Assembly (NCBI GenBank): GCA_965660545.1
Contig: CBFIAF010000004.1
Coordinates: forward strand, 76,655-140,654
DNA: 64,000 bases
Direction of reading: 5' to 3'
From: Alphaproteobacteria bacterium
GTDB lineage: Bacteria > Pseudomonadota > Alphaproteobacteria > Bin95
Shown here: positions 1 to 64,000 of the stretch, one piece after another
Numbering within the stretch: the first letter of the stretch is position 1
Layout of the letters: every line of letters starts with the position of its first letter
Translations under genes and position numbers: made by a program
Notes under the pieces: model-generated
Database searches by the model: none
Told to the model about the DNA's origin: nothing
The model's input: the letters and a program-made list of their open reading frames with translations, nothing else

Positions 1-476
1 TCGAAACCGGCGGCGGCGTCCTGAAAGCTTTGCCCTTGCTGGGGGCAGAGCCGTTCTATGCCGTCAATGCAGATGTTTGGTGGGCGGGATCACTTCCATC
101 CGGCCTAAAAGCACTTGCATCCTATTGGCGGCCACAAGCGATGGACGTGCTTTTGCTGCTACAAGCAACAGCGAAGATCGATGGCTATGACGGGCGTGGA
201 GATTTCTACTTAGACGGCCTTGGCCAGCTCACCCGGAAGCAGGACAGCGAAACCGCACCCTTCGTGTTTACCGGCGCACAAATTCTAAGCCCATCAGCGT
301 TTGCAGGCGTCCAGTCCGGCGCATTCTCCTTGAATAGAATTTATGATCAGGCGGCAGCAAACGGGCGACTGTTTGGTCTTTCCCACAGTGGCGGATGGGC
401 TGACATTGGCACACCGCAACGGCTAACCCGGGCCAGAAACGCTGCAGAGACGGCACGCGCACGCCAACTCCTATGA
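1..476 (+). CDS. Nucleotidyltransferase family protein (MurU-like sugar-1-phosphate nucleotidyltransferase), 5'-partial at window edge
   Basis: The frame is open back to nt 1. The translation (ETGGGVLKALPLLGAEPFYAVNADVWW...) resembles MurNAc-1-P uridylyltransferase-type nucleotidyltransferases. Its stop overlaps the addB start (ATGA). The murU-addB-addA-trxA order is conserved in alphaproteobacteria. Confidence 0.6.
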   Translation, partial: ETGGGVLKALPLLGAEPFYAVNADVWWAGSLPSGLKALASYWRPQAMDVLLLLQATAKIDGYDGRGDFYLDGLGQLTRKQDSETAPFVFTGAQILSPSAFAGVQSGAFSLNRIYDQAAANGRLFGLSHSGGWADIGTPQRLTRARNAAETARARQLL

Positions 477-3400
477 CAGACGAAGATGCAGTAATTGGAC
501 TGTCCGGCATCTATACGATTCCACCGGGCGCGGATTTCCTGGGCACATTGGCGAAAGGCCTCGCGAGCCATATTCCTTCTGCAAGCCTTGGTCAGACCAA
601 GATATTTCTTCCAACGCGCCGCGCCTGTCGGGCGCTAACGGAAGCCTTCCTGGACGGCCAAGATGCTGCGAGATTGCTGCCCGCAGCCTATCCACTGGGT
701 GATGTTGACCTGGATGACCTGGCATTTCAAAGCGACATCCACGCTAGCGCTGCTGCCGAAAGGGCAATCGAACTTCAGCCAGCCCTCGCCTCAACCCGGC
801 GGACTCTAATGTTGGCCCGATTAGCGCAAGCTAAAGAACGCAGCGAACATGGTGCCGACATGCCACTTCCAGCAGCCCTAAGACTTGGCCGGGAGCTTGG
901 CCGATTTCTGGATGACCTAGCGATTGACCGGGTGAACCCAGACGCCGTCAGCCAGATTGATGCAGGTGAATATGCGGCCCATTGGCATCGCGTCGTCACG
1001 TTCTTGGAAATTGTGATCAAGCAATGGCCAGACATGCTGGCTGAGCTTGATCGCTTGGACCCCACCACCCGTCGCGAAGCATTGATTGATGCCCAGGCGG
1101 AAGCTTGGACGCGCCAACCGCCCACCCAGCCTACATTGATCGCAGGCTCGACCGGCGCGCAACTCGGCACGCGTGCACTAATGTCGGCACTTCTGGATGG
1201 CCCTAACGGAATTGTCGTTCTCCCCGGTTTCGAGAACGATGTCGACGATGATGGCTTTCGGCATATCCGAGAAAGCCCAGGCCACCCGCAGCACGCCATG
1301 GCAACAGCGCTTGCAGCACTAGACTTCAAACCGGCTGACGTGCAAACTTGGGCAGTGGATGCACCTGCTTCACCGCGCGCCAATCTTATTGTTGAGGCGC
1401 TTAGGCCAGCGCGGGATGCACAGAAGTGGCGGTCTATTCAGCCAAGACAATTCACCCAAGCGAACAAAAATCTTCAGCGCGTGGATGCTGCGAGCCAGGA
1501 TCAAGAAGCCCGCATTGCCGCGATTTTCCTTCGTGAACAACTGCAAATTCTGGCTTTGGAAAAACCCTACCCCAAGCTGGCGCTTGTAACACCGGATCGG
1601 GGCTTGGCGCGCAGGGTTCGGGCTGAACTGCGGCGTTGGGAGATTGAAGCAGATGACAGCGCCGGTGAGCCGCTTGGTCAAACACCCCTCGGTGCTTATC
1701 TCCGCCTTGCCGCCCGCGCTTGCCGCACCGGAGCGGACGCTGTCGATATTCTCTCACTGCTGAAGCATCCATTGAGCGCAGGCGGCATCAGCCGTGCAGA
1801 ATTTCGCACCAACGCCCGCGCGCTTGAACGCACCGTATGGCGGGATGACCGGCACCAACGCCAAGCCCGCACACTGGCTGATGCCGCCACACTTCTGCAT
1901 GAACTAGAAAAGCCAGAGCTGGCGGCATTTGCTGAACGCGCGCACGACTTGATAGCCCCATTAATCGAGCAGCTCACAGAGGGCGACGCACTCCGCCCAA
2001 TGCTGGAAGCGCACATCCGCATTGCCGAAGCGCTGGCCGCAAGCGATGAGAGCGAGGGCGCTGCAGCCCTCTGGCAGGGGGACGCAGGCGAAGCCGCTGC
2101 CGCCCTCCTCGCTGAAACTTTAGATGCGGCGGACGCTAGCCCATCGCTAAATGGCCGGGATTATCCCGAAAGCTTTGAGGCGCTCATCGAAGGTGCCGCT
2201 GTTCGCAATAACCAAGCAGCTGGCTCGCCGATCCAGATCATGGGCGTATTGGAAGCGCGTCTCGCGGGGTTCGATGCTGTCGTACTTGGCGGGCTAGATG
2301 AAGGTGTATGGCCGCGCCCGCCCGCCGCCGACCCGTGGTTCAGCCGCGCCATGCGCCGGGAGATCGGGCTGACGGACCCGGAAAAGCGCCTTGGCCTTTC
2401 TGCCCATGACTTCGCGCAACTTCTGCATTGCCCAAATGTCCTTCTAACCCGAAGCCTACTGCGCGACGATGCGCCGACCAAGCCATCGCGCTGGCTGGTC
2501 CGCCTGGATGCGGTTGTGGCGGCGGACGGTGCCTGCCCGAAACTAACGGATGGTCAGGAGCGCTATCGCTATCTGGCGGCAGCGCTCGATCCGATACAGG
2601 ACATTGCAGGCTCCGAACCGCCAAACTTCTGCCCGCCTATCAAGGCCCGTCCTCGCCGCCTTTCTGCAACGGAAATCGATACGCTGATCCTTGATCCCTA
2701 CGCGATCTATGCCAAACGCGTACTTGAGCTGTATCCGCTTGGCGACCTAGACCCAGCGCCAAGTCCCGCTGACAGGGGCCGTATTGTCCACGCTGCATTT
2801 GAATCCTTCCTGCAAAAATACCCTGACCACCTACCGGATGACGTTCTGGCCGCAATCCTAGAAGCGGGCGATGAAGCGTTCGCGGAGTTCGCCGATCACG
2901 CAGAAGCGCAAGCCTTTTGGCGGCCAGCGTTCGAGCGGTCCGCACGCTGGGCTGCAGAGCGGGAGATTGCACATCGCGAAGATATCGCACTTGCGAAAGC
3001 CCATGCGGAATTGAGAGGCGAGGTCGTATTCCAAGCTCCCGGCGGGCCGTTCAAGCTGACCGCCAGGGCAGATAGGATCGACGCCAGCGGCGACGGCACG
3101 CTCGCTATCGTCGATTATAAGACTGGCGCGCCGCCCACAAAAAAAGCCATAGCGAGCGCCGATGCGCCGCAATTGCCATTGGAAGCTGCAATCGCCCGTC
3201 ACGGTGCCTTCAAAGATGGTGATGGTGAAACCCTTGCCGCACTTGAAACATCGCTGCTCGCAATATGGCAGTTGGCGGGCCGTGAAGGCGGCAAAGTGAC
3301 GGCTATTGATGGTGAGGTCGCCGAATCCGCCATGGATATCGCGTGGGAAGGCTTCCAACGCCTGATTGCAGGCTTCGATGAGGCAGATACGCCTTATCTC

Positions 3401-3490
3401 AGCGAACCGCGCGCAGCCTTTAATGAGGCACCCCGATTTTCCAAATACCGAACGCTCGCCAGGCTCTCCAATGATGTGGAGGAGTCTTGA
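473..3490 (+). CDS. addB: Double-strand break repair protein AddB (alphaproteobacterial type, C-terminal PD-(D/E)XK nuclease)
   Basis: 1005 aa ORF with a C-terminal nuclease motif (GRADRIDASGDGTLAIVDYKTG). It lies directly upstream of the UvrD-like AddA gene and is translationally coupled to it (ATGA overlap at 3487-3490). Confidence 0.85.
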   Translation: MTDEDAVIGLSGIYTIPPGADFLGTLAKGLASHIPSASLGQTKIFLPTRRACRALTEAFLDGQDAARLLPAAYPLGDVDLDDLAFQSDIHASAAAERAIELQPALASTRRTLMLARLAQAKERSEHGADMPLPAALRLGRELGRFLDDLAIDRVNPDAVSQIDAGEYAAHWHRVVTFLEIVIKQWPDMLAELDRLDPTTRREALIDAQAEAWTRQPPTQPTLIAGSTGAQLGTRALMSALLDGPNGIVVLPGFENDVDDDGFRHIRESPGHPQHAMATALAALDFKPADVQTWAVDAPASPRANLIVEALRPARDAQKWRSIQPRQFTQANKNLQRVDAASQDQEARIAAIFLREQLQILALEKPYPKLALVTPDRGLARRVRAELRRWEIEADDSAGEPLGQTPLGAYLRLAARACRTGADAVDILSLLKHPLSAGGISRAEFRTNARALERTVWRDDRHQRQARTLADAATLLHELEKPELAAFAERAHDLIAPLIEQLTEGDALRPMLEAHIRIAEALAASDESEGAAALWQGDAGEAAAALLAETLDAADASPSLNGRDYPESFEALIEGAAVRNNQAAGSPIQIMGVLEARLAGFDAVVLGGLDEGVWPRPPAADPWFSRAMRREIGLTDPEKRLGLSAHDFAQLLHCPNVLLTRSLLRDDAPTKPSRWLVRLDAVVAADGACPKLTDGQERYRYLAAALDPIQDIAGSEPPNFCPPIKARPRRLSATEIDTLILDPYAIYAKRVLELYPLGDLDPAPSPADRGRIVHAAFESFLQKYPDHLPDDVLAAILEAGDEAFAEFADHAEAQAFWRPAFERSARWAAEREIAHREDIALAKAHAELRGEVVFQAPGGPFKLTARADRIDASGDGTLAIVDYKTGAPPTKKAIASADAPQLPLEAAIARHGAFKDGDGETLAALETSLLAIWQLAGREGGKVTAIDGEVAESAMDIAWEGFQRLIAGFDEADTPYLSEPRAAFNEAPRFSKYRTLARLSNDVEES

Positions 3491-6400
3491 TGGCTGATAA
3501 TCCCACAGAACGCGCCACCCGCAGCCAACGGATTGTCTCAACGCCCAACCTTTCGGCTTGGGTCAGCGCATCCGCCGGGTCCGGGAAAACCAAGGTGCTG
3601 ACGGACCGGGCTTTGCGGTTGATGCTGGCAGGTTCGCAGCCAGACCGCATCCTTTGCCTGACATTCACTAAGGCCGCCGCTGCTGAAATGGCGAACCGCA
3701 TCATCAATCGCTTGAGCCTATGGGCTGCTGCCAGCCAGGACGCTCTCCGCGAAGACTTGAGCGGCATGGGTGCCTTCAACCCGACGCCTGAGATGCTTGC
3801 CCGCGCTGCAAAGCTGTTCGCCACTGTCGTTGATGCGCCAGGCGGGTTGAAAGTGCAGACGGTGCATTCCTTCTGCCAATCCGCACTGGAACGCTTTCCC
3901 GTGGAGGCAGGCGTGCCGCCAGGGTTTGCTGCCCTAGACGAACGCGCCGCTGCAGACCTTCTCCGCGAAGCCCGAGATGGCATGCTTCAGGATATTCTTG
4001 CAGGCGAAGCTTCTGACCCACGTTTGACCCCTGCCTTGGAGCGTTTGGTGCAACGGGGCACTGCAGACGCATTCGACGAGCTACTAAAGGCGTTATTGGC
4101 CGAGCGTGCACGGATCGATCAACTCGGCGGGGCGGATGCTGCCACCCAAGCCGCCTGGCGCTTGCTTGAAGTAGATGCAGAAAGCGCAGCCCCTGAGTTC
4201 GCCATGCGCTCCATCGTGACGCTTGATCAAGGTATGGAAACCAAGCTCCGTCGGTTGATGACGGCGTGGCTGGATGGTGGGAAGACGGATAAAAGCAAAG
4301 GCGACACGTTAGATGCATGGCTAGCAAGCGATACGGATGGCCGCTGCGCGATGACGCCACCGTTGTTCAGTGCATTCTTTACGGGCGGCGGTGAAAGCAC
4401 ACCATTCGCAAGCGCCGCCACAAAGGGTGTCCTCAAAGCCAATACCTGGTTCGAAGAAGTGCACGCGGACTGCCTGGACTGGATTACCAATGCGCGCGAA
4501 CGCCTTTGGGCGGCCGAATGTGCGGCGGATACAGAAGCAGCCATCCGCCTCGCCAGCGCCATTGGCGAGCGTTATGCCCGGGCTAAACGGGTTGCGGCAA
4601 AGCTCGATTTCGACGACTTGATCCTAAAAACTCGCGACCTGCTGGAAGCCGATGGTGGCGCTGGATGGGCGCTTTATAAACTAGACGCAGGCATTGACCA
4701 CATCCTGGTCGATGAAGCCCAAGACACAAACTCAGAGCAGTGGGCGATTGTTCATGCTCTCGCTGAAGAATTCTATCGTGATGGCGCTGATATGGGCCGC
4801 ACGCTGTTTGCAGTTGGCGATCCGAAGCAATCGATCTTCAGCTTCCAACGGGCTGATCCCAAAGAGTTTGCGAAAAGCCGGGCGCGGTTCAAGACCCTGG
4901 TGACAGGCGCTGAGCAAGAGTTCGAAGATCGGTCCTTGGATGTATCATTTCGGTCCGTCCCGGCCGTCCTCTGCGCTGTGGACGCCACGTTTGCAGCACT
5001 GGCAGCCTACCAAGGCCTTGCACCGGAAGCAGAGCCGCCCGCCCATATCTCCGCCCGCCCGGGCCTGCCCGGACGCGTCGAGCTATGGCCAGTGCTCGAG
5101 AAGCCGGAAACGGCGGACATGCCGGACCGCTGGACGCCGTTGAAGGCCTATCCAGACGCCAACGTTAGCGTCGAGGCTGGGTTGGCCGCACTTGTCGCTA
5201 ATAAGATCGAAGAACTACTCAATGATCCAAATGAACGCCTGCCGCCGGGACCATCAGCGCCCGAAGGACGCCGCATTCGTGCCAGTGACATCATGGTTGT
5301 CCTCCAGACCCGGAGCACCTTCGGCGACCTGCTTACCCGCGCCCTGAAAACCAAAGATATCGCTACCGCTGGCGTCGACCGGATGCGGCTAACACGACAA
5401 CTCGCTATCCGTGACCTGATTGCGTTGGGCGCTATCGCTATTCTGCCAGAAGACGATCTGTCCCTCGCCGTACTGCTGAAATCACCGCTGATTGGGCTGT
5501 GCGAGAAGGAGCTGTTCGAATTGGCGCATAGCCGACGCGAGCAACCACTTTGGCGACGCCTGCAAGAGCGCGCGGCGGAACCAGGTTCAGCCTATGCAGA
5601 GGCTTGGGCCTTTGTCAGTGAAGCGCTAAGGCGCGCCGACTTCGAACCGCCATTCGATTTCTATCAATGGGCGCTCGGCGCAATGCGGGGCCGCGCCCGC
5701 ATGATCTCTGCCATGGGCGAAGCCATCCGTGACCCGCTTGATGCCTTTATGTCCCTGGCGTTGGCCTATAGCGATGACAATGCGCCAAGTATGCAAGGCT
5801 TCCTCGGCTGGGTTGAACGGGACCAAGTGGAGATCAAACGCCAGCTTGAAGAAGCTGCGTCGGGCGTGCGCATCATGACCACCCATGCTGCCAAAGGCCT
5901 GCAAGCGCCTGTGGTTTTCCTGCCTCAAACGACACGAGGGGAAGCAAACTACACACTGGGCTTATTCTGGACTGATACGGAGCAAGGCATTGCTCCGATA
6001 TTAGGGCCAACCCGTAAAGCGATTGATCCAACTGCAATCAATGCCCTCCGTGAAGCCCGCGCGCAGCGCCAGGAAGAAGAGCGTCGCCGCCTGCTCTATG
6101 TGGCTATGACCCGGGCAGAAGACAGGCTTTATGTCTGCGGCTGGGAGACCAACCTAAAAGCGGAAAAGATGGCGCTGACCTGGCATGGGCTTGTTGAAAC
6201 TGGCATACGCTCGCTCGAAGACCACGTTGAGGAAGGTGTGTATTTCTCAGAAGCACCTATGCTGGTCTTAGACGATCAAGGCGATGGTACGTCTGTCGAA
6301 GGCGTTCAGACGGATTTCAGCCCTGACATCCGGCACATATTGCCCGGCTGGTGGCAGCAACCCTTCGCAGCCCCGCCCCGCGCACCCGAAATCAAGGCAC

Positions 6401-6981
6401 CATCTAAGCTTGTGCCAGAAGCCGTGGCCGATCTATCGCCGGTACTCTCACCGTTGGAATGGGGCCAGAAATCAGAACGCGCAGCCACGCGCTTTGGGCG
6501 CGGATTGATGATCCACCGCTTGCTGGAACGCCTGCCTGCCCTGCCCCGTGAGGCCCGGTCAAAAGCCGCTACACGCTACCTGGCCCGCGCAGACGGCGTC
6601 ACGCTAGCTGAGCAACAAGATATCCTTAAAGCCGTAATGCGGGTTGTAGAGGACCCAGAATTCGCAAATATCTTCGACGAACACGCACTGGCCGAAACGC
6701 CAATAGGCGGCACCCTCGCTGGCCAACCCGTCGCTGGCATTATTGACAGATTACTCGTGACAGAAGACGAAGTGCTGATTGTTGATTACAAGAGTAACCG
6801 CCCGCCGCCGACAACAGCGGAAGCCACACCGATTCCCTATCTGGCGCAAATGGCAGTGTATCGGGATTTGGCGGCGCAAGCGTTTCCTGGCCGAACAATC
6901 AAGGCGGCACTTCTCTGGACGGAGGCCCCAAGGCTTGTCATTCTACCGGATAGTCTAATCGCGCCACACAGTTTAGCGTAG
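3487..6981 (+). CDS. addA: Double-strand break repair helicase AddA (UvrD/REP helicase with C-terminal nuclease)
   Basis: 1164 aa ORF with Walker A (GSGKTKVLTDR), UvrD-family helicase motifs (VDEAQDTN) and a C-terminal PD-(D/E)XK-like motif (DRLLVTEDEVLIVDYKSN). Confidence 0.9.
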   Translation: MMADNPTERATRSQRIVSTPNLSAWVSASAGSGKTKVLTDRALRLMLAGSQPDRILCLTFTKAAAAEMANRIINRLSLWAAASQDALREDLSGMGAFNPTPEMLARAAKLFATVVDAPGGLKVQTVHSFCQSALERFPVEAGVPPGFAALDERAAADLLREARDGMLQDILAGEASDPRLTPALERLVQRGTADAFDELLKALLAERARIDQLGGADAATQAAWRLLEVDAESAAPEFAMRSIVTLDQGMETKLRRLMTAWLDGGKTDKSKGDTLDAWLASDTDGRCAMTPPLFSAFFTGGGESTPFASAATKGVLKANTWFEEVHADCLDWITNARERLWAAECAADTEAAIRLASAIGERYARAKRVAAKLDFDDLILKTRDLLEADGGAGWALYKLDAGIDHILVDEAQDTNSEQWAIVHALAEEFYRDGADMGRTLFAVGDPKQSIFSFQRADPKEFAKSRARFKTLVTGAEQEFEDRSLDVSFRSVPAVLCAVDATFAALAAYQGLAPEAEPPAHISARPGLPGRVELWPVLEKPETADMPDRWTPLKAYPDANVSVEAGLAALVANKIEELLNDPNERLPPGPSAPEGRRIRASDIMVVLQTRSTFGDLLTRALKTKDIATAGVDRMRLTRQLAIRDLIALGAIAILPEDDLSLAVLLKSPLIGLCEKELFELAHSRREQPLWRRLQERAAEPGSAYAEAWAFVSEALRRADFEPPFDFYQWALGAMRGRARMISAMGEAIRDPLDAFMSLALAYSDDNAPSMQGFLGWVERDQVEIKRQLEEAASGVRIMTTHAAKGLQAPVVFLPQTTRGEANYTLGLFWTDTEQGIAPILGPTRKAIDPTAINALREARAQRQEEERRRLLYVAMTRAEDRLYVCGWETNLKAEKMALTWHGLVETGIRSLEDHVEEGVYFSEAPMLVLDDQGDGTSVEGVQTDFSPDIRHILPGWWQQPFAAPPRAPEIKAPSKLVPEAVADLSPVLSPLEWGQKSERAATRFGRGLMIHRLLERLPALPREARSKAATRYLARADGVTLAEQQDILKAVMRVVEDPEFANIFDEHALAETPIGGTLAGQPVAGIIDRLLVTEDEVLIVDYKSNRPPPTTAEATPIPYLAQMAVYRDLAAQAFPGRTIKAALLWTEAPRLVILPDSLIAPHSLA

Positions 6982-7075
6982 ATCGCACAAATGAAGCAGG
7001 CCTCATCCGTTGACGGATCAGGTGCCAGCCCCTAGCTAGAACTCAACGATCACATCAATTGAAGGAATTACAGCC

Positions 7076-7396
7076 ATGGCCACGCGCCCCGTCACCGACA
7101 TCAGCTTTGATCAAGACGTTCTGAAGAGCGACAAACCCGTTGTTGTCGATTTTTGGGCAGAATGGTGCGGCCCCTGCAAAGCGATTGGCCCGGCTCTGGA
7201 AGAAATTTCCGAAGAACTGGCTGGCAAAGTTGATATCGTTAAGCTGAACATTGATGATAACCCGGGCGTGCCAGGGTCCCACGGTATTCGTGGCATTCCC
7301 ACGCTGATGATGTTCAAGGATGGCCAGCTGGCCGCAACCAAAGTGGGTGCAGCAGCAAAACCAGCCATCAAAGCCTGGGTCGAAGAGAACATTTGA
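7076..7396 (+). CDS. trxA: Thioredoxin
   Basis: 106 aa with the canonical WAEWCGPCK active site. Sits downstream of addA as in many alphaproteobacteria. Confidence 0.95.
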
Positions 7397-7717
7397 AGCT
7401 GATAGGGGCCGATCTATAAGGTCTTTATCAAGCTTCTATTAAGCCTAGTTCCGCTAGCCTGAGAGTTGCAGCGCCGGATGTCCCCCAGCGTGAAAAAACA
7501 GGCAGCGGCGAAATGGAGGATTTGGCCTCCGAGTTCATAACCGAAACGGCGGAGGGCTTGAACGCCCTCGACGTAGAATTGGTAACTCTGGAGCAGAATC
7601 CGAACGATTCTGCCATCCTTGGCGAAATTTCCCGTGCGTTTAGACCGCGGTGGATGGCGCACGCGGTATGTATCACCAGGTCTCGCAGCAATCTGAAATA
7701 CAAGCCGCCCGATCTGC

Positions 7718-8587
7718 CTAAGCGGCCGCGTTCTGCTGGTGGACGGCGTCCCATTGCGCCGCTTCCCATCCGATCATGGCAAGCTTGCGGGGAATGCCCC
7801 ATTCGTAGTTCCGCACATAGCCGTTGCTGAGAATCGCCCGGTGGCACGGGATGAGCCAACTGATCGGATTCCTACCAATTGCTGCACCAACCGCCCGCGC
7901 CGCCTTCGGTTGACCAGCAAGCTTCGCAATAGCACCATAGGTCATTAGATAACCGTCTGGAATCTCCAGCAGCGCCCGCCAGACTTTGATCTGAAACGGC
8001 GTGCCAATCAGGCAAAGCGGCAGTGGGTCCTGGTTGGCCGCATCCTGGAAAATCCTTGCTGCCATGGCTTCGGCTGCAGCAACATCCTCAACAAATTCAG
8101 CCGCCGGCCAACGCCCCTGCATACTGGCGAGGACATCCGCCTGCTCACCCTTAGCGCCCGGCTCTGCAAACGCCAGACCGGCCAAGCCGCGGTCCGTCAT
8201 AAACAGCAGTGTCAGACCGAATGGCGATTCAGCCCAGCCCCAGCGCATCGGAAGCCCCTCACCCCGACGCTTGTAATCATCGGGAGTCATGGCTTCGTGG
8301 ACGACGAATAGATCATGCAAGCGTCCCGGGCCGGATAGGCCTGCATCCAACGCTGCATCGAGCAAGCTTTGGCTTTCTTCCAGCCGCGCTTTTGCATAAT
8401 CTAAAGTCAAGTGTTGCAGGAACTTCTTAGGGCTAAGCCCCACCCAACGTTTGAAAACTCTCTGGAAATGCGCAGGGGACATGCCCGCTTCAGCCGCGAC
8501 CCAGTCCAGGTCAGGCTGTTCTGCCCGCATATCGGCAATGGCGGCCATCGCGGATGCGATTTTCGGGTAGGCATCAACATCAGTCAT
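7718..8587 (-). CDS. AraC-family HTH fused to methylated-DNA-protein-cysteine methyltransferase (Ada-like, lacking the Zn methylphosphotriester domain)
   Basis: N-terminal AraC-type HTH (SPAHFQRVFKRWVGLSPKKFLQ). C-terminal MGMT domain with the PCHR active-site motif (IPCHRAI) and DNA-binding helix. Confidence 0.8.
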   Translation of the reverse strand: MTDVDAYPKIASAMAAIADMRAEQPDLDWVAAEAGMSPAHFQRVFKRWVGLSPKKFLQHLTLDYAKARLEESQSLLDAALDAGLSGPGRLHDLFVVHEAMTPDDYKRRGEGLPMRWGWAESPFGLTLLFMTDRGLAGLAFAEPGAKGEQADVLASMQGRWPAAEFVEDVAAAEAMAARIFQDAANQDPLPLCLIGTPFQIKVWRALLEIPDGYLMTYGAIAKLAGQPKAARAVGAAIGRNPISWLIPCHRAILSNGYVRNYEWGIPRKLAMIGWEAAQWDAVHQQNAAA

Positions 8588-8665
8588 CTGAATGCTCCTT
8601 CAGCGTGTTGGAGCTTAGAATGGGGATGCACCCGCGCCCAAACCACCCGCTTCTTGCGGGTGCTG

Positions 8666-9955
8666 CTAATTTTTACCGGCGTGGGCATATACGGCCCGCT
8701 CAAACCGATCCAGCAGCGCCAGCACGCCTGGGTCCGCGAATGGGAACTGTTGAGTAAAGATCGCGCCGGACAGGTCAGACTTTGGATCGATCCAGAAATA
8801 TGAATTGCGCAATCCGGCCCACGCGAGCGATCCAGCGCGCCTGGCACCAGGCATATCATCCTGATTAATCATGAATGTCAGACCCCATTTTTTGGCCATA
8901 CCCGGATAGAATTCCGCATCACAAGTTAAGTGCGGCATGCAGCTGTTGAGTTTCTCGACCAGCAAATCGCCAATATGGTTCTGGCCCATCAACGCTACCG
9001 TTTCAGGCTTCAATATCTGCGCGCCGTCCAAACTGCCGCCGTTCAGCATCATACGCATGAAGCGGGCGTAATCAGGTGCGGTTGAATACATGCCCCCGCC
9101 GCCGTTGAAATGCGCCGGGTTCTGCGGGGGATCAAAATCGACTGCATTAACAGCACCATCTTCGCCACGTTGATGTACCCCGGCCAAGCGCGCCCGTAAC
9201 GCGTCTGTCAGCAGATACCCAGTCGACGCCATGCCAAGCGGCTTACATATATTTTCTTGGACATAGTCACTCAGCGCCTTACCTGTGACCGCTTCAAGCA
9301 CCTTCCCCGCCCAATCTATACCGACGCCATATTGCCAGCGAGTGCCAGGGTCAAATGCTAGGGGTGGGCGGTCCGCCACTGGGCCAAAGAGGTCTTCGCG
9401 TTTCACGCCATGGGCTTTGATCCAAGCCCGCTGATCCGCATTCCACATGTCATAGACATAGCCGGATGTGTGGGTGAGCAGATTGCGCAAAGTGATCACG
9501 CCTTTTGCTGGACGGAGGATAGGCTTCCCCTGGTCATCGAAGCCTTCAAACACATCCGGCATATTCAGGGCGGGTACAAGCGCACCGCAATCATCATCTA
9601 GGCGGATATTGCCTTGCTCCACCAATTGCATGCACGCAGCACCAGTGACCGGTTTGGTCATCGAATGGATCCACAGCACTTGATCCGTGCGCATAGCCTC
9701 ACTTGATCCCAAGCGGCGTTCACCAGCCGCCCCCTCATAGATCACGCCGCTGCTGTCAGCCGCGATAGCGACAACGCCTGGAACGGAGGCCGCAGCATCA
9801 AGCGATCCATTGACTACTTCAGCTATAATATCATCAATCTTCATATACATATCAGTGACTTTCCAGGCCTTATTCATTTTCATATTGATCTGAATTGGTC
9901 TTCCAACCACGATCACGGTCCAACTTATTCTGGCGCAAACGACCCCATTGCGCAT
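8666..9955 (-). CDS. Serine hydrolase (beta-lactamase/esterase family)
   Basis: S-x-x-K catalytic motif (SMTKPVTGAACMQLVEQG) and typical class C beta-lactamase/esterase fold signatures. The start codon is uncertain (internal ATGs at about 9883/9847). Confidence 0.75.
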   Translation of the reverse strand: MRNGVVCARISWTVIVVGRPIQINMKMNKAWKVTDMYMKIDDIIAEVVNGSLDAAASVPGVVAIAADSSGVIYEGAAGERRLGSSEAMRTDQVLWIHSMTKPVTGAACMQLVEQGNIRLDDDCGALVPALNMPDVFEGFDDQGKPILRPAKGVITLRNLLTHTSGYVYDMWNADQRAWIKAHGVKREDLFGPVADRPPLAFDPGTRWQYGVGIDWAGKVLEAVTGKALSDYVQENICKPLGMASTGYLLTDALRARLAGVHQRGEDGAVNAVDFDPPQNPAHFNGGGGMYSTAPDYARFMRMMLNGGSLDGAQILKPETVALMGQNHIGDLLVEKLNSCMPHLTCDAEFYPGMAKKWGLTFMINQDDMPGARRAGSLAWAGLRNSYFWIDPKSDLSGAIFTQQFPFADPGVLALLDRFERAVYAHAGKN

Positions 9956-10014
9956 CCGTTTCTATCTTGGCACGGGCGGCGCGGTAATAGAATTCCAGGA
10001 ATGTTTGACTCCAG

Positions 10015-10062
10015 TATGTAAATAATAAATATATAATAAAATATTTATTAATTACATAAGGC
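10015..10062 (+). promoter_or_regulatory. AT-rich palindromic element in the divergent intergenic region upstream of the MMPL operon (candidate promoter/operator)
   Basis: A roughly 45-nt stretch of almost pure A/T (gtaaataataaatatataataaaatatttattaattaca) containing the palindrome AAATATTT, in an otherwise roughly 58% GC genome. A TetR regulator is encoded at the end of the operon. Confidence 0.4.
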
Positions 10063-10065
10063 GAT

Positions 10066-13000
10066 ATGATGGCTTTGAATGCAGGCAATGCCGCCGCTAT
10101 CGACAAGCACACATCCTTAACTGGCCGCGCCGCGCGACTTATCGTTGATGCCCGTTGGCTCTGGTTAGTGCTTACAGTCGCACTGGTGGCCTTATCGATC
10201 GCCCGGATTGACCAAATTTGGCCCCTAGACCCAAATGCCCGAGTCTTCTTCGCCCCGGAAAATCCAGACAGGCAGGCCCTCGACCGATTTGAAGAAACTT
10301 TCGCCAAAGATGACAATCTGATGATTGTGGTCGTACCCAAGGGCGGCGATATTTTTGACCCAAAGGTGCTTGGCGTCATCGGTGAGATCACGGAGAAGGC
10401 TTGGCGTCTGCCGTTCGTGCGCCGGGTCGATTCCATCACAAATTTCCAGCACACATATTCCGAAGCCGACGAGATGATCGTCCGAGATCTGGTTGAGAAC
10501 TCAGCAACCGTGACAGCAGAGCAAGCCGCAGAGGCCAAACGCTTAGCGTTAGAGCGGGTAGAAATCGTTGACCTGTTCGTGCCGAAAGCAGCGGATGTGA
10601 CCCAGGTTTCCGTCCGCTTCACCCTGCCCCAGAAGGATACTTTGACAGAGGTCCCGTCCATCGTGGCTGCGGCCATGGAATTACGGACAGAGCTTGAAGC
10701 GGCTTATCCGTTCATCGACATCCGCTTCAGCGGCGCTGTTATGATCAACAACCAGTTCTCAGTCTCTGGTCAGGCGGACAGTAAGAACCTGCTGGGGCCA
10801 ATGTTCATCGTGATCCTGCTGATTGTTGGCCTGGCGCTTCGTTCCATCTTTGGCACATTTAGCGTGCTGATCGTAATCACGCTTTCTGCCCTCGGCGGAC
10901 TTGGTGCCCTTGGCTGGATGGGCTTACCGCTGAACTCCGTCACGATCCTGGCACCGCTCTACATCCTGACGCTTGCAGTGGCGTCCGCAGTACACATCCT
11001 CTCATCTTGCCGACAAACCATGGTGGAAACAGCAGACCGCAAGCAATGGGCGATCCGCGCATTAGAAGACCATATGGGCGCCATCGTGATCGCCTGCGTA
11101 ACGACATCTATCGGCTTCTTCTGCCTGAACTTCTCGATCTCACCGCCATTCCGCCAACTGGGCAATGTCGTCGGCATCGGCGTATTGGCGGCGATGGTCT
11201 ACACCCTGACCCTCCTGCCAACACTAGTGACGCTGCTGCCGATCGGTCGCCGCACATCGCAAGCTGGCGCCAGCAAGCTCATGGACAAGTTGGCCGAGTT
11301 CGTCATCGCCGAGCGCAAATTACTGCTGCCAGGAACAGCGCTGCTGGTGGCAGGGCTCGCAGTGGGTGTCAGCCAACTACGCCTGGAAGACGATTTCTTG
11401 CGTTATTTCGATGAACGCTATGAGTTCCGCCAAGATGCTGATTTCATTGAGGAACGGCTAACCGGAGTAAGCGGTATCGAATTCCCCCTACCCTCCGGCG
11501 AGGCCCAAGGCGTCAATGATCCGGCGTTCCTGAAAGAAGTGACTGCATTCACGGATTGGCTACGCAATCAGCCGGAAGTGACTTATGTCAGCAGCCTGAC
11601 AGACACCATTAAACGCCTGAACATGAACATGCATGGAGATGACCCGACCTTCTTCAGAATCCCCGATAACCGTGAGGAAGCGAGCCAATATCTGTTCCTG
11701 TACGAATTGAGCATCGGCTACGGCATGGACCTGACGGACCGCATCGATGTGGACCGCCGCACCATGCGTGTCACAGTGCTAATGGCGAACGTGACAACCG
11801 CCGCCATGCGCGGCCTGACCCTGCGCGCCGGCGACTGGTTGAACGGCAATGCCCCCGTCATCCAATCCGGTTGGAAATCAGAAAACCCGTTAGTCAGGCT
11901 CGTCACGCCAACTGGCGTCGTTCACGTGTTTAACCTGATCTCATACCGTGATGTGCGGGCGATGCTGTCTGGCACGCTCATCGCGCTGATCCTGATATCT
12001 GGCATTATCACCATCGCGCTCTGGAATTTGAAAATTGGGCTGGTGAGCCTGATCCCAAATATTATCCCCGCCGTTATGGCGTTTGGCATATGGGGCTATG
12101 GGGTCGGCGCAGTAACGCTTGCAATTGCGGTTGTGTTAGCCGCGACGCTGGGGATTGTGGTGGACGACACAGTCCACTTCCTCTCCAAATATACCGAAGC
12201 CCGAAAGCGTGGGGCGAGCGCGGAGGATGGTGTGCGTTTCGCGTTCAAATCCGTCGGCATGGCGATGTTCGTGACAACGCTTGGCTTGGTTGGCGGGTTC
12301 GCAGTGCTGGCCCAATCGGGCTTCGCTGTGAACGGCGACATGGCGAAATTGACCGCGATTACGATAACTTTAGCGCTCGTCGCTGACTTCCTCCTCCTGC
12401 CTTCCTTGCTGATTTGGCTCGAAACCCGGAGAAAACCGATGATCAAACCTGTTGCTGCTGCAACATTGGCGAGCCTACTGGCCGGCGCTGCGTTCACACC
12501 ACGCCCCGCCAGCGCTGAAACACCTGAAGAAAAAGGCCTAGCCATCGCCCTCGAAGCAGACCAGCGCGACCTCGGCTTCGGCGATTTCACGGCAAATGGA
12601 GAAATGGTACTGCGCGACAAGCAAGGCCGCGAGAGCCGCCGTGTATTCGACAACATGACCCGTGAACGGCCCGAGACCAATGTCGGCGACTTCGGCGTCA
12701 TCGTCTTCCGTAAGCCAAGGGACATTCGAGGGACGACACTGCTGACCCACGCCAAAGTTGAACCGAATGACGACGACCAGTGGCTTTATCTCCCTGCCGT
12801 AAAGCGCGTGAAGCGAATTTCATCCTCCAACCGCACCGGAAAGTTCGTATCGTCAGAATTCTCCTACGAGGATCTCGGCAGCCAGGAAGTGGCAGACTAC
12901 GATTACAAATGGCTCCGCGATGAACCTTGCCCAACGGACCCAGCCATGACCTGTCATGTCTCGGAGAGTGTTCCGAAGAACAAGAAATCTGGATACTCCA

Positions 13001-13260
13001 AGCGCATCACTTGGACGGACACTGCTAAATTTCGCCTGCAGGCCATCCATTTTTTCAACCGGCGCGGCGACTTGGAAAAGCAGCTGACCTTCACGGGCTA
13101 CCAGCAGTATCTCGGTAAATACTGGCGCGCTGGAACGATGCGAATGGAGAACAAGCAGACCGGCAAATCGACCGACCTCTTGTGGACAAACTACAAGTTC
13201 GGCAATGGCTTAAGTGAGGCTGACTTTGACGCCAATCGCCTGAAACGCCTGGCGCGGTAA
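10066..13260 (+). CDS. MMPL/RND-superfamily membrane transporter fused in-frame to a C-terminal LolA-like (outer-membrane lipoprotein-sorting-protein/DUF1329-like) periplasmic domain
   Basis: 1064 aa. The first roughly 785 residues carry two 6-TM bundles typical of MMPL/RND (SSD-like) transporters. Residues about 786-1064 begin with a signal-peptide-like segment (MIKPVAAATLASLLAGAAFTPRPASA) preceded by GGAGAAAA, and resemble LolA-like periplasmic proteins usually encoded as a separate gene next to MMPL transporters. Confidence 0.7.
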   Translation: MMALNAGNAAAIDKHTSLTGRAARLIVDARWLWLVLTVALVALSIARIDQIWPLDPNARVFFAPENPDRQALDRFEETFAKDDNLMIVVVPKGGDIFDPKVLGVIGEITEKAWRLPFVRRVDSITNFQHTYSEADEMIVRDLVENSATVTAEQAAEAKRLALERVEIVDLFVPKAADVTQVSVRFTLPQKDTLTEVPSIVAAAMELRTELEAAYPFIDIRFSGAVMINNQFSVSGQADSKNLLGPMFIVILLIVGLALRSIFGTFSVLIVITLSALGGLGALGWMGLPLNSVTILAPLYILTLAVASAVHILSSCRQTMVETADRKQWAIRALEDHMGAIVIACVTTSIGFFCLNFSISPPFRQLGNVVGIGVLAAMVYTLTLLPTLVTLLPIGRRTSQAGASKLMDKLAEFVIAERKLLLPGTALLVAGLAVGVSQLRLEDDFLRYFDERYEFRQDADFIEERLTGVSGIEFPLPSGEAQGVNDPAFLKEVTAFTDWLRNQPEVTYVSSLTDTIKRLNMNMHGDDPTFFRIPDNREEASQYLFLYELSIGYGMDLTDRIDVDRRTMRVTVLMANVTTAAMRGLTLRAGDWLNGNAPVIQSGWKSENPLVRLVTPTGVVHVFNLISYRDVRAMLSGTLIALILISGIITIALWNLKIGLVSLIPNIIPAVMAFGIWGYGVGAVTLAIAVVLAATLGIVVDDTVHFLSKYTEARKRGASAEDGVRFAFKSVGMAMFVTTLGLVGGFAVLAQSGFAVNGDMAKLTAITITLALVADFLLLPSLLIWLETRRKPMIKPVAAATLASLLAGAAFTPRPASAETPEEKGLAIALEADQRDLGFGDFTANGEMVLRDKQGRESRRVFDNMTRERPETNVGDFGVIVFRKPRDIRGTTLLTHAKVEPNDDDQWLYLPAVKRVKRISSSNRTGKFVSSEFSYEDLGSQEVADYDYKWLRDEPCPTDPAMTCHVSESVPKNKKSGYSKRITWTDTAKFRLQAIHFFNRRGDLEKQLTFTGYQQYLGKYWRAGTMRMENKQTGKSTDLLWTNYKFGNGLSEADFDANRLKRLAR

Positions 13261-14486
13261 TGGACGCGGTCCGCACATCCGCACTGGCGACGCTGGCCCT
13301 CACTTTAGCCGGGCCACCTGCGCTCGCGGCACCGCCGGAGCATCAGGAGATATTTGGCAAGATTGACTTTGACGCGACAGGATTTGCCGGAGCACCACAA
13401 TTTGCCGGCCAGGACCGCCATGCCGCCTCCATCGCTGGCACAGCGACGCTACTGTTGGAATGGAATGATGGCGACATCGCCTTCAAGTTCACCCCATTCG
13501 CCCACTTCGACGAGGCGGATGATGAGCGCACGCACGCCGATATCCGTGAATTGAAGGTTGACTATATCAGCGGCCCATGGTCCGCCACATTTGGCGTCGA
13601 CACGGTGTTTTGGGGAAAAACGGAAGCGGTCCATCTGGTCGATATCATCAATCAAACAGATCAGGTCGAGGATTTGAACGATGAGGACCGGCTGGGCCAA
13701 CCGCTCGTCCGCGTGGCTTACCTGGCGGAAGCTGGTGAATTCTCCGCATTCTTCTTGCCCTATTTCCGCGAGCGCACCTTCCCAGGCGAAGATGGACGCC
13801 TCCGCACCAGCCTGCCGATAGATACCGACCGAGCGATCTATGATACGAGCGCCGAAGAATGGACGACTGCCACCGCCATGCGCTTTGCAGGCGTGTTTGG
13901 GGACGTGGATTTTGGCGTGTCCGGTTTCTATGGCCTAGGACGCGATCCCGCATTCGTGTTTCAGGGCGGTGCGCTGCGCCCGTTCTATGAACTAGTCGGC
14001 CAAATCGGGTTTGATGCGCAATACACATCTGGTGCTACGCTTTGGAAATTTGAAGGCATAGGCAGGATCAACCAGAAAAACCGTGATTTCGTGAACGAGG
14101 ATTTCGCTGCCGCTACTGGCGGATTGGAACACACCCTATTCGCCGTAGACGGCGACAACATGGACCTTGGCCTGATCGCGGAAAATGCACTCGATAGCCG
14201 CTTCGATGACGCCACTACCGTCTTCCAGAATGACTTGATTTTGGGGGTCCGGTTGGCGTTCAACGACCCCGCCAGTTCAAGCCTACTTTTCACCAGCGCG
14301 ATCGACGTCAAGAGCGCTGAAACCAATCTCCGCCTAGAAGCCAAAACCCGTGTTTGTGAAGATATAGCGCTCGGGCTCGAAGGCCAGGCCTTTCTCAATA
14401 CGGACAATCAAGGCCTTGCATCCTCGCTCAAACGGGATTCCTATTTGCGTGTGAAATTAACCTACTTCTTCGGCGGCGGCGCTTGA
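13260..14486 (+). CDS. Secreted protein, probable outer-membrane beta-barrel partner of the MMPL system
   Basis: Signal peptide (MDAVRTSALATLALTLAGPPALAAPP). The C-terminus ends in aromatic-rich LTYFFGGGA. Its start overlaps the upstream stop (TAATG), so it is co-operonic with the MMPL/LolA-like gene. Confidence 0.5.
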   Translation: MDAVRTSALATLALTLAGPPALAAPPEHQEIFGKIDFDATGFAGAPQFAGQDRHAASIAGTATLLLEWNDGDIAFKFTPFAHFDEADDERTHADIRELKVDYISGPWSATFGVDTVFWGKTEAVHLVDIINQTDQVEDLNDEDRLGQPLVRVAYLAEAGEFSAFFLPYFRERTFPGEDGRLRTSLPIDTDRAIYDTSAEEWTTATAMRFAGVFGDVDFGVSGFYGLGRDPAFVFQGGALRPFYELVGQIGFDAQYTSGATLWKFEGIGRINQKNRDFVNEDFAAATGGLEHTLFAVDGDNMDLGLIAENALDSRFDDATTVFQNDLILGVRLAFNDPASSSLLFTSAIDVKSAETNLRLEAKTRVCEDIALGLEGQAFLNTDNQGLASSLKRDSYLRVKLTYFFGGGA

Positions 14487-14490
14487 TCTG

Positions 14491-15114
14491 ATGAATGAAA
14501 TGTCCCCACACGTGCAGGCCGCAGCAACCAGAGCCGAAATCTGTCGCCACGCGCTCGACCTATTTTCCCACTACGGCTTTCAGAAAACCAATATCGGCGA
14601 TATTGCGAAGCGCTGTGAGATGTCTCCGGGCAATCTTTATCGGTTCTTCAAGAACAAGCAGGCTATCGGCATCGCCGTTGTGCACGGGTATTTCGATCTG
14701 ATGGAAGCCGCTATGGATATGGCGCTGGCGCAGGCGGGTGACGCCCCTGAAACACGCATCCGCATATTCATCGAAACCGGCGTCGCTCACTTAGTAGATG
14801 AATTGGAGCGGACGCCAAAAATCGTCGAGCTAGCGGAATTTCTCTGTGAAGATGCAGACGGCCTCGCCATGTTGGAGGAACACATCAGCTGGAAACGTGA
14901 GCGCGTTGCCCGTGAGATCAGACGAGGTATCGAATCCGGTCACCTCAACGGGCTTGATCCGGAACCAACCGCTGCCGCTGTCCTAAACGCGCTGAAGGCA
15001 TTCTGGATGCCAATAACGTTGGTAAACTGGATTGATCGGACAACCATAATGCCCGAACTTCGCGCCATTCTCGACGTCATGTTCGCTGGTCTGGCCGTGC
15101 AGAAAACTGACTAG
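14491..15114 (+). CDS. TetR/AcrR family transcriptional regulator
   Basis: N-terminal TetR HTH (TNIGDIAKRCEMSPGNLYRFFKNKQA). 207 aa, at the end of the transporter operon. Confidence 0.85.
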   Translation: MNEMSPHVQAAATRAEICRHALDLFSHYGFQKTNIGDIAKRCEMSPGNLYRFFKNKQAIGIAVVHGYFDLMEAAMDMALAQAGDAPETRIRIFIETGVAHLVDELERTPKIVELAEFLCEDADGLAMLEEHISWKRERVAREIRRGIESGHLNGLDPEPTAAAVLNALKAFWMPITLVNWIDRTTIMPELRAILDVMFAGLAVQKTD

Positions 15115-16844
15115 GCTGTTTTAGCCGCCGTGATACCAAGTTCTTCCATCATCAGATCGCGCATGACGAACTTCTGCGGCTTGCCTGTTACCGTCATCGG
15201 AATTTCATCAACGAAACGGACGAGTGCTGGAACTTTGTAATGGGCAATTTTGCCCTTACAGAAGCCGATGATTTCAGCTTCCGTTGGCTCTGTTCCAGGC
15301 CTTTTGATAATCCATACAGCGCTGATCTCACCAAATCGCTCATCCGGAAGGCCGAACACTTGCACCTGGCTTACGGCCGGGTGGTTATAAAGAAATTCTT
15401 CAATCTCGCGCGGATAGATGTTCTCACCACCGCGCACGATCATGTCTTTGACGCGGCCTGTGATGTTACAGAAGCCTTCTGCATCAATCGTCGCGAGATC
15501 ACCGGTTTTCATCCAGCCCCCATCATCGATGGCAGCATCCGTCTGCTCCTCGTCGCCCCAATAGCGCTGCATGACGCTATAACCGCGCGTCCAAAGCTCG
15601 CCCTGCTCGCCAATCGGCACAGCAGCACCTTCCCCATCAACGACTTTGACTTCCACATGAGGATGCACGCGGCCAACGGATGTAACGCGCTTTTCCAATG
15701 GATCATCGACATTGCTCTGGAAGGAGACCGGGCTCGTCTCCGTCATGCCATAAGCGATGGTGACGTCGCTCATATTCATCACGCCTTGCACTTGGCGCAT
15801 CACCTCAATAGGACAGGGCGCTCCGGCCATAATGCCTGTGCGCAGAGCCGAGAGGTCATAGGATTTAAGGTCCGGTAATTCTAGTTCAGCAACGAACATT
15901 GTCGGCACGCCATAGAGCGCGGTGCACTTGGCGTCCGATACGGCCTGCATGGTCGCGGCAGGCTCAAAACCTTCGCCCGGAACGACCATGGCCGCCCCCT
16001 TTGTGACACAGCCAAGCGTGCCCATAACCATGCCGAAGCAATGATAAAATGGGACTGGAATGCACAGCCTGTCTGCTTCCGTAAACTCCATCGCAGCCGT
16101 TGTGAAATGGGCGTTATTAACGATATTCCGGTGGGTCAGCGTCGCCCCTTTAGGCTGTCCTGTGGTGCCGGAGGTGAACTGGATGTTGATCGGCTCATTC
16201 CGGTCCAGCGTGGCCGTGATCGCATCCAGGTCCGCCACATCAACGGCATCGCCCATAGCAACAACAGCGTCGAAGCCCAGCATGCCTGCGGGTGCATCAT
16301 TGCCCATACAGATCACGCGTTTCAGCTGCAGTAGGCGAACGGCGTTGAGTTCATTGGACGCGTTGTGGTTGCTCAGTTCAGGCACCAGTTCTAGAATCAT
16401 CTCGGCATAGTCCGAAGACTTGAATGACCGCGCCGCTATCAGCCCCTTACAGCCAACTTTGTTCAGCACATATTCAAGCTCATAAACCCGATAAGCAGGA
16501 TTGATATTGACCAGAATAATGCCAACCCGCGCGGTTGCGAACTGGGCGAGCAGCCATTCAACGCGGTTTGGCGCCCATATACCGACCCTGTCGCCTTTAC
16601 GAAAACCGAGCGCGTGTAAACCGCCTGCCAGCCGGTCGACCTGATGGTCGAACTCAGCATAGGTCCAATGGATGTTTTGGGTGGGTAAGATTGCAGCATC
16701 CCGGTCCCCAAATCGCGCCGCTGTATCTTTCAGGACGACAGGGATCGTGTCCTCGATTAATGGCGATGTGACACCGCCGATTACGTGGGAAACGCCAGCT
16801 TGGGGTTCCCGGCCATCAAGGATCACAGCTGCTGAATCCATCAT
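15111..16844 (-). CDS. AMP-dependent acyl-CoA synthetase/ligase (fatty-acid-CoA ligase family)
   Basis: AMP-binding motif TSGTTGQPKG plus the downstream adenylate-forming signature. 577 aa. Confidence 0.85.
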   Translation of the reverse strand: MMDSAAVILDGREPQAGVSHVIGGVTSPLIEDTIPVVLKDTAARFGDRDAAILPTQNIHWTYAEFDHQVDRLAGGLHALGFRKGDRVGIWAPNRVEWLLAQFATARVGIILVNINPAYRVYELEYVLNKVGCKGLIAARSFKSSDYAEMILELVPELSNHNASNELNAVRLLQLKRVICMGNDAPAGMLGFDAVVAMGDAVDVADLDAITATLDRNEPINIQFTSGTTGQPKGATLTHRNIVNNAHFTTAAMEFTEADRLCIPVPFYHCFGMVMGTLGCVTKGAAMVVPGEGFEPAATMQAVSDAKCTALYGVPTMFVAELELPDLKSYDLSALRTGIMAGAPCPIEVMRQVQGVMNMSDVTIAYGMTETSPVSFQSNVDDPLEKRVTSVGRVHPHVEVKVVDGEGAAVPIGEQGELWTRGYSVMQRYWGDEEQTDAAIDDGGWMKTGDLATIDAEGFCNITGRVKDMIVRGGENIYPREIEEFLYNHPAVSQVQVFGLPDERFGEISAVWIIKRPGTEPTEAEIIGFCKGKIAHYKVPALVRFVDEIPMTVTGKPQKFVMRDLMMEELGITAAKTA

Positions 16845-16884
16845 TCTATCTCCTTAGCCCCAATCATACCGGCGTCCTTACGGC

Positions 16885-17799
16885 TCAAATCGGGTCCCAA
16901 TCAAAATATTCACCTGTTCCGTCGAGGCCCGTCATTTCGCGGCGGATAGATGGTTCCAGCATGGCTGCCAGGCTATCATGGGTCCATCCAGCACCGTTAT
17001 GCACCGTCTTTGCGGGGCGCGGCTGGGTGAACAGATAGATTTCGTTACCGCGCACGCCAAACACTTGGCCATTCACGCCGCTTGCAGCATCACTGGAAAG
17101 ATAGCTAACGACTGGTGCGACATGTTCCGCCGTAGCGCCGGTGCGGAAAGCTTCAAATGAACGGGCCTGCTCCTCGCTCTTGATCGGGATGCTTTCAATC
17201 ATCCGCGTCCAAGCAAAAGGGGCAACGCAGTTGGACCGGACACCCTTATGGGCACCCTCCATGGCAATCACACGGCTCATGCCTACAATGCCCATTTTTG
17301 CTGCTGCATAATTCGCTTGCCCAATTTGGCCGACGAGGCCGGAGGTCGAGGTGAAATGCACGAACGCGCCATTGCCCTTCTCGCGCATATGCTCAATCGC
17401 AGCGCGGGAGGTGTTGAAGCAGCCGTTTAAGTGCACATCCAACACGGCCTTCCAATCGCCTTCTTCCATTTTGTGGAACATGCCATCCCGCAAGATGCCC
17501 GCCACGTTGACGACGCAATCAATGCCACCGAAAACATCCATCGCTGCTTCAACCATGCGCTTGGCGCCGGACATTTCGGCCACGCTATCAGTGTTGTAGG
17601 TGGCTTCACCGCCAGCAGCACGGATATCTGCTGCGGTTTCTTCTGCTGGGCCGGCATTGCCTTCCCCGCCATCAAGCCCTGCGCCCAAGTCGTTCACGAC
17701 GACCTTTGCGCCGCCTTTCGCCATATCCATCGCGATCGCGCGGCCAATGCCCCGCCCGCTGCCTGTGATAAGCGCTACCTTGCGATCAAGAATTCCCAT
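16885..17799 (-). CDS. SDR family oxidoreductase (3-hydroxyacyl-CoA dehydrogenase-like)
   Basis: Gly-rich NAD(P) motif ITGSGRGIGRAIA and a YxxxK catalytic region. 304 aa with a C-terminal extension. Confidence 0.8.
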   Translation of the reverse strand: MGILDRKVALITGSGRGIGRAIAMDMAKGGAKVVVNDLGAGLDGGEGNAGPAEETAADIRAAGGEATYNTDSVAEMSGAKRMVEAAMDVFGGIDCVVNVAGILRDGMFHKMEEGDWKAVLDVHLNGCFNTSRAAIEHMREKGNGAFVHFTSTSGLVGQIGQANYAAAKMGIVGMSRVIAMEGAHKGVRSNCVAPFAWTRMIESIPIKSEEQARSFEAFRTGATAEHVAPVVSYLSSDAASGVNGQVFGVRGNEIYLFTQPRPAKTVHNGAGWTHDSLAAMLEPSIRREMTGLDGTGEYFDWDPI

Positions 17800-17950
17800 G
17801 TTTCTTTGTCCTTGCTCTTAAGCGTAATTCGATTGGCGCATCCTGCTTTGGGCAAGCGATTAGAGCAAGACCGCATCCAACACATTTCGTGATTGCTGGC
17901 GCCGGCTCTGCGGCCTAACAATACAGGACGAAAAAAAATTGAGAGGGCCG

Positions 17951-19852
17951 ATGATGACCGAAACCTTTGATCAGATGCAGCAACGCGCGCTGACCGACCC
18001 GGAAAGCTTCTGGGCCGAAGCGGCAAAGGCTATCGATTGGTTCAAACCAGCAGATCAGGTTTTGGCGCCCGAGGGCTACTTCCCCCGGCGTTGGTTCGTC
18101 GGTGCAGAGACAAACACTTGCTACAACGCGCTTGACCGACATGTCGCCAACGGACGCGGTGATCAGGCGGCAGTCATTTATGACAGCCCAATCACGGGTG
18201 CTAAAGCCACATACACATACGCAGAAATGTTGGACCAGACAGCACGATTTGCTGGCGTTCTGGCCGGACTTGGCGTCGGCAAAGGCGACCGGATCGTCAT
18301 CTACATGCCGATGATCCCAGAAACCGCCGTCGCCATGCTGGCCTGCGCGCGGTTGGGTGCCATTCATTCGGTTGTGTTTGGTGGGTTTGCAGCCAATGAA
18401 CTTGCCGTCCGCATTGATGACAGTGCGGCCAAAATTATTGTGACGGCCTCGTGCGGGATCGAGCCGGGTCGGATCATTCCTTACAAGCCACTGCTAGACG
18501 GCGCCATCGACCTCGCCAGCCACACGCCGGACCATTGCGTGGTCTTCCAGCGTGAACAGGCAACGGCAGACATGCAACCAGGCCGGGATGTGGATTGGGA
18601 GGGCGCTATGGCCACAGCGGAACCCGCCCCCTGCACCCCCGTTGCGGCGACGGACCCGCTCTATGTGCTCTATACCTCCGGCACGACCGGGGAGCCGAAA
18701 GGCGTAGTGCGCGACAATGGCGGGCATATGGTGGCGCTCGCTTGGTCGATGAAGCACATCTACGGCATGGAGCCCGGTGAGACCTATTGGGCCGCATCCG
18801 ATGTCGGCTGGGTCGTTGGCCACAGCTATATCGTCTATGCACCACTGCTTTACGGCTGCACGACGGTTCTGTTTGAAGGCAAGCCTATCGGCACGCCAGA
18901 TGCGGGTGTGTTCTGGCGCGTCATCGCGGAACATGATGTGAAGCTGCTTTTCACCGCACCAACGGCCTTCCGCGCGATCCGCCGAGATGATCCAGAAGGC
19001 AAGCTCATCAAGCAATATGATTTATCCAGCCTCCGCGCGCTTTTCCTAGCGGGTGAACGCTCTGATCCTGCAACGCTGGAATGGGCAGAAGCACAGCTTG
19101 GCGTTCCGGTGATTGACCATTGGTGGCAAACGGAAACCGGTTGGCCGATCTGCTCCAACTGCATGGGCTATGACCTGCTGGAGATCAAACACGGCTCACC
19201 CGCGCGGCCTGTCGCCGGATATGACATTCGTGTTCTGGATGAAGGCGGAAACGAAGTGCCTACTGGCGAAATCGGCGCGTTGGTCATCAAAACGCCCTTG
19301 CCGCCCGGCACATTCCCAACGCTCTGGAATGCCCATGACCGCTATATGTCCTCCTATTTCAACAACTTCCCTGGATACTATGAGACGGCGGACGCAGGAT
19401 ATATTGACGAAACCGGCTATATCTTCGTCATGGCCCGCACGGATGACATCATCAATGTTGCCGGTCATAGGCTCTCAACTGGCGGCATGGAGGAAGTACT
19501 GTCCGCGCACAAAGATATAGCGGAATGCGCAGTCGTTGGCGTCGCGGATCAATTGAAAGGGCAAACGCCCGTAGGCTTCTTGGTGCTGTCCAGCGGCGTG
19601 AACCGGCCAAACGAGGACATCCAAAGCGAATGCGTCGCCATGATCCGCGATAAGATTGGCCCGGTCGCAGCATTCAAAAGCGCCATCGTTGTTGACCGGT
19701 TGCCGAAAACGCGATCGGGCAAGGTCTTGCGCGGCACGATGCAGAAGATTGCTGACAGCCAGACGTTCAAAATGCCCGCCACCATCGACGACCCCAAAAT
19801 CCTGGCGGAAATCAAGGACGCCTTAAAGCTGGCAGGCTACGCGAAGGCTTAG
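17951..19852 (+). CDS. prpE: Propionate-CoA ligase (acetyl/propionyl-CoA synthetase family)
   Basis: The N-terminus (TETFDQMQQRALTDPESFWAEAAKAIDWFKP ... NTCYNALDRHV) and the roughly 630 aa length match PrpE better than Acs. AMP-binding motif YTSGTTGEPKG. The annotated ORF begins at a TTG at 17939; the ATG at 17951 follows GAGAGGG. Confidence 0.65.
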   Translation: MMTETFDQMQQRALTDPESFWAEAAKAIDWFKPADQVLAPEGYFPRRWFVGAETNTCYNALDRHVANGRGDQAAVIYDSPITGAKATYTYAEMLDQTARFAGVLAGLGVGKGDRIVIYMPMIPETAVAMLACARLGAIHSVVFGGFAANELAVRIDDSAAKIIVTASCGIEPGRIIPYKPLLDGAIDLASHTPDHCVVFQREQATADMQPGRDVDWEGAMATAEPAPCTPVAATDPLYVLYTSGTTGEPKGVVRDNGGHMVALAWSMKHIYGMEPGETYWAASDVGWVVGHSYIVYAPLLYGCTTVLFEGKPIGTPDAGVFWRVIAEHDVKLLFTAPTAFRAIRRDDPEGKLIKQYDLSSLRALFLAGERSDPATLEWAEAQLGVPVIDHWWQTETGWPICSNCMGYDLLEIKHGSPARPVAGYDIRVLDEGGNEVPTGEIGALVIKTPLPPGTFPTLWNAHDRYMSSYFNNFPGYYETADAGYIDETGYIFVMARTDDIINVAGHRLSTGGMEEVLSAHKDIAECAVVGVADQLKGQTPVGFLVLSSGVNRPNEDIQSECVAMIRDKIGPVAAFKSAIVVDRLPKTRSGKVLRGTMQKIADSQTFKMPATIDDPKILAEIKDALKLAGYAKA

Positions 19853-19858
19853 ATTTTC

Positions 19859-20353
19859 TTAGGCGACGAGGTTACGGCGCTTCAGCAGCGTCTTAATCTC
19901 GCCATCCATGCAAAGCTCATCCCGCTGATTGTGCACGGTTGAGCGCAACACGACGACGCCAGTCGTGCGCCCAGATTCTAGCCCAACGACTTCCAACATC
20001 GGATATGTGGTGTCACCAGAAAACACTGGCGCCTTGAATTTGGCGGATACTTCGATGACTGCCTTCAAGGAATCCTGCACCACAAACGGGAAGTCGCCAG
20101 CGCCCGGCGCAGCTTGGATCAGCACCTGCAGGCCGTGGGCGAGAAGGCCTGGGAACCCCAGGCTGCGGCAATATTCAACGTCATAGTGGATCGGATGATT
20201 GTCGCCGCTAGCAAGTTGGAAGGCGGCAAACAGCGCATCGGTTTGGGTGCGCGATGGGTTTAGAAAGCGCTCACCAATGTCGAAATCCTCAAAATAGCGC
20301 TGTTCGGGGACTTTGTTGCCGCGCCAGGGGCGGGCTTCCGCTTCGCTCATCAA
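19859..20353 (-). CDS. MaoC-like (R)-specific enoyl-CoA hydratase/dehydratase
   Basis: Hot-dog fold signature (FAAFQLASGDNHPIHYD). 164 aa. Confidence 0.8.
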   Translation of the reverse strand: MMSEAEARPWRGNKVPEQRYFEDFDIGERFLNPSRTQTDALFAAFQLASGDNHPIHYDVEYCRSLGFPGLLAHGLQVLIQAAPGAGDFPFVVQDSLKAVIEVSAKFKAPVFSGDTTYPMLEVVGLESGRTTGVVVLRSTVHNQRDELCMDGEIKTLLKRRNLVA

Positions 20354-20979
20354 TACAGGTCTTCTTTATAGGCGGTTTCAATGCTGGCTTGCTGCGATTC
20401 ACCATCCATACCACCAGCTTGGTCAGCAATCATCTGGCCAAGGGTGGGGAAGGACTTCCGCTCAATTTGAACCGCTGGGTCCCAAAGTTTTGAGCGGATC
20501 AAGGCTTTGGCGCAGTGCAGATAAATCTCCCGCGCATGGATTACGAGGCCGGATTTAGGCGCCCGTCCTTTGATCGCTGCATCGCCGAGTGCGGGGTGGT
20601 CTTCAACAACTTCCGCCGTGCCATTCACTCTAAGCGTCTCATTCACGCCCGGCAGGAAGAAGATCAGCGCCACTTCCGGGTTGGCGACGAGGTTGCTCAA
20701 CGTATCCAGTCGGTTATTACCGGGCCGGTCCGGCAGTAACAGCATCGTGTCGTCCAACACCTGCACAAAGCCCGGTGGGTCGCCCCTTGGCGAGCAATCC
20801 AGATGCCCATCAGGTGAGGATGAAGAAATCACCAGAAATGGAGAAAGCGAAATGAAGTGACGGCAATGCATATCAAACCTGTTGATCACCTTCTTCAGCG
20901 CACGCTCCGAAGGCTCTTTCCCGTAAAATTCACGAAGATCAATCTCGTCATCAATCCGTTTCATAGCCGATAATTCCAT
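20350..20979 (-). CDS. Pyridoxamine 5'-phosphate oxidase family (FMN-binding split-barrel) protein
   Basis: PNPOx-like motifs (LSNLVANPEVALIFFLPGVNETLRVNGTAEVVED). The start is uncertain: the ORF extends to 21024, and internal ATGs at 20979/20964 give the typical roughly 200 aa size. Confidence 0.65.
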   Translation of the reverse strand: MELSAMKRIDDEIDLREFYGKEPSERALKKVINRFDMHCRHFISLSPFLVISSSSPDGHLDCSPRGDPPGFVQVLDDTMLLLPDRPGNNRLDTLSNLVANPEVALIFFLPGVNETLRVNGTAEVVEDHPALGDAAIKGRAPKSGLVIHAREIYLHCAKALIRSKLWDPAVQIERKSFPTLGQMIADQAGGMDGESQQASIETAYKEDLY

Positions 20980-21109
20980 GCTGGCTGTTTTGCCGATGAT
21001 GCCGTCCGACAAGCCGACACACAAGCCGCGTCAGAAGCAGCGCTTGCCTTGTCGCTAGCGTGACCTTCATGAAACAATGACCGCCCGCCTGAACCAGGAG
21101 CCCAAGTAT

Positions 21110-22111
21110 ATGTCTCAGCCGAAATTAATCGCCGTCGCTGGTGCCAGCGGACTCGTCGGGTCACACATCACGCGAGAAGCTTTGGCGCGGGGATATCGGG
21201 TGAACGGCACACTGCGAGACGCAACTGTGCCAACGAAAGCACCTTATTTGATGGGCTTGCCCGGGGCTGCAGATCGCCTGCAATTGTTTAGTGGAGACAT
21301 GAGCGACGAAGCCGCGTTTGATGCCCCACTAAAGAATGCGGATTGCGTCTATATCGCCTGCCTGATCCCTATCTACGCCGGGCCAGCAGGCAAGCGGGCG
21401 GTGGATATGGATGATGCAGAGGGCGAGCGGGACATTATCATGCCCACCGTCAATGGTTGCATGAATATCATGCGCGCCGCGATCCGCCAGGGCATCAAAA
21501 CAATCGTGATCTGCAGCAGCACTAGCAGCACGAACCCGATCCCATCCGTGCCAGTAAAGAATGAAGTCGATCACTGGTCAGATGCAGCCGAACAATGCCG
21601 CGCCAAGAAATACACATCCGCCACCAAAACCGTCATGGAAAAGGCTGCAATGGCGTTAGCGGCTGCGCGTGATGTCCGCCTGTCCATCCTTCTGCCAACA
21701 GGCATGTACGGCCCTGTCATTCTGCCAGAGCACATGCAGGGCAATCCGCAGGTATGGCTGAAGCGATTGATTGAGGGTGGCGAAGGTCGGCATCAGCAGA
21801 TCCCAAACAATTCTAGCTCTATGATCCACCTGAATGATCTGGCGGCACTTTTCCTTGCAGCTTATGAAAACCCTGCAGCGTCAGGCCGCTACTTCGGCGT
21901 CTACGACAGCTGGCATTGGCAAGATATCTACGGTGAGCTGCAAAAGCTGCTGCCCACGATGCAAATGCCCGCTCCAATAGACGGAGCGCCCGTCACGCCA
22001 ACTGGCTTCGATACCACACGGCGCGACAGTCTGGGCGTGGCGGTTCGGGATATCCCAACGCTGCTGAGAGATACGGTGGATTGGCTAAAGACCCGGCCGT
22101 TTGAAGCCTAA
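21110..22111 (+). CDS. NAD-dependent epimerase/dehydratase family oxidoreductase (extended SDR)
   Basis: Rossmann motif AGASGLVGSHI at the N-terminus. The AGGAG upstream of the ATG at 21110 is preferred over the ORF-track start at 21077. Confidence 0.7.
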   Translation: MSQPKLIAVAGASGLVGSHITREALARGYRVNGTLRDATVPTKAPYLMGLPGAADRLQLFSGDMSDEAAFDAPLKNADCVYIACLIPIYAGPAGKRAVDMDDAEGERDIIMPTVNGCMNIMRAAIRQGIKTIVICSSTSSTNPIPSVPVKNEVDHWSDAAEQCRAKKYTSATKTVMEKAAMALAAARDVRLSILLPTGMYGPVILPEHMQGNPQVWLKRLIEGGEGRHQQIPNNSSSMIHLNDLAALFLAAYENPAASGRYFGVYDSWHWQDIYGELQKLLPTMQMPAPIDGAPVTPTGFDTTRRDSLGVAVRDIPTLLRDTVDWLKTRPFEA

Positions 22112-22644
22112 AACAACCACACAGCTCTAGATTGATCCCGCACCTTGAATACAGCAAGTGGCAGGGCAAGGTCGTGCTTGCAGGCGCAGAGGTTTTCCTG
22201 GCCGTTTTCTTGTCGGTGAACAGAATTGATTCGCCTGCCGCCATGGATTTCGCCGCTGTAAAGTCACTCAGGACAGCGTCGTACCAGCCAAGCCGCGCAT
22301 AGGCGACGTCACGGTTATTATGAGCGATGGATTGATCCCCAGCCCCAAGCATACCTTTAGAGAGCGCTGCTGAAAATGGTACGCAGCCGTCTCGTGACGA
22401 CTTTCATTCGCCGCTGCAAGTGCGCGATCAAGCGGATTGCCGCCATCGCCACTGAATGCTGCAAGCAGCGCCGAGCAACAAAATCATCTGCATAGACCTT
22501 GCCTTCTTGGCTATTCCGCAAACGTAACGTCATTGCGCCCACTTAGGGTTCAATTATTTTAGCGGATGAACCAGATCGCAAGTGTGCTGCTAAATGGCTT
22601 AAGTCTGTGGTTATTTCTTGCCCGAACTTGGCTGATGCCGCAAC

Positions 22645-24372
22645 TCACGGCAAGGCTCGAAACATGGTTTTCGCTTTTGCGGTCAAGGCCTCACCGTATG
22701 TTTCTACGGCCATAGCATAGTTAATGCGGCCATCAGCAAGGTCCGCTGCGAGCGCCAATATCGGCCGATCTGCTGGCAAGCCATAGCCCCCTCCGCCTGG
22801 AGTTTCGAGGCGGACGCGAGCACCGGCGTCAAGTGCGATCCGCCGCTGCTTGGTATCCATGATCTGCGCGTCAGGTGTGTCTGGGTGCAGGATAACCCTA
22901 GCCCTGCCGCCTTCCCCACCACCATGCGCGCCCGACGGTGCCGTTTTGAAGTTATCGCCCCGACTGGAAAAGCTTGCAGGCACGCCGACGGCTTCAAGCT
23001 CCCGCGCGATTCCCATGCCGCCGCGCATGGCACCTGCCCCGCCAGAGCCTTCGACCAACGCATATTCCACGACGCGAAGCGGGTAGGAATTCTCTACCGC
23101 TTCAGCAGGCGTGTTCAATGAGTTGGTGATATGGCAGTGGGCACCATCCATGCCGTCAGCATCCGTTAGCGCGCCATTACCACCACCAATCGTCTCCAAG
23201 TAGACATAGGGTCGACCATCGGCAGCGTCGCCACCAAATACCATGGAAGCCAGGATATCATGGCTCGCCGCCATAGCCCGAGAGGCTGGCAAGGCAGGCT
23301 GTAGCGCACCGAAGATTGCACTCGCCAATTTCTGGCACGTGGTGGTGCGCGCGCCGACAGCCGCCGGAAAATGCGGATTTAGGATTGTGCCTTCGGGAAT
23401 GCTCAACTGAATAGCATCAAACAGGCCGCTATTCGGTGGCAAGTCTGGATCAAGCAAGGCCTTCACGGCATACCCGACCGTCGCCATTACGCCAGACGGC
23501 AGTAGGTTAAACCCACCCCTAGACTGCGGCCCGGACCCCGTGAAATCCAGCGACAATGCATCCCCCACCACATGCAGCGTGGCACGGATTGGCAAGGGGT
23601 CACCGCCCAGCCCATCATCATCCATCCATACGGTGTGGCTGTATTCACCATCTGGCAGCACGTGGATCGCGGCACCTAATCTGCGGCGGGCATAGGACAA
23701 TAACGCATCTGCGAGCGCAGCCGTTGCGGCCCCGCCTTCCTTGGCTGCCAGATCAGCCATGCGCTTGGCACCAAAGGCAGAGACAGCAATCTGCACATCA
23801 AGGTCCAGAATACGGATTTCGGGCTCCCGCGTGTTATGGGCGATTAACTCGATCAGCCCTCGGTCTGTCTCCCCAGCGCGGACAACCTGGGTCGCTGGAA
23901 TACGGATGCCTTCCTCGAAGATCGACGCTGCATCAGGTGCTATAGAACCTGGCGTTGGCCCGCCAACATCCGTGTGATGGCCAATACAAGCAGCGAAATA
24001 TTGAACATGCCCCTCTACAAATACGGGCTGGACGATGGAGATATCGTTCAGGTGTGTGCCTGCGCACAGGTAGGCGTCATTAGCTATAAAGGCATCCCCC
24101 GGCTGCATGCGCTCAAACGGGAATTTTTCGACGATGGCTGCGACAGCACCGAACAGGGAGCCCAGATGAATAGGAATATGAGCGGCTTGCGCGATCAATC
24201 GCCCGTCAGCCGCAAATAAAGCCGCCGAACAGTCCCTTCGTTCCTTAATATTCGGCGAAAATGAAGACCGCACCAACCGCCGCCCCATCTCCTCCGCAAT
24301 CGCCAACAGGCGGTTTGAGAAAACTTCCAATTGGATCGCGTCGGCGCCGGGCAGCGGATTAGCAGTGTTCAT
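22645..24372 (-). CDS. hyuB: Hydantoinase B/oxoprolinase family protein
   Basis: 575 aa. N-terminal region matches HyuB (IQLEVFSNRLLAIAEEMGRRLVRSSFSPNIKERRDCSAALF...IPIHLGSL). Confidence 0.8.
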   Translation of the reverse strand: MNTANPLPGADAIQLEVFSNRLLAIAEEMGRRLVRSSFSPNIKERRDCSAALFAADGRLIAQAAHIPIHLGSLFGAVAAIVEKFPFERMQPGDAFIANDAYLCAGTHLNDISIVQPVFVEGHVQYFAACIGHHTDVGGPTPGSIAPDAASIFEEGIRIPATQVVRAGETDRGLIELIAHNTREPEIRILDLDVQIAVSAFGAKRMADLAAKEGGAATAALADALLSYARRRLGAAIHVLPDGEYSHTVWMDDDGLGGDPLPIRATLHVVGDALSLDFTGSGPQSRGGFNLLPSGVMATVGYAVKALLDPDLPPNSGLFDAIQLSIPEGTILNPHFPAAVGARTTTCQKLASAIFGALQPALPASRAMAASHDILASMVFGGDAADGRPYVYLETIGGGNGALTDADGMDGAHCHITNSLNTPAEAVENSYPLRVVEYALVEGSGGAGAMRGGMGIARELEAVGVPASFSSRGDNFKTAPSGAHGGGEGGRARVILHPDTPDAQIMDTKQRRIALDAGARVRLETPGGGGYGLPADRPILALAADLADGRINYAMAVETYGEALTAKAKTMFRALP

Positions 24373-24432
24373 TCTGAGCGCTTCTTGCTTTCAGGCTGGA
24401 GCGGGAATTTGGAAAGCTTGAGAGGCTTTCCC

Positions 24433-26148
24433 TTATCCGGCCCGCACCAATTTACCCGGTAGCGCCCCTGTCGCCTCACCATTCTCAAAAATAGGCGTGC
24501 CGGAAACGATGGTTGTCACATAACCGTCCGCTCGTTGTACTAGACGGCGACCGCCTGCCGGCAGGTCAAAAATGACCTCAGGTCGACGGATTTGGAGGGC
24601 ATCATAGTCAATGATGTTCACGTCCGCTTTGAGGCCCTCCTTAAGGCGCCCACGGTCCTTGAACCCGAAGAAATCTGCGGTTTCACTGGTTAGCCGACGA
24701 ACCGCCCATTCCACAGAAAATTTACCGCCGCGCGTCCGATCTCGCGTCCAGTGGGTCAGCATGAACGTGGGCATAGAGGCATCGCAGATCTGGCCACAAT
24801 GGGCGCCGCCATCGCCAAGGCCAATGATCGTCGCTTCATCTTGCATCATCTCGTGGACAGGCTCTAGGTCGCCCGTGACGAAGTTCGTGACTGGGAATAG
24901 CAGCATGCCGCCGCCATCGCCTTCGGCCATGAAGTCGTACACGAATTCTTGCGGGGTTTTATTCGTAAGGCGTGCGGCCTCTTCAACTGCCGCTTCGGGT
25001 TTTGGCTCATACTCAGGCGGATCATTCAGCACATACATCCGGTCCCACCGGCTCGCGATCGCGCGTTGGAGCGGCGGGAGCTTGTTCAGAAGGACGTCCG
25101 AATTTTCTTCGCCCAGAATCTGCGCCCGGATTTCCGGGTCTTTCAGCTTAGCTAGGCGCTCAGCCTGGGGCATGCCTTCAAGGCTTGCGAAGGTTGGGCG
25201 GCCACTGAATGGAGTCAGCGAGGTTGAGAAGCCCAGGATGATCCCAACGGCGCGGCCCGCAATCTGTGCGGTGACATCAGTGCCTGCATCCCGGGCCTCA
25301 TGCACATTGCCCATTAACCGTTTCCAGCGGTCCGGATCGGAATACCGGTCCGTCATCAAGAACCAAAGCGGACGGCCTGATTCCTGGCCAACCTGTTTCA
25401 TCCAGCCAAATTCCGCCGCTTCATCTTCGAAGTCATTCAGCATGCCGTAGGCACCATGGTCGACGGTGCTAAAGGCTTTGCCGATGCCGATCAGCTCGTC
25501 AAACGCTGCATAGCGGCCCGGTACGCGCTCACCCTTGGTGGTACGATGACTTTCCGTTCGCGATGTAGTAAAGCCAAACGCACCCGCCTTCAGCGCTTCT
25601 TCCGTTAGCCGCTGCATTTCAGCGATGTCTGCTTCCGTCGCATCTTCGAAGTCGATCGCGCGCTGGCCCATTACATAAACGCGGAGGGGATGATGCGGCA
25701 TCTGAGCACCAATATCGATGGCGCGAGGCTGGCGCTCCAACGCATCAAGGAATTCCGGAAAACTTTCCCAATCCCACTTCAAACCTTCAGACAGCACAAT
25801 GCCGGGGATATCCTCAACACCTTCCATCAAGTCGATCAGCGCATTGTGGTCTTGCGGCTTACAGGGCGCGAACCCGACACCGCAATTACCGAACAGCACG
25901 GTTGTCACACCATGCCAGGAGGATGGTGCCAGCATCGGGTCCCAAGTAGCTTGGCCATCATAATGGGTATGAACATCAACCCAGCCTGGCGTAACAAGCA
26001 GGCCTTTGGCATCAATCTCACGCTTGCCAGGGCCGACATCGCCGCCAACCTGCGCCAACGTCTCTCCGTCAATAGCCACATCGCCGATGAAGCCTTCAGC
26101 ACCCGTTCCGTCAATAATCGTGCCGCCGCGAATGACGATATCATGCAT
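24433..26148 (-). CDS. N-acyl-D-amino-acid deacylase (D-aminoacylase) family amidohydrolase
   Basis: N-terminal MHDIVIRGGTIIDGTGA ... VDVHTHYDGQ metal-binding motif of the D-aminoacylase/amidohydrolase superfamily. GGAGGT RBS. 571 aa. Confidence 0.8.
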   Translation of the reverse strand: MHDIVIRGGTIIDGTGAEGFIGDVAIDGETLAQVGGDVGPGKREIDAKGLLVTPGWVDVHTHYDGQATWDPMLAPSSWHGVTTVLFGNCGVGFAPCKPQDHNALIDLMEGVEDIPGIVLSEGLKWDWESFPEFLDALERQPRAIDIGAQMPHHPLRVYVMGQRAIDFEDATEADIAEMQRLTEEALKAGAFGFTTSRTESHRTTKGERVPGRYAAFDELIGIGKAFSTVDHGAYGMLNDFEDEAAEFGWMKQVGQESGRPLWFLMTDRYSDPDRWKRLMGNVHEARDAGTDVTAQIAGRAVGIILGFSTSLTPFSGRPTFASLEGMPQAERLAKLKDPEIRAQILGEENSDVLLNKLPPLQRAIASRWDRMYVLNDPPEYEPKPEAAVEEAARLTNKTPQEFVYDFMAEGDGGGMLLFPVTNFVTGDLEPVHEMMQDEATIIGLGDGGAHCGQICDASMPTFMLTHWTRDRTRGGKFSVEWAVRRLTSETADFFGFKDRGRLKEGLKADVNIIDYDALQIRRPEVIFDLPAGGRRLVQRADGYVTTIVSGTPIFENGEATGALPGKLVRAG

Positions 26149-27153
26149 GTTCTTACCTCCAGCCCTGTGTTGCAGACTTACAGGCTAGGACCGAAACACT
26201 AATCGTTGCAAGCGTAGAACCCTAGGAACCTGGAGTGAGACGGCATGGACAAAAGCCGATAATCAATCCCGCAATTCAAGTGCCCCGCTCTGTGCATTCC
26301 ATATCCACATTGGTGCGCTAGACCGGATATGAACGCCACCAAGATGCATATCTTGTTGTAAAAGACCGAATGCGCTTTCAGTTCCTGCAAGCAGGGCTTT
26401 GCCTGTGGGCAACACGCTGAGGCGCTGATCTAGAAATATCTCTTGGTCAATCTTGTCTCTCTTGAGCGTTTGAAACTTCGGTCATGGCTCGCAACTGAGC
26501 AGCGGCATCTCGCCATTTGTGAGATTGGCGACTTGTTGGACGAACCTTAAATCGCCGCCGAACAGAGATCGCTCCCTATCCATCACCTGCCGGAATGCAG
26601 CCCCTGGTCGCGTTTCGCTAGCAGCAAAAACATCCAACACATGTTTCTCGGACCGCATCTGGCCTGTGACGCTATCGGGGAATTCTTGCAAATGGCGATG
26701 CAATGATGGCCGCATGAATGGCGTGACAGTATTTGCCTCAGCCAGATCCCGTTCAACCGCGCGCGGGCCCTCAGACCTAAATGCCCCCATCCCCTGCGGG
26801 CACTGGAGAGCGCTGGCGCAGAAATAGGCAAGCGATCCGGCCAAAGTGCTACGACCTGTTGCAGCGCCGTTTACCGAGGCCGCGGAACCTGGGCATGCCT
26901 TCAAATGTACTAATACAGATTAAGTGCAGGCCAGGATGCGCCTCCTCAGGTGACGCGCGCCAATCCAAAATTTGCAAAATCTGGAGCTGGTCGAGCAAAT
27001 TATGCTCGAACCACAGCATGTCGGTCTCGAGCATCTTGCGATTATTATAAAACCGCATCACGCGCCAGGGCAACACATCACCAGCGATCCTGCTGGCCTG
27101 TATCAATCCACCAGCGCTATCGCCATTTGTAACCTTAAGGACGCGGCCTTGCA

Positions 27154-28353
27154 TCAGTCCAGTTGCAGTAAGGCGCTGCTTAGATATGCGCTTTCAGGCA
27201 GGAAAGGTTGAACAGGATGGTCTGGCCCAGCGCCTGCTTCACACAGTAAGCGTCCGTTCCTGCAACCATCGCCAAGGCCATGGCGCACCTGCTCCATGAA
27301 CTGCACAGGGCCCACATTGTGCGAGCAGGACGCCGCGAAAAGGAACCCGCCTGGGCTAACTAAGCGACAAGCCAAACGAACCATTTTCCGATAAGCGCGG
27401 AGGCCAGTCGAAAGGTTTTTCCGGCTTTTCACGAATGCGGGCGGATCAACAATAACGATATCCCATCGCATGCCAGCCTGCACCGCTTCGTCCAGGAATG
27501 CGAATGCTTCGGACCGAACGGTCGTGACCTTATCCGCGACGCCGTTGCGCTTTGCCGACTCGCCCGCAAGCCCCAACGCCTGGGCTGAACGATCAACCAG
27601 CGTGACATCGTCCGCACCTGCCATTGCCGCGTTCAAGCCAAATCCGCCGAGATAGCAGTACACATCAAGCACACGCGCACCTGAGGCCAAGTTGGCGACT
27701 GCGGCGCGATTGATGCGTTGGTCGAAAAACCAGCCGGTCTTCTGGCCTTCACTCAAGTCCGCCAGGAAAACAATGCCGTTCTCCAGCAGTTCAATCGGCC
27801 TATTCAGATCACCGAGAATGATATCGTCTTCATCCTTGAGGCCTTCCATCAACCGGGCAGCAGAAGCAAGGCGGATAATGATCGTGCGAGGCCCCAGGAC
27901 AGCCTGAATAGCAGCGATAACCATATCCCTGCGTAAATCGAACGCAGCCGTATTTATTTGTACCGCAATCACATCGCCATATCGGTCGATGATCACGCCG
28001 GGCAGGCCGTCCGCCTCCGCGTGGATCAGCCGATAGAACGGCTCCTGGAATAGTCGCTCCCGCAGAGCCAGCGCCGCCTGCAGGCGGTTTTCTACATATG
28101 CCTGATCCAGTGCGATATCCGGCTTGGCGGCGATCATCCGGCAGACCACCAGTGGCTTCGGATTAAATATTGCTGTGCCGACTGGTTCGCCTGCAGCATT
28201 TTCAACGTTCACGAGCCTGCCAGCATCCAGCGCCTTCAGCGCCGGATTTGGCTGCATCTCGTTTGAATAGACCCAAGGATGGCCGAGTTTCAGACGGCGG
28301 TGGCGCTTTGGCAGCAGCCGGAGCCGAGGATAAGGCTGTAATGTGTCTTGCAT
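27154..28353 (-). CDS. rlmI: 23S rRNA (cytosine1962-C5)-methyltransferase RlmI-like class I SAM-dependent methyltransferase
   Basis: PUA-like N-terminus (RLKLGHPWVYSNEM) and SAM-MTase motifs (LDVYCYLGGFGLNAA). The start is set at the internal ATG (28353), which gives a typical RlmI N-terminus. Confidence 0.7.
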   Translation of the reverse strand: MQDTLQPYPRLRLLPKRHRRLKLGHPWVYSNEMQPNPALKALDAGRLVNVENAAGEPVGTAIFNPKPLVVCRMIAAKPDIALDQAYVENRLQAALALRERLFQEPFYRLIHAEADGLPGVIIDRYGDVIAVQINTAAFDLRRDMVIAAIQAVLGPRTIIIRLASAARLMEGLKDEDDIILGDLNRPIELLENGIVFLADLSEGQKTGWFFDQRINRAAVANLASGARVLDVYCYLGGFGLNAAMAGADDVTLVDRSAQALGLAGESAKRNGVADKVTTVRSEAFAFLDEAVQAGMRWDIVIVDPPAFVKSRKNLSTGLRAYRKMVRLACRLVSPGGFLFAASCSHNVGPVQFMEQVRHGLGDGCRNGRLLCEAGAGPDHPVQPFLPESAYLSSALLQLD

Positions 28354-28469
28354 AACGCCGTTCGATAGAGGGTTCAGCCCGCAACAGCAAGCACGGGTTT
28401 CAGCATACGGCAGCGTAGGATATAAAGCTGCCAGCACTTTTATTCTGCCACGCGGGAGTTTTTCAGGTC

Positions 28470-29432
28470 ATGGCATCCAGCTTTCAAGGGCGCAACGTTA
28501 CAGTTTTTGGCGGGTCCGGGTTTATCGGTCGATATGTGGTCAAGCGGCTAGCTAACGAAGGTGCGCGCGTGCGTGTCGCGGTGCGGGACGCCGAAAAAGC
28601 GAAATTCCTAAAGCCCATGGGCACCGTGGGCCAGGTTGCACCCTTAGCCGTGAATGTCACCAATGAGCGCCTGGTGCGTCAGGCCGTTGATGGCAGGGAC
28701 GACGTGGTCAATCTGGTTGGCATCTTGGCGGAAGGCGGTAGCCAATCTTTTGACCGCATCCAAGCCGAAGCGCCCGGCATTATCGCAGAAGCTGCGAAAG
28801 CCGCAGGCGTGGGGCGGTTTGTTCAGATGTCTGCCATTGGCGCGGATTCTGAAAGCGATAGCAAGTACGCACAGTCCAAAGCGGCAGGCGAATCTGCGGT
28901 TAAAGCCGCCATGCCGAACGCGACGATCCTGCGGCCAAGCGTTGTCTTTGGACCAGAGGATGACTTCTTCAATCGCTTTGCTGCCATGGCCAGACTAGCG
29001 CCTGCCCTGCCGCTGATTGATGGCGGCCGCACCAAATTCCAGCCCGTATATGTGGGTAACGTCGCGGACGCTGTTATGGCCGCACTTAAGTCTAAAGATG
29101 CAGCCGGCAAGACTTATGAGCTTGGCGGCCCGCACGTGATGTCCTTCAAGGAATTGCTGGAATATGTGATGGCGGAAACGGGCCGTAAGCGCCTGCTTCT
29201 GCCAGTGCCATCCGCCTTACTGCGTCCTATCGCCGGACTAATGGAATGCATTCCAGGCACGCCAATCACACGTGATCAACTCACCCTGCTGGAAAGCGAC
29301 AACGTTGTTTCTGAGGGCGCTCAGGGTCTTGATGCGCTTGGCACCAAGCCTACGAGTATCTCTGCAGTCGCGCCCACATATTTGGTGCGGTTCCGCGATG
29401 GCGGCCAGTTTGCCCGCGATGTCGGCGCATAG
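28470..29432 (+). CDS. Complex I NDUFA9-subunit-like NAD(P)H-binding protein (atypical SDR)
   Basis: MASSFQGRNVTVFGGSGFIGRYVVKRLANEGARVRVAVRD is typical of the alphaproteobacterial NDUFA9-like family. Confidence 0.8.
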   Translation: MASSFQGRNVTVFGGSGFIGRYVVKRLANEGARVRVAVRDAEKAKFLKPMGTVGQVAPLAVNVTNERLVRQAVDGRDDVVNLVGILAEGGSQSFDRIQAEAPGIIAEAAKAAGVGRFVQMSAIGADSESDSKYAQSKAAGESAVKAAMPNATILRPSVVFGPEDDFFNRFAAMARLAPALPLIDGGRTKFQPVYVGNVADAVMAALKSKDAAGKTYELGGPHVMSFKELLEYVMAETGRKRLLLPVPSALLRPIAGLMECIPGTPITRDQLTLLESDNVVSEGAQGLDALGTKPTSISAVAPTYLVRFRDGGQFARDVGA

Positions 29433-29441
29433 GAGAAAACC

Positions 29442-30053
29442 ATGGCGAAAACACTGGGTGCACTTATTTTCCCTGGCTATGAGCTGCTGGACATGTTCGG
29501 CCCGCTCGAAATGTTTGGCATGATGGGGGAGGAAGTCGAGATACGAATGGTCGCCCAATCCAACGCTCCGGTCGCTAGCCGCCAAGGCCCGCAGACAGTC
29601 GTTGATGATGCGTTCGGTGACCACGACAGCTATGATATGCTGCTGATCCCAGGTGGTCCTGGCACCCGGCCTGAAGTCGATAATCCAGTACTGATTGACT
29701 GGATCAAAACCATGACGCCAAAGGCTGAACTCACCATGACCGTCTGCACTGGCAGCGCCCTTCTGGCACGCACCGGGTTGATCGACGGCAAACACGCCAC
29801 CAGCAATAAGGCCGCGTTCAAATGGGTGATGGAACAAGGCCCAAAAGTGGATTGGGTCAAGCAGGCCCGCTGGTGCGAGGACGGCGATATCATGACGTCG
29901 TCCGGTGTGTCAGCCGGCATGGACATGGCGCTCGCCGCCATCGCCCAGGAATATTCGGCTGAGGATGCTGAGCGCGTCATGAATAGAACGGAATATGATT
30001 GGAAGCGGGACCCAGACTGGGACCCGTTCGCCAAAATCCACGGCCTCGTTTAA
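29442..30053 (+). CDS. DJ-1/PfpI family protein
   Basis: 203 aa with class I glutamine amidotransferase-like fold signatures (DMLLIPGGPG ... CTGSALLA). GGAGAAAA RBS. Confidence 0.8.
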   Translation: MAKTLGALIFPGYELLDMFGPLEMFGMMGEEVEIRMVAQSNAPVASRQGPQTVVDDAFGDHDSYDMLLIPGGPGTRPEVDNPVLIDWIKTMTPKAELTMTVCTGSALLARTGLIDGKHATSNKAAFKWVMEQGPKVDWVKQARWCEDGDIMTSSGVSAGMDMALAAIAQEYSAEDAERVMNRTEYDWKRDPDWDPFAKIHGLV

Positions 30054-30059
30054 CGACGC

Positions 30060-30533
30060 TTAGTCATCGCTAGCCTCACGGCAAAGATACATGCTGGTTG
30101 ATTTCATCGTGTGCACCGCCTCGCCGCGCTGATTGCGCACTTCCCGTGCGAATTCGACAATGCCTTTGGACCCGCTGCTGGTGCGCTTTTTAGTGAGCAC
30201 TTTCGCAGCAACCTCTAAAGTATCGCCATGCTTCACAGGCAAGTTGACCCGCCACTCATCGGTGCCAAGCATCGCGACGATGGTGCCGTCATTCATACCG
30301 CTTTGGCACAGCAGCCCACCCATGATTGCCAGGACCAACGGGCCATGGGCGATAGGCTCCTGGTATGGCTGCTCTTTACAGAATTCCCAATCGACATGGG
30401 GCGCATTAAAATCACCGGACAGACAAGCAAAGTTGACGATATCGGTGTTCGTGATCGTCCGCCTGGGCGTCGTGTAGGTTTCATCAATCACGAAATCTTC
30501 GAAATACATGCCCGTAGGCTTGCGCGGCTCCAT
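30060..30533 (-). CDS. MaoC family dehydratase
   Basis: Hot-dog fold (FACLSGDFNAPHVDWEF). The start is chosen at the internal ATG (30533) preceded by GGAGAG. Confidence 0.75.
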   Translation of the reverse strand: MEPRKPTGMYFEDFVIDETYTTPRRTITNTDIVNFACLSGDFNAPHVDWEFCKEQPYQEPIAHGPLVLAIMGGLLCQSGMNDGTIVAMLGTDEWRVNLPVKHGDTLEVAAKVLTKKRTSSGSKGIVEFAREVRNQRGEAVHTMKSTSMYLCREASDD

Positions 30534-31080
30534 AAAATGCTCTCCAGCTGTTTGCAACGTTGAAATACTATCGTTGCAGACGTTTGAGCGCCTCTGCAAC
30601 GCCGCCAACCTCCGTAACAAGCAGAGAGCAGAATGTGTTGGTGCAGGCGAATGCGGCTGCTTCCGGGTAATCGGGGTAAGTCACGTCGTCATATGGCAGC
30701 TTACCTTCTCGCTTATCCCCCCATTGCACGCGCTTATATTCTGTCGGATCGGCCAACGCCGCCAGATGCAGCGCCGCCGCCTGAGCATCATCCTTACCGC
30801 CAACAATTGGCACCTTGACCGGTTCATGCGTCAGTTCTTGTTCCGACAGAAGCACGCCCAGCAGTAAGAAATTAGGCGTCTGTGACTGCGGGAGATGTGA
30901 GATAGCACATTCCTGCCTCCGCAATAGCACTCTGTCAGTCCTCGCCCTTGTAATATTTCAATAGGTTGAAGAAACGGACGGCAGCGACATTGTCATCCTT
31001 CTGCCGCCCCGGTTTGGCCAACATCGGATCAGGCGCTGACGCTCGAAATGCACCTATTTCAGGGTCAATGAAACTGCCGC

Positions 31081-31343
31081 CATAGAGTCTGCCGCGCGAC
31101 CGGATTTTCGCCAAAAACCTCGAAGATATCTTGTTCGGCCAAGATTGGGATGACGTCATCCTAGGGGGTGACGGAAATGACATGATCACCGGCGGCGCTG
31201 GCCTAGACCGCATACGGGGCGACGAAGGAACTGATACCTTCATCTTCGAACGTGATTTCGAGATAGATATAATCTATGACTTCGAAAACAGCACAGACAA
31301 ACAAGATGTATCGGACTTCGGTTTCCGCGACTTCGTCGTTTAA
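31081..31343 (+). pseudogene. Orphan C-terminal fragment of an RTX (hemolysin-type calcium-binding repeat) protein
   Basis: The open frame reads ...ILGGDGNDMITGGAGLDRIRGDEGTDTFIF..., classic GGxGxDxUx nonapeptide repeats. There is no upstream start, signal or remaining protein; it is flanked by other decayed ORFs. Confidence 0.6.
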
Positions 31344-31361
31344 GCGACGCTAACGTTGCTT

Positions 31362-32468
31362 TTAGCTAAACCGATCAATTCGCAATGCCTCAATAGGGTA
31401 TTTTGTCGCCTGATGGGTCACCAAATCAGCAACAATCTCGCCAACCGCTGGGCCAAGTTGAAAGCCGTGGGCTGAGTAGCCGAATGAATGCACCACGCCG
31501 GGTGCAGCACCGGGGCTAATCACCGGAATATTATCTGGCATATAGCCTTCGATCCCGGCCCAACGGCGCTCGACTTTAGCGCTCTCCAGAATCGGGAACA
31601 GTCGGCGCGCGGTCGCGAGGCTTCGGGCGAGGCCATCTTCTTCCAACGCCAGATCGTTTTGGTCTAGCAGGACACGCCCCAAGCGCCCACCACCAATCAT
31701 AACGGCGCCATCCTCCATCTGCTTGAGGGATAAGGCATCACCAAGTGCGCCGAAAACAGCGTTTGCAAAGGCTGGCAACGGCTTCGTCAATTGCATCATG
31801 GGCGCGCGTGGGTCCACAGGGGCTTTTTCCCCTAGCATGTTAGCAACTTTACCGCCCCAGGCACCTGCGGCATTGACTAGCGCGCCGCCAGTGAAGGCAC
31901 CGGCGTTGGTCAGAACGCGCCAGCTCTCACCTTCTCGCCTGATTGATATGGCAGCCGCACCTTCGACAACCAACGTGCCAAGCGCTTCCGCCCGCCGCCT
32001 AAATGCCTGTGTGGTGCGCCTCGGGTCCGCAGCGCCGTCTCCATCCACATGCAGGGCGCCGATGCATTGTGATGCAACATTAGTTTCGAAGCTGCGGAGA
32101 GTGGGTTCATCAATCACCTCTTCATGGGTAAAACCATTGGCTTGCATCTGGGCGACGCGAGCTTCGGCGCGTGCCATATCTGCGTCGTTTTCAGCAAGCT
32201 GGAGATACCGGCTTTCACGATAGCCGCAATCATCATCCACCAACGCTTTGATATCATGCCAATATTCAGCCGCACGGATCGCAATAGGAACTTCCGCCAA
32301 GTCACGACCAAGCCGCCTGACGCCGCCCGCACTCATGCCCGAGGCATGGCGTGCGACGTGGTCTTTCTCCAGCACTGTGACCGAAAGCCCACGCATCGCC
32401 ATATGTAGCGCCGCAGAGCAGCCATGTAGACCGCCACCGATAATCACAACGTCAGAAGTCTTGCTCAT
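31362..32468 (-). CDS. FAD-dependent oxidoreductase (DAO/glycine-oxidase family)
   Basis: N-terminal dinucleotide motif VVIIGGGLHGCSAALHMAMRGLSVTVLEKD. 368 aa. Confidence 0.8.
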   Translation of the reverse strand: MSKTSDVVIIGGGLHGCSAALHMAMRGLSVTVLEKDHVARHASGMSAGGVRRLGRDLAEVPIAIRAAEYWHDIKALVDDDCGYRESRYLQLAENDADMARAEARVAQMQANGFTHEEVIDEPTLRSFETNVASQCIGALHVDGDGAADPRRTTQAFRRRAEALGTLVVEGAAAISIRREGESWRVLTNAGAFTGGALVNAAGAWGGKVANMLGEKAPVDPRAPMMQLTKPLPAFANAVFGALGDALSLKQMEDGAVMIGGGRLGRVLLDQNDLALEEDGLARSLATARRLFPILESAKVERRWAGIEGYMPDNIPVISPGAAPGVVHSFGYSAHGFQLGPAVGEIVADLVTHQATKYPIEALRIDRFS

Positions 32469-32539
32469 TGGAATCCCGCAATATTATAGGGAGCAAAGTC
32501 GGAGAAAGGTGGGAGAAATGTCTTTTGCTGCGGATCGCG

Positions 32540-33610
32540 TCAGGCGACAGCGAACGCAGGCAGGACATCGGTTCCGAACCGTTCCATCGCCGAAACTGTC
32601 TGACCCTGCGCCATATCACCGAATGTGGTTTGCAGAACCACATGGCCAACACCTGCATCCCGCAATTCCTCGATCTGCCCCTTCACGCGCTGTGGCCCTC
32701 CGCAAATAGAGCCGGACTGCACAGCATCTGTGATGGCACTTTCTTCATCCGCACTGGGATCAACCCACGGCGAAAGCATGGCAGGATCAACCACGAAGTC
32801 AGACGGGTTCAGTTCCTGGCGAATGTGGATCATATGACGACGCCCGTGGCGAAGCGCATCTGCTAATTCATCCTCTGCCTGGGCATCGCTTTCCGCGACA
32901 TAAAGGTTGCGCCAAATGCCCGACTGCTGCATCAATGCAGACTGCTTTTCAGCGCCAATGCCGCCCGCATCCATACCTTCCCGATACAAATCCCACCGTT
33001 CCCGGATACGGGAGACGGGCAGGCGTGCGGTTAGGATAGGCAGGCCCAGGCGTCCGGCGTCACTAAATGAAGGCGGGGAAATTACGCTCCGCCAAATTGG
33101 CGGGCCGGGAATCTGCACGGGCTTTGGGCGAAGCGCTGGGACGGACAGATCATAATAGTCGCCCTTAAAGCTGAATGGCTTACCAGCAAAACAGCGCTCA
33201 AGGATCGTCTGCACTTCCACCGCCCGCTCCCGGCTGTCATCACTGCGCAGGCCGTGGCCGACAAATTCGTACTCGTTGAATACGGTGCCTTTTCCAACAC
33301 CGACATCAATCCGCCCGTTGCTCAAGTTATCCAAAAGGGCCAACTGCGTCGCCAAGCGCACGGGATGGTGAAACGGTAATTGCACCACGGCGAACCCAAT
33401 CCGCAGTTTGGATGTTTGCATGGCGACAGCGGCAGCAAAGGTCAATGCATCATTGTAGACGCTCTCACCGGTGAAATAATGCTCTGTCAGCCAAACGCCA
33501 TCGAACCCAAGTTGTTCAGCCAGCCGCGCCAGTTCCAGCTGATCTTGGATCGCCTGCCAATCCGATTCCGGCCCAGGCGACGCCGCGAGAGTCAAATAAC
33601 TGAACCGCAT
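32540..33610 (-). CDS. LLM class flavin-dependent oxidoreductase (luciferase-like monooxygenase)
   Basis: MRFSYLTLA...GFDGVWLTEHYF is the LLM TIM-barrel signature. AGGGAG RBS before the ATG at 33610. Confidence 0.8.
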   Translation of the reverse strand: MRFSYLTLAASPGPESDWQAIQDQLELARLAEQLGFDGVWLTEHYFTGESVYNDALTFAAAVAMQTSKLRIGFAVVQLPFHHPVRLATQLALLDNLSNGRIDVGVGKGTVFNEYEFVGHGLRSDDSRERAVEVQTILERCFAGKPFSFKGDYYDLSVPALRPKPVQIPGPPIWRSVISPPSFSDAGRLGLPILTARLPVSRIRERWDLYREGMDAGGIGAEKQSALMQQSGIWRNLYVAESDAQAEDELADALRHGRRHMIHIRQELNPSDFVVDPAMLSPWVDPSADEESAITDAVQSGSICGGPQRVKGQIEELRDAGVGHVVLQTTFGDMAQGQTVSAMERFGTDVLPAFAVA

Positions 33611-33720
33611 TCCTATCTCCCTTATAGAATCGCACCACCTTGGAATAGCAGCGGGCGACAGTCGATGATAACCCACACTAAACCACTTTCCACATTTGCC
33701 CTACGAACTCTATGGCAGCA

Positions 33721-35286
33721 TCAACCGAAGCCTAGAACCTCGCGTCTGTTTTTGACGAAAATCAGCGGAATAAACGGAATAAGCGCTGTCAACCCGATGA
33801 ACAAAAAGCCATCCTGAAACCCTAAAGCATTTGCTTGCGCGATAATCATCGTTTTTAAGTGGTATATCGCCATTGCGTCGCGCTCAAATACGGAAGCGCC
33901 CGCTTCCGACAACATACTGCCGACGCCACGAAGAAGTTCTACTGCGGCCTCATTCGCGAAATTCTGGGTGGCACCAAGATTGCTCGCATGGAACTGGATG
34001 CGCTGTTCCAACAGCACAACATAGCAGCCAATACCATTGGCACCGCCGAATACAGCCGCAAAATTCGTGAGGCCTGCGCCGTGCGGCATTTGCAATGGCT
34101 GCAGCCCCAGAAGCGGCGTCGTCATCATTGGCGGGGTCACGATCGCGGAGCCAATGCGGCTGATGACCAGCATGAATGCGATGTACCAGAAGATCGTATT
34201 TGTATCAGCAGAAGCTAAAGCAAAGCTGCTGATCGCCGTTACGAGAAGCCCAACAGTCAACAACGTCCTGGCAGGCAGAATATCGCTCAATCGACCCGTA
34301 TATGGCATGAGAGCGCCTGCGATAATGCTACCCGGTAGCAAGAGCGCGCCAGCATTGATCGGGGGGAGGTTCTGAACCACTTGGCCAAAAACCGGGAACG
34401 CATAAATGAGCGCAAGTGTGGCAAAGCCATAGAAGAATATGAAGACAAAGCCTGCTGCATAGGTGCGGTTTTTAAACAGGCTAAGGTCAATCAGTGTCGC
34501 GCCAGCCCGACGTTGCGACCAGACAAATAGCGCAAGTGCCGTGAGCACACCCACAAGCAACATCAGGATCCGACCCGAAGACCACCCCCAGCGCTGACCA
34601 TTCCCCAATATCGTAAACCAGCAGAATACGATTGCGACAACCAACGCGAAGCCAAGCCAATCAAACCGGGGCGGACTAACTTGGCGCGTCAATACCGGCA
34701 AAAAGAAAAACCCCAACCCAGCCGCCAGCATCGTGAACGGGATGGGTGCGAGGAAGATCAGCCGCCATTGGAACGTCTCAATGATGAGCCCGCCGACGGC
34801 GGGCCCTATCCCCACAGCCGCTGTAACGCCCATAGAAAACATCCCCATAGCCAATCCGCGCTTTTGTGGCGGAAACACCTGCACGAGGACCATCATGACC
34901 AGCGGCTGTAGCAGCCCCGCCGCCATGCCTTGAACAACCCGGCCAAGTACTAAGAATTCGAAGGTAGGGGCAATAAAGCAGAATAAGCCGGCACAGCCGA
35001 AGGTCGCCAATGCGCCCAGAAACACTTCCCGCTGGCCAAAGCGGGCAACCATCCAGGAGCTTGCCAACAAGCCCGTGCTGTTCATCGCCAAGAAAGCAGA
35101 CAACAAAAGCTGCGCCTGGCTCTGCCCAACCCCAAACGACCCCATCACAGATGGCACAGCGACATTCACCATGCTGGCGGTGAAAAGCCCTGTGAAGAAA
35201 GCCGTAAGACCAGCCAACGTCGCCAGCCATGTTTCCAGCGGCGTGAAAGTTCGTGGTGCTTGATATGCGGATGCAGCGGCGTTCAT
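33721..35286 (-). CDS. MFS transporter, DHA2 (EmrB/QacA, 14-TMS) family
   Basis: Roughly 520 aa with 14 predicted hydrophobic helices and MFS motifs. The start is set at the ATG at 35286 (AAGGG RBS) rather than the ORF start at 35328. Confidence 0.8.
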   Translation of the reverse strand: MNAAASAYQAPRTFTPLETWLATLAGLTAFFTGLFTASMVNVAVPSVMGSFGVGQSQAQLLLSAFLAMNSTGLLASSWMVARFGQREVFLGALATFGCAGLFCFIAPTFEFLVLGRVVQGMAAGLLQPLVMMVLVQVFPPQKRGLAMGMFSMGVTAAVGIGPAVGGLIIETFQWRLIFLAPIPFTMLAAGLGFFFLPVLTRQVSPPRFDWLGFALVVAIVFCWFTILGNGQRWGWSSGRILMLLVGVLTALALFVWSQRRAGATLIDLSLFKNRTYAAGFVFIFFYGFATLALIYAFPVFGQVVQNLPPINAGALLLPGSIIAGALMPYTGRLSDILPARTLLTVGLLVTAISSFALASADTNTIFWYIAFMLVISRIGSAIVTPPMMTTPLLGLQPLQMPHGAGLTNFAAVFGGANGIGCYVVLLEQRIQFHASNLGATQNFANEAAVELLRGVGSMLSEAGASVFERDAMAIYHLKTMIIAQANALGFQDGFLFIGLTALIPFIPLIFVKNRREVLGFG

Positions 35287-35390
35287 AAATGCCCTTAGGA
35301 GACTAAAAATATCCGGAAGGTGCCCCATCGAGGCTCGATGATGGTGCGTGAACCTAGCGCCTGGACCAATGTTCGTCGATGCAGGCGCGC

Positions 35391-36730
35391 TTACCCAATC
35401 TGCCGCCGTTCTTTGCGATCTAAAAGGCGGTAGTAGTTGCCAATGATCGGCAAGAACCAGGGATTACCTGAGTAAAAAGGTACCAGGGCTTTGGGGAATT
35501 CCACACCGACATAAGCACTGTCAGATTGGCCATCCTGCAGAATTCGCTGTGCCACCTGATTGCCGAGATAGGTCATCATTGCAACACCGCTGCCATTAGA
35601 TCCCGTGCAGAAATGCAGCCCGTCTTCCTGGCCCATATACGGAATGGAATCCGTCGTCATCGGAACCAGGCCAGACCAGGAATGGGTAATGCGGACACCC
35701 TTCAGCTGTGGCCAACGGTCAATCATCTTGCGGTGGAGAATAGCGGCGCTGACATCTGCCGGGACAGATTCAAAACGGGCCCGGCAGATGTCAGCGCCGG
35801 TCACCTGGCAGAAGCCGGTAATAATTGGTGATCCGGGCACTTTCAGAAATCGTGCGGCCATTGGGGATCAGTTCTAATGCCAAGTCTTCAGGTAATTCTT
35901 CCGTGGTGATGATCTGGCTGGAGATCGGCACGATCTGCTTTCGCAGATTGGGCGATAAGGCACGGGTATAGCCACTGGTCGCGACAATCACCTGTTCCGC
36001 CTGGCAATCACCCTTTGTTGTCTTCATAACGAAATTACCCAGCGCCCCATCAATTTTCTCGACCTTAGTGCGTGCGCATAGCGTGACGCCGATCCGATGA
36101 CAGGCATCCAGCAAGCCTTTGTGGAACAGCGATGGGTGCAGCTTGGCGGCATGCTCAATCACAATACCGCCGTGGTAATAATCACTGCCGATTTCGCTGC
36201 GTTGCTCATCCTTCGCTAGCAGTCGGGCACCGATCTGAAGGACGCGGTTCAGGTCATCGACCTTTTTTCCGAAACCCAGCAAAATGCGCAGGCGTGTTTG
36301 CGCTAATGAAGCGACCGCGACGTTCGAAATGGCACTCAAGGTCTTCCCGTTCGACCAGCGAGTGGACGAATTCGTATGCCGCGAGGCTTTCGCTCATCAA
36401 ACGTTCAATTAGCTGCTTGTGCGCGCCGGAATGCTTGGCTTGCCCCGGACCACCTGCAATGCCCTTGCCGATGTTCACCCCAGCACTGACACCGCCGCCG
36501 CTGCGCGTGCTGGCCCCTTCCCCGAACGCAAGCGCATCAACGACCGTGACGGAGCGTCCGCCCCGCGCCAGTTCCAGTGCGGCGGATAATCCTGAATATC
36601 CGCTGCCGACGATGAAGACCTCGGTCTTGTTTGGCAGATCGCTGGAATATTCTGTAACGGGGCGTGCTGCTTCCCACCAGACGGGCTCAGCCTTGTAGTC
36701 CGGATGGAATAGCGCACGATCGATCTTCAT
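35391..36730 (-). pseudogene. FAD-dependent oxidoreductase (PuuB/DadA-like) disrupted by two frameshifts
   Basis: Three consecutive minus-strand ORFs in different frames (36254-36730 N-terminal with GSGYSGLSAALELA FAD motif; 35791-36339 middle; 35391-35861 C-terminal). Together they reconstruct a roughly 430 aa FAD oxidoreductase. Confidence 0.7.
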
Positions 36731-36893
36731 TGGATCTCTGCCCCCTATTCTTTTTAATGCGACATCTTAGAGGAGACTATCGCAAGGTGGGAAGGCTGGA
36801 CTTCCCCAGCATTCTAAGATGCGCTTGCTCCCAGGAAAGGCAGCCAAACGTCTTCCCGGCGATAATGCTGTGATAGAGCAACGGCCAAATCCA

Positions 36894-38218
36894 TCAAATC
36901 CTGCTCCCGCCCCAGTGCGCGACAGCGTGAATGCCAACGGGAAGGCCCTCTTCCGTTAACCCAAGGGGTATTGAAATCGCCGGGTGGCCCGTGAGGTTAA
37001 ACGGTGTGGGATAGGTGAACCACCCAGATCGCAGGTCGCCCACAGGCTGGCCATCAACATGACTTTCACCGATAGGGTTTGCATTCGTCTTCGGCGGCAG
37101 TCCGCTAAGGGTTGGGCTGATCAGCAAGTAATGCTGCGTCAGCAGGTCTTCGACTTGGCGGAAAAGTTGGCTGCGCAGAATATGTGCCGTTTTCATTGCC
37201 TCCGCCGCCATCTTCTCCCCTTCAATGATGGACGCCTGCATTGAAGGCCCCATGCGCTTGCAGCCCGCAGCACTAAATCGCGCCATACGAGCCGACAACA
37301 GGCCTCGCATAATCGTTCTGGAGGCATCCATCCCCCAATCTACATTACCCGTATGCGCATCAACGCCAAGGGCCAAGGCTTCCAGGAGTATTGAGCGCAC
37401 GGTCGCAAAATTCTGCCGTTTGGCGCGCTAGATGCGGGTTCCCAATGCGGTCAACGTACGGCGCGCGCTCAGGCTTCAGATCAACGTCCTGAGTATTCGG
37501 AACCGTCACTGCGAGCCAGCCCCGGCCAACGGACCAGGGGTCGCCGGAATGCGGACCAGACATCGCATTTAACATCAGCACTAGATCGCCAATAGTGCGG
37601 GTCATCGCCCCCATATGGGTGAAGTTTCCGAACAGGTCAGGCGCTAATCCATCGGGAATGCGGCCCAGTGTGGGCTTCAGGCCAAACAAGCCGCAGCAAC
37701 TGGCTAGAATACGCGCGGACCCAGCGCCATCGGTCGCCAAGCTCAACGGCTCAAAGCCAGAAGCCACCGCCGGACCAGCCAGATGAATATTCCGCATCTC
37801 GGGGGTTACGCGTAACGCCGTAACGAATACTCTCCGTCAATACAGACCCAGCAAATTTAGGCGTCGTTGTCTTGCCAAGAAGGATCGCACCCACATCCCG
37901 TGACGGCACATTCTACTGCATCAGTTAAGACCCAAACGCTGTCTCAACCCTTGCCGTGTCGATCAGGTCTTTGACGGTGAATGGCACACCATGCAGAGGG
38001 CCAATTTCGCCCCCAGACCGCAACAGCCGGTCCGCAGCATCAGCCGCAGCCAGCGCGCCATCAAGATCAACCAATGCGAACGCGTTCAGCGGCTCATTAA
38101 ACAGATCAATCTGCCCAAGCGTGGCCTCAAAGACCTCCCGGCAAGAAACCTGGCGCCCCCGAATAAGGCGCAACAATGCCTTGGCGCTCAAAAGCGTTAG
38201 TTCAGTTCGAGCCAGCAT
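36894..38218 (-). pseudogene. Amidase (amidase-signature family, GatA-like) disrupted by frameshifts/deletion
   Basis: N-terminal piece 37925-38218, AS-signature piece 37360-37797 (GSARILASCCGLFGLKPTLGRIP) and C-terminal piece 36894-37400 lie in different frames, with an unexplained gap at 37798-37924. Confidence 0.7.
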
Positions 38219-38531
38219 CCCTGTGCGCCCGCTAAGAGGGTCAATCTCAACCCTCTTAGCGGGCGCTAGCGAATAGTACCAAATAGAGAAAATCTAATGA
38301 TGCACCCCAAGAATTTAAGTGCGGTGCGAAGGGCCTGCCCTAGAACTGGTTAGCACCATCATCCAGACGTGTTGCTCTTGCAATTTTTGCTAAGACTCCC
38401 GATATCCAAGTTACAATCGATCACTCATGGAATTCGCTGTCCGTCTCTCGAGGCTGTCGGTCTTTCTGATCTGACCGAGACGTTACGGCCGCAGCATTCC
38501 GCATGCGGCATCGAATGAAGGATAAACGGAC

Positions 38532-38738
38532 ATGGCCACAGGCACCGTGAAATGGTTTAACGCAACAAAAGGCTACGGCTTCATTGAGCCAGAAAATGGC
38601 GACAAGGATGTGTTCTTACACATCTCCGCTATTGAGCGCGCTGGTCTGAACAGCCCGACTGAGGGCCAGAAGCTCCAGTATGAACTAGAAACTGGCCGCG
38701 ACGGCAAAACTTCTGCCGGCGACGTCAGCTACCTCTAA
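38532..38738 (+). CDS. cspA: Cold-shock protein (CspA family)
   Basis: 68 aa with RNP1/RNP2 motifs (KWFNATKGYGFI ... VFLHISAI). Long 5' UTR with a CCGCATGCGG palindrome. Confidence 0.9.
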   Translation: MATGTVKWFNATKGYGFIEPENGDKDVFLHISAIERAGLNSPTEGQKLQYELETGRDGKTSAGDVSYL

Positions 38739-38766
38739 GCAACTGACAATCGAGCCGGAAGACTTG

Positions 38767-38785
38767 AACCCCGCGGGGTTTTGCT
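38767..38785 (+). terminator. Rho-independent terminator of cspA
   Basis: Perfect GC palindrome CCCCGCGGGG followed by TTTTG, 30 nt after the cspA stop. Confidence 0.6.
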
Positions 38786-38981
38786 TTGTCCATGCAATTA
38801 AGTGCGCAGTCAGCCGATCGTTGCTGATGGCTAGCCAGCCAACTGAAATCTTTAGTGGCCATTACCGTTGACTGCAGAGGCATCGCGTCTTCAAACACTC
38901 TCTCGGCGTTTCCTTACGCGACGGCCTGCGGATCAAATGATATATTGAGCTTCTTTCCGCCTTCTCCTTTGGAAAAGACGT

Positions 38982-39056
38982 TGGTGGCGGGGGAGGGATT
39001 TGAACCCCCGACCAAGAGATTATGATTCTCCTGCTCTACCGCTGAGCTACCCCGCC
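38982..39056 (-). tRNA. tRNA-Met (anticodon CAT), elongator-type or tRNA-Ile2 precursor
   Basis: Reverse complement GGCGGGGTAGCTCAGCGGTAGAGCAGGAGAATCATAATCTCTTGGTCGGGGGTTCAAATCCCTCCCCCGCCACCA folds as a cloverleaf with a G1-C72 pair, anticodon loop AUCAUAA and encoded CCA. Confidence 0.85.
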
Positions 39057-39098
39057 TTTCCTTCGGCGGCATCATTCGCAACAACCGAAGAAAGGCCG

Positions 39099-40325
39099 CT
39101 ATATGGCGGGCGTAGTTTCTGCTGTCAAGATGGTATTGTTGCCTGCATCATCAAGCGGATGCGCTGCAGTGGGTGCAGCCTTAATCCATCCGCCACCTAA
39201 AACACGCGAGCCATCATAAAAAACACAAGCCTGGCCAGGGGATACACCGAATTGCGGCGTATATAAGCGGACTGTGACGGCAGTCTCTAAGCCTGAATCG
39301 TCCACCTGCAATACTGCCGGAACAAGCTTAGCCGCCGAGCGCAATTTCACTTGGACCCGAGCACCATCCAGCGACCACTCACCCAGCCAGTTCACTTCAC
39401 GCAGATGCGCCTCCGCGCAGGCGAGCGCGTCGCGGGGACCGACAATGACGCGCTTGGCCGCAGGATCTAGCCGCAGCACGTAATATGGGTCGGCATGGCC
39501 ACCGATATTCAGGCCCTTGCGCTGCCCAACCGTGAAACCAATTACACCATCATGCTGACCCAGCACTTGACCACTTAGATCAACAATCTCACCAGGCTCA
39601 ATCGCGCCGGGGCGGAGCTTGGCGACGACATCCTGGTAGCGACCGTTTGGTACAAAACAGATGTCCTGGCTGTCAGGCTTCTCCGCGATGGCAAGGCCGA
39701 ACCGGTGGGCGTGTGCCCGCGTTTCATGCTTGCTCATTCCGCCAAGCGGAAAGCGCAGAAAATCGAGCTGCTGGCGGTTGGTTGAAAACAGAAAGTAGCT
39801 TTGATCCTTATCCGGATCCACCCCGCAGAGCAGTTCAGGGCCTTCTGGACCACCCTGCCGCTGCACATAGTGACCGGTCGCCAATGCTGCAGCGCCCAAA
39901 TCCTTGGCTGTATCCAGCAGGTCCCGGAATTTTACGCGCTCATTACAGCGAACGCAGGGGATCGGCGTTTCGCCCTGCAAATAGCTATCCACGAACTCAT
40001 CCATAACTGACTGGCGGAACTTACTTTCGTAATCCAGGACGTAGTGGGGGAAGCCGATCCGGTCCGCCACTGTGCGGGCATCATAAATATCCTGGCCAGC
40101 GCAGCAGGTGCGCCCCGTGGGCACAGCATCACCATGATCATAGAGCTGTAAGGTAACGCCCACCACGTCATACCCGGCCTCATGCAGTAGTGCCGCAACG
40201 ACGGAGCTATCCACGCCGCCAGACATAGCAACAACAACCCTTGTCGACGCTGTTGGCCCTGGCAGGCCAAGGTCGATGTTAGGTGGGGCGATTTGAGGCT
40301 CAGTCACTGATGCTTCTTCACTCAT
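39099..40325 (-). CDS. mnmA: tRNA 2-thiouridine(34) synthase MnmA
   Basis: PP-loop motif [13 protein letters not shown] and MnmA-wide similarity. The start is set at the ATG at 40325 (alphaproteobacterial-type N-terminal extension), which avoids overlap with the downstream gene; the ORF itself extends to 40427. Confidence 0.8.
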
Positions 40326-40374
40326 GCAGCGGGAGATAAGCCCCCCTGGCGGCTTGTGCAAGCACCATTTGGTA

Positions 40375-41040
40375 TTAGAGCTTAAACCCTGGCCCATCAA
40401 AACGCCCGACAGTGGCGATTTGATCAACCGGATTGCGACGAAGCTTGGTTAGCATTTTTACCGGCTTGCCCATCGGCACGACAGCGGCGACAGCATAATT
40501 ACTCGGCGCGCCGAGCAGCTTCTGCACCTCTGGCTCCATAGCCGCAGCGAGCGTTGTGATCGTGCCGCCAAAGCCCGCCTGCCGCGCGCAAAGCAGTACA
40601 TTCCAAACGAACGGATAAATCGACCCACCGCTAATTACGCCAACCCGGTCAAGGAACTGGTCCATTGAGGCAACAACAGAAAGGTCCACCATAAACACCA
40701 GCACAACATCCGCCTTACGGAATGAATCCGTCAAATGGGTTGCTGGCTCTGTCGCTGCGATCTTAGCATCGGAAACTTTTGTTGGGTTAATGGTATTCCA
40801 GGGGCTTTCGCCATTCTTGACCTGGGCCGTGTAGCGTTTCGCCGCTGGGGCAGCCAGTTGGGCGAGTGCCTCACGAGTTTCAGCATCCCGCACGATGACG
40901 ACACGATTTCCTTGACGATTGCCGCCGGACGGCGCGAACCGGGCGTTATCCAGAATATCGAACAGCACAACATCGGGGAGCGATTCGCCCGTGAATTCGC
41001 GCGCCGAAAAGGTCATGCGCATTACATCATTCAGTTCCAT
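40375..41040 (-). CDS. Nitroreductase family protein
   Basis: NAD(P)H nitroreductase fold motifs ([19 protein letters not shown]). AAGGGG RBS before the ATG at 41040. Confidence 0.7.
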
Positions 41041-41053
41041 GGCGATTGCCCCC

Positions 41054-41782
41054 TTAAGGATATTTGCAGCGGTCCGCCGACACGACAATAAAACCGCGCC
41101 GACCTGTTACGATATTAAAGCGGAATTCCGTTGCTCCCATGACAACCCCATGTGACAATGGCAGCAGACCTTTGGCTTCACTGGTCTTACCGCCGACACG
41201 TGTGAACTTGATTGTGACTGGTTTTGCCGGATCAAACCAACCTTGTGGCCGACCGTCGCCGCCCAGCGCGGCCTTGCCTGTCCCGGTGACGACGATTGCG
41301 GACTTCGCGAACCCAATCCAGTTGTTCTTGCCCCGCTTGCCCTGCGTGCGGAGAATGAAGCGCTTGGTGATGGGGCGATTCTGACACTCATTCGCTGCCT
41401 TCGCCTCACGGATAACGAATGAGAGGCGTTTCGGCGGGACGCCGTTGTCCAGTTGCGATTGCAGCTGGCGAAACAATTCCTTCGCGTCCCCCGTCGGCAC
41501 ATCCTGCTCGTAACGGGCATTCCATTCAGCAACCTGAGTCTTAGAGCCACGAAGTTGGACGTTCAGGTTCTGATTCTCTGCGTCCAGGCTATTGAATTGG
41601 CCCTGTATCTCAGCCAGCTGCTCGCGCAGACTGCGCACTTCACGTTGTGCAAACGCAGTTCCTGTTTCATAGGCAAAGAAGCCTAGCAGCACCAGCGCGG
41701 TCAACGCGGCCGCAAACTTAACTAGCATCATCCGCCGTTTGCGCGTTTGGCGGCGGCGGCCTTCTCTTAATCCAACGGCCAT
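41054..41782 (-). CDS. Hypothetical membrane-anchored coiled-coil protein
   Basis: Basic N-terminus, one TM helix (LVKFAAALTALVLLGFFAY), then a long predicted coiled coil (REVRSLREQLAEIQGQFNSLDAENQNLNVQLRG...) and a C-terminal beta-rich domain. No recognisable family. Divergent from the cytochrome operon. Confidence 0.45.
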   Translation of the reverse strand: MAVGLREGRRRQTRKRRMMLVKFAAALTALVLLGFFAYETGTAFAQREVRSLREQLAEIQGQFNSLDAENQNLNVQLRGSKTQVAEWNARYEQDVPTGDAKELFRQLQSQLDNGVPPKRLSFVIREAKAANECQNRPITKRFILRTQGKRGKNNWIGFAKSAIVVTGTGKAALGGDGRPQGWFDPAKPVTIKFTRVGGKTSEAKGLLPLSHGVVMGATEFRFNIVTGRRGFIVVSADRCKYP

Positions 41783-41862
41783 ACAGTAATTGCTTTCTCA
41801 GCTAAGTTTTTGCGTCCAGCCATCGAACGACCGCCAGATCGCAACGCTTTTCCTGAAGTTCT

Positions 41863-42105
41863 ATGCCGCATCTTTCCTCCACGCAAGAAATTGGGAGATC
41901 ATCCATGCAGCAAGCCGGTGAAGCCCTTTCGGGAAGTGACCAACGCCGATGTGAGCGTTATCCTTGCCCCGATTATGCCGAAGCGTTCTTCGCCAGCCAT
42001 TGGCGTACTTGTGGTGTCGCCGATATTTCAGCAGGCGGTACCTTGCTCGAAACCACGAACCGCCTGATGTGGGTTATATTATCACGCTTTTCGTCTAATA
42101 TGTGA
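41863..42105 (+). CDS. PilZ-signature small ORF (possibly truncated/frameshifted c-di-GMP receptor)
   Basis: Contains RxxxR (RRCER) and, 23 residues later, an exact DxSxxG (DISAGG), the diagnostic c-di-GMP-binding motifs of PilZ domains. The ORF ends only 21 residues later; a +1 frame continues to about 42288 with plausible PilZ C-terminal strands. Confidence 0.45.
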   Translation: MPHLSSTQEIGRSSMQQAGEALSGSDQRRCERYPCPDYAEAFFASHWRTCGVADISAGGTLLETTNRLMWVILSRFSSNM

Positions 42106-42413
42106 CAGAAATGCTTGGTGTTTTCATTCGGCACACGGGCGATTGATTCCTGCTTCCTTCGATCTGTTGCCGCTCACCGAGCACCACAAGGTTCTCAGTG
42201 TCAGCCTGTGGCAAGACGCCCGCTATCTGCTTAGCGCCCGCCTTTGGAGCCCGCTAAGGGTCACCGATAGCGGTTTTTTTGCATAGGCGGAAACTATCAT
42301 CGTCGCCGATGGGAACAAAAAATTCCTCATGTATTTCTCCTATCAAGCTTCCCCATGTAATACTCCGATGCTAAAGTAGCGCTTCGTCAAACCCACACTC
42401 AGGGAAACGCCCA

Positions 42414-43334
42414 ATGGTAAAGTCTATAATACAATTTATATTTGCAGCCGCCCTCGCGCTGACCGCGGTTATCGCGCAGCCCGCTACTGCGGCAAATCTT
42501 GGCCCCAAAACCTGCCAAGAATGCCATCGTGCTGAGTACGAGGTGTGGAAAGGCTCCGCGCACTTCAAGGCCTATCGTGGCGCGCACAAGCACAAAAATG
42601 CAAAAGCGATTGCGGCGGCTTCCGGCACTGGCAAATCCATGCGGAAAAACAAAACCTGCATGACTTGTCATTACACGGTAATTGGCAGCAAGGCGAGAGC
42701 GAAAGCTGGCCCGTCCTGCGAGAGCTGCCACGGCGGCGCTTCCAAGTGGGTAAAAATCCATAATGACCTTGGCGCTGGCGTGAAATCATCTGCGGATGAG
42801 TCTGCTGCCCACAAAAAGTCACGCCTGGCTGCAGCACAAAAAGCCGGCATGATCCATTCATCAATGGTTTACGACATCGCTGAGAACTGTAATTCCTGCC
42901 ACACCATGCAGAAGATTGACCCTGCAATGGCCGGTAAGCTGATCGATGCAGGCCATCCAATCAATGGTAGTTATGAGCTGGTGAAGTATAGCCAGGGTCA
43001 AGTTCGCCATCGCTTCTATCCGCCGAACATCACCGAGAACCAGAAAATGAACAAGGCGGAACTATCCCGCATGTTCTTGACCGGCCACGCTGCTGGTCTC
43101 GTCTATGCGACGAAGGTTCTGGAAAGTGCTGATAATGCCAAGTACAAAGCAGCTATGGAACAACGCGTCGTTGATGCAAAGAAAGCAATCGGCGCTGCTA
43201 AGGGTTCTATACCGGCTGCGGGCGCACTTTTGTCCTCACCGACGGAAGCAAACGCCAGGAAGTTCGTCGCGGCGTTGCAGGGCAAGGACCTGTCCGGTGC
43301 TGTCGGCGGCATGTTGCCCTCTGAGTACAAATAG
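42414..43334 (+). CDS. Periplasmic tetraheme cytochrome c (cytochrome c554-like CxxCH...W..S.H type)
   Basis: Signal peptide (MVKSIIQFIFAAALALTAVIAQPATAA). Four CxxCH motifs (CQECH, CMTCH, CESCH, CNSCH). First gene of the 7-gene operon. Confidence 0.85.
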   Translation: MVKSIIQFIFAAALALTAVIAQPATAANLGPKTCQECHRAEYEVWKGSAHFKAYRGAHKHKNAKAIAAASGTGKSMRKNKTCMTCHYTVIGSKARAKAGPSCESCHGGASKWVKIHNDLGAGVKSSADESAAHKKSRLAAAQKAGMIHSSMVYDIAENCNSCHTMQKIDPAMAGKLIDAGHPINGSYELVKYSQGQVRHRFYPPNITENQKMNKAELSRMFLTGHAAGLVYATKVLESADNAKYKAAMEQRVVDAKKAIGAAKGSIPAAGALLSSPTEANARKFVAALQGKDLSGAVGGMLPSEYK

Positions 43335-43458
43335 GGCGATACTATTCGCGAATCCTGAGGCGGTAATTAATGGATGTGTGCTGGGGTGGGCATGCCTTCA
43401 TTGATACTAGCCAAAGGCCCGCGGTTTTCCGCATCACGCGCTCCAGGGGGATGGCGCT

Positions 43459-45081
43459 TTGGCCTTAGCGACAAGATTAGCGCGTCCGCAACGTTGGGAC
43501 CGTCCGTTCGATCCAGGTATGACTGCGGCAGATTTGCAACACCTAAAACTTGATCCGGTTGTCGCCGCAATTGATGCAGACGCGTTCCCAGGGACTATTC
43601 CACTTGACGGCATTCTAGCTAACGATTCGCGGGTCATTCGTTACAAAGCCGGTGAAATCGTCGTTCGCGAAGGCGATTACGGTAATTCCGCATTTCTTAT
43701 TATGTCCGGCGCTTGCGACGTTGTCGTAAATCCGCCGCTGACTGATGCTCAGCTTGGCCGTCAAACTGAAGCGCCAGCTAGCATTGCGCGCGCGATTTCA
43801 CAACTCTGGAAGCGCACTGTCGTGCCGGAAGTTCGTGACGTCAGCCGCTATGGCGATATCGCCGTCACAGAGACAGATCATCAGGCCGTTTTTCTGCAAG
43901 ATTATGGCATTGTGCTTGGCGGGCGCAGCTTGCCGCGCCTTGGCGCGCAGCAAATGTTTGGTGAGTTGGCCGCTCTGGGCCGTACCCCCCGCGCGGCAAG
44001 CGTCGTTTGTGTCGAAGACGCAGAGGTGCTTGAGATTCGCTGGCAGGGCCTGCGGGAGCTTCGTCGGTTTGATGCCGGCTGGCGCCGCCAGATCGACACC
44101 AACTACCGCGCCAATGCGCTGATCTCGCACCTGCAGGACACGCTGCTGTTCGATGGTCTGTCCGACGACGCGCTCCAATCCATCGCAGACGCGACATTGT
44201 TTGAAACTTATGGCTCCTTTGACTGGAGTTCTTCGTTCCAGCGCGCCGAAAGCGATGCGCGCCTGGATACAGAACCCGTCATTGCGCGTGAAGGCGAATA
44301 TCCAGATGGCCTCTTGCTTATCCGTGCAGGATTTGGCCGCGTTTCTGTGCGCCAAGGGGCAGCAGAACGCACACTGACTTACTTATCTGCTGGCGATCAT
44401 TTCGGCTTGAGCGAGCTTTATGCTGGCTGCAAGGGCGGTGGATCACCGATGGAAGCAACACTCCGCGCGGTCGGTTACGTGGACGCCCTACGTGTGCCAA
44501 CTAAGGTACTCGAAGAGCATGTCTTCCCGCGCATGAACACAGCGCCGGATAGCTTCCTACAGTTTGCAGCCCGCCCCCTTGCAGATGATTCACTGCAGGA
44601 ATGGGCAATCGAAGAGCGTTTCATCAACGGCACCATGGCGATGCTGATTGATTTGGATAGATGCGTGCGCTGTGACGATTGCGTGCGGGCCTGTGCGTCC
44701 ACCCACGGCGGCAACCCTCGTTTTGTCCGCCACGGCAAGATCAATGACCATTGGATGGTCGCCAATGCCTGTATGCATTGCTCTGACCCTGTCTGTATGA
44801 TCGGCTGCCCAACGGGCGCTATTCACCGGACGCAGGCGGGCGGCTCTGTTGTCATCAATGACGACAGCTGCATCGGGTGCGGTACATGCGCCAATTCCTG
44901 CCCTTATAATAATATCCGCCTCGTCGAAATTCGGGACCTGTCTGGAGCCCCGGTTCAGGACGAAGCAACCGGGCAGCCCATTCGTAAGGCGACAAAATGT
45001 GATCTTTGCGCAGGTATTCCTGGTGGCCCCGCCTGTGAGCGCGCCTGCCCGCACGGCGCTCTCCAGCGCGTTGATTTTTAG
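43459..45081 (+). CDS. Cytoplasmic protein with two cyclic-nucleotide-binding (CAP-effector-like) domains fused to a four-cluster [4Fe-4S] ferredoxin module (HybA/NrfC/PsrB-like)
   Basis: N-terminal two-thirds carry two cNMP-binding-like domains (FLIMSGACDVV; GELAALGRTPRAASVVCVEDAEVLEI). C-terminal 150 aa has four Cys clusters: CVRCDDCVRAC, CMHCSDPVCMIGCP, CIGCGTCANSCP, CDLCAGIPGGPACERACP. No signal/TAT peptide and no HTH. Confidence 0.75.
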   Translation: MALATRLARPQRWDRPFDPGMTAADLQHLKLDPVVAAIDADAFPGTIPLDGILANDSRVIRYKAGEIVVREGDYGNSAFLIMSGACDVVVNPPLTDAQLGRQTEAPASIARAISQLWKRTVVPEVRDVSRYGDIAVTETDHQAVFLQDYGIVLGGRSLPRLGAQQMFGELAALGRTPRAASVVCVEDAEVLEIRWQGLRELRRFDAGWRRQIDTNYRANALISHLQDTLLFDGLSDDALQSIADATLFETYGSFDWSSSFQRAESDARLDTEPVIAREGEYPDGLLLIRAGFGRVSVRQGAAERTLTYLSAGDHFGLSELYAGCKGGGSPMEATLRAVGYVDALRVPTKVLEEHVFPRMNTAPDSFLQFAARPLADDSLQEWAIEERFINGTMAMLIDLDRCVRCDDCVRACASTHGGNPRFVRHGKINDHWMVANACMHCSDPVCMIGCPTGAIHRTQAGGSVVINDDSCIGCGTCANSCPYNNIRLVEIRDLSGAPVQDEATGQPIRKATKCDLCAGIPGGPACERACPHGALQRVDF

Positions 45082-45092
45082 GGGCACCAAGA

Positions 45093-45923
45093 ATGATCGT
45101 CCGAACAGTCAACAGCGTCCGGCCCTTCGGCTACACCCTGGCCGCCATCGGTGCCGCTGTGATCGCCAGTCTCGCTTATTATTCGCATCAGGAACACCTG
45201 AAGCTCAGTGACGCCACCTTCGTCACGGGTTGGGTATTGCTGACAGCCATGGTCTCCCTAGCGCTTTTCAACATCCGCAAGCGTCTTTCCATGATGTCAA
45301 TGGGTAGGGCAGCTTATTGGCTTGCGCTGCACGTTGTCGTTGGCCTATTCGCTGTCGGAATGTTCATTGTCCACACAGGTGGCATGTGGGCCACAGGCTT
45401 CTATGAGCAAGTGATGGCTGGATTGTTTTGGGCGACGGCCCTGTCAGGCGTCTTCGGCTGGCTATATCAGCGCGCGATGCCAAGGCGCCTTACACGCATT
45501 GGCTATGAAGTCGTTTATGAACGAATCCCGGCTGAAATTGCCGCCCTTCGCGAGGAAGCTGAAGAAGCCACCCTTGAAGGCGTAGGTGCTAGCGGCGAAC
45601 CAACCCTCGGCCGCTTCTATTCAGAAACCATGCAGGACTTCTTCCGTCGGCCGCGCTTTATGTTAAGCCACCTCTTTGGTGCAGGTGCAGCCCAACAGTG
45701 GGTTGACCTCCGGTTCCGCACGGTGCGCGGGCTAGTTGGCTCACAAGAAGAACCCGCCCTTGCCCGACTTGAAGCTGCCGCAAGACGCAAACTCTCTATA
45801 GACGCTCATTACGCCATTCAACGCTCCTTGAAGCTTTGGGTGGCGGTCCACGTCGTGCTATCTGCAGCGATGTTAACGCTTGCAGTATGGCACCTCATCC
45901 TGGTGCATGTGTACGCCCGATGA
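45093..45923 (+). CDS. Polytopic inner-membrane protein with conserved intramembrane histidines (candidate b-type heme/quinone-interacting subunit)
   Basis: 276 aa with about 5 predicted TM helices. His pairs sit inside helices (HVVVGLFAVGMFIVH; VHVVLSAAMLTLAVWHLILVH), with a roughly 120 aa soluble loop. The gene is 11 nt after the FeS gene and its stop overlaps the next start (ATGA). Confidence 0.55.
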   Translation: MIVRTVNSVRPFGYTLAAIGAAVIASLAYYSHQEHLKLSDATFVTGWVLLTAMVSLALFNIRKRLSMMSMGRAAYWLALHVVVGLFAVGMFIVHTGGMWATGFYEQVMAGLFWATALSGVFGWLYQRAMPRRLTRIGYEVVYERIPAEIAALREEAEEATLEGVGASGEPTLGRFYSETMQDFFRRPRFMLSHLFGAGAAQQWVDLRFRTVRGLVGSQEEPALARLEAAARRKLSIDAHYAIQRSLKLWVAVHVVLSAAMLTLAVWHLILVHVYAR

Positions 45924-48028
45924 CTGAAGACAAAAATCGCTTCGCCCACGATCGATCACCCTATGAGCGCCCGAATTTTCCTTTCCGGTGCGGCAGGGAG
46001 GCAGCCTTTGGCAAACCGTGCCCACGCGGCCCGAGCGCTGGCGGTAATTGCCAGGGGATCTCGGACTGCACGCCATTCCGGACACGCAAGATCGTAACAA
46101 ACACTGAAACCGGTGAAGAAACAGAGACCCAGCGTTGGGAATGCCGCCGCCCGCAACATGCTGGCGGCCCCTGTGCTGAAGGTCCACGGCCAGACGGCAC
46201 ATGCTCTTGCATCCATCCGCCATGTGCACCTAAGCTGACTATCCGGCGTCAGCGCGGCCGCTGGGCAATGCTTGCAGTTGCCGCAATGGTAGCCATGGTA
46301 TTGGCTTTTGTCGGCGCTGCTGGCGGTATCATTGGCCCTAAACCAGATGCAAACGGCATTCTTAGTCATGTTGGCTGGCCGAGTTCAGTCAACCCTGGTC
46401 CGCTTTCCGGCAAGCATGAACAATTCACGGCCAAAGACGGCTGTATTTCATGCCATGTCGGCCATTCAGACACATTAACAGGCTGGGCTGGTGCAATATT
46501 CGAGCGCACCACTATTTCTGAGTCCTGCGTCTCGTGCCACAGCTTCGGAGAGAAACAAGCTAATTCCGACCCTAAAGCCCAATCGCCAATGGCATTCGCC
46601 GCCCATAACACGAAATTCCCGAACCGCACGAATGCCCCAACAGCATCGTGCACGGGCTGCCACACGGAACATAAAGGTGTGGGTGCATCGATCACGCCGA
46701 TGGATGATGGCCAGTGCTCTGCATGCCACACCACCAAGTTCGACAGTTTCTCCAAATCCCATCCGGCGTTTGGGACAAATTTCCCGCATGAAAGTGCACG
46801 AACCATCAAGTTTCAGCATGGCAAGCACCTAGAAACGCATTTTGTAGACCAGCGCTATATCGATAGAGCGCCAAAGAATGGCTGCATCTCCTGCCATACA
46901 GACCAAGTTGATGGGCGTTTGCTACCGGGCAGTTTTGAGAATGGCTGTGCCGCATGTCATGAACTTGCGATTAAAGAACAGGGAATGGTCGTCTTCGGCC
47001 TTCCTGAATTGAGTGACCCTGAATTGACTGCAGAAGCCCGTGACTCATGCGGCTTTCCTGTGCCACAGCGTGAGCCGGCCCGTGCGACCCTTGAAGCCCT
47101 GGCTGAGGCACTTCCGACAATGCAGGCGCTTGGTGAAAACGCCGAGTCTGGCAACCTGAATGGCGTCATGACTGCAGTTGAGGCCTTAAGTGAGGCCCAG
47201 ACCGCGATTGCCGAAGCGCGGGATGAGCTTGCAGAGGCTGTCGACATGTCAGAAGCCGTTTCCCTTGATTCGCTCTCCCCGATCGCAGCATTCCTTCTGG
47301 CTGTTCCGGCTGATGATGCAGATGAATATAGCGAAGCAGCAGCAGCCTTCCTGATTGCCGCTGCCGCCGACGGGCAGGTCCCGCTTGCCGAAGCAATCGA
47401 CGCTAAGGGTGGTGATGCAACCGCGCTGCTGGCAGGCCTTTCACCCGAGTTAGTGACGGAAGTTACTTGCGCTTGGGCCGCAAACACGGAATATGAACCT
47501 AAGCAAGACCCTGAACCGGGCGCTGGCTGGGCTGCGCAAGAGCTGCAAGTGTCTTATCTGCCAACAGGCCATGCGGATGCTGTGACCAAGGGATGGATTG
47601 CACTTGGTCTAGCAAATCGTGGCAGTCAAGATGAAGGTGTCGAAGCTTTTGCTGACCTCGTGCTCAGTGCGGGCGACGGGCCGGGTCGTTGCTTTAAGTG
47701 TCACGTCGCACCAGCGGCAGATGCTGAAAAACAAGTCGTACAATGGGCTATTCCACGCGCAGATGTTCGCCCATTCACAACTTTCAATCATGATCCGCAC
47801 TTAAATGTACTAGATCAGGGAGCCGGATGTGCGACATGCCATAGTCAGTTGGAGCCGGGCGCAACCTTGGCTGATGGGCAATCTCGCCCAGGGCCGCATG
47901 CAAACGACTTCAAGCCGATCGATCAAGCAACTTGCAAAGATTGTCACCGCCCGGGCGCGGTTCGGCAGGATTGCGCACTTTGCCACCGCTACCATAGCAA
48001 TCCATCCATCCGGAAACGGACGTTGTGA
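45920..48028 (+). CDS. Membrane-anchored multiheme cytochrome c (10 CxxCH) with Cys-rich N-terminal region
   Basis: Ten CxxCH motifs arranged 6+4, split by a roughly 200 aa Ala/Glu-rich low-complexity linker. One hydrophobic helix (WAMLAVAAMVAMVLAFVGAAGG) sits after a roughly 110 aa N-terminal region containing 9 Cys (C-x10-C-x8-C-x5-C ... C-x9-C-x7-C-x-C-x4-C). The start at 45920 is inferred from the ATGA overlap. Confidence 0.75.
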   Translation: MTEDKNRFAHDRSPYERPNFPFRCGREAAFGKPCPRGPSAGGNCQGISDCTPFRTRKIVTNTETGEETETQRWECRRPQHAGGPCAEGPRPDGTCSCIHPPCAPKLTIRRQRGRWAMLAVAAMVAMVLAFVGAAGGIIGPKPDANGILSHVGWPSSVNPGPLSGKHEQFTAKDGCISCHVGHSDTLTGWAGAIFERTTISESCVSCHSFGEKQANSDPKAQSPMAFAAHNTKFPNRTNAPTASCTGCHTEHKGVGASITPMDDGQCSACHTTKFDSFSKSHPAFGTNFPHESARTIKFQHGKHLETHFVDQRYIDRAPKNGCISCHTDQVDGRLLPGSFENGCAACHELAIKEQGMVVFGLPELSDPELTAEARDSCGFPVPQREPARATLEALAEALPTMQALGENAESGNLNGVMTAVEALSEAQTAIAEARDELAEAVDMSEAVSLDSLSPIAAFLLAVPADDADEYSEAAAAFLIAAAADGQVPLAEAIDAKGGDATALLAGLSPELVTEVTCAWAANTEYEPKQDPEPGAGWAAQELQVSYLPTGHADAVTKGWIALGLANRGSQDEGVEAFADLVLSAGDGPGRCFKCHVAPAADAEKQVVQWAIPRADVRPFTTFNHDPHLNVLDQGAGCATCHSQLEPGATLADGQSRPGPHANDFKPIDQATCKDCHRPGAVRQDCALCHRYHSNPSIRKRTL

Positions 48029-48036
48029 GGATTAAG

Positions 48037-49809
48037 ATGATGGAAGAGAGAAAGATGGAATTTGGAATCCGCCCCTTGGGGCGCCGCCTTCTAATTGCTG
48101 GCGCTTTCGCCGCTGCGGTATTTGGCATGCCAATTACAGCAGTAGCAGCCGAAAAAGAAGATCCGCATGCGGATCTTATGGCCGAGGAAAGCTACCCAAC
48201 AGCCGCCCAATGTGGTGCCTGTCACACCCAGGTCTATCGCGAATGGGCGTCGTCTAACCACGCATACGCATCGATTTCGCCGATGTTCCACAAGTTCGAG
48301 CAGAAGATTAATGATCTCTCGAGCGGCACCATCCGAGGCTTCTGCGTACGGTGCCATCAACAGATCGGCACGCAGCTCAATGAACGCCGCGACCTCCCGC
48401 TTTGGGAACGCAATCAGATTTCACGCGAAGGCATTTCCTGCGTGACGTGCCACCGCGTCCGTGAAGAATTCGGCAAGGTCAACGGCGAACGCCGGATCAT
48501 CCCAGGCCAGGTCTACACGCCTGTCAGCGGTGTTGGCGATGGCAAAAAGCTAAAGGAAATCATTGAGAACCGTAGCGAATATCGTGTTGCGGTTAGCGAA
48601 AAGGAACGCGGGGCCCAGATTCACACGGGCGTTTACAAGTTCCCACAGATTTCTAAGTCAGAATTCTGTGTGTCTTGTCACCAGGTCGCTGTGAACCCAG
48701 GCATCAAGCTTGAAGTTGTTTGGGAGCAGTATAGAAACTCCCCAGCAGCCGCTAATGGCGTCACGTGTCAGGATTGCCATATGGGCAAAGTGCCAGGCCG
48801 GGCTGACGGTTATGCAACCGGGCCCGTCGCAATCGTTAATGGTGAAGAAATCAATCCGGACCGCAGGCACTCCAACCATGCCTTCTACGGCCCTGGCTAC
48901 CCAATTGCTCATCCTGGCATCTTCCCACACAACCCAGATGCAGCTGAAATTCCCATCGAAGACTGGCTGGAATTCGACTACCGCTCTAAGTGGGGCTCGG
49001 AAGAATTTGAAGAGAAAGTCGCCAACGGCGAGATTGATGAAGACAGCCTGCCAGACGCATGGTCCGATTCAGTTGACCGTGAGGAAGCTTGGGAAATCAT
49101 CCAGGAGAACGTCGGACTTCTGGAAGAAAAACGCGACCTTCGCCGTCAAGTGATGGAAAATGGTTCTCGTCTTGATGGCCCGTTCTTCGCTAGCGCGCCA
49201 AAACAAGGGTCCTCCCTCAGCTTTGACATCAAACTGACCAACACAGATGACGGCCATAACCTGCCGTCTGGTTCTCTCGGTGCCCAGCCTGAAATCTGGC
49301 TGAATGTTGCTGTCGTATCGCCCAGCGGCAAGACAGTATGGGAATCTGGTTACGTTGATGGGAATGGCGATATGGCCGACATTCACTCCCTAGAGGTAAG
49401 AGCGGGCAAAATCGAATATGATGACCAGCTTTTCAACTTGCAAACCAAGTTTCTATTCACGAACGTTAAGGGGACTGAACGCGAATGGTATCTGCCAATA
49501 AATATCGATATCGATCAGCTTCCATTCATCCGCCCAGCAAACGTGCCGACGACTATCCTAAACCATGCGCCATTTATCCGCATGGAAGGTCGTTCGATTC
49601 CACCACTTGGGTTTCGCAACGCTAGCTACACCGTGCCGGCAGATGCGTTGACGGAAAAAGGTACTTACAAAATGGCCGTCCGACTGCGGAGCCGCGCCGA
49701 ACCGATCTACTTCATGCGGTTCGTCGATTCGACGCCGGAAATGGAAGAAGCCATGAACAGCTGGATGCTTGATTTCCATTCCTACACCGTGGAATTTGAA
49801 GTCAACTGA
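48037..49809 (+). CDS. Secreted pentaheme cytochrome c with large heme-free C-terminal domain
   Basis: Signal peptide. Five CxxCH (CGACH, CVRCH, CVTCH, CVSCH, CQDCH), all in the first roughly 280 aa. A roughly 300 aa C-terminal domain has no heme motif. GAGGA RBS before the ATG at 48037; the ORF track starts at a GTG at 48025 that overlaps the upstream stop. Confidence 0.8.
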   Translation: MMEERKMEFGIRPLGRRLLIAGAFAAAVFGMPITAVAAEKEDPHADLMAEESYPTAAQCGACHTQVYREWASSNHAYASISPMFHKFEQKINDLSSGTIRGFCVRCHQQIGTQLNERRDLPLWERNQISREGISCVTCHRVREEFGKVNGERRIIPGQVYTPVSGVGDGKKLKEIIENRSEYRVAVSEKERGAQIHTGVYKFPQISKSEFCVSCHQVAVNPGIKLEVVWEQYRNSPAAANGVTCQDCHMGKVPGRADGYATGPVAIVNGEEINPDRRHSNHAFYGPGYPIAHPGIFPHNPDAAEIPIEDWLEFDYRSKWGSEEFEEKVANGEIDEDSLPDAWSDSVDREEAWEIIQENVGLLEEKRDLRRQVMENGSRLDGPFFASAPKQGSSLSFDIKLTNTDDGHNLPSGSLGAQPEIWLNVAVVSPSGKTVWESGYVDGNGDMADIHSLEVRAGKIEYDDQLFNLQTKFLFTNVKGTEREWYLPINIDIDQLPFIRPANVPTTILNHAPFIRMEGRSIPPLGFRNASYTVPADALTEKGTYKMAVRLRSRAEPIYFMRFVDSTPEMEEAMNSWMLDFHSYTVEFEVN

Positions 49810-49888
49810 TTGGGGATCGCCTGCGGCGCGCCAAGCTGCCAAAGAGAACAGTTAAGGCGCGCCGCAGGCGAACGAGGAGAATAGAGGC

Positions 49889-51415
49889 GTGACACCAAGT
49901 TTTCTAAAGATGACCGGGCGCATTGCAATGGCGACAGCGGCTTCCGCACTGGCGATGATGGTCGCCACTGGCGGCCCTGCATATGCGGCGAGTGCCCATG
50001 ACGACAGTCCGCGCAAGATGGATCCTAATGTCAAACCGTCAGAGCATGACTCTGATGTCTTCAAGGCGGATCCAACATACGAAGAGAAAGTGTATGACGC
50101 TGAGCGCCAACTCGAAATCTATGGCGGCAAGCGCAACATTGAGGAGCCACGCCCGATCCTAGAAGTTGGTCGTCCGCAATATGTCGAAGGTCCTTTCGAC
50201 GAAGGCATTAATGTAATTGGCGAAAAGAACCTTTTGTTCCCATCGTTTTCAGTTTTTGGTGACGTCCGTACAGCGGTAGCCGCGAATGACGTTGGCGGTG
50301 ATGTTGTGTACGAGTTTGCCAACCGCCTGAACCTGGACCTCGACCTTAAGCTAACCGCCACAGAACGTGTTCACGGCTTCTTCCGCCCGATCGACGAGAA
50401 CGGTAAGTTCATAGGATATCGGACCGGCGATAAGAGGGGCAATAATGGCCGTGACGGTAAGCTCGATGCAAACCCAGAAACATTATTCTTTGAAGGTGAT
50501 ATTGGTGCCATATATGGCGGGTTAGCAGACGAATACACAACCTTTGACCTGCCAATCGCATTTGGTTTGACACCCTTCGTCATGCAGAATGGGCTTTGGG
50601 TTGATGAGGCCTTTGTTGGGGGCGGCATATCACTCGCTGCAATGAACAGTCGTACACTTGATATCACAAACATGGACATCACCTTCTTTGGTGGTTTCGA
50701 TGAAATCGATTCACCGGCATTCGTTGGCCAGGACGGTGTCCTAGATACAGACGACGTATCAATTTATGCCGTAGCCGCTTTCGTCGATTGGTTCGAAGGC
50801 TATTCTGAGTTCGGTATCGGCTATGTCGACGGAAGAGAGCAACTCAACGATATTGACTATTTCAACTTTACCGGTGCCTATACGTCACGGTATGGCGGCT
50901 GGCTCTCCAACTCCGTCAGGCTATTTGGCGCTGTGGGTCAAGATACAAACGGCCGTGCTAAAACGGCCGATGGCTTTGCCTTACTCATAGAAAACTCTTT
51001 GATCACGTCCAAGCCAGATGTCTTTGTTCCCTATTTCAATGGCTGGGTTGGTATCGATAAGCCGCAATCCCTCGCACGCAACAACGGCGGGCTATTGAAG
51101 AACACCGGCATCACGTTCGAGAACGACGGCATGACCTCTTTTCCGACGCTGGATGATACCGCACAAGACACATTCGGTGGTGCCATCGGCGTCAACTATC
51201 TGTTCAGTCTAGACCAGCAGCTCGTGGTTGAAGCGTCTACGGTTCAAAGACTTGATACTGCCTCACCTGCTCAGGGTGGTCAGTATGCTGTTGGCTTCCG
51301 CTATCAGATCCCAGTCACGAACCGGGTTATCCTGCGTACAGACGGTATCTACGGCATTCGGGAAAGCCAGGAAGACATTGGCGGCGTTCGCTTCGAGCTG
51401 CGCGTTAAATTCTAA
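49889..51415 (+). CDS. Outer-membrane beta-barrel protein (porin-like; candidate cytochrome conduit)
   Basis: Signal peptide (MTGRIAMATAASALAMMVATGGPAYAASA), alternating amphipathic beta-strand pattern, Gly/aromatic-rich, and a C-terminal ...RFELRVKF ending in Phe, the OMP sorting signature. Confidence 0.65.
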   Translation: MTPSFLKMTGRIAMATAASALAMMVATGGPAYAASAHDDSPRKMDPNVKPSEHDSDVFKADPTYEEKVYDAERQLEIYGGKRNIEEPRPILEVGRPQYVEGPFDEGINVIGEKNLLFPSFSVFGDVRTAVAANDVGGDVVYEFANRLNLDLDLKLTATERVHGFFRPIDENGKFIGYRTGDKRGNNGRDGKLDANPETLFFEGDIGAIYGGLADEYTTFDLPIAFGLTPFVMQNGLWVDEAFVGGGISLAAMNSRTLDITNMDITFFGGFDEIDSPAFVGQDGVLDTDDVSIYAVAAFVDWFEGYSEFGIGYVDGREQLNDIDYFNFTGAYTSRYGGWLSNSVRLFGAVGQDTNGRAKTADGFALLIENSLITSKPDVFVPYFNGWVGIDKPQSLARNNGGLLKNTGITFENDGMTSFPTLDDTAQDTFGGAIGVNYLFSLDQQLVVEASTVQRLDTASPAQGGQYAVGFRYQIPVTNRVILRTDGIYGIRESQEDIGGVRFELRVKF

Positions 51416-51463
51416 TCACGATCGTATTGCTAGCCAAAATGGCACCGAGATTGGGGAAGAACG

Positions 51464-52729
51464 ATGGATAATTTGGCGAACTATGTCGCCATAGGTGCAG
51501 CCGGGCTGCTGGGCCTTTACATTTTGTCTCTGCTGATGGGCTCGCTCCGTCAGCAGAGCCAAATGGCGCGGCATTATGAGGAACAATCACAGCTATTCCG
51601 CGCACGTGCGGAAGGCTTGCAGAGGATCCGTGCTGAAGAGATCGAGAAAACCCAAAACACCTGGGCAGGCCTTCGGAAATTCAAAGTTGCCCGTAAGATC
51701 AATGAGATCACAGATTGCCACTCCATCTACCTTGAACCTCATGACGGTCGGCCCCTACCGCCGTTTGAGCCAGGCCAGTTTCTAACGTTCAAGTTTGCTG
51801 TGCCCGATCAGCCTAGCGACGTAATACGTTGCTACTCCCTGTCAGACGCACCTGGCCGTGACTACTACAGGATTACCGTCAAGAAGGTGCCACCGCCCCG
51901 TGGCAAGCCTGAAATAGCACCTGGTGTGTCCTCCACCTTCGTAAATGAAGTCTTGAATGAAGGCGATATAATTGATGTACGTGCGCCCAATGGCGGCTTC
52001 TATCTGAAGCGTGAACATAAACGTCCAGTCGTCCTAATCGGTGGCGGCGTTGGCATCACACCAGTGCTCAGCATGCTGAACTACATTGTGGAGCATGAGC
52101 CGCAGCGGGAAACATGGTTCTTCTTTGGGGCGCCCAATAAAGCCGGCCATATTATGAAGGATCACCTAGCCCAAATTGCTGCGGAAAATCCTAATATCCG
52201 CATGAACATTTGCTACAGCGACCCATCAGATGACGATGTGTTTGGGGAAGATTACGACCATCACGCCCGCGTTTCCGTAGAGCTGTTCAAGAAAGTCCTG
52301 CCTTCTAACAATTTCGAATATTACTTCTGCGGCCCACCGCCAATGATGAATGCGCTTGATGCGGACCTCAAAGCTTGGGGCGTACCAGAAGCCGATATTC
52401 ACTCTGAAGGCTTTGGCCCTGCTTCAGTTAAGAAGCCCAAACCACCTGCTGTAGAAGGTGCTGCAGAATTAGCATCTGTATCGGTAACGTTTGCTAAATC
52501 TGGCAAGACATTGGATTGGACGCCTGCTGCTGGAACAATTCTTGATTTGGCGGAAGCAAACGGTGTTGATGTTGCTTCGGGTTGCCGGGCCGGCAGCTGT
52601 GGTACTTGCCTCACCGCCGTTATAGAAGGCGATGTGGATTACGCAACGCCGCCAGACGCTCCGATCGAAAATGGCTCTTGCCTCGCGTGTGTCGGCACCC
52701 CGAAAGGGCCAATCAAGATAAACGCCTAA
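51464..52729 (+). CDS. Membrane-anchored FNR-family flavoprotein reductase with C-terminal plant-type [2Fe-2S] ferredoxin domain
   Basis: N-terminal TM helix (VAIGAAGLLGLYILSLLMGS), FAD motif RCYSLSD, NAD(P) motif GGGVGITP, C-terminal CRAGSCGTCL...CLACV 2Fe-2S motif. Last gene of the operon. Confidence 0.75.
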   Translation: MDNLANYVAIGAAGLLGLYILSLLMGSLRQQSQMARHYEEQSQLFRARAEGLQRIRAEEIEKTQNTWAGLRKFKVARKINEITDCHSIYLEPHDGRPLPPFEPGQFLTFKFAVPDQPSDVIRCYSLSDAPGRDYYRITVKKVPPPRGKPEIAPGVSSTFVNEVLNEGDIIDVRAPNGGFYLKREHKRPVVLIGGGVGITPVLSMLNYIVEHEPQRETWFFFGAPNKAGHIMKDHLAQIAAENPNIRMNICYSDPSDDDVFGEDYDHHARVSVELFKKVLPSNNFEYYFCGPPPMMNALDADLKAWGVPEADIHSEGFGPASVKKPKPPAVEGAAELASVSVTFAKSGKTLDWTPAAGTILDLAEANGVDVASGCRAGSCGTCLTAVIEGDVDYATPPDAPIENGSCLACVGTPKGPIKINA

Positions 52730-52752
52730 ACCAAGTTCGATCTGAAAAGATT

Positions 52753-52790
52753 ACGGTCCGCAACCAACTGGTTTCGGGCCGTATTTTTTT
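52753..52790 (+). terminator. Rho-independent terminator closing the cytochrome operon (possibly bidirectional)
   Basis: Stem ACGGTCCG...CGGGCCGT followed by ATTTTTTT, 24 nt after the reductase stop. The convergent CoA-transferase gene ends at 52822. Confidence 0.6.
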
Positions 52791-52821
52791 GAATGCCAAT
52801 CTAGTCAGGCAAGGGCAGAGG

Positions 52822-54024
52822 CTAAACGATCCCACTTGCCTTCAGTGATGCAATATCCTCACTGGAAAGGTTGAGGACTTCACAAAGGATTTCATCCGTG
52901 TGATGCCCAATAGGCGGACCGGCATGGGCAATCCGCCCAGGCGTGCCCGTTAGATTAGGAGAAACCCCAGGCATTGGTATGTCGCCCAATTCCTCATCCG
53001 GAACGGTCACAATGTTCTTGCGGGCCTCAAAATGGGGATCTTCAGCGATATCAGCGGCGGTATAGATCCCGCCGAAGGGTACATTGCCGCCAACAAGCCG
53101 CGCTTCGATCTCCGCGAAGGCGTGCGCGCTAATCCAATCTCCCAGCAGCGCTTCAAGTTCATCAGCCCGCTCAATTCTGGCAGCGCTTTGGGCGTAGCGG
53201 GGATCTGTCGCAAGTTCTGGCATGCCAATGGCGTCTGCCAATCTTTTAAACACGCCATCACCACCAGCCGCAATCTGGACGTAGCGCCCATCTTTGGTTT
53301 CGAATGTCCCGGCGGGAGAGAATGTAGGATTGCGGTTGCCAATTCGCTCCCGGACCTCCCCATTCATCATATACTTGGAGATTAGGTCTGCTGTAATGCG
53401 GAATGGCGCTTCGTAGAGGCCAAGGTCAATCATCTGCCCCACTCCCCCCTGCGCATCACGCTGATAGAGCGCTAACATCGCTGAAAGCGCACCAAAAGTG
53501 CCGGTATTATAGTCTGCCGTCGGAAAAGCAGGGCGAACGGGGAAGCGATCTGGGAACCCGGTTGGGTACATATAGCCCGAGAAACCAAGCGCAATCCGAT
53601 CATAGCCCGATCGCTTGGAGTATGGCCCCGTTTGCCCATAACCAGACACGCGAACCATAATCAGACGTGGATTAACGGCCTTTAGGTCTTCCCAGCCTAT
53701 ATTCCATCGCTCCAACGTGCCCGGCGTGAAGTTCTCCATCACGATGTCTGCAGTCGCGGCCAGGTCCCTTAGAATCTTCTGGCCTTCAGGAACCCGCAGA
53801 TTGAGCGTGATCGATTTCTTGTTGCGGCCCTCGATTAGCCAGTTTGGTGGTCGACCAGCTGCACCATCAACAGGCGTGCCACGCAACGCATCGCCGCGAC
53901 CAGGCTGCTCGACTTTAATGACCTCAGCGCCAAAATCGCCAAGCAACGTGGCACCGAACGGTCCAGCAATCAGCGTGCCGATGTCCAGCACACGCACACC
54001 GGCAAGTGGCAAGGGCGTCGTCAT
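52822..54024 (-). CDS. CaiB/BaiF family III CoA-transferase
   Basis: N-terminus MTTPLPLAGVRVLDIGTLIAGPFGATLLGDFGAEVIKVEQP is the family signature. 400 aa. Confidence 0.85.
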   Translation of the reverse strand: MTTPLPLAGVRVLDIGTLIAGPFGATLLGDFGAEVIKVEQPGRGDALRGTPVDGAAGRPPNWLIEGRNKKSITLNLRVPEGQKILRDLAATADIVMENFTPGTLERWNIGWEDLKAVNPRLIMVRVSGYGQTGPYSKRSGYDRIALGFSGYMYPTGFPDRFPVRPAFPTADYNTGTFGALSAMLALYQRDAQGGVGQMIDLGLYEAPFRITADLISKYMMNGEVRERIGNRNPTFSPAGTFETKDGRYVQIAAGGDGVFKRLADAIGMPELATDPRYAQSAARIERADELEALLGDWISAHAFAEIEARLVGGNVPFGGIYTAADIAEDPHFEARKNIVTVPDEELGDIPMPGVSPNLTGTPGRIAHAGPPIGHHTDEILCEVLNLSSEDIASLKASGIV

Positions 54025-54065
54025 GGTGATTGGCCTTTATCTTTGGATTAACTACAGGCAGTGCG

Positions 54066-54377
54066 TTATGCGTCAGACATCACGTGGATGACCCGGTCGG
54101 CTAGCATTTCTTTCGTGCTGGCACCGTAGGCCTTCATATGGAGGGATCCAGCGTGCGCGCCAAGCGCGGACATGCTGGCCCACTTTTCTACAACGACGAA
54201 AGTATCGTCGCCATATTTAGCTGCGAATCCGGCGTCAGCGCAGTCAATGGTGGCCCCATATTCGATGCAGCCGTCTTCTTCTAACACTGCAGGCACATTT
54301 GCCCTGAATAGCTTAAGCACTTCGTCGCGCTTACCAGGCTTAGTGGTGATAACGGCGAGGACGTGGACACGGGACAT
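54066..54377 (-). CDS. Antibiotic-biosynthesis-monooxygenase (ABM) domain protein / putative quinol monooxygenase
   Basis: 103 aa ferredoxin-like ABM fold (VHVLAVITTKPGKRDEVLKLF...VVVEKWASMSALGAH). Confidence 0.65.
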   Translation of the reverse strand: MSRVHVLAVITTKPGKRDEVLKLFRANVPAVLEEDGCIEYGATIDCADAGFAAKYGDDTFVVVEKWASMSALGAHAGSLHMKAYGASTKEMLADRVIHVMSDA

Positions 54378-54512
54378 GGGGGTTCCTTCCAGTTTGAATT
54401 AATGGAGAAGCCTAGGCGCCCAGCCAATGCTGTCAACGGCACCTGCATGGCGAAGCTTTGCCCGCCATGACTAACAAGAAAAGGGAAAGGTGCCTAAAGC
54501 CGCAGAATAAAA

Positions 54513-54587
54513 TGGTGACCCCAACGGGGATCGAACCCGTGTTTCCGGCGTGAAAGGCCAGCGTCCTAACCGCTAGACGATAGGGCC
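54513..54587 (-). tRNA. tRNA-Glu (anticodon TTC)
   Basis: Reverse complement GGCCCTATCGTCTAGCGGTTAGGACGCTGGCCTTTCACGCCGGAAACACGGGTTCGATCCCCGTTGGGGTCACCA. Anticodon loop CUUUCAC, T-loop GGTTCGATCC, encoded CCA. Confidence 0.85.
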
Positions 54588-55045
54588 AAGGCGGCGTTTA
54601 GGCTAAAGGGATGTAGCGCTGTTATGCATGGAAAGCAAGCACCGAAAGCTGCAAAAATTCAGACCTGAGACATGGAGCCACAGTCTGCCCTAGTTCTACT
54701 GCCCGGCCTATATTATCAAGCGGCAGGAAAATAAGGGATCTGTCCGTCACGTAGACCCTATTGCGCCGAACCGGATGAAGCTGCACATCGCTCAAACCCA
54801 TCACTGCAATATGGATCGCGACACTTCTCATATTGATAGGCTTTGGGCAGATATCGCTCGCGCAAACCCCAATTGGCGATGCTTCTGCTCCATCCATTCG
54901 AGCTGCTAATGTTGCAGCTAATTCATCCGTCCCGAATACAGACTTGGCAGTTCCGGATAACCGCTAGGAACAGCTACTGCTCTCAGCTAGAGACTACATC
55001 GCCAGCGGTAAGTCGATCCAATCACAAACCGCACTCTAGAAGGAA

Positions 55046-55499
55046 TTGCTGGACGACGTTCATACTTCCGCCAAATCGTTACGCCAGGCTTCACTAGCTG
55101 TTATGAGTGACGTCGAAGCTCTTCTGGAGGCGCATGACCTACAAGTGCTGCTCATCCTGACAGACCGGGCACGTAATACTGCGGGCCTGTGGAGAAGCAG
55201 ATTTTGCACTGGCCGGCAGGCGTTTGCCTTCAAAAGCCAATAGGCAGCTCTTGCTGGCGATCAACGATATCGATCACCCCAAAACCAATGTGGAGTCGCC
55301 GCAAACCAACGGTATTTGCGAGCAATTCCACAAAACCATTCTGCAGGAGTTCTCTTAGACCGCCTTTCGCAAAAAGCTCTACGAAACCATCGAGGCGCTG
55401 CAGGCCGGTCTCGATGAATGGCTGAACCAATACAACACTGAACGCACCCATCGAGGCAAAATGAGTTGCGACGGAACCCCGTTCCAGACCATGAATTAG
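55046..55499 (+). mobile_element. Decayed IS transposase remnant (rve/DDE integrase-core C-terminal part with frameshift and in-frame stop)
   Basis: 55269-55499 translates to ...SPQTNGICEQFHKTILQEFS*TAFRKKLYETIEALQAGLDEWLNQYNTERTHRGKMSCDGTPFQTMN, matching the conserved C-terminus of IS3/IS481-type transposases but with an in-frame TAG. An upstream piece (LILTDRARNTAG) lies in another frame. It sits about 460 bp from tRNA-Glu. Confidence 0.55.
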
Positions 55500-55628
55500 G
55501 GCAAAGACATCCTGAAGGAAAAGTTCATAGCCTGAACACCACCTGGCAGACGTCGCCTCAAATACGGCCAACTGTCAGATCATGTCTGCACTAATACATC
55601 TTAGCATTCTGCAACCAAGCAAGCGCCA

Positions 55629-56135
55629 CTATTGCTGCAGAGACTGTAATCCGGCGGTCAAGCCGCGCAAGGAAAATGGCAGCTGAATCGCCTCACGCCG
55701 TAAGTCATAAAACATTAACCAACCATTGGCGCCGGCCTGCATCGCGGCCAAAAGCTGCGGCTCAACATCAAGCTCGACATGACACCCTCGCTTGTCGCAG
55801 AACTTAAATGCCCCCCAGCCATCTACGCCTTGGTCCGTGCGCACACGCAAACCATCCGGCAGGTGAACAGCGCCAAGCGGCATGTTAATCACCACAACCG
55901 GCCCACTTTTCCCAGACTTGAAGCCGAGTGTGATGTTCGCCACCTGCTTGCCTTGGTATGAGACCCGCTGGAACACAAAACAGACCTCCTGCCGTTGCCC
56001 CCCAGCTTCACAGGCTTCCGTCCAATCCCGGAATGTCCGCCCGGTTTGGCGCACTGACTGCGCCTCAGCAACACTGCTCAAAACGACAAGCATCGCCAAT
56101 GCCATTACCGTGACGGTTTGAACTGCTCGAATCAT
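55629..56135 (-). CDS. Invasion-associated locus B (IalB) family protein
   Basis: Signal peptide and IalB-like sequence (WTEACEAGGQRQEVCFVFQRV...). 168 aa. Confidence 0.75.
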   Translation of the reverse strand: MIRAVQTVTVMALAMLVVLSSVAEAQSVRQTGRTFRDWTEACEAGGQRQEVCFVFQRVSYQGKQVANITLGFKSGKSGPVVVINMPLGAVHLPDGLRVRTDQGVDGWGAFKFCDKRGCHVELDVEPQLLAAMQAGANGWLMFYDLRREAIQLPFSLRGLTAGLQSLQQ

Positions 56136-56206
56136 GAATTGGCCTCACTCGTATATTGCAGGGGCGCTCATTCTCCATCGCCCGAGAATCGTGTATTTAT
56201 CACGCG

Positions 56207-56665
56207 ATGCGCCCCCTGTCCCCCGATAATCAAGCCTTGGATGCAGCATTCGCCGCTGCCCGTGAAGCCGCCGTCCAGGGTGAGGCACCGATCGGCGCGG
56301 CTATCGTGCACCGGGGTAAAGTGATTGTGCAGACGCATAATCTAGTAGAAACCACACCGGACCCGACGGCCCACGCTGAAATTCTTGCCCTTCGCCAAGC
56401 CGCCGTTCTTCTCGGCGACGCACGCCTGCCAGAATGCGATTTGTTCGTGACATTGGAGCCTTGCGCCATGTGTGCAGGCGCAATTGAGCATGCCCGCATT
56501 CGGCGTTTGGTTTTTGCAGCCTATGACCCAAAAGGTGGGGCAGTCGATCATGGTCCCCGCGTGTTTCAGCGGCCCACGTGCCGACACGCACCAGATGTTA
56601 TTGGCGGTATTCGAGAAGCAGAGTCCCGTAAAATGCTGCAAGCTTTCTTTAAAACCCTTAGATAG
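56207..56665 (+). CDS. tadA: tRNA-specific adenosine(34) deaminase TadA
   Basis: CDA zinc motifs HAEILALRQA and TLEPCAMCAGAI. The start is set at the ATG at 56207 (the ORF starts at 56156). Confidence 0.85.
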   Translation: MRPLSPDNQALDAAFAAAREAAVQGEAPIGAAIVHRGKVIVQTHNLVETTPDPTAHAEILALRQAAVLLGDARLPECDLFVTLEPCAMCAGAIEHARIRRLVFAAYDPKGGAVDHGPRVFQRPTCRHAPDVIGGIREAESRKMLQAFFKTLR

Positions 56666-57427
56666 TTAGCGGGGAATTAATTGGTTCCCGCCATGCTGAT
56701 CCATCCCCCGCATCAAATATACGGGGCGCATGGAATGATCTACAATATTGCGCGCCTTTGCATCTGCCGCTGCAATCTCACGATCAAACAGGCTCGTTGT
56801 TGGCATGAACCGCATCGTCAATCCTCGACGCGGATTAGGGGACGTGTTCGCTTCAGACCCATGCAGCAGAAACACATCATGCAAGGATATCTGGCCAGCT
56901 TTTAACACGAGATCAACGGCATTTGCCTCGTCATATGTAGAAGGATCAAGCTCCTCAAACAAGGTAACGTCGGCGTCTTCATTGAGCGCATTATGGGCCT
57001 TGATGGCCCGGTCTTTGTGGGAGCCGCGAATAATACGCAGGCAGCCGTTTTCTATGGTCGCATCATCAACGGCAAGCCATGCAGTGCAAGTTGCAAGCGG
57101 GCGGATCGGCCAGAACTTACCGTCCTGATGCCAAGGCGTACGCTGACCATTCGACGCAGGCTTTGCAAAGAAGCTTGAATTCCAAAGCGCGAGATCCTGC
57201 CCAATCAGCTGCGCGACCATATCCAAGATCGCAGCATTGTCACAAATCTCAACAAACGCCTCATCTTGATCCAGCAGAGCCGGGCAGTAGTTCCGAAAAT
57301 CTGGGCGACGCTCCACCAAGGCTGCATGCCGTTCTTTCACGCGGTCTAGAATGGATTCCGGCATTTGGAAATCTGGAATCACGTAACCATGCTCGTGATA
57401 ATGCTCTATCTGCATGTCGTTAAGCAT
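56666..57427 (-). CDS. Phytanoyl-CoA dioxygenase (PhyH) family Fe(II)/2OG oxygenase
   Basis: MLNDMQIEHYHEHGYVIPDF N-terminus and HxD...H facial-triad region (WHQDGKFW ... LHGSEANTS). AGGAGG RBS before the ATG at 57427. Confidence 0.75.
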   Translation of the reverse strand: MLNDMQIEHYHEHGYVIPDFQMPESILDRVKERHAALVERRPDFRNYCPALLDQDEAFVEICDNAAILDMVAQLIGQDLALWNSSFFAKPASNGQRTPWHQDGKFWPIRPLATCTAWLAVDDATIENGCLRIIRGSHKDRAIKAHNALNEDADVTLFEELDPSTYDEANAVDLVLKAGQISLHDVFLLHGSEANTSPNPRRGLTMRFMPTTSLFDREIAAADAKARNIVDHSMRPVYLMRGMDQHGGNQLIPR

Positions 57428-57715
57428 ATCTGCACCTCCTGCCCATCTTCGGCCCATCTTACGTGATTAGGCGAGCCGTTTTGATTGGACATAAGTCTAG
57501 CAGTGTCCATACCGCTTTTGACACGACAAAAAAGAAATGGCCTCAAGCACGCATTATTGAGCTCGAAGCCATTTCAATATCAGGCAGCTTAGGCTGTGCC
57601 AGCCCGTTCCAAAGGTCGCGCTAGCCTAGAACTTTATGCGGTAACCAGCGCCAACAAGGAACGTATCGTCGATTTCGATGCCGTTTGATTCAACTTCAAT
57701 CCACGAATACTAAGC

Positions 57716-58216
57716 TCACAAACGGATGAAATTGTATACGTTCAGCGGAATATCGATACCCAGAAGAGTCCCATAGGTAAGCGCGTCTTCATCGAAGTTG
57801 GTCCCGCGGGAATCCGCATCAAAATAAACATAGCCGCCTTGCACACCAGCGTAGGGAACCATGTGATCAAGGCTATCGAAGAAATAGCTGACGCGTGGTT
57901 CAAGCCCAAACGAGGTTGCGCTTGTTTGACCAAAGTCAAAAAGTGATACGTCGGCACCAATGCTGACTGCGACATTGTCCGTAACAAAATAACAAATTTC
58001 GAACGACAAAGCCCCTACAGCAGCCGTGTGGTCGTCGCCGTTGGTTTCAACATAAATAGGCAGACGCACCGACGGCGCCTTGCACTGTCCAATCGCCTGC
58101 GGTGAAAATTAATCATAAGAAACCTTTGGGCCCTTCGCCCGCGCGCTCGTCGCGCTCAAGGAAAATGCGGCAAACACCGCAGCGACACTGGCAGTCAAAG
58201 GAGCAATTTTCGGCAT
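57716..58216 (-). pseudogene. Small outer-membrane beta-barrel protein (OmpW/OmpA-barrel-like) interrupted by an in-frame TAA
   Basis: The ATG at 58216 encodes a Sec signal peptide (MPKIAPLTASVAAVFAAFSLSATSA) in the same frame as the annotated 117 aa ORF (57716-58069, beta-barrel-like). The two are separated only by a TAA at 58109-58111. Confidence 0.55.
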
Positions 58217-58550
58217 CGGGACTTACTCTCGGTTAGATGCAGTTCTTTTGCATCAAAGTTCGAAAATGCCATAAAGTCCCAACTGAAAGCAGGCGGCGTA
58301 ATAATTGTCTGTGGTAGGATTTACTGACTCATACCATCGGTCCTTGACACTATAGCCTCAATCTTCAATCAACGCAGCGCATCCACTGATAGCCCGACGC
58401 ACACCCAGCGCGATCCAAGGCTTCTCGCCGCGCCGATGCTGCTGGGCCAGGTGCGGTGAAGAATGTGCAGTAGCCAGTGAACAGGTGCGTGAAGCCAATC
58501 CAGCAGGCCTTAAGGGCAATATGCGATGTCCGAAGGGTCTCTCGCCTTGA

Positions 58551-58862
58551 TCAAATGCTGTCGGCACTGTCAGCGGCTGGCGGGTTCCATTGGCCTTTAT
58601 TCAGTCGCCGGAGACGAACAGACTGGAACACACCTGCTTTCACGAATGGTTCAGCAGCAACAATCGCTTCCGCAGATGGCAGATCTGGCAGGTTAATGAT
58701 CCACACACTGCCGTCCTTCGCGTCGTCGGCACTGAAGGTCACGCCGCCGAGCACAACAATATCCGCATGGGCGGCAAGATATTCCAGGTGCGTTTGGCGT
58801 ATTGATGCGCGCACTTCCGACATGCCCGGCTTATCAACGCAGGTCACGACATAGAGCGGCAT
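58551..58862 (-). CDS. YciI family protein
   Basis: 103 aa, MPLYVVTCVDKPG...HLEYL pattern of the YCII-related domain. Confidence 0.7.
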   Translation of the reverse strand: MPLYVVTCVDKPGMSEVRASIRQTHLEYLAAHADIVVLGGVTFSADDAKDGSVWIINLPDLPSAEAIVAAEPFVKAGVFQSVRLRRLNKGQWNPPAADSADSI

Positions 58863-58875
58863 CGCTAGATATCCG

Positions 58876-59094
58876 CTATTTGTGGCGGAACGTGATCCGA
58901 CCCTTGGTCAGATCATAGGGCGTCATCTCTACGGAGACTTTGTCTCCTGGCATCACGCGGATACGGAACTTTCGCATTTTCCCAGCGAGCCTTGCGATTA
59001 CTTCATGTTCGTTCTCAAGCTTAACTCGGAACATTGCGTTCGGCAGTTTTTCAACGACCTCGCCTTCAAACTCGATTAAATCTTCTTTCGGCAT
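58876..59094 (-). CDS. infA: Translation initiation factor IF-1
   Basis: 72 aa S1-like OB fold with near-canonical IF-1 sequence ([32 protein letters not shown]...MPGDKV). Confidence 0.95.
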
Positions 59095-59220
59095 ACGTCT
59101 TCCAAGCGTGTTTCCTCCAAAAATGCTGAGAGTGTTCTACATAGCTTAGGCGCAAGAGAGAAGCCATCATCGATTGCTATAAAAATTTGATTTACGGCTG
59201 GCACCCCTAAAGTGCTGGCA

Positions 59221-59568
59221 TCAGTCTCCATCTGGGTAGAAAATAGCATCAATGCTGAGCGCTGCCAGCCGGTCATAATCAACAAATACGGCGGCTAGAG
59301 ATTTTTCTTCTGCATTCAGTCGAACAACGAACACCGCTGTTTCAAATGACCTTCCAGTGCCATTGAGGCTGCAGTGAACCGTGTAGCGCAGCTTTTCGCC
59401 TCGCTCGCGAGGCTCGGCATAATCGTAGATTAAAAGTCCCCGCGCGCTCCAGGCGCGCAGAGAATATTCTCGCCCACCAATTTTAGCGGCTGCGTCTGGC
59501 GCTTCGAGCCTGTCTTCGAGACTACGGGGAATTCTTCGTGCGTTGGCGTCCATGTCAGAAGCCTTCAC
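59221..59568 (-). CDS. Probable PilZ-domain protein (degenerate motif)
   Basis: RxxxR (RRIPR) followed 23 residues later by AWSARG in place of the D/NxSxxG position. 115 aa, a typical PilZ size. Confidence 0.4.
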   Translation of the reverse strand: MKASDMDANARRIPRSLEDRLEAPDAAAKIGGREYSLRAWSARGLLIYDYAEPRERGEKLRYTVHCSLNGTGRSFETAVFVVRLNAEEKSLAAVFVDYDRLAALSIDAIFYPDGD

Positions 59569-59618
59569 TCACTCTAGTTTCCCCAACTTTATGCGGCCGG
59601 ACATAACGCGCCTCAGAT

Positions 59619-60107
59619 TTGGCACCACGTGCTAATATCTCTAGGTCGAATCGCCAAGCCGAAAGACGAGGGCTTAAGTTGTCGCAACTACCTAACATCT
59701 TGGCCGAGCTTCTAGGCGGCGAATGGGCGGACCATCGCCGCGGGCAATCCTTGGCGGAAGCCAGCATGGCCGCCGCCGTTCTCGTGGCGACCGCTGAAGG
59801 TGACGTGAGTTTTACTGAGCGCGCATTGATCGATCAAGCCATTAATGCGCTTTCAGACCTTGGTGCGATTTCCACCCAAGACGCAGCGGCACTGTTCAAT
59901 AAATTCGTTGACGGCACTCGTGCGAATAGCAGCCAGGGTCGCCGCCAAGCGCTGGATGCTCTGGCCAGAATTGAAGGCATTGCTGAGGCTGCAACCATCG
60001 TGCTGCGCATTGCAGATGCCGTTGCAAGTGCTGATGGCTCAGCCTCTGCCGCTAAAATCACTGTAGTACAAGATATCGCAGCGGCACTAAACACAGCGGC
60101 TTCTTAG
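59619..60107 (+). CDS. TerB-like (tellurite-resistance TerB family) protein
   Basis: All-alpha TerB-like sequence (AEASMAAAVLVATAEGDVSFTERALIDQAINAL...). The start codon is uncertain. Confidence 0.55.
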   Translation: MAPRANISRSNRQAERRGLKLSQLPNILAELLGGEWADHRRGQSLAEASMAAAVLVATAEGDVSFTERALIDQAINALSDLGAISTQDAAALFNKFVDGTRANSSQGRRQALDALARIEGIAEAATIVLRIADAVASADGSASAAKITVVQDIAAALNTAAS

Positions 60108-61339
60108 GAGTACTTACGCCGGTCAACCAAAGCCACGCCATCATTGATCAGCTTTTCAATCTCATCAGCGCTGATACCAGCTTCCTCCAGAACCGCCCGC
60201 GTGGCAGAGCCAAACTTCGGCGGGGCAGAGCGCGCGCCACCCGGTGTACGAGATAGCTTCGCCTGAACGCCAAGCGCACCATATCCATCATCAGCACCAA
60301 CGCGCATCTGTCGGGAGATTGTGTGCGGGTGCTCCATTACATCGGGGATCGTATTGACAGGCCCCGCCGGAACGCCCTTTTGCAGAAGCCCCAATGCCAG
60401 CGGCTCGCATTCATATTGCGCCAGTTTATCTGCCAGCAACGCTTTTAGTACGTCACGGTTTGATGACCGGTCGGCATTGTTCTTAAAGCGCAGGTCATCT
60501 GCCAGTTCAGGCGCATCAATCGCATCAGCCAGCCGTTTGAACTGACCATTGTTGCCAATGGCCAAGAACAGGTCTTTGTCCTTCGTTGGGAACACGTCAT
60601 AGGGATAGACGTTCGGATGGGCGTTGCCGGTAATGACGGGCGGCTTACCGCTCATCAGGTAGTTATTCCCTTGCGGATGTAGCAGTGCCACGGCGCTGTC
60701 ATATAGGGTGATATCCAGGAACTGCCCCTTGCCTGATTTACCACGCTCCAAAAGCGCCATCAGGATCGCGATGGCGGCATTCAGGCCCGTACCCATGTCC
60801 ACCATTGGCGTGCCGACGCGGACTGGGCCAGATTCTGGCGAACCGTTGACGCTCATCATGCCCGACATTGCTTGAATCACGGCGTCATAGCCTGGAAAGC
60901 CACCGAGCGGCCCATCTGAACCGAAACCGGTTACGCGACAATGGACGAGCAGCGGATAGCGCTCCGCCAGAAAGTCTTTGTAGCCGAGACCCCATCTCTC
61001 CAGCGTGCCTGGCTTGAAGTTCTCAATCAGAACATCCGCGTCCTCGAGCAGCTTACCAAGCACAGCTTTTCCGGCCTCGCTGGAGAGATCAAGGCCGATA
61101 GAGCGCTTATTGCGGTTGACGCCCTGGTAATACGCACTCTCGCCATCATCGTTGAATGGAGGGCCCCAATCCCGTGTTTCATCGCCCTGAGGTGGCTCGA
61201 CCTTGATCACTTCCGCGCCATGGTCGGCAAGGATCATCGTGCAATACGGCCCACCCAGAACGCGGGTGAGGTCAATAACCTTATACCCGGCAAGGGCGCC
61301 ACCGCTCATGGTTGCGAATGGGGAACTATCAGGAGACAT
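60104..61339 (-). CDS. CaiB/BaiF family III CoA-transferase
   Basis: LAGYKVIDLTRVLGGPYCTMILADHGAEVIKVEPP family signature. The start is set at the ATG at 61339 rather than the ORF start at 61447. Confidence 0.8.
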   Translation of the reverse strand: MSPDSSPFATMSGGALAGYKVIDLTRVLGGPYCTMILADHGAEVIKVEPPQGDETRDWGPPFNDDGESAYYQGVNRNKRSIGLDLSSEAGKAVLGKLLEDADVLIENFKPGTLERWGLGYKDFLAERYPLLVHCRVTGFGSDGPLGGFPGYDAVIQAMSGMMSVNGSPESGPVRVGTPMVDMGTGLNAAIAILMALLERGKSGKGQFLDITLYDSAVALLHPQGNNYLMSGKPPVITGNAHPNVYPYDVFPTKDKDLFLAIGNNGQFKRLADAIDAPELADDLRFKNNADRSSNRDVLKALLADKLAQYECEPLALGLLQKGVPAGPVNTIPDVMEHPHTISRQMRVGADDGYGALGVQAKLSRTPGGARSAPPKFGSATRAVLEEAGISADEIEKLINDGVALVDRRKYS

Positions 61340-61358
61340 TTTATAACTTTCTCGGACC

Positions 61359-61793
61359 TTAATCGGTTGGACGACCCACGACCCAAAGATAGCCATCGGG
61401 ATCAAACATATAGGCCTCACGCAAGCCATGGCCCTTATCGAGCGCACCGGCGAAGATCACATCGCCCCGCGCCCGAGCGCGCGCTTCAGCAGCATCGGGG
61501 TCCATATTGTGCAGGCGCAATTCTACGCCTACGCCCCGATGCGCGCCCTCAGCTAAGCTGCCGTGAATTGGATGGCTGTCATATGTGTGATCTGCATGCA
61601 GAGTCCACTCCGCCCCCTGGGCACGCATGAACGCAAAGTCCGGGTCGGCATAGAAGGCTTCAGCTTCCAGTACCTCTGTCGCAAACGCAACGGCTACTGG
61701 TACATCCTGCACCAAAAGGTTCACGCCAAACCCTTTCAGGGACTTGCTATAAGCATCCGCTGGCATCCAGGGGTCGCCTTCGTGCTTCTTCAT
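61359..61793 (-). CDS. VOC (glyoxalase/bleomycin-resistance/dioxygenase) family protein
   Basis: 144 aa with a paired beta-alpha-beta-beta-beta module signature. Overlaps the upstream gene stop by 4 nt. Confidence 0.65.
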   Translation of the reverse strand: MKKHEGDPWMPADAYSKSLKGFGVNLLVQDVPVAVAFATEVLEAEAFYADPDFAFMRAQGAEWTLHADHTYDSHPIHGSLAEGAHRGVGVELRLHNMDPDAAEARARARGDVIFAGALDKGHGLREAYMFDPDGYLWVVGRPTD

Positions 61794-62467
61794 TTCGGCA
61801 CATGCCTTCCGTCTTTAGTTGGTGTGCCAGTGATGCGGATGCCAGCACCGTCAATGCCATAGCGGCGGTTCACCTGAATGATCAGCGACGTCATCGCCTC
61901 CGCCGCTGCAGAATTCGCAAGGGGGCCAACATGCCATCCTCGCAGGCCTGCGTCTGCAACCAGATCAATCACTGTCTGGCGCGCCGCAACTTTATCGCCA
62001 GCAACCAGTACATCGCATTCCAGATCTGCGGACGACTTGAGCTTATCAGCCGCAACATTCTGGAAAGCCGAAACAACGGTCACGCCTTCGCCAAGCACCT
62101 TCTGCGCATTAACAGCGGCAGACCCACCTTCTGGTAGCTGCACAGTGCCAACTTTGGGCGGCATGAGCGGGACAGTTGCGTCGATCAGAATCTTGCCCTC
62201 AAGCCCAGCACGGGAGGCTTCCAATGTGCCGAGCTGATTGGCATAGGGAACGGTGATCGCAACGATATCTGCAGCCGCCGCCGCAGCCAGATTCTCTAAG
62301 CCTTTAACGTCAAAGTCTGCCAGGTCAGCCGCGGCTGCTTCCGCTTTCTCAGTGGTGCGGGAGCCGATGATGACTGTGTGGCCAGCTTTCGCCCAGCGTC
62401 GGGCAAGGCCTGTGCCAAGATCGCCAGTGCCGCCAAGGATCGCGATAATTTGGGGGGTCGATGTCAT
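61790..62467 (-). CDS. NADPH-dependent F420 reductase-like / NADP oxidoreductase (Rossmann, ProC-like)
   Basis: N-terminal IAILGGTGDLGTGLARRWAKAGHTVIIGSR dinucleotide-binding motif typical of the npdG/F420-dependent NADP oxidoreductase family. Confidence 0.65.
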   Translation of the reverse strand: MTSTPQIIAILGGTGDLGTGLARRWAKAGHTVIIGSRTTEKAEAAAADLADFDVKGLENLAAAAAADIVAITVPYANQLGTLEASRAGLEGKILIDATVPLMPPKVGTVQLPEGGSAAVNAQKVLGEGVTVVSAFQNVAADKLKSSADLECDVLVAGDKVAARQTVIDLVADAGLRGWHVGPLANSAAAEAMTSLIIQVNRRYGIDGAGIRITGTPTKDGRHVPK

Positions 62468-62473
62468 GCTGTG

Positions 62474-63997
62474 CTAACTTTCCATTCCGAAATCAAAAAT
62501 ACCGGCACCCGTCGGCGCGCTCGGCGTGATGGCACCGGAGACTGCCGCGGGATTTAGAGCCAGGATACCCCCCGCGTCCAGTCCGCCAAGGGATAATATT
62601 TGTGTCACGACCCGCTCTGTCTCATCTTTGCCAAGCAGGGGTTCGGCAAATCGTGTGAATTTGTTGACATAGTCAGCTTCTTGCCATGGTGCTGCGCCAT
62701 TCGGGTGCGCATCAGCAGCTGCCTTCGCAAAGTTCAGGACTTCGCCAGATTTAAGCGTCAATTCCAACCGGCCGCCATAAGCACGTTTGCTCGGGTCATC
62801 AGCGTGATATCGGCGCGTCCATTCATCGTCGAGGCTTGTGTCAATGCGGTTCCATAAAGCCACTGTACTCTCACGGCCCGCCCGTTCCGGCGAGTAACTC
62901 GCTTCATGGTCCCAAGCACCGTCTTCCAGCGCTACTGCGAGGATATACATGATGGAGTGATCCAAGGTTTCCCTGCTGGCCTTGGGATCCATTTTTTGCG
63001 GATCATTCGCGCCCGTGCCAATCACGAAATGCGTGTGGTCAGACGTATGCAAGACAGCCCGGTCGATTGATGAGGGGTTAACGGCAACGCGGGCTTCAAA
63101 TGCCAGGTCTATGATAGCTTGCGCCTGATATTCCGCCGAGTGGGCTTTCGGGAAGGTCTCCAAAATTCCAGCGGGTGGCGCGCCACGGATTGGGAGTCGT
63201 ACGGTGTATTGCGCATCCTTTCCGGCAAGCATCCAAGGGATGATTGAATCTTCGCCTTCGTAGACCGGATTCGGTGCACCCTCCCCCCGCATAGCCCGAT
63301 CAAGCGCTTCAATAGCGATCTTTCCCGCCTGCGCTGGAGCATACGCTTTCCAGGAGCTGATATCGCCCTTACGCGATTGCCGCGTGGCAAAACTCAGGTG
63401 GACCGCCTGATTAATAGCCTCATAGATCACACGGGGTGCTACCCCCATGAGCGCCCCCCCACCCGCTGCGATCGCCGGCGCTAAGTGAGCGACGTGGTCT
63501 TTCTTGAAAGAATGCAGATCAATCGCACGAACCAGCGCCACGTGGATTTCATAGGCAATGGCAATTGCCCGCGTGAGTGCGGCGCCGCTCCGACCGGTTT
63601 GCTGGGCCAAGGCCAATAGGGGCGCTATGCAATCACTTGGGTGGGCAAAGTCAGCGGCAAGATAGGTGTCGTTGTAATCCAGTTCCCGGACAGCAACGCC
63701 ATTGGCGAAACCTGCCCATTCGCAATCGACATAAATATTCTGGCTCAGCCCGAGCAATGCTGCACCACCGGCCCGCGGGTGCGCCAACGCCATTGCCCGG
63801 GCTGATGCGACGGGTCCGCGATTGATCGCTGCCAAACCCACGGCAAAACTGTCGAGCACCCGCAGCCGCACCATCTGGCTAATGTCTGGTGGAATATCTG
63901 GCGTGGATGCGGCCCAAGCGGCCATGCGTCCAGCCAACTGTTCTTCCCAATGGGGGTTTTCGCTCGAAGAAAGTGCGCGGATTGTGTAATCTGGCAT
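62474..63997 (-). CDS. MmgE/PrpD family protein (2-methylcitrate dehydratase-like)
   Basis: 507 aa with MmgE/PrpD N- and C-domain similarity throughout. Confidence 0.75.
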   Translation of the reverse strand: MPDYTIRALSSSENPHWEEQLAGRMAAWAASTPDIPPDISQMVRLRVLDSFAVGLAAINRGPVASARAMALAHPRAGGAALLGLSQNIYVDCEWAGFANGVAVRELDYNDTYLAADFAHPSDCIAPLLALAQQTGRSGAALTRAIAIAYEIHVALVRAIDLHSFKKDHVAHLAPAIAAGGGALMGVAPRVIYEAINQAVHLSFATRQSRKGDISSWKAYAPAQAGKIAIEALDRAMRGEGAPNPVYEGEDSIIPWMLAGKDAQYTVRLPIRGAPPAGILETFPKAHSAEYQAQAIIDLAFEARVAVNPSSIDRAVLHTSDHTHFVIGTGANDPQKMDPKASRETLDHSIMYILAVALEDGAWDHEASYSPERAGRESTVALWNRIDTSLDDEWTRRYHADDPSKRAYGGRLELTLKSGEVLNFAKAAADAHPNGAAPWQEADYVNKFTRFAEPLLGKDETERVVTQILSLGGLDAGGILALNPAAVSGAITPSAPTGAGIFDFGMES

Positions 63998-64000
63998 CAG

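Follow-up and report, generated by a model that had tools for sequence, protein, structure and literature searches.

The window analysed here, a stretch of 64,000 nucleotides of alphaproteobacterial DNA, carries on its forward strand an ORF of 1064 aa (10066..13260) in which an MMPL/HAE3 RND transporter and a LolA-like domain are read in a single frame. The question raised by this arrangement is whether the periplasmic domain is held on the pump or is produced as a free protein. An initial annotation had offered both answers, namely that a lost stop codon had tethered the domain, or that an internal start still gave the separate protein as a nested in-frame gene. Its description of the ORF was confirmed: no in-frame stop was found between the end of the pump (...LLIWLETRRKP) and MIKPVAAATLASLLAGAAFTPRPASAETPEE, and the MMPL and PF17131 domains were both recognised by Pfam.

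Pump, LolA-like carrier and probable outer-membrane partner

The first part of the ORF (10066..12438, + strand, aa 1-791) was assigned to the MMPL/HAE3-type RND transporters by Pfam, hydropathy, an AF2 model and Foldseek. The Pfam family MMPL (PF03176) was matched in two stretches with 77.6 bits, against a gathering cut-off of 20.5, and the hydropathy profile contained 12 TM helices. TM1 and TM2, and likewise TM7 and TM8, are separated by a large periplasmic loop, and a basic turn (ETRRKP) stands at the C-terminus. The AF2 model (pLDDT 85) consisted of helices and, in the loops, two domains of mixed alpha/beta structure (aa 44-246 and 438-633). Residues D700, D701, T702 and H704 in TM10, together with H310 in TM4, were invariant in 68 homologues and are candidates for a proton relay. 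The score against the NCBIfam HAE3 model TIGR00921 (135 bits) was under the curated cut-off of 351.9 and those against the HpnN models were far under theirs; judged by these profiles, the pump is HAE3-like and lies outside the curated NCBIfam subfamilies.

The mature LolA-like periplasmic domain (12517..13257, + strand, 247 aa) is followed by the stop codon TAA of the fused ORF at 13258-13260. The Pfam family PF17131 (LolA_like, 'TP_0789-like') covered aa 878-1061 and scored 180-184 bits, the cut-off being 30 (E 2.4e-54 to 3.6e-53), and a weaker DUF1329 match overlapped it (E 2.4e-9). The PDB entry 3BK5 was matched both in sequence (E 3.4e-64) and in fold (TMt 0.92, rmsd 2.1 Å by Foldseek), and by this match the C-terminal domain has the open beta-barrel of the LolA superfamily. 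In public records, proteins of ~1060 aa that are actually a pump plus a carrier go under the names 'outer membrane lipoprotein-sorting protein' and 'RND permease'; the first of these, an NCBI name, is probably misleading.

The next gene (13260..14486, + strand) overlaps the fused ORF by 1 nt (TAATG) and encodes a protein of 408 aa with its own signal peptide. A Pfam search with this protein returned no family. It had 1949 homologues, and the named ones among the best 120 were all hypothetical proteins, bar one UniRef entry, 'Alginate export domain-containing'. Its AF2 model (pLDDT 86) was a beta-barrel, matched by Foldseek to AlgE, OmpM1 and porins, and the protein is likely the outer-membrane partner of the pump. 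A homologue of it was present downstream in 102 of the 130 loci with room for one. A TetR-family regulator (14491..15114, + strand; Pfam TetR_N and TetR_C_27) closes the conserved module in the alphaproteobacterial clade of fused genes, with such a gene downstream in 17/28 fused loci and in none of the unfused ones. By sequence comparison, the three-gene module of MMPL, LolA-like and beta-barrel proteins is conserved. It is also found in marine hydrocarbon degraders, among them Alcanivorax, Oleiphilus and Porticoccus, and the combination of a pump, a LolA-like carrier and a beta-barrel outside Pfam constitutes a widespread, uncharacterised transport module.

Conservation and recurrent origin of the fusion

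A search with the fused protein gave 972 homologues at E<=1e-10, and nearly all of the best 120 of them (57-96% identity, 1030-1085 aa) had both domains. Isolate genomes were represented among the fused homologues by Albimonas, Paralimibaculum and Rhodobacteraceae NNCM2. The DNA of fused loci was fetched protein by protein, the metagenome scan matches listed being mostly unfused distant relatives. Of the 161 loci that were classified, 105 had a separate LolA-like gene located directly downstream of the MMPL gene, in agreement with the initial annotation, which had taken the C-terminal part for a gene that normally stands alone. The number of loci called fused was 21, including L081, a duplicate of L003, and L076, which was left out because its region is N-masked. 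Locus L057 was also considered as a fused candidate, as a long upstream ORF lies there in the LolA frame, but the MMPL matches fall in another frame and it was placed in an unfused class.

The unfused operons (for example L010, L013 and L027), which account for most of the family, encode homologous MMPL, LolA-like and beta-barrel proteins in the same order. The LolA-like protein there carries a signal peptide of the same type I kind, and the Shine-Dalgarno (SD) motif of its gene lies within the 3'-terminal part of the MMPL gene. They differ in having two ORFs, usually with an overlap of 1-47 nt in different frames, and a pump that ends after TM12. Overlaps were present in 54/99 unfused pairs, the -4 ATGA overlap being the commonest. 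Since most of the ancestral pairs overlap in different frames, what fuses them is a small indel and not a mutated stop codon; the metagenomic pair L132 (fused) and L146 (unfused) differs by exactly such an event, the former being the latter minus 4 nt.

Fitch parsimony on a tree of 292 LolA-domain sequences required a minimum of 16 changes between the fused and unfused states (15-17 across bootstraps). Distant fused forms were found in Gemmatimonadota and Kaarinaea, and most retain the Met, the hydrophobic stretch and an A-x-A-like end. On these comparisons, separate genes are the ancestral state, and the fusion is old, conserved across a large alphaproteobacterial clade and repeatedly arisen elsewhere. 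The stop codon that the initial annotation had supposed lost is thus no local matter of this genome.

Start signals and predicted signal peptide at the junction

The junction reads cccGGAGAAAAccgATG, with GGAG at 12428-12431 and an in-frame ATG at 12439-12441 (both + strand). The ribosome-binding site and start codon that had been annotated here are present, but the spacer after GGAGAAAA is of 3 nt (CCG) and not 4 nt; the distance from GGAG to ATG is 7 nt, apt for a ribosome-binding site. The GGAG motif is formed by the codons CGG-AGA (Arg-Arg), and the ATG (Met792) corresponds to the codon at which the LolA-like gene ancestrally began. The anti-SD duplex energy before this ATG was -6.6 kcal/mol, a value reached by none of the other 25 in-frame ATGs of the ORF. 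The mRNA around it was weakly folded, with -3.9 kcal/mol in the window -25..+20 against a gene mean of -9.3 (4th percentile), and the same was observed around the internal start of 20 fused loci (median percentile 0.06).

The start signals were also conserved among homologues. The Met column was 86% conserved, compared to 24-50% for its neighbours in an otherwise variable linker, and the internal codon was ATG in ~100 of 111 homologues. The internal starts had a mean SD energy of -5.8 kcal/mol, compared with -6.55 in the genuine starts of unfused relatives and -1.7 in 490 control Met codons. Where Val replaced Met (five cases), the codon was always GTG, and in the one Leu case it was TTG; SD energies in these ranged from -7.9 to -9.1 kcal/mol. 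In L161, the ATG had become AGG and a new ATG was found 4 codons upstream. The all-GTG/TTG pattern is expected from codon usage alone with a p of about 0.0015, and Arg codons just upstream of the internal start were AGR in 18/24 cases (75%) versus 149/1549 (9.6%) elsewhere in the fused loci (Fisher 1e-13), p-values that overstate independence because the loci are related by descent. A need for Lys/Arg after TM12 under the positive-inside rule could account for part of the purine-rich signal, and would leave the AGR codon choice and the GTG/TTG pattern unexplained. The SD motif was weak in the AT-rich members L011, L082 and L086, and the internal start has been lost in two subclades that keep the cleavage site; therefore, it is dispensable there and not essential everywhere. 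Taken together, codon identity, an SD motif built on rare codons and open mRNA give good comparative support to a nested in-frame initiation site, the second alternative of the initial annotation. Ribosomes arriving from upstream could disturb initiation at such a site. A consensus scan of 9.5-15.5 kb for an internal promoter or terminator at the junction gave no excess over shuffled sequence, and the Rfam matches were two tRNAs only, both distant from the locus.

Beyond the 12 RND helices, hydropathy revealed a 13th, weaker hydrophobic segment (aa 792-810), which fits the canonical signal peptide annotated at the junction. This predicted signal peptide (MIKPVAAATLASLLAGAAFTPRPASA; 12439..12516, + strand) has a type I layout, with the basic n-region RRKPMIK followed by an Ala/Leu-rich stretch of 17-19 aa and by A-S-A, which satisfies the -3/-1 rule and places the signal peptidase I site after Ala817 (ASA|ET). 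Its h-region is Ala-rich and weakly hydrophobic, with a mean KD of 1.58 compared to 2.0-2.5 in the pump helices. The unfused relatives of the LolA-like protein begin with the same element (Met, h-region and A-x-A, with no lipobox Cys), which here has become internal. Among homologues, Ala occupied position -1 in 110/111 and A, V, T, G or S position -3 in 108/111, while position -2 and the remaining linker varied freely. Even in the five start-less loci with DNA, the standard -3/-1 site was retained in four (L004, L165, L166 and L167), the exception being L169, with Thr at -1. The AF2 model showed low confidence and no helix at aa 788-818, so membrane insertion of the linker is proposed from hydropathy and topology. 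Cleavage of the linker by signal peptidase I is likely, to judge from its conserved motif. The initial annotation had set uniform fusion with a non-cleavable linker against its own proposal; the orthologues of the clade are indeed almost uniformly fused, but their linker looks cleavable.

Proposed routes to the free carrier and comparison with known systems

The reading that we favour, at a probability of roughly 0.6, is that of a conserved fusion of an overlapping, translationally coupled gene pair, in which a cleavable 13th helix and a probable internal initiation would deliver the same mature carrier. The main competing explanation, an unlikely one, is a permanent tether, in which an uncleaved 13th TM helix would anchor the LolA-like domain to the pump, in the manner of the substrate-binding domains fused to some ABC importers, and the ATG and SD inside the ORF would be leftovers without function. 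As there is no stop codon, the full-length polypeptide must be made, and the fusion persists in the two subclades devoid of an internal start, has been tolerated at least 15 times in the LolA-domain tree and includes a member with a poor -1 residue (L169). However, a plain anchor helix needs no -3/-1 motif, yet -1 is almost always Ala; a weakly hydrophobic, Ala-rich h-region is typical of signal peptides; and start codon, SD and open mRNA have been retained well beyond what is expected of relics in a saturated linker. Because the A-x-A site is almost invariant, even where the internal start was lost, the tethered domain that the initial annotation had envisaged is improbable as a permanent state.

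Somewhat less probable still is that cleavage alone operates, with signal peptidase cutting a polyprotein whose internal ATG is unused. In that case, the SD-like motif and the Met would be kept for other reasons, such as a translational pause helping the insertion of TM12 and TM13, or amino-acid constraints. SD-like motifs within genes have been proposed to cause pausing, a matter of debate that counts on the side of this explanation, as do the retention of the system in lineages without the internal start and the basic residues expected after TM12 anyway. Against it, pausing requires no start codon 6-9 nt downstream, Met has changed to GTG or TTG and never to other Val or Leu codons, a compensating ATG has appeared in L161, and SD strength matches that of the real starts of unfused relatives. 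The third alternative, a sequencing or assembly error that removed a stop or shifted the frame between two true genes, can be discarded for practical purposes, as can a locally lost stop, because the fusion is conserved: the exact protein of the window is not on record elsewhere and the 4-nt indel that toggles the fusion between L132 and L146 could itself be an assembly error, but more than 100 independent assemblies, isolate genomes included, share the in-frame fusion, and the closest relatives (96% and 90% identity) have the same junction.

Under the favoured reading of a coupled pair that became fused, the ancestor would have encoded the RND transporter of HAE3/MMPL type and, behind it, the LolA-like periplasmic carrier in two genes that overlapped and were translationally coupled. 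Two routes to the carrier would then coexist. In the first, suggested by topology, the 12-helix pump would end in the cytoplasm with the short basic turn, and the old signal peptide of the carrier would cross the membrane as the 13th segment, presenting A-S-A at the periplasmic face. Signal peptidase I would most likely cut there, leaving a soluble LolA-like protein of 247 aa beside its pump and the signal peptide on the pump as a C-terminal helix. In the second, suggested by conservation, the SD and the ATG at 12439 most likely still start a pre-carrier of 273 aa; after Sec export, this would be cleaved at the site used in the first route. The mature protein would be identical by either route, and internal initiation would allow the carrier to outnumber the pump. 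A hydrophobic substrate is probably picked up by the carrier at the periplasmic domain of the pump and handed to the beta-barrel encoded immediately downstream, and the module would be under TetR control.

A bolder and more doubtful version is that the fused gene acts as a dual-output, self-processing envelope 'polyprotein', in which one signal peptide serves both as export signal and as cleavable 13th helix. If so, each pump would be born with one carrier alongside and extra carrier would be made independently; at least 15 independent fusions, with both routes maintained, would then imply selection for co-insertion or for hand-off at the pump, and a general, undescribed mode of assembly for trans-envelope lipid and hydrocarbon transport systems. 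In any such scheme, the signal peptide would get round the topology problem of a pump with an even number of helices and a periplasmic domain attached behind them. Both the start signals and the signal peptide appear to have been retained long after fusion, which makes the family a natural experiment on their fate when overlapping genes fuse. The fused forms provide a natural pump-carrier pair for interaction tests, and the mechanistic claims can be checked in cultured isolates by simple tagging and ribosome profiling.

The fused architecture itself is already on record in Thalassolituus oleivorans MIL-1, where TOL_3187 contains two MMPL domains alongside a LolA-like one in one protein, and TOL_3188, directly downstream, has no conserved domain and is a predicted porin; both were strongly induced on the n-C28 alkane (PMC6304351). 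TOL_3187 was treated as a single protein and proposed to be an exporter of the porin, and the linker, an internal start and cleavage were not discussed (PMC6304351). Judged from that description, the pair resembles 10066-14486 in gene order and architecture, and differs in being gammaproteobacterial and in that no TetR gene is mentioned (PMC6304351). The new part is the retained start signals; in the literature on TP0789, on alkane-linked lipoprotein-sorting proteins and on HAE3 with LolA, the linker and internal-start features were not found described.

A precedent for the second route is ArcB-C, a cytosolic product of in-frame internal initiation in arcB that was shown experimentally (bioRxiv 10.1101/520783). 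As proposed here, a 3'-proximal in-frame start with its SD coincides exactly with the limit of a domain, is kept in different species and yields on its own a domain that the membrane protein also contains (bioRxiv 10.1101/520783). In contrast to ArcB-C, the short product predicted here carries a signal peptide and would be exported, and the long product would converge with it after cleavage.

Among transport systems, AmeABCD of Castellaniella defragrans, which moves monoterpenes, combines an HAE3 RND protein with a DUF1302 outer-membrane protein and a periplasmic DUF1329 protein of the LolA superfamily (PMC6394551). The likeness lies in the HAE3-type pump, the LolA-superfamily periplasmic protein and, probably, the dedicated outer-membrane protein and the transport of hydrophobic compounds; AmeABCD differs in having four separate genes and a periplasmic protein of 451 aa with DUF1329 and not PF17131 (PMC6394551). 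The present locus does not belong to the AmeABCD type: the 408-aa protein has no DUF1302 match, and no AmeC-like (COG4447) gene was found between 8 and 16 kb. In the LolCDE-LolA-LolB lipoprotein pathway, canonical LolA has the same open beta-barrel fold and likewise reaches the periplasm by way of a type I signal peptide, whereas the partner here is an RND pump and not an ABC transporter; with PF17131 and DUF1329 as the only matches, and none to the LolA family, the protein was not assigned to the canonical Lol pathway.

The N-terminal 790 aa have the same fold as the lipid transporters MmpL3, MmpL4, MmpL5, HpnN and NPC1 (Foldseek probability 1.0, target-relative TM 0.7-0.77) at 13-16% identity; in none of these is there a LolA-like domain at the C-terminus or a 13th helix bearing a peptidase site. 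NPC1 with NPC2, and MmpL4/5 with MmpS, are also cases of a pump paired with a small partner protein.

Pump and carrier in a single reading frame

As the initial annotation had stated, the pump and the LolA-like carrier share one ORF of 1064 aa (10066..13260, + strand), with no stop codon between ...LLIWLETRRKP and MIKPVAAATLASLLAGAAFTPRPASAETPEE. In the junction DNA of this ORF, cccGGAGAAAAccgATG, the Shine-Dalgarno (SD) motif GGAG (12428-12431, +) lies 7 nt ahead of an internal ATG (12439-12441, +); the spacer after GGAGAAAA, earlier put at 4 nt, is 3 nt in the sequence. The domain description also agreed with the Pfam search, in which the N-terminal part was matched to MMPL (77.6 bits vs a cut-off of 20.5) and aa 878-1061 to LolA_like PF17131 (E 3.6e-53), a family that also goes by the name 'TP_0789-like', with a weaker, overlapping match to DUF1329. 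Canonical LolA and an Ame-type system were both rejected for the fused protein in this search, and the nearest NCBIfam subfamily for the pump was HAE3, with a score under its curated cut-off.

When the whole fused protein was used as query, 972 homologues were found at E<=1e-10, and the best 120 of these were 57-96% identical, nearly all of them 1030-1085 aa long with both domains and some encoded in isolate genomes (Albimonas, Paralimibaculum and Rhodobacteraceae NNCM2). The fusion is therefore not peculiar to this genome. The fused architecture was already known from databases, where it appears as 'outer membrane lipoprotein-sorting protein' (NCBI), and from a proteomics paper (PMC6304351). 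That product name, when carried by 1060-aa fusions, conceals the RND pump part.

The LolA-like part was also scanned against genome and metagenome collections, yielding at least 160 loci, to which the window was added for classification. Among the matches listed plus the window, 21 loci were called fused (including the window, the N-masked L076 and L081, a duplicate of L003), 105 had separate genes with the MMPL gene directly upstream, 33 had no MMPL gene directly upstream and 2 were truncated. Among cluster representatives of the LolA-like family, only 11 of the best 150 were at least 990 aa long, i.e. fused, most being 250-300 aa. Thus, fusion is the minority state in the family and the rule in the clade of the window. 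Judged by ORF length alone, one further, GC-rich locus (L057, 3631-6076) would pass for a fusion; it was rejected, as its 815-codon open frame upstream is in the LolA-like frame and the MMPL homology in a different one. Seven LolA-like proteins of 390-610 aa (P0124, P0127-P0130, P0146 and P0148) lacked a pump and carried Pro/Ala/Thr-rich, low-complexity N-terminal extensions; the extensions may reflect miscalled start sites, or the proteins may be forms that are tethered or at the surface.

Where the two genes are unfused, the LolA-like gene usually begins out of frame within the 3'-terminal part of the MMPL gene, and 54 of 99 unfused pairs overlap, most commonly by the 4 nt of ATGA (19 cases). 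Therefore, the SD motif already lies within MMPL coding sequence, and from the sequences a small indel would suffice to join both frames. Two otherwise essentially identical metagenomic contigs differ in this way: a 4-nt deletion (gagc) within the SD motif makes L132 (3854-3880) fused, compared to the 23-nt overlap of the unfused L146 (2116-2146). The difference could stem from misassembly, or the fusion in L132 could be very recent.

A neighbour-joining tree was built from 292 LolA-domain sequences, and Fitch parsimony on it required at least 16 changes between the fused and unfused states (15-17 over 30 bootstraps); because this tree is unrooted and distance-based, gains and losses are counted together. 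In the clade of the window, 26 leaves were fused and 4 unfused; roughly a dozen further fused lineages, Gemmatimonadota and Kaarinaea among them, stood isolated in other parts of the tree. By these comparisons, the ORF is a conserved and repeatedly evolved gene fusion, and no local accident.

Start signals retained in the linker

The conservation of the linker was followed in an alignment of 111 full-length fused homologues. The stretch linking TM12 to the mature domain was variable, with the commonest residue at 24-50% in most columns. Against this background, basic residues immediately past TM12, a single Met column (86%) and an A-x-A motif were kept, the latter with Ala at -1 in 110/111 homologues, A, V, T, G or S at -3 in 108/111, and position -2 freely variable.

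A translation initiation region usually bears three marks: a start codon, an SD motif and open mRNA. In the fused loci, AGGAG, GGAGG, GGAGA or AAGGA was present 6-9 nt ahead of the internal ATG. The mean anti-SD duplex energy of the internal starts in 18 fused loci was -5.8 kcal/mol, compared to -1.7 kcal/mol for 490 other in-frame ATGs of the same ORFs (Mann-Whitney p = 3e-9, which is not a clean probability because the loci are related) and -6.55 kcal/mol for the genuine starts of 99 unfused relatives. Likewise, AGR accounted for 18/24 Arg codons within the 7 codons upstream of the internal start vs 149/1549 elsewhere in the same ORFs. In each gene, few windows were less structured than the 45 nt around this start (median percentile 0.06); in the window gene, their fold was -3.9 kcal/mol vs a gene mean of -9.3 kcal/mol.

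The most informative homologues were those without Met at the start position: in their DNA, all five Val codons were GTG and the one Leu codon was TTG, a pattern expected from codon usage alone with p about 0.0015; each of these cases had a strong SD motif (-7.9 to -9.1 kcal/mol). In L161, a locus whose protein is 90% identical to that of the window, the ATG was changed to AGG and a new ATG with a weak SD motif was found four codons upstream, which looks like start-codon turnover. The junction codons of L161 read E-H-M-K-K-P-R-I-K-P.

On this comparative evidence, all three marks have outlived the saturation of the surrounding linker. The initial annotation had also raised a nested gene that would still produce the free carrier; this stands comparatively, with the three marks conserved, and its solid support is that of comparison. 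A known case of in-frame initiation inside a gene, at the boundary of a domain, is ArcB-C, in which a GUG and an SD motif are conserved (bioRxiv 10.1101/520783); the pump-carrier fusion resembles it in position and motif, its initiation being predicted from sequence.

Topology of the linker and two putative routes to the carrier

Hydropathy of the fused protein followed the RND pattern of 12 helices and two large loops, with aa 792-810 as a 13th hydrophobic segment, Ala-rich and less hydrophobic than the preceding 12. The AlphaFold2 model (68 homologues in the alignment; mean pLDDT 85) was confident for the pump and for the C-terminal domain (aa 820-1064), whereas the linker (aa 788-818) had pLDDT <50 and no modelled helix. 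Signal peptides usually come out in this way, with low confidence and without a helix, in AlphaFold2 models. In Foldseek searches the N-terminal part matched MmpL3/4/5, HpnN and NPC1, and the C-terminal part matched 3BK5 (TM 0.92), also its top sequence match (E 3.4e-64).

By the established topology of RND pumps, the C-terminus is cytoplasmic after TM12. The same topology has been applied to AmeD (PMC6394551). Therefore, a periplasmic domain added at this end requires one further membrane crossing. In the fused protein this crossing would be supplied by the basic turn ETRRKP and the hydrophobic stretch, placing A-S-A at the periplasmic face.

Two subclades (L004/L165/L169 and L166/L167) had neither a start-competent codon nor an SD motif in their DNA, and one further protein, P0071, lacked the Met and had an ARA|E site (protein level only). 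The hydrophobic stretch was retained in the start-less loci, four of the five with a standard -3/-1 site (SQA|Q, AFA|Q, AYA|E and ADA|Q) and L169 with a poorer one (GQT|Q). As far as their sequences go, the start-less subclades show that the full-length fused protein alone can be sufficient, and the kept cleavage site suggests that it is processed.

In the mechanism proposed, the 12 helices of the full-length chain would insert first and the old signal peptide would then insert as a 13th segment from inside to outside, after which signal peptidase I would cut after Ala817 and leave a 247-aa LolA-like protein free in the periplasm. In a second route, translation starting at 12439 would give a 273-aa precursor to be exported by Sec and cleaved at the same site, so that both routes would yield an identical mature protein. 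What is new is the survival of ancestral start signals and a probably cleavable signal peptide inside a recurrent pump-carrier fusion, by which two routes would lead to one mature protein; no description of such survival in a pump-carrier fusion was found in the literature searched.

The downstream barrel and the gene neighbourhood

The next gene (13260-14486, +), whose 408-aa product carries a signal peptide, overlaps the stop codon of the fused ORF by 1 nt (TAATG). The Pfam search assigned this protein to no family, and the named proteins within the best 120 of its 1949 homologues were 'hypothetical' except for one UniRef 'Alginate export domain-containing' entry. Its AlphaFold2 model was a beta-barrel (pLDDT 86), with AlgE, OmpM1 and general porins as Foldseek matches. 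A barrel homologue immediately followed the LolA-like gene in 23/28 fused, 55/74 separate and 24/28 other loci; this porin/AlgE-like family is widespread and nameless, and its gene is the conserved third one of the module in the majority of loci, whether fused or not. The conserved module therefore consists of an RND pump in the inner membrane, a LolA-like protein in the periplasm and a barrel in the outer membrane. Judging from HAE3 systems, of which AmeABCD (PMC6394551) is one, the carrier of this module probably conveys a hydrophobic substrate between the pump and the barrel. Genomes of Alcanivorax, Oleiphilus and Porticoccus contain the module in unfused form.

Only within the fused alphaproteobacterial clade does the module also include a TetR gene (14491-15114), as its last member. 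Neither the barrel gene nor TetR was found in the neighbourhoods of L166 (1799-7620) and L167 (1829-7611), and a different substrate may be handled in this subclade. Both neighbourhoods have an MPAB_Lcp_cat oxygenase-like gene upstream, a cytochrome P450 downstream and sulfotransferases nearby.

Upstream of the module and divergent from it are genes for an Ada-like regulator (7718-8587, -), with an AraC-type HTH followed by a methyltransferase-like C-terminus as read by eye from the translation, and for a beta-lactamase-family (esterase-like) protein (8666-9955, -; Pfam E 2.6e-54). An AMP-binding acyl-CoA synthetase-like ORF (15111-16844, -) is convergent with the module. Across the 64-kb window, Rfam matched two tRNA genes (38985-39056 and 54516-54587, both -) and nothing else.

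The sole experimental hint on the function of the module comes from Thalassolituus oleivorans, in which the MMPL-plus-LolA-like protein TOL_3187 was up 42-fold on n-C28 alkane and TOL_3188, an adjacent, domain-less predicted porin, was seen only on n-C28 (PMC6304351).

Follow-up and report, generated by a model that had tools for sequence, protein, structure and literature searches.

The closest described counterparts of the gene considered here are the stand-alone PilZ receptors, such as PA0012 and PA4608/MapZ of P. aeruginosa, DgrA of Caulobacter, McrA of Sinorhizobium and MotL of Shewanella. The last three are PilZ-only regulators of flagellar motility (PMC8203827). Like these receptors, the intact orthologues found in relatives of the organism under study are about 94 residues long, consist of the PilZ domain only, and place the RRxxxR and DxSxxG motifs on a flexible N-terminus and on strands 2 and 3 of a six-stranded barrel. 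Unlike them, the copy described in this work is a pseudogene, and the family is known here as sequence and predicted structure. The other described systems with which the locus can be compared are the bacterial unitary pseudogenes that decay by point mutation and, for the hairpin found next to the gene, the Rho-independent terminators on one side and the c-di-GMP riboswitches (GEMM-I/II) and leader attenuators on the other.

The locus is a 631-bp interval (positions 41783 to 42413) of a 64,000-nucleotide stretch of alphaproteobacterial DNA, denoted here as the window. It is flanked by a gene for a 242-residue protein on the minus strand (41054-41782) and by a gene for a tetraheme cytochrome, whose ATG starts at 42414. 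A previous sequence-only reading had taken it for a 630-bp leader of the cytochrome operon. The observations presented below lead instead, with high confidence, to the view that these 631 bp contain a dead PilZ gene of 94 codons (41905-42187), the predicted former terminator of this gene, and some 130 nt in which the promoter and the ribosome-binding site of the operon are probably located.

The first indication of a PilZ gene came from an ORF on the plus strand (41863-42105), which encodes 80 residues. It contains the sequence RRCER (residues 28-32; 41944-41958), which conforms to the RxxxR expected near the N-terminus, and DISAGG (residues 54-59; 42022-42039), which conforms to [D/N]xSxxG. 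Both c-di-GMP motifs were found in the ORF to which the sequence-only reading had assigned them, as was the stop 21 residues past DISAGG; the spacing between them is 21 residues, and not the 23 given in that reading, where about 20-30 are expected for PilZ. Compared with the Pfam PilZ profile (PF07238, gathering cut-off of 22.5 bits), the ORF alone scored 20.0 bits (E 9e-4) and aligned with profile positions 1-40 of 102, and no full-length match above the gathering score was obtained from the window ORF (20.0-20.6 bits, depending on the start). A second frame is open from 42143 to 42286. In spite of the low score, this ORF is not a chance match to PilZ, because intact orthologues occupy the same locus in relatives. 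Elsewhere in the window, a 115-residue ORF on the minus strand (59221-59568) that contains RRIPR also appeared PilZ-like; its PilZ identity was discarded, as it gave no Pfam match.

The loci of relatives, from alphaproteobacterial MAGs and metagenomes, were gathered by a search with the tetraheme protein. Wherever the tetraheme identity is 86% or higher, the gene order is nitroreductase (-), 242-residue protein (-), PilZ (+), tetraheme cytochrome (+), cNMP/4Fe-4S protein (+) and onward. An intact PilZ ORF of 94 residues, ending in DLSPLTKH and a stop codon, occupies this position in L002, L003, L004, L013, L016, L023 and L024, so that the alignment of homologues from relatives, proposed earlier as a check, confirmed the conservation of the gene at this locus. 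The intact orthologues score 50.6-52.3 bits against the Pfam PilZ profile (positions 1-86 of 102), and the family consensus at the first motif is RRxYER. A search with an intact orthologue yielded a family of 26 members, with proteins of about 94 residues, while a homologue search with the reconstructed pseudogene protein returned just one protein. An AlphaFold model of the family, built from an alignment of 20 sequences (pLDDT 75.5), predicts a disordered N-terminus carrying RxxxR and a six-stranded barrel. When the modelled fold was compared with the PDB, the top 30 or so matches were PilZ domains, mostly bound to c-di-GMP, the best of them being PA0012, a stand-alone PilZ protein of 85 residues in complex with c-di-GMP (TM 0.64/0.70). 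PDB searches by sequence, with either a single sequence or the family profile, gave no match to any solved PilZ.

Some lineages show particular variants of the gene. In L014, codon 42 is altered so that the c-di-GMP motif reads DILAGG (Ser to Leu), an allele that is also found in the cluster representative P0002, and in L016 the sequence at codon 79 reads HTDDG; both ORFs are otherwise intact, and these changes may reflect an early relaxation of constraint in other lineages. In the clade of L008 (L008:469-819, L009-L011, protein P0001 and TARA contigs), an insertion of 2 bp within a T9 run has given PilZ a different C-terminus (ending in RFDFFFRRPGTRGVLMSA). The start codon in this L008/TARA clade is GTG, not ATG.

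The comparison with relatives also defined the limits of the gene. In L002, L003, L013, L016 and L023 an in-frame TAA is located between the equivalent of the upstream ATG (41863 in the window) and that of the ATG at 41905. This indicates that the latter is the true start and that the 14 additional N-terminal codons of the 80-residue ORF are noncoding. From this ATG, five lesions separate the window copy from an intact gene; their positions, together with those of the remaining features, are listed in the table.

Features of the interval between the 242-residue gene and the tetraheme cytochrome gene, in window coordinates
Feature	Positions	Strand	Remarks
Former ribosome-binding site (GGGAGA) and true start (ATG)	41893-41898; 41905-41907	+	Conserved in relatives
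PilZ pseudogene	41905-42187	+	Ancestral 94 codons and former stop; aligned codon for codon with intact genes
Residual 66-residue ORF	41905-42105	+	Authentic PilZ residues 1-53, then 13 out-of-frame residues
Lesion 1: loss of 1 bp at codon 54/55 (about 42066)	42065-42067	+	Frameshift; absent from L012
Lesion 2: GAA to TAA at invariant Glu65	42096-42098	+	Nonsense in the restored frame
Lesion 3: GGA to TGA at invariant Gly81	42144-42146	+	Nonsense in the restored frame
Lesion 4: a further 1-bp deletion (codon 85, about 42156)	42155-42157	+	
Lesion 5: ancestral stop TAA to CAC	42185-42187	+	Common to the window and L012
Pairing of the sequence-only reading: CCGCTATC (42220-42227) with GATAGCGG (42266-42273)	42220-42273	+	Mutually exclusive with the conserved register
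Predicted relic of the PilZ terminator, conserved register: GCGCCCGC/UUUGG/GCCC-loop-GGGU/CCGAU/GCGG, then U7 (42274-42280)	42234-42280	+	Stem base eroded
Candidate extended -10 of the operon's own promoter: TGCTAAAGT	42369-42377	+	Proposed from conservation
Shine-Dalgarno sequence (AGGGA) and tetraheme start codon	42401-42405; 42414-42416	+	Nearly invariant in 12 loci

Counting the two nonsense codons, 11 positions that are invariant among 20 family members are replaced or stopped in the window copy (Y16C, H23D, Q26E, D35T, A46T, E65*, A68T, P71L, V74F, G81*, A83L). The sequence-only reading had offered a frameshifted pseudogene as one alternative, and the two 1-bp deletions, the two nonsense codons and the lost stop bear it out. 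It had also proposed that a single +1 frame continued the gene to about 42288. The ancestral frame requires two 1-bp repairs and contains a TAA and a TGA, and the gene ended at 42187; the frame now remains open up to a TAG at 42284-42286 because the ancestral stop codon has been lost. The window copy is, therefore, a pseudogene that arose by ordinary gene decay. As in other bacterial unitary pseudogenes that decay by point mutation, it has accumulated multiple independent frameshifts and nonsense codons with a neutral ratio of nonsynonymous to synonymous changes (N:S), and its decay is in common with a sister lineage while the orthologues of relatives are intact. Nothing in it is unusual with respect to other unitary pseudogenes, except for the survival of the signature motifs. 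The residual 66-residue ORF retains them because both motifs are encoded in the 5' half of the gene, before any frameshift is reached.

The pattern of substitutions pointed in the same direction. Among intact PilZ copies, dN/dS is 0.017-0.019, and L002 and L003 differ by 16 synonymous changes and a single nonsynonymous one, showing that the intact gene is under strong purifying selection in close relatives. When the window copy is compared with L002 or L003, dN/dS rises to 0.27-0.35, and no sign of purifying selection was found in it. When changes were assigned to branches by parsimony, PilZ gave N:S counts of 9:2 for the common branch of the window and L012, 14:3 for the window branch and 9:0 for that of L012, while those for the adjacent 242-residue gene on the same branches are 4:14, 1:15 and 2:7. 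For the clade formed by the window and L012 as a whole, PilZ thus accumulates 32:5 versus 7:36 in the neighbouring gene (Fisher p = 2e-10). These data show that, in the window lineage, the gene has been inactivated by five lesions and evolves neutrally, as it does in its sister L012.

L012 is the closest relative of the window (95% tetraheme identity), and it provided the clue to the timing of the decay. Both have in common the loss of the stop codon and nine amino-acid changes (including Q15R, Y16C, H23D, D58Y, M59I, P71L, S89L and K93E). However, L012 carries no frameshift or nonsense codon of the window copy and has stops of its own at codons 13 and 26. The combination of a common stop loss and common amino-acid changes with different nonsense codons suggests that constraint was lost in the common ancestor of both lineages. 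The decay would have begun there once PilZ function had become dispensable, with the loss of the stop and the replacement of invariant residues, and the disabling hits would have followed later and independently in each lineage. The situation in L001 is of another kind: its positions 1-540 contain a frameshifted remnant resembling an IS-type transposase (HTH and rve core, 22.5 bits) in place of PilZ. The junction (L001:533) coincides with the final codon of PilZ, and from there onward the sequence shows 100% identity to L013. The absence of PilZ in L001 is either a recent IS-associated deletion or the product of a chimeric MAG contig. PilZ has been lost at least once, and perhaps a second time, within the clade.

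Two explanations would leave the window with a functional product. According to one of them, already raised by the sequence-only reading, the gene is functional, its frameshift being an error of sequencing or assembly, for instance a homopolymer indel; the fact that the two 1-bp deletions are found only in the window lineage would fit such an error. However, neither deletion lies within a homopolymer and, when both are repaired, the TAA at codon 65 and the TGA at codon 81 are still in frame and the stop codon is still missing; two of the five lesions are nonsense substitutions. Independent assemblies built from different runs (L036, L037 and L039, the last across the 486 bp that its contig covers) match the window at 100% identity over the interval. 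The sole difference in L038 over the 631 bp is a T6 where the window, like L036, L037 and L039, has the T7 of 42274-42280, which is either a length polymorphism of the homopolymer or a read error. Furthermore, some 9 kb of flanking coding DNA align with L003 and L002 with no frame-breaking indel, and the N:S of 32:5 is also against an intact gene. The probability left to an error is close to nil. The other explanation considers the residual ORF as a functional mini-protein that binds c-di-GMP through RxxxR and DxSxxG. In its favor, the Shine-Dalgarno sequence, the ATG and both motifs have been kept, and the truncated allele is widespread: the product of the ORF is identical to a database protein (P0025), and this exact 66-residue product is encoded on at least 24 contigs. 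Nevertheless, judging by the model of an intact orthologue, residues 1-53 hold only strands 1-3 of the six-stranded barrel, so that no uninterrupted ORF encodes a complete barrel, and the Pfam score of the 66-residue ORF (20.6 bits, profile positions 1-40 of 102) is under the cut-off. The invariant Y16, H23, Q26, D35 and A46 are all replaced in this part of the protein, the N-terminal 52 codons show 11-12 nonsynonymous versus 9-10 synonymous changes against L002/L003 (1:5 between intact copies), and in L012 the same N-terminal part is interrupted by the stops at codons 13 and 26. A working mini-protein is accordingly very hard to credit, and the residual ORF is most likely inert.

Downstream of the pseudogene, the window contains an inverted repeat with arms at 42211-42227 and 42266-42282, and a run of seven T (42274-42280) that lies 133 nt 5' of the ATG at 42414. 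This agrees with the imperfect inverted repeat followed by TTTTTTT, about 130 nt before the tetraheme start, of the sequence-only reading, which placed the repeat across the 3' end of the putative gene; the hairpin is in fact 46 nt downstream of the former end at 42187. In relatives the hairpin also starts 46 nt after the PilZ stop (the equivalent of 42187), and it is present in all eight distinct lineages. In those with an intact gene, the minimum free energy (MFE) fold of the sequence after the stop is GCGCCCGC-C-AUUGG-A-GCCC-loop-GGGC-CG-CCGAU-A-GCGGGCG(U), directly followed by U4-5. The run that follows the stem is T4-T5 in L001-L004, L012, L013 and L016, and it is absent in the L008/TARA clade, though the stem is kept there. 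In this conserved register, 92.6% of cells pair across the eight distinct lineages, versus 33-53% in slid controls, and one compensatory pair is observed (U-A to C-G, in L004); the covariation counts of both this register and the pairing proposed earlier, obtained from eight distinct and closely related sequences, are not significant versus shuffles. Wherever PilZ is intact, the conserved register has an energy of -24 to -31 kcal/mol; the value is -16.5 in L012 and -14 in the window, where the 3' arm has changed from GCGGGCGTTTTT to GC-GGTTTTTTT. The MFE of the window over 77 nt is -25.1 kcal/mol, and the fold of the window stretch alone is unremarkable (z = -1.58, with 11 of 200 shuffles equally good).

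The element shares with Rho-independent terminators a GC-rich imperfect hairpin, an immediate U-run and, in relatives, a position 46 nt past a same-strand stop; in the window, a shortened stem and the U7 remain. It differs from simple terminators in that the hairpin of relatives is long (17 pairs with internal loops), and a simple promoter and terminator scan of the interval did not call it, the loop being too long. It also differs from the usual ones in the L008 clade, which lacks the U-run, and in the window, where the gene that it served is dead. A GC-rich stem-loop with a U-run 3' of the stem, downstream of a gene end on the same strand, is most simply read as the predicted intrinsic (Rho-independent) terminator of the PilZ gene. 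The simplest reading of the window sequence is that this hairpin is decaying along with the gene, though it is still a hairpin followed by U7. The structure at 42234-42273, together with the U7, would have ended PilZ transcription and, now partly eroded, may still shield the operon from transcription that arrives from upstream. A stem without a U-run, as in the L008/TARA clade, is a poor fit to an element that serves termination alone.

The sequence-only reading had left the choice between an intrinsic terminator and an attenuator. The strong stem and the U-run of relatives make the former plausible. The latter would imply that the cytochrome operon is controlled in cis by an RNA element, made of the hairpin and the T-run, within an extended leader. 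The element resembles the c-di-GMP riboswitches and leader attenuators in its location 5' of an operon and in its hairpin and U-run, which recall an expression platform. Such a role is further suggested by the two mutually exclusive pairings present in most lineages, the one of the sequence-only reading (42220-42227/42266-42273) and the conserved register (42234-42241/42270-42273 onward), by a hairpin region that is unchanged in L001, which has no PilZ gene, and by the stem that L008 keeps without a U-run. Unlike GEMM-I/II or attenuators, however, the element pertains to the gene upstream, at its 3' end, and has no credible match to a c-di-GMP riboswitch or any other Rfam family, either in the window interval (E up to 10) or in L003 (E up to 1), chance-level matches being all that both scans gave. 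The alternative pairing (CCGCTATC/GATAGCGG) is weak in all lineages (-5 to -14 kcal/mol), and its 5' arm is deleted in L004. Moreover, the stem erodes along with the gene in the window and in L012, a conserved sequence resembling an extended -10 is located past the hairpin and is seen again in L022, where no PilZ gene is found upstream, and the operon homologues of L005, L007 and L017-L022 lack an upstream PilZ, having other genes or short gaps there. An attenuator is thus unlikely, and the former terminator of PilZ is preferred.

The 130 nt or so beyond the hairpin probably carry the operon's own promoter and ribosome-binding site. Among close lineages, the candidate extended -10 element listed in the table has the pattern TGnTAA(A/G)(G/A)T throughout, the L008 clade (with TCCTCAGGT) being the sole exception. 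It is seen again, as TGATAAAGT, in front of the tetraheme gene of L022, a relative at 71% that has no PilZ gene. This conservation suggests that the cytochrome operon has a promoter of its own downstream of the hairpin. A simple promoter scan of the interval gave nothing relevant, the one promoter-like site detected, on the minus strand, being at chance level. Another block conserved in most close lineages, GGGAAC-AAAAA(A/G)TTC at its 5' part, is found at 42311-42336. It resembles an ECF-sigma-like GGAAC-N16/17-(C/A)(C/T)TT, with GGCGC in L004 and a weak -10-like part. An FNR/CRP-type or ECF-type site within this block (42311-42325) was considered and rejected, as the palindrome is not conserved.

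The cytochrome cluster itself (42414-52729) comprises, in this order, genes for a c554-like tetraheme cytochrome (306 residues), a 540-residue fusion of cNMP-binding and 4Fe-4S domains, a 276-residue membrane protein, two multiheme cytochromes (730 and 594 residues), a 508-residue protein with no Pfam match and a 421-residue FAD/NAD/2Fe-2S reductase. The cNMP-binding/4Fe-4S protein contains no DNA-binding domain. The first four genes are found in conserved order in L007, at about 50% identity, and L005, a MAG labelled Chloroflexota, contains the first two, its contig ending there. The longest ORF of the 730-residue cytochrome begins with TTG and overlaps the preceding 276-residue gene by 88 nt (45836-45923); its real start is probably further downstream; the gene calls of L008 place it at the stop of the preceding gene.

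The proximity of PilZ to this cluster raises the possibility that, in relatives, the intact protein couples c-di-GMP to the multiheme-cytochrome/FeS complex, and that the window lineage has lost this control. Throughout the clade with at least 86% tetraheme identity, including the TARA contigs, PilZ is indeed found immediately upstream of the operon. However, no PilZ gene precedes the operon homologues whose tetraheme identity is 46-71% (L005, L007 and L017-L022). A hairpin and a spacing of some 225 nt stand between PilZ and the operon, and PilZ has been lost within the clade itself, once at least and perhaps twice. More distant members of the PilZ family were equally informative. In the six such lineages that were read (L025, L027, L029/L030, L031, L033/L034 and L035), the divergent gene for the 225/242-residue protein is always located upstream of PilZ, with the nitroreductase gene beyond it wherever the contig reaches. 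Downstream of PilZ, genes for an ABC ATPase and an ABC-2 permease are present in five of the six; dksA (-) then follows in all six, and cytochromes in none. Beyond dksA, fliX (-) is found in five, and flgI (+) is annotated in three. The product of the 225/242-residue gene has an N-terminal membrane segment and a coiled coil, and in L033 the gap between PilZ and the ABC ATPase gene is just 34 nt, which makes co-transcription possible. Since the distant lineages lack cytochrome neighbours, the adjacency of PilZ and cytochromes is a derived arrangement confined to one clade, and a coupling of c-di-GMP to the complex through PilZ is very improbable.

If it points anywhere, the conserved neighbourhood of PilZ points to motility or export, which would fit what is described for DgrA, McrA and MotL. 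A search of the 64-kb window for dksA, fliX, flgI and flgK, by which it was asked whether the decay of PilZ follows the loss of flagellar neighbours, gave no match. A more elaborate scenario can be imagined for the marine alphaproteobacterial clade that retains the intact gene, in which an ancestral motility-linked PilZ, once the cytochrome cluster had been inserted beside it, was recruited for c-di-GMP control of the latter. On this view, a switch in lifestyle would have uncoupled the conduit from c-di-GMP, leaving as its traces the dead gene of the window/L012 lineage and the possible loss in L001, and the conserved hairpin would act as a tunable point of read-through. This is a speculative and very unlikely chain of events. 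As for the window, the second-messenger control of the conduit that had been proposed is not sustained, considering that the window and L012 carry a dead PilZ, that L001 has none, and that the gene does not accompany the operon homologues at 71% tetraheme identity or less.

Considering all these observations, the window copy belongs to a family already known and has decayed in an ordinary way. The tempting notion of an electron conduit that, in this genome, is under c-di-GMP control by way of a PilZ gene or a leader is unsupported. The annotation of public assemblies should be corrected accordingly: their 66-residue ORF is what remains of a pseudogene, and no long regulatory leader is to be annotated in the interval. 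The locus provides a clean case of gene decay, in which a relaxation in common with a sister lineage would have been followed by independent disabling hits. It also draws attention to a small PilZ family that is ancestrally linked, not to cytochromes, but to the gene for the 225/242-residue membrane/coiled-coil protein, an ABC-2 transporter and the dksA-fliX-flgI region.

What the first reader, a model, noticed from the sequence alone, without database searches (positions are those of the whole stretch)
42414..52790. Seven-gene operon encoding a putative cytoplasm-to-outer-membrane redox conduit (FNR/2Fe-2S, 4x[4Fe-4S], membrane His-protein, 4+10+5 c-hemes, OM barrel)
Seven co-directional genes are packed with 11-nt gaps or ATGA overlaps and closed by a clear terminator. 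They combine elements normally found in separate systems: (i) periplasmic multiheme cytochromes totalling 19 CxxCH sites; (ii) an outer-membrane beta-barrel reminiscent of the MtrB/PioB/OmbB porin component of porin-cytochrome complexes; (iii) a cytoplasmic four-cluster ferredoxin module of the HybA/NrfC/PsrB type, which normally partners with quinol-oxidising membrane subunits; (iv) a His-rich polytopic membrane protein unlike NrfD/PsrC; and (v) a membrane-anchored FNR-like NAD(P)H flavoprotein with its own 2Fe-2S domain. Read together they suggest an NAD(P)H-to-extracellular (or reverse, Fe(II)/mineral-to-NAD(P)+) electron path that could bypass the quinone pool. I do not recognise this gene combination from any described Mtr, Pio, Pcc, ACIII or Nrf system. 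No terminal-reductase catalytic motif is present (no CxxCK, no octaheme HAO-type ORF), which favours electron conduction over a known enzymatic reduction.
Basis: partly seen in the sequence, partly recalled or inferred. Interest (0 to 1): 0.9.

Follow-up and report, generated by a model that had tools for sequence, protein, structure and literature searches.

The report
ptd multiheme electron-export gene cluster
The seven genes are real and form one conserved unit, but it is the already-named, functionally uncharacterised "ptdABCDEFG" cluster of marine bacteria. It most likely carries electrons from cytoplasmic NAD(P)H across the inner membrane to a five-heme protein docked under a small outer-membrane channel, not through a Mtr-type conduit.

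Summary
Seven co-directional genes lie at 42414-52729, with 4+10+5 = 19 CxxCH sites, tight junctions and a strong terminator.

The claim that the combination is undescribed does not hold. The gene content is that of the ptdABCDEFG operon named by Elbon, Stewart & Glass (bioRxiv 10.1101/2023.11.21.568154), whose function is unknown. The window carries the commonest order, D-E-F-G-A-B-C.

New here:
- The pentaheme PtdA and barrel PtdB are the invariant core. They are always adjacent and are fused into one protein in one lineage.
- PtdB models as an 18-strand, substrate-porin-sized barrel, not a 26-strand MtrB-like sheath.
- PtdF carries two invariant HX13H motifs, the signature of two b hemes.
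- Four non-orthologous NAD(P)H flavoprotein inputs serve the same core. One is a three-gene system whose only input is a NOX-like ferric-reductase/FNR/2Fe-2S protein.

Together these point to signal-gated export of NAD(P)H electrons that bypasses the quinone pool. The terminal oxidant is unknown. PtdA has exactly five invariant non-motif His, which suggests bis-His hemes and outer-sphere reduction.

Verdict: a new member of a known but uncharacterised kind.

The parts
42414..43334 (+). ptdD: periplasmic c554-like tetraheme cytochrome with a signal peptide and an Ala/Lys-rich C-terminal tail
   Evidence: Has 4 CxxCH. Matches Pfam Cytochrome_C554 at E 2.9e-13 and NCBIfam c554/CycA at 1.5e-12, below that model's cut-off. 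Four invariant non-motif His (50, 116, 181, 199) fit four bis-His hemes. N-terminal hydrophobic signal.
43459..45081 (+). ptdE: cytoplasmic protein with three cNMP-binding-type domains and a C-terminal four-cluster [4Fe-4S] ferredoxin module
   Evidence: Matches cNMP_binding at E 2.1e-24 in 3 stretches, and Fer4 families. Aligns to nearly the full length of HydN, and also to DmsB, HybA and NrfC models, all below their cut-offs. Sixteen invariant Cys fall in four groups. The phosphate-binding-cassette residues G168, E169 and R178 are invariant in 56-57 of 57 sequences. No signal peptide or TM helix.
45093..45923 (+). ptdF: inner-membrane protein with 5 TM helices, two HX13H motifs (putative two b hemes) and a 120-aa cytoplasmic helical domain
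45920..48028 (+). ptdG: decaheme cytochrome with a cytoplasmic N-terminal 8-Cys domain, one TM helix and a periplasmic heme domain with a variable Ala/Glu-rich insert
   Evidence: Has 10 CxxCH and 10 invariant non-motif His. Eight invariant Cys (24, 34, 44, 50, 75, 85, 95, 102) form 2 x Cx9Cx9Cx5-6C. The TM helix is at 116-134, preceded by 5 K/R. The start overlaps the ptdF stop as ATGA. The N-terminal domain has no Pfam family.
48040..49809 (+). ptdA: periplasmic pentaheme cytochrome with a heme domain (about residues 40-326), a variable linker and a highly conserved C-terminal domain (337-589). It is the most conserved protein of the set
   Evidence: Has 5 CxxCH and no other Cys. The only significant PDB match is T. 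tepidum cytochrome c552, 5ZE8, at E 1.4e-7 for the single sequence and 6.7e-8 for the profile, covering the heme domain only. Median identity to the window is 0.63, against 0.36-0.52 for the other six proteins. Across the broad family the invariant residues are the 5 CxxCH, then H74, H195, H280, H291 and H406, and E225.
49889..51415 (+). ptdB: outer-membrane beta-barrel of about 18 strands with a conserved N-terminal periplasmic extension of about 80 aa. It is the partner of PtdA
51464..52729 (+). ptdC: membrane-anchored FNR-type NAD(P)H flavoprotein with a C-terminal plant-type 2Fe-2S domain
   Evidence: Matches NAD_binding_1 at E 1.3e-20 and Fer2 at 3.9e-12. Its architecture is like Hcr and PaaE, and its FNR part is like the Hmp reductase domain. 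Invariant motifs are RxYS (122-125), GGxGxxP (193-200), CGP (289) and C374/C379/C382/C409. One N-terminal TM helix, with K/R after it. It is 43% identical (E 9e-101) to the FNR-Fer2 part of a NOX-like FRD-FNR-Fer2 protein that follows ptdA-ptdB in Puniceicoccus.
52753..52790 (+). Intrinsic terminator that closes the cluster
   Evidence: A stem-loop followed by U7, with dG -24.6 kcal/mol and z -5.25. The next gene is convergent, at 52822-54024 on the - strand.
42219..42281 (+). Hairpin plus U7 downstream of the upstream PilZ-like ORF. It marks the 5' limit of the ptd transcription unit, so the promoter should lie between 42281 and 42413
   Evidence: Seen in the sequence and its fold. The block is conserved in L005 and L006 although their upstream genes differ. 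The fold z-score is only -1.4 and there is no Rfam family.

Best explanation
The locus is a ptd (penta/tetra/deca-heme) cluster. It encodes an electron-export chain that is fed by NAD(P)H, does not use quinone, and is gated by signals.

Proposed path:
1. PtdC oxidises NAD(P)H in the cytoplasm (FAD, then 2Fe-2S).
2. Electrons pass to the four [4Fe-4S] clusters of PtdE. Its N-terminal cyclic-nucleotide-binding domains probably gate the flux.
3. PtdF carries them across the inner membrane on two b hemes (two HX13H motifs).
4. The membrane-anchored decaheme PtdG and the c554-like tetraheme PtdD relay them through the periplasm.
5. They reach the pentaheme PtdA, which is docked on the periplasmic face of PtdB.

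PtdB is an 18-strand outer-membrane channel, too narrow to sheathe a cytochrome. It lets the still-unknown oxidant, or the product, pass. PtdA most likely reduces that solute by outer-sphere transfer from bis-His hemes.

Shown here: gene content, motifs, conservation, synteny, the fusions and the size class of the barrel model.

Inferred: cofactor occupancy, the order of carriers, the direction of flow, the gating and the substrate.
For: Identity: the gene content matches the published ptd description item by item. Homologues lie on contigs and MAGs listed in that paper's Table S7 (L027, L082).

One functional unit: the seven families co-occur in 31 complete DEFGABC loci, 5 CEFGABD loci and some divergent arrangements. 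They also co-occur in ABCDEFG clusters whose PtdF is only 30-35% identical. No other neighbouring gene is conserved.

NAD(P)H input and outward direction: four non-orthologous flavoprotein solutions feed the same PtdA-PtdB core.
- PtdC.
- A YpdA/TrxR-like FAD domain fused to the cNMP-FeS protein, in about 16 of the 80 loci.
- A separate Pyr_redox-FHA-Fer2 protein.
- A single NOX-like protein of Ferric_reduct, FNR and Fer2 domains, in a three-gene system in Puniceicoccus vermicola and in L093. PtdC is 43% identical to its dehydrogenase part.
Established knowledge: characterised NOX, FRE and MsrQ-Fre systems and class-I FNR-Fe2S2 reductases move electrons from NAD(P)H outward.

Membrane step: four invariant His form two HX13H motifs on TM3 and TM5 of PtdF, and the model is confident. 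The type-2 F' protein keeps them (hhalign probability 98.5%).

Relay proteins: PtdG has 10 hemes and 10 invariant distal His. PtdD has 4 and 4.

PtdA-PtdB complex: the two genes are always adjacent. A natural fusion protein exists: residues 19-537 match PtdA at E 1e-121, and residues 627-1067 match the PtdB profile at probability 99.2%. The junction is kept in frame in a second, diverged assembly. PtdB has an invariant but unstructured N-terminal extension.

Gating: the cNMP pocket residues are invariant. FHA domains appear on E, on G' or on separate proteins in other variants. Cyclases or Ser/Thr kinases lie next to some loci.
Against: - Nothing here shows cofactor binding, protein contacts, co-transcription or activity.
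- The PtdB model has only moderate confidence (pLDDT 65.6).
- PtdF has no significant fold match in the PDB, and the window's own PtdF reaches only E 0.024 on DUF4405.
- No PtdA structure was predicted, so the assignment of the five invariant His as distal ligands is an inference.
- PtdA's high conservation, invariant E225 and invariant GH loop could equally mark a catalytic site.
- A path of 19 c-type hemes seems excessive for reducing a soluble periplasmic substrate, and the three-gene variant works without PtdG and PtdD.
- FNR-type and TrxR-type flavoproteins can run in reverse.
- The D-E (124 nt) and A-B (79 nt) gaps could hold internal promoters.
Confidence: 0.6

Rival explanations
1. Mtr/Pio/PCC-type porin-cytochrome conduit. 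Electrons cross the outer membrane through a cytochrome held inside PtdB and reduce solid Fe(III) or Mn(IV), or take electrons from Fe(II) or minerals. This is the reading of the first reader and the suggestion of Elbon et al.
For: The cluster has a barrel and 19 c-type hemes. PtdA and PtdG give weak hits to the MtrC/MtrF domain II/IV and DmsE-family models. The barrel is genetically locked to a multiheme protein. A fused cytochrome-barrel exists, which recalls Cyc2. Elbon et al. note that iron reduction occurs at the ODZ depth where ptdAB is transcribed.
Confidence: 0.15
2. PtdA is a small-molecule enzyme of the NrfA, HAO or MccSep kind. It binds an N- or S-oxyanion or oxide (nitrite, NO, hydroxylamine, polysulfide, sulfite, selenite or iodate) at a heme. 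PtdB imports that substrate, and NAD(P)H pays for detoxification or assimilation.
For: PtdA is the most conserved Ptd protein. Its heme domain is homologous to c552, 5ZE8. That fold family includes the polysulfide reductase MccSep/ExtKL, whose gene lies in the same cluster as the porin gene extI. The invariant motifs IKLEVVWEQYR and DGHNxPSG recall MccSep's distal Cys region and its D-G-Sec-P loop. The FNR part of PtdC resembles the Hmp and Hcr reductases, which serve NO and hydroxylamine enzymes. Transcription is high at the ODZ nitrite maximum.
Against: PtdA has no CxxCK, no free Cys and no Sec. Its NF040886 (ExtKL) score is 35.8 against a cut-off of 250, and MccSep (9wt8) matches only at E 0.14. 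Exactly five non-motif His are invariant across the broad family, enough to make all five hemes six-coordinate. Small anions do not normally need a dedicated 18-strand channel.
Confidence: 0.15
3. Reverse operation. PtdA oxidises a low-potential periplasmic donor that enters through PtdB, and electrons run inward through D, G, F and E to reduce NAD(P)+ at PtdC. This would generate membrane potential and reductant without using quinone.
For: Bis-His c hemes and FeS clusters are low-potential and reversible. T. tepidum c552 is a low-potential cytochrome suspected of a role in sulfur oxidation. Elbon et al. report ptd in nitrite oxidisers and sulfur oxidisers, which need reverse electron flow. 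TrxR-type FNRs are reversible (established knowledge).
Against: The minimal variant uses a NOX/FRE-type protein, a family known only to export electrons. PtdC has the architecture of NAD(P)H-oxidising class-I reductases. Inward electron transfer works against the membrane potential and needs a donor well below -320 mV, and no such donor is indicated. Most hosts are aerobic heterotrophs.
Confidence: 0.08
4. There are two unrelated operons that merely lie side by side: D-E-F-G and A-B-C.
For: The order is circularly permuted between lineages, DEFGABC against ABCDEFG. The two blocks sit on opposite strands in a few loci (L050, L059). A-B occurs without the rest in a few loci.
Against: The two blocks co-occur across several phyla and down to 30% identity, with no other conserved neighbour. 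Where C is missing, another NAD(P)H flavoprotein is present.
Confidence: 0.02

Closest known systems
ptdABCDEFG operon (Elbon, Stewart & Glass, bioRxiv 10.1101/2023.11.21.568154), defined bioinformatically in marine Alphaproteobacteria UBA11136 and other phyla
   Same: All seven components match. These are the pentaheme with its C-terminal domain, the porin, the FAD/NAD(P) oxidoreductase, the tetraheme, the cNMP/4Fe-4S protein, the ferric-reductase-like TM protein and the decaheme. Homologues share contigs or MAGs with that paper's Table S7.
   Different: The gene order here is D-E-F-G-A-B-C, a circular permutation. It is the commonest order among the 80 loci fetched. My counts give four FeS clusters in PtdE, not two. 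The porin is sized as an 18-strand channel. That paper leaves the function 'completely unknown'.
Geobacter ExtHIJKL: the ExtI porin-like protein with ExtKL = MccSep, a pentaheme selenoprotein polysulfide reductase (bioRxiv 10.1101/2025.11.18.688581; PMC11976967)
   Same: A pentaheme cytochrome of the c552 fold family, with a C-terminal domain that reaches toward a heme, is encoded in the same gene cluster as an OM porin-like protein.
   Different: PtdA lacks the heme-ligating Cys and the Sec/Cys. Its sequence match to MccSep is insignificant (E 0.14), and its ExtKL model score is 35.8 against 250. Homology between PtdB and ExtI could not be tested. Nothing read here mentions an NAD(P)H or cNMP module in the Geobacter cluster.
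NOX/FRE ferric-reductase superfamily and the two-component MsrQ-Fre / MsrPQ system
   Same: NAD(P)H is oxidised by an FNR-type flavoprotein, and electrons cross the membrane on two b hemes held by two HX13H motifs to reach an extracytoplasmic acceptor. A ptd variant uses a true Ferric_reduct-FNR fusion.
   Different: In the window the dehydrogenase (PtdC) and the di-heme protein (PtdF) are separate. PtdF is not detectably homologous to the FRD domain. A four-cluster FeS protein lies between them, and 19 c hemes follow.
MtrCAB / PioAB / MtoAB / PCC3-PCC4 porin-cytochrome complexes (He et al. 2017, PMC5566968)
   Same: Multiheme cytochromes are encoded together with an OM barrel. PCC3 and PCC4 also include an inner-membrane protein with two HX13H motifs.
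   Different: The barrel has 18 strands, not about 26. There is no MtrA/DmsE-family or MtrC-family member at the family cut-offs. The input is NAD(P)H rather than quinol.
Four-cluster ferredoxin subunits (NrfC, HybA, DmsB, PsrB, HydN, DsrO)
   Same: Sixteen Cys in four groups. The alignment to HydN is nearly full length, and there are partial alignments to DmsB, HybA and NrfC.
   Different: PtdE is cytoplasmic, with no Tat signal. It is fused to three cNMP-binding-type domains. Its membrane partner is a di-heme protein instead of a NrfD/PsrC-type subunit. All of its scores are below the family cut-offs.
HAO - cytochrome c554 - cM552 relay of nitrifiers
   Same: PtdD is a c554-like tetraheme placed between a multiheme 'head' protein and a membrane-anchored multiheme.
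   Different: There is no HAO-type octaheme. The score on the c554 equivalog model is 47 bits against a cut-off of 400. The membrane end is not a NapC/NirT quinol dehydrogenase.

Membership tests
ptdABCDEFG cluster (Elbon et al.) | [quoted passage not shown] | tested here: met
   Has 5 CxxCH. Matches 5ZE8 at E 1.4e-7 and 6.7e-8. A conserved C-terminal domain of about 250 aa is present.
ptdABCDEFG cluster (Elbon et al.) | PtdB: porin encoded next to PtdA | tested here: met
ptdABCDEFG cluster (Elbon et al.) | PtdC: FAD/NAD(P)-binding oxidoreductase | tested here: met
   NAD_binding_1, FAD_binding_6 and Fer2 hits, with invariant RxYS, GGxGxxP and CGP motifs.
ptdABCDEFG cluster (Elbon et al.) | PtdD tetraheme and PtdG decaheme | tested here: met
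   Has 4 and 10 CxxCH, all invariant across the families.
ptdABCDEFG cluster (Elbon et al.) | [quoted passage not shown] | tested here: met
   Matches cNMP_binding at E 2.1e-24 and Fer4 families. Has 16 invariant Cys, which indicates four clusters rather than the two the paper states.
ptdABCDEFG cluster (Elbon et al.) | PtdF: ferric-reductase-like transmembrane protein | tested here: met
   Two invariant HX13H motifs on TM3 and TM5. Family members hit DUF4405 (17 of 30) and Ferric_reduct (2 of 30). The window protein itself has no significant Pfam hit.
ptdABCDEFG cluster (Elbon et al.) | Orthology to loci listed in the paper | tested here: met
   L027 is the F. sediminum contig QPMH01000006 listed in Table S7; window PtdA and PtdB are 61% and 52% identical to its products. 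L082 comes from MAG SS_bin_59, which is also listed.
MtrCAB/PioAB-type porin-cytochrome conduit | A large barrel of about 26 strands that can enclose a decaheme | tested here: not met
MtrCAB/PioAB-type porin-cytochrome conduit | A periplasmic MtrA/DmsE-family decaheme and an extracellular MtrC/OmcA-family lipoprotein | tested here: not met
   TIGR03508 scores 35.9 bits against a cut-off of 192.2. TIGR03507 scores 19.6 against 209.3. No lipobox is present.
MccSep/ExtKL pentaheme polysulfide reductase | Distal Cys ligand on heme 2 and a catalytic Sec/Cys in the C-terminal loop | tested here: not met
   PtdA has no Cys outside the five CxxCH and no in-frame UGA. NF040886 scores 35.8 against 250. 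9wt8 matches at E 0.14.
NrfA-type pentaheme nitrite reductase | A CxxCK active-site heme and family-level sequence similarity | tested here: not met
   There is no CxxCK. Cytochrom_C552 matches only residues 233-257, at 24.8 bits. TIGR03152 scores 16.4 against 692.
NOX/FRE ferric-reductase-domain superfamily | Two HX13H motifs on TM3 and TM5 that bind two b hemes | tested here: met
   H80/H94 and H253/H267 are invariant. Heme binding itself cannot be tested here.
NOX/FRE ferric-reductase-domain superfamily | Sequence or fold membership in PF01794 | tested here: inconclusive
Four-cluster ferredoxin subunits (NrfC/DmsB/HybA/HydN) | Four Cys groups (16 Cys) that bind four [4Fe-4S] clusters | tested here: met
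   C402-412, C438-450, C471-481 and C514-530 are invariant. The alignment spans HydN positions 9-156 of 181.
Four-cluster ferredoxin subunits (NrfC/DmsB/HybA/HydN) | A score above a family cut-off, or partnership with a NrfD/PsrC-type membrane subunit | tested here: not met
   All NCBIfam scores are far below their cut-offs. The membrane partner, PtdF, has no NrfD match.

The most novel reading that the evidence does not exclude
Ptd may be a bacterial, second-messenger-gated 'extended NOX'. In this reading, cytoplasmic NAD(P)H drives electrons, with help from the membrane potential and without the quinone pool, onto a bis-His pentaheme reductase clamped to a dedicated outer-membrane channel.

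Its job would be to reduce a solute that passes through that channel. Candidates are Fe(III) or Mn(III) chelates (reductive metal acquisition), redox-active organics, or O2 (regulated production and export of superoxide).

That would be a new class of envelope-spanning redox machine. It would be present in more than 500 species across at least seven phyla. It would be a candidate for two marine activities whose enzymes are still unknown: the 'dark' extracellular superoxide production of marine bacteria (from my own knowledge of that literature; no tool result here bears on it) and the iron reduction reported in oxygen-deficient zones.
Probability: 0.35. Interest if true: 0.85.

Novelty: new member of a known kind. 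Interest (0 to 1): 0.6.

Why it matters
The cluster is widespread. PtdB relatives occur in 504 of the species-representative genomes scanned, and PtdA-like proteins occur from Pseudomonadota to Verrucomicrobiota, Acidobacteriota, Rhodothermales and Planctomycetota. Elbon et al. report that ptdAB is well transcribed in an oxygen-deficient zone. No function is known.

If the proposed mechanism holds, many aerobic and facultative marine bacteria spend NAD(P)H on a regulated periplasmic or outer-membrane reduction that no current model of marine redox cycling includes. Fe, Mn, N, S, iodine and reactive oxygen are all candidates.

The analysis also makes the system easier to test:
- It identifies PtdA-PtdB as the output core.
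- It finds a three-gene minimal version in a cultured organism (Puniceicoccus vermicola).
- It finds a natural PtdA-PtdB fusion.
- It lists cultured seven-gene hosts: Hwanghaeella grinnelliae here, and Roseibium aggregatum, Tistlia consotensis and Sulfidibacter corallicola in the published table.

Tried and rejected
- Rfam, gathering mode on the whole window and E-value mode on 41800-42450: only two tRNAs and one chance hit. There is no riboswitch or leader family upstream of ptdD. The conserved upstream hairpin folds no better than shuffles (z -1.4).
- Automatic promoter and terminator scan: counts were no higher than in shuffles, and it missed the real terminator. I found that by reading the sequence and confirmed it by folding.
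- Foldseek against afdb50 to test a PtdB-ExtI relationship: the library was not available.
- Mapping MccSep's distal Cys239 onto PtdA through c552. The single extra Cys of c552 aligns with PtdA E225. But phmmer does not align c552 with MccSep, so the three-way equivalence stays an inference and is not used as evidence.
- Chen et al. 2019, the paper on the c552 structure, is not in the library. The heme ligation of 5ZE8 could therefore not be checked.
- Clustering of neighbouring genes over 80 loci to find substrate clues such as transporters, regulators or maturation genes: nothing beyond the ptd genes recurs widely. CHASE2-cyclases occur in 4 loci.
- Literature searches for a functional study of ptd or an equivalent cluster: only the Elbon et al. 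description was found.
- A Fur, Irr or RirA box in 42281-42413, looked for by eye: none seen. This was not tested formally.

Full report
**1. What is in the window.** Seven + strand ORFs fill 42414-52729. With the starts that independent gene callers chose on identical metagenome contigs, the junction gaps are 124, 11, -4 (ATGA), 11, 79 and 48 nt. CxxCH counts are 4 (306 aa), 10 (702 aa) and 5 (589 aa). There is no CxxCK and no CxxxCH. After the last gene lies a hairpin followed by U7, at 52753-52790. It folds at -24.6 kcal/mol with z = -5.25, and the next gene is convergent. Upstream, a hairpin plus U7 at about 42219-42281 follows a small PilZ-like ORF, so the promoter should lie in 42281-42413. 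No Rfam family matches in that region.

**2. The seven products.** The names follow the literature (see section 3).

- **PtdD** (42414-43334) has a signal peptide and a c554-like tetraheme domain. Four non-motif His are invariant.
- **PtdE** (43459-45081) has no signal peptide. The module has 16 invariant Cys in four groups and aligns with four-cluster proteins such as HydN, DmsB, HybA and NrfC, all below the family cut-offs. In domain 1 the phosphate-binding-cassette residues G168, E169 and R178 are invariant in 56-57 of 57 relatives.
- **PtdG** (45920-48028) has a cytoplasmic N-terminal domain with eight invariant Cys (2 x Cx9Cx9Cx5-6C; no Pfam family). One TM helix follows, then a periplasmic decaheme domain with ten invariant non-motif His.
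- **PtdA** (48040-49809) has a signal peptide and five CxxCH, and no other Cys. A variable linker separates the heme domain from a very conserved C-terminal domain that has no Pfam family.
- **PtdB** (49889-51415) has a signal peptide and no known family. It ends in ...RVKF. The AF2 model has pLDDT 65.6 and 18 strands.
- **PtdC** (51464-52729) has one N-terminal TM helix, an FNR module with invariant RxYS, GGxGxxP and CGP motifs, and a plant-type 2Fe-2S domain.

**3. It is already described.** A full-text search led to Elbon, Stewart & Glass, bioRxiv 10.1101/2023.11.21.568154. They named a 'ptdABCDEFG' operon made of these parts:
- PtdB, a porin
- PtdC, a FAD/NAD(P) oxidoreductase
- PtdD, a tetraheme
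- PtdE, a cNMP-domain protein with 4Fe-4S clusters
- PtdF, a ferric-reductase-like TM protein
- PtdG, a decaheme

They found it in marine and saline Alpha- and Gammaproteobacteria, Nitrospirales, Planctomycetes and others. ptdAB is transcribed at about 500-900 FPKM in ODZ MAGs. They state that its function 'remains completely unknown'. The window matches every item. Its order, D-E-F-G-A-B-C, is a circular permutation of theirs. No other paper in the library mentions ptd.

**4. Conservation and distribution.**
- PtdB relatives form at least 1287 clusters at 90% identity, all unnamed. They occur in 504 species-representative genomes.
- Among the best 80 loci, tblastn gives DEFGABC in 31 complete loci and about 18 contig-truncated ones. 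It gives CEFGABD in five (Hwanghaeella, including the isolate H. grinnelliae Gri0909) and divergent two-block layouts in two or three.
- The most distant PtdF relatives, at 30-35% identity, still sit in ABCDEFG clusters.
- All-against-all clustering of neighbouring ORFs finds no other widely conserved gene.
- Median identity to the window is highest for PtdA (0.63) and lowest for PtdG (0.36).

**5. PtdA-PtdB is the core.** ptdA and ptdB are adjacent in essentially every fetched locus that holds both genes. A scan of 1.84 billion representative proteins with PtdA gave 2469 hits.

One hit, P0206 (1098 aa), is a natural fusion. Residues 19-537 match PtdA (40% identity, E 1e-121). Residues 627-1067 match the PtdB profile (hhalign probability 99.2%, E 9e-20), and the protein ends in ...VQVLF. 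A second, diverged assembly keeps the same junction in frame. The termini of an even-stranded OM barrel face the periplasm (established knowledge), so the fusion places PtdA at the periplasmic mouth of PtdB.

Other homologues carry an N-terminal TM helix and a long low-complexity tether. This again argues for a periplasmic location. PtdB's N-terminal 80 residues or so are nearly invariant yet unstructured in the model. I read this region as a docking segment; that is an inference.

**7. Four different NAD(P)H inputs serve one output.**
- (i) The window type uses PtdC.
- (ii) About 16 of the 80 loci lack PtdC. Instead they have an E' protein of about 800 aa, made of a YpdA/TrxR-like FAD/NAD(P)H domain, two cNMP domains (one matching the CRP model at E 8e-28, below its cut-off) and the FeS module. 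It is followed by F', which keeps both HX13H motifs (hhalign probability 98.5%), and by a decaheme G' with an FHA-like N-terminus.
- (iii) In Acidobacteriota and Rhodothermales the order is A-B-D(double c554)-E-F-G. A double-FHA protein and a Pyr_redox-FHA-Fer2 flavoprotein follow. L091 and L092 show the same A-B-D-E-F-G core, but the loci end before any flavoprotein gene; Ser/Thr kinases flank L092.
- (iv) In Puniceicoccus vermicola and in L093 the whole system is three genes. These are PtdA-like, PtdB-like (hhalign probability 99.9%) and one 570-aa protein with Ferric_reduct (52 bits, above the gathering score), FAD_binding_6, NAD_binding_1 and Fer2 domains. Window PtdC is 43% identical (E 9e-101) to the FNR-Fer2 part of that protein.

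Non-orthologous replacement of the flavoprotein, with the output kept constant, is strong comparative evidence that NAD(P)H is the cytoplasmic partner. The NOX/FRE-type variant and the class-I-reductase architecture of PtdC favour outward flow. All characterised members of those families oxidise NAD(P)H (established knowledge).

**8. What PtdA may do.** Its only significant solved relative is T. tepidum cytochrome c552, 5ZE8, and the match covers the heme domain only. According to two papers read here, that fold family includes the Geobacter enzyme ExtKL/MccSep. MccSep is a polysulfide reductase with a His/Cys-ligated heme 2 and a Sec on a loop from the C-terminal domain, and its gene lies in the same cluster as the porin gene extI.

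PtdA has no free Cys and no Sec, and its match to MccSep is insignificant. In an alignment spanning both PtdA subfamilies, down to 33% identity, the invariant residues are the five CxxCH, exactly five other His (74, 195, 280, 291 and 406) and E225. Five distal His for five hemes suggests that all the hemes are bis-His. That fits outer-sphere electron transfer to a redox-active solute better than binding of a small anion to an open heme. H406 lies in the invariant DGHNxPSG loop of the C-terminal domain, which recalls MccSep's D-G-Sec-P loop. This parallel was not verified structurally.

**9. Gating.** Three observations suggest that the flux is switched by second-messenger or phospho-Thr signals:
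- the invariant cNMP pocket in PtdE;
- FHA domains on E, on G' or on separate proteins in other variants;
- CHASE2-cyclases in four loci, and Ser/Thr kinases flanking L092.

That would be sensible for a pathway that drains NAD(P)H and, by moving electrons outward, is assisted by the membrane potential and consumes it (inference).

**10. Verdict.** The locus is a typical member of the ptd family, a known but uncharacterised kind. The best mechanism (confidence about 0.6) is gated export of NAD(P)H electrons along C, E, F, G, D and A, with PtdA docked under the PtdB channel and reducing an unknown solute.

Rivals:
- a Mtr-like conduit across the outer membrane (0.15);
- catalysis on an N- or S-oxyanion at a PtdA heme (0.15);
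- inward, NAD(P)+-reducing operation (0.08);
- two unrelated operons (0.02).

Interest is moderate to high. The function is open, the system is widespread and transcribed in the ocean, and the minimal three-gene version and the cultured hosts make it directly testable. The gene combination itself is not new.

Noticed in passing
window 41905-42105 (+); L005:2019-2303: A small ORF lies directly upstream of ptdD. It carries PilZ motifs (RRxxxR and DxSxxG). In the close relative L005 it is a full 94-aa PilZ-domain protein (Pfam E 2.6e-13). In the window a 1-nt indel near 42064 truncates it to 66 aa, which means either a pseudogene or an assembly error. It hints at c-di-GMP signalling next to ptd in this lineage only.
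   Followed up: partly
window 42185-42290: A non-coding block of about 100 nt ends in a hairpin plus U7. It is about 90% conserved in L005 and L006 although the genes upstream of it differ. It may be the PilZ terminator, or part of the ptd leader or promoter region. It has no Rfam match, and its fold z-score is only -1.4.
   Followed up: partly
window 35391-37400 (- strand): A DAO-type FAD oxidoreductase appears split into three overlapping ORFs (36254-36730, 35791-36339, 35391-35861). Next to it is what looks like only the C-terminal fragment of an amidase (36894-37400). This is a patch of frameshifts or gene decay. I judged it from the translations alone.
   Followed up: no
P0206 and P0338 (representative library); no window coordinates: These are natural single-chain PtdA-PtdB fusions from a high-GC lineage. 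They are 'fused cytochrome-porins' with five hemes and an 18-strand-type barrel. P0338 (1871 aa) looks like a gene-calling run-on into the next, c554-like gene.
   Followed up: yes
L088 (Puniceicoccus vermicola JACHVA010000040) 10001-15465; L093 9001-15257: A three-gene minimal system: PtdA-like, PtdB-like and a NOX-like Ferric_reduct-FNR-Fer2 protein. In L093 it is followed by a ResB/CcsA cytochrome c biogenesis gene.
   Followed up: yes
L027 (Ferruginivarius sediminum NZ_QPMH01000006): Table S7 of Elbon et al. lists PtdA to PtdG on this contig. Within +/-10 kb I find only ptdA (with an N-terminal extension) and ptdB. I find no tetraheme, no decaheme and no cNMP-FeS gene. The neighbour is a CHASE2-adenylate/guanylate cyclase.
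   Followed up: partly
L013, L019, L027, L037; L092: CHASE2-type nucleotide cyclases lie within a few kb of ptd genes in 4 of the 80 loci. Ser/Thr protein kinases flank the cluster in L092. FHA domains are fused to E (L086), to G' (L014, L079) or occur as separate proteins (L089, L090).
   Followed up: partly
L082 (JABDKW010000030) compared with paper Table S7 (JABDKW010000018): The MAG 'Gammaproteobacteria SS_bin_59' seems to carry ptd clusters on two different contigs. That would mean two copies in one genome, or a binning artefact.
   Followed up: no
P0189-P0194 (relatives of window 48040-49809): Several PtdA homologues have N-terminal extensions of 250-660 aa. These are rich in Pro, Gln and Ala and begin with a TM helix, so they look like inner-membrane tethers of the planctomycete type. 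P0199 adds a monoheme domain of the planctomycete cytochrome type.
   Followed up: partly
window 38985-39056 and 54516-54587 (- strand): Two tRNA genes flank the wider region (Rfam, 70.3 and 60.7 bits). There is no sign of an integrase or of direct repeats that would suggest the ptd cluster lies on an island. GC content is slightly lower across 48-58 kb (0.515-0.54 against about 0.56).
   Followed up: no
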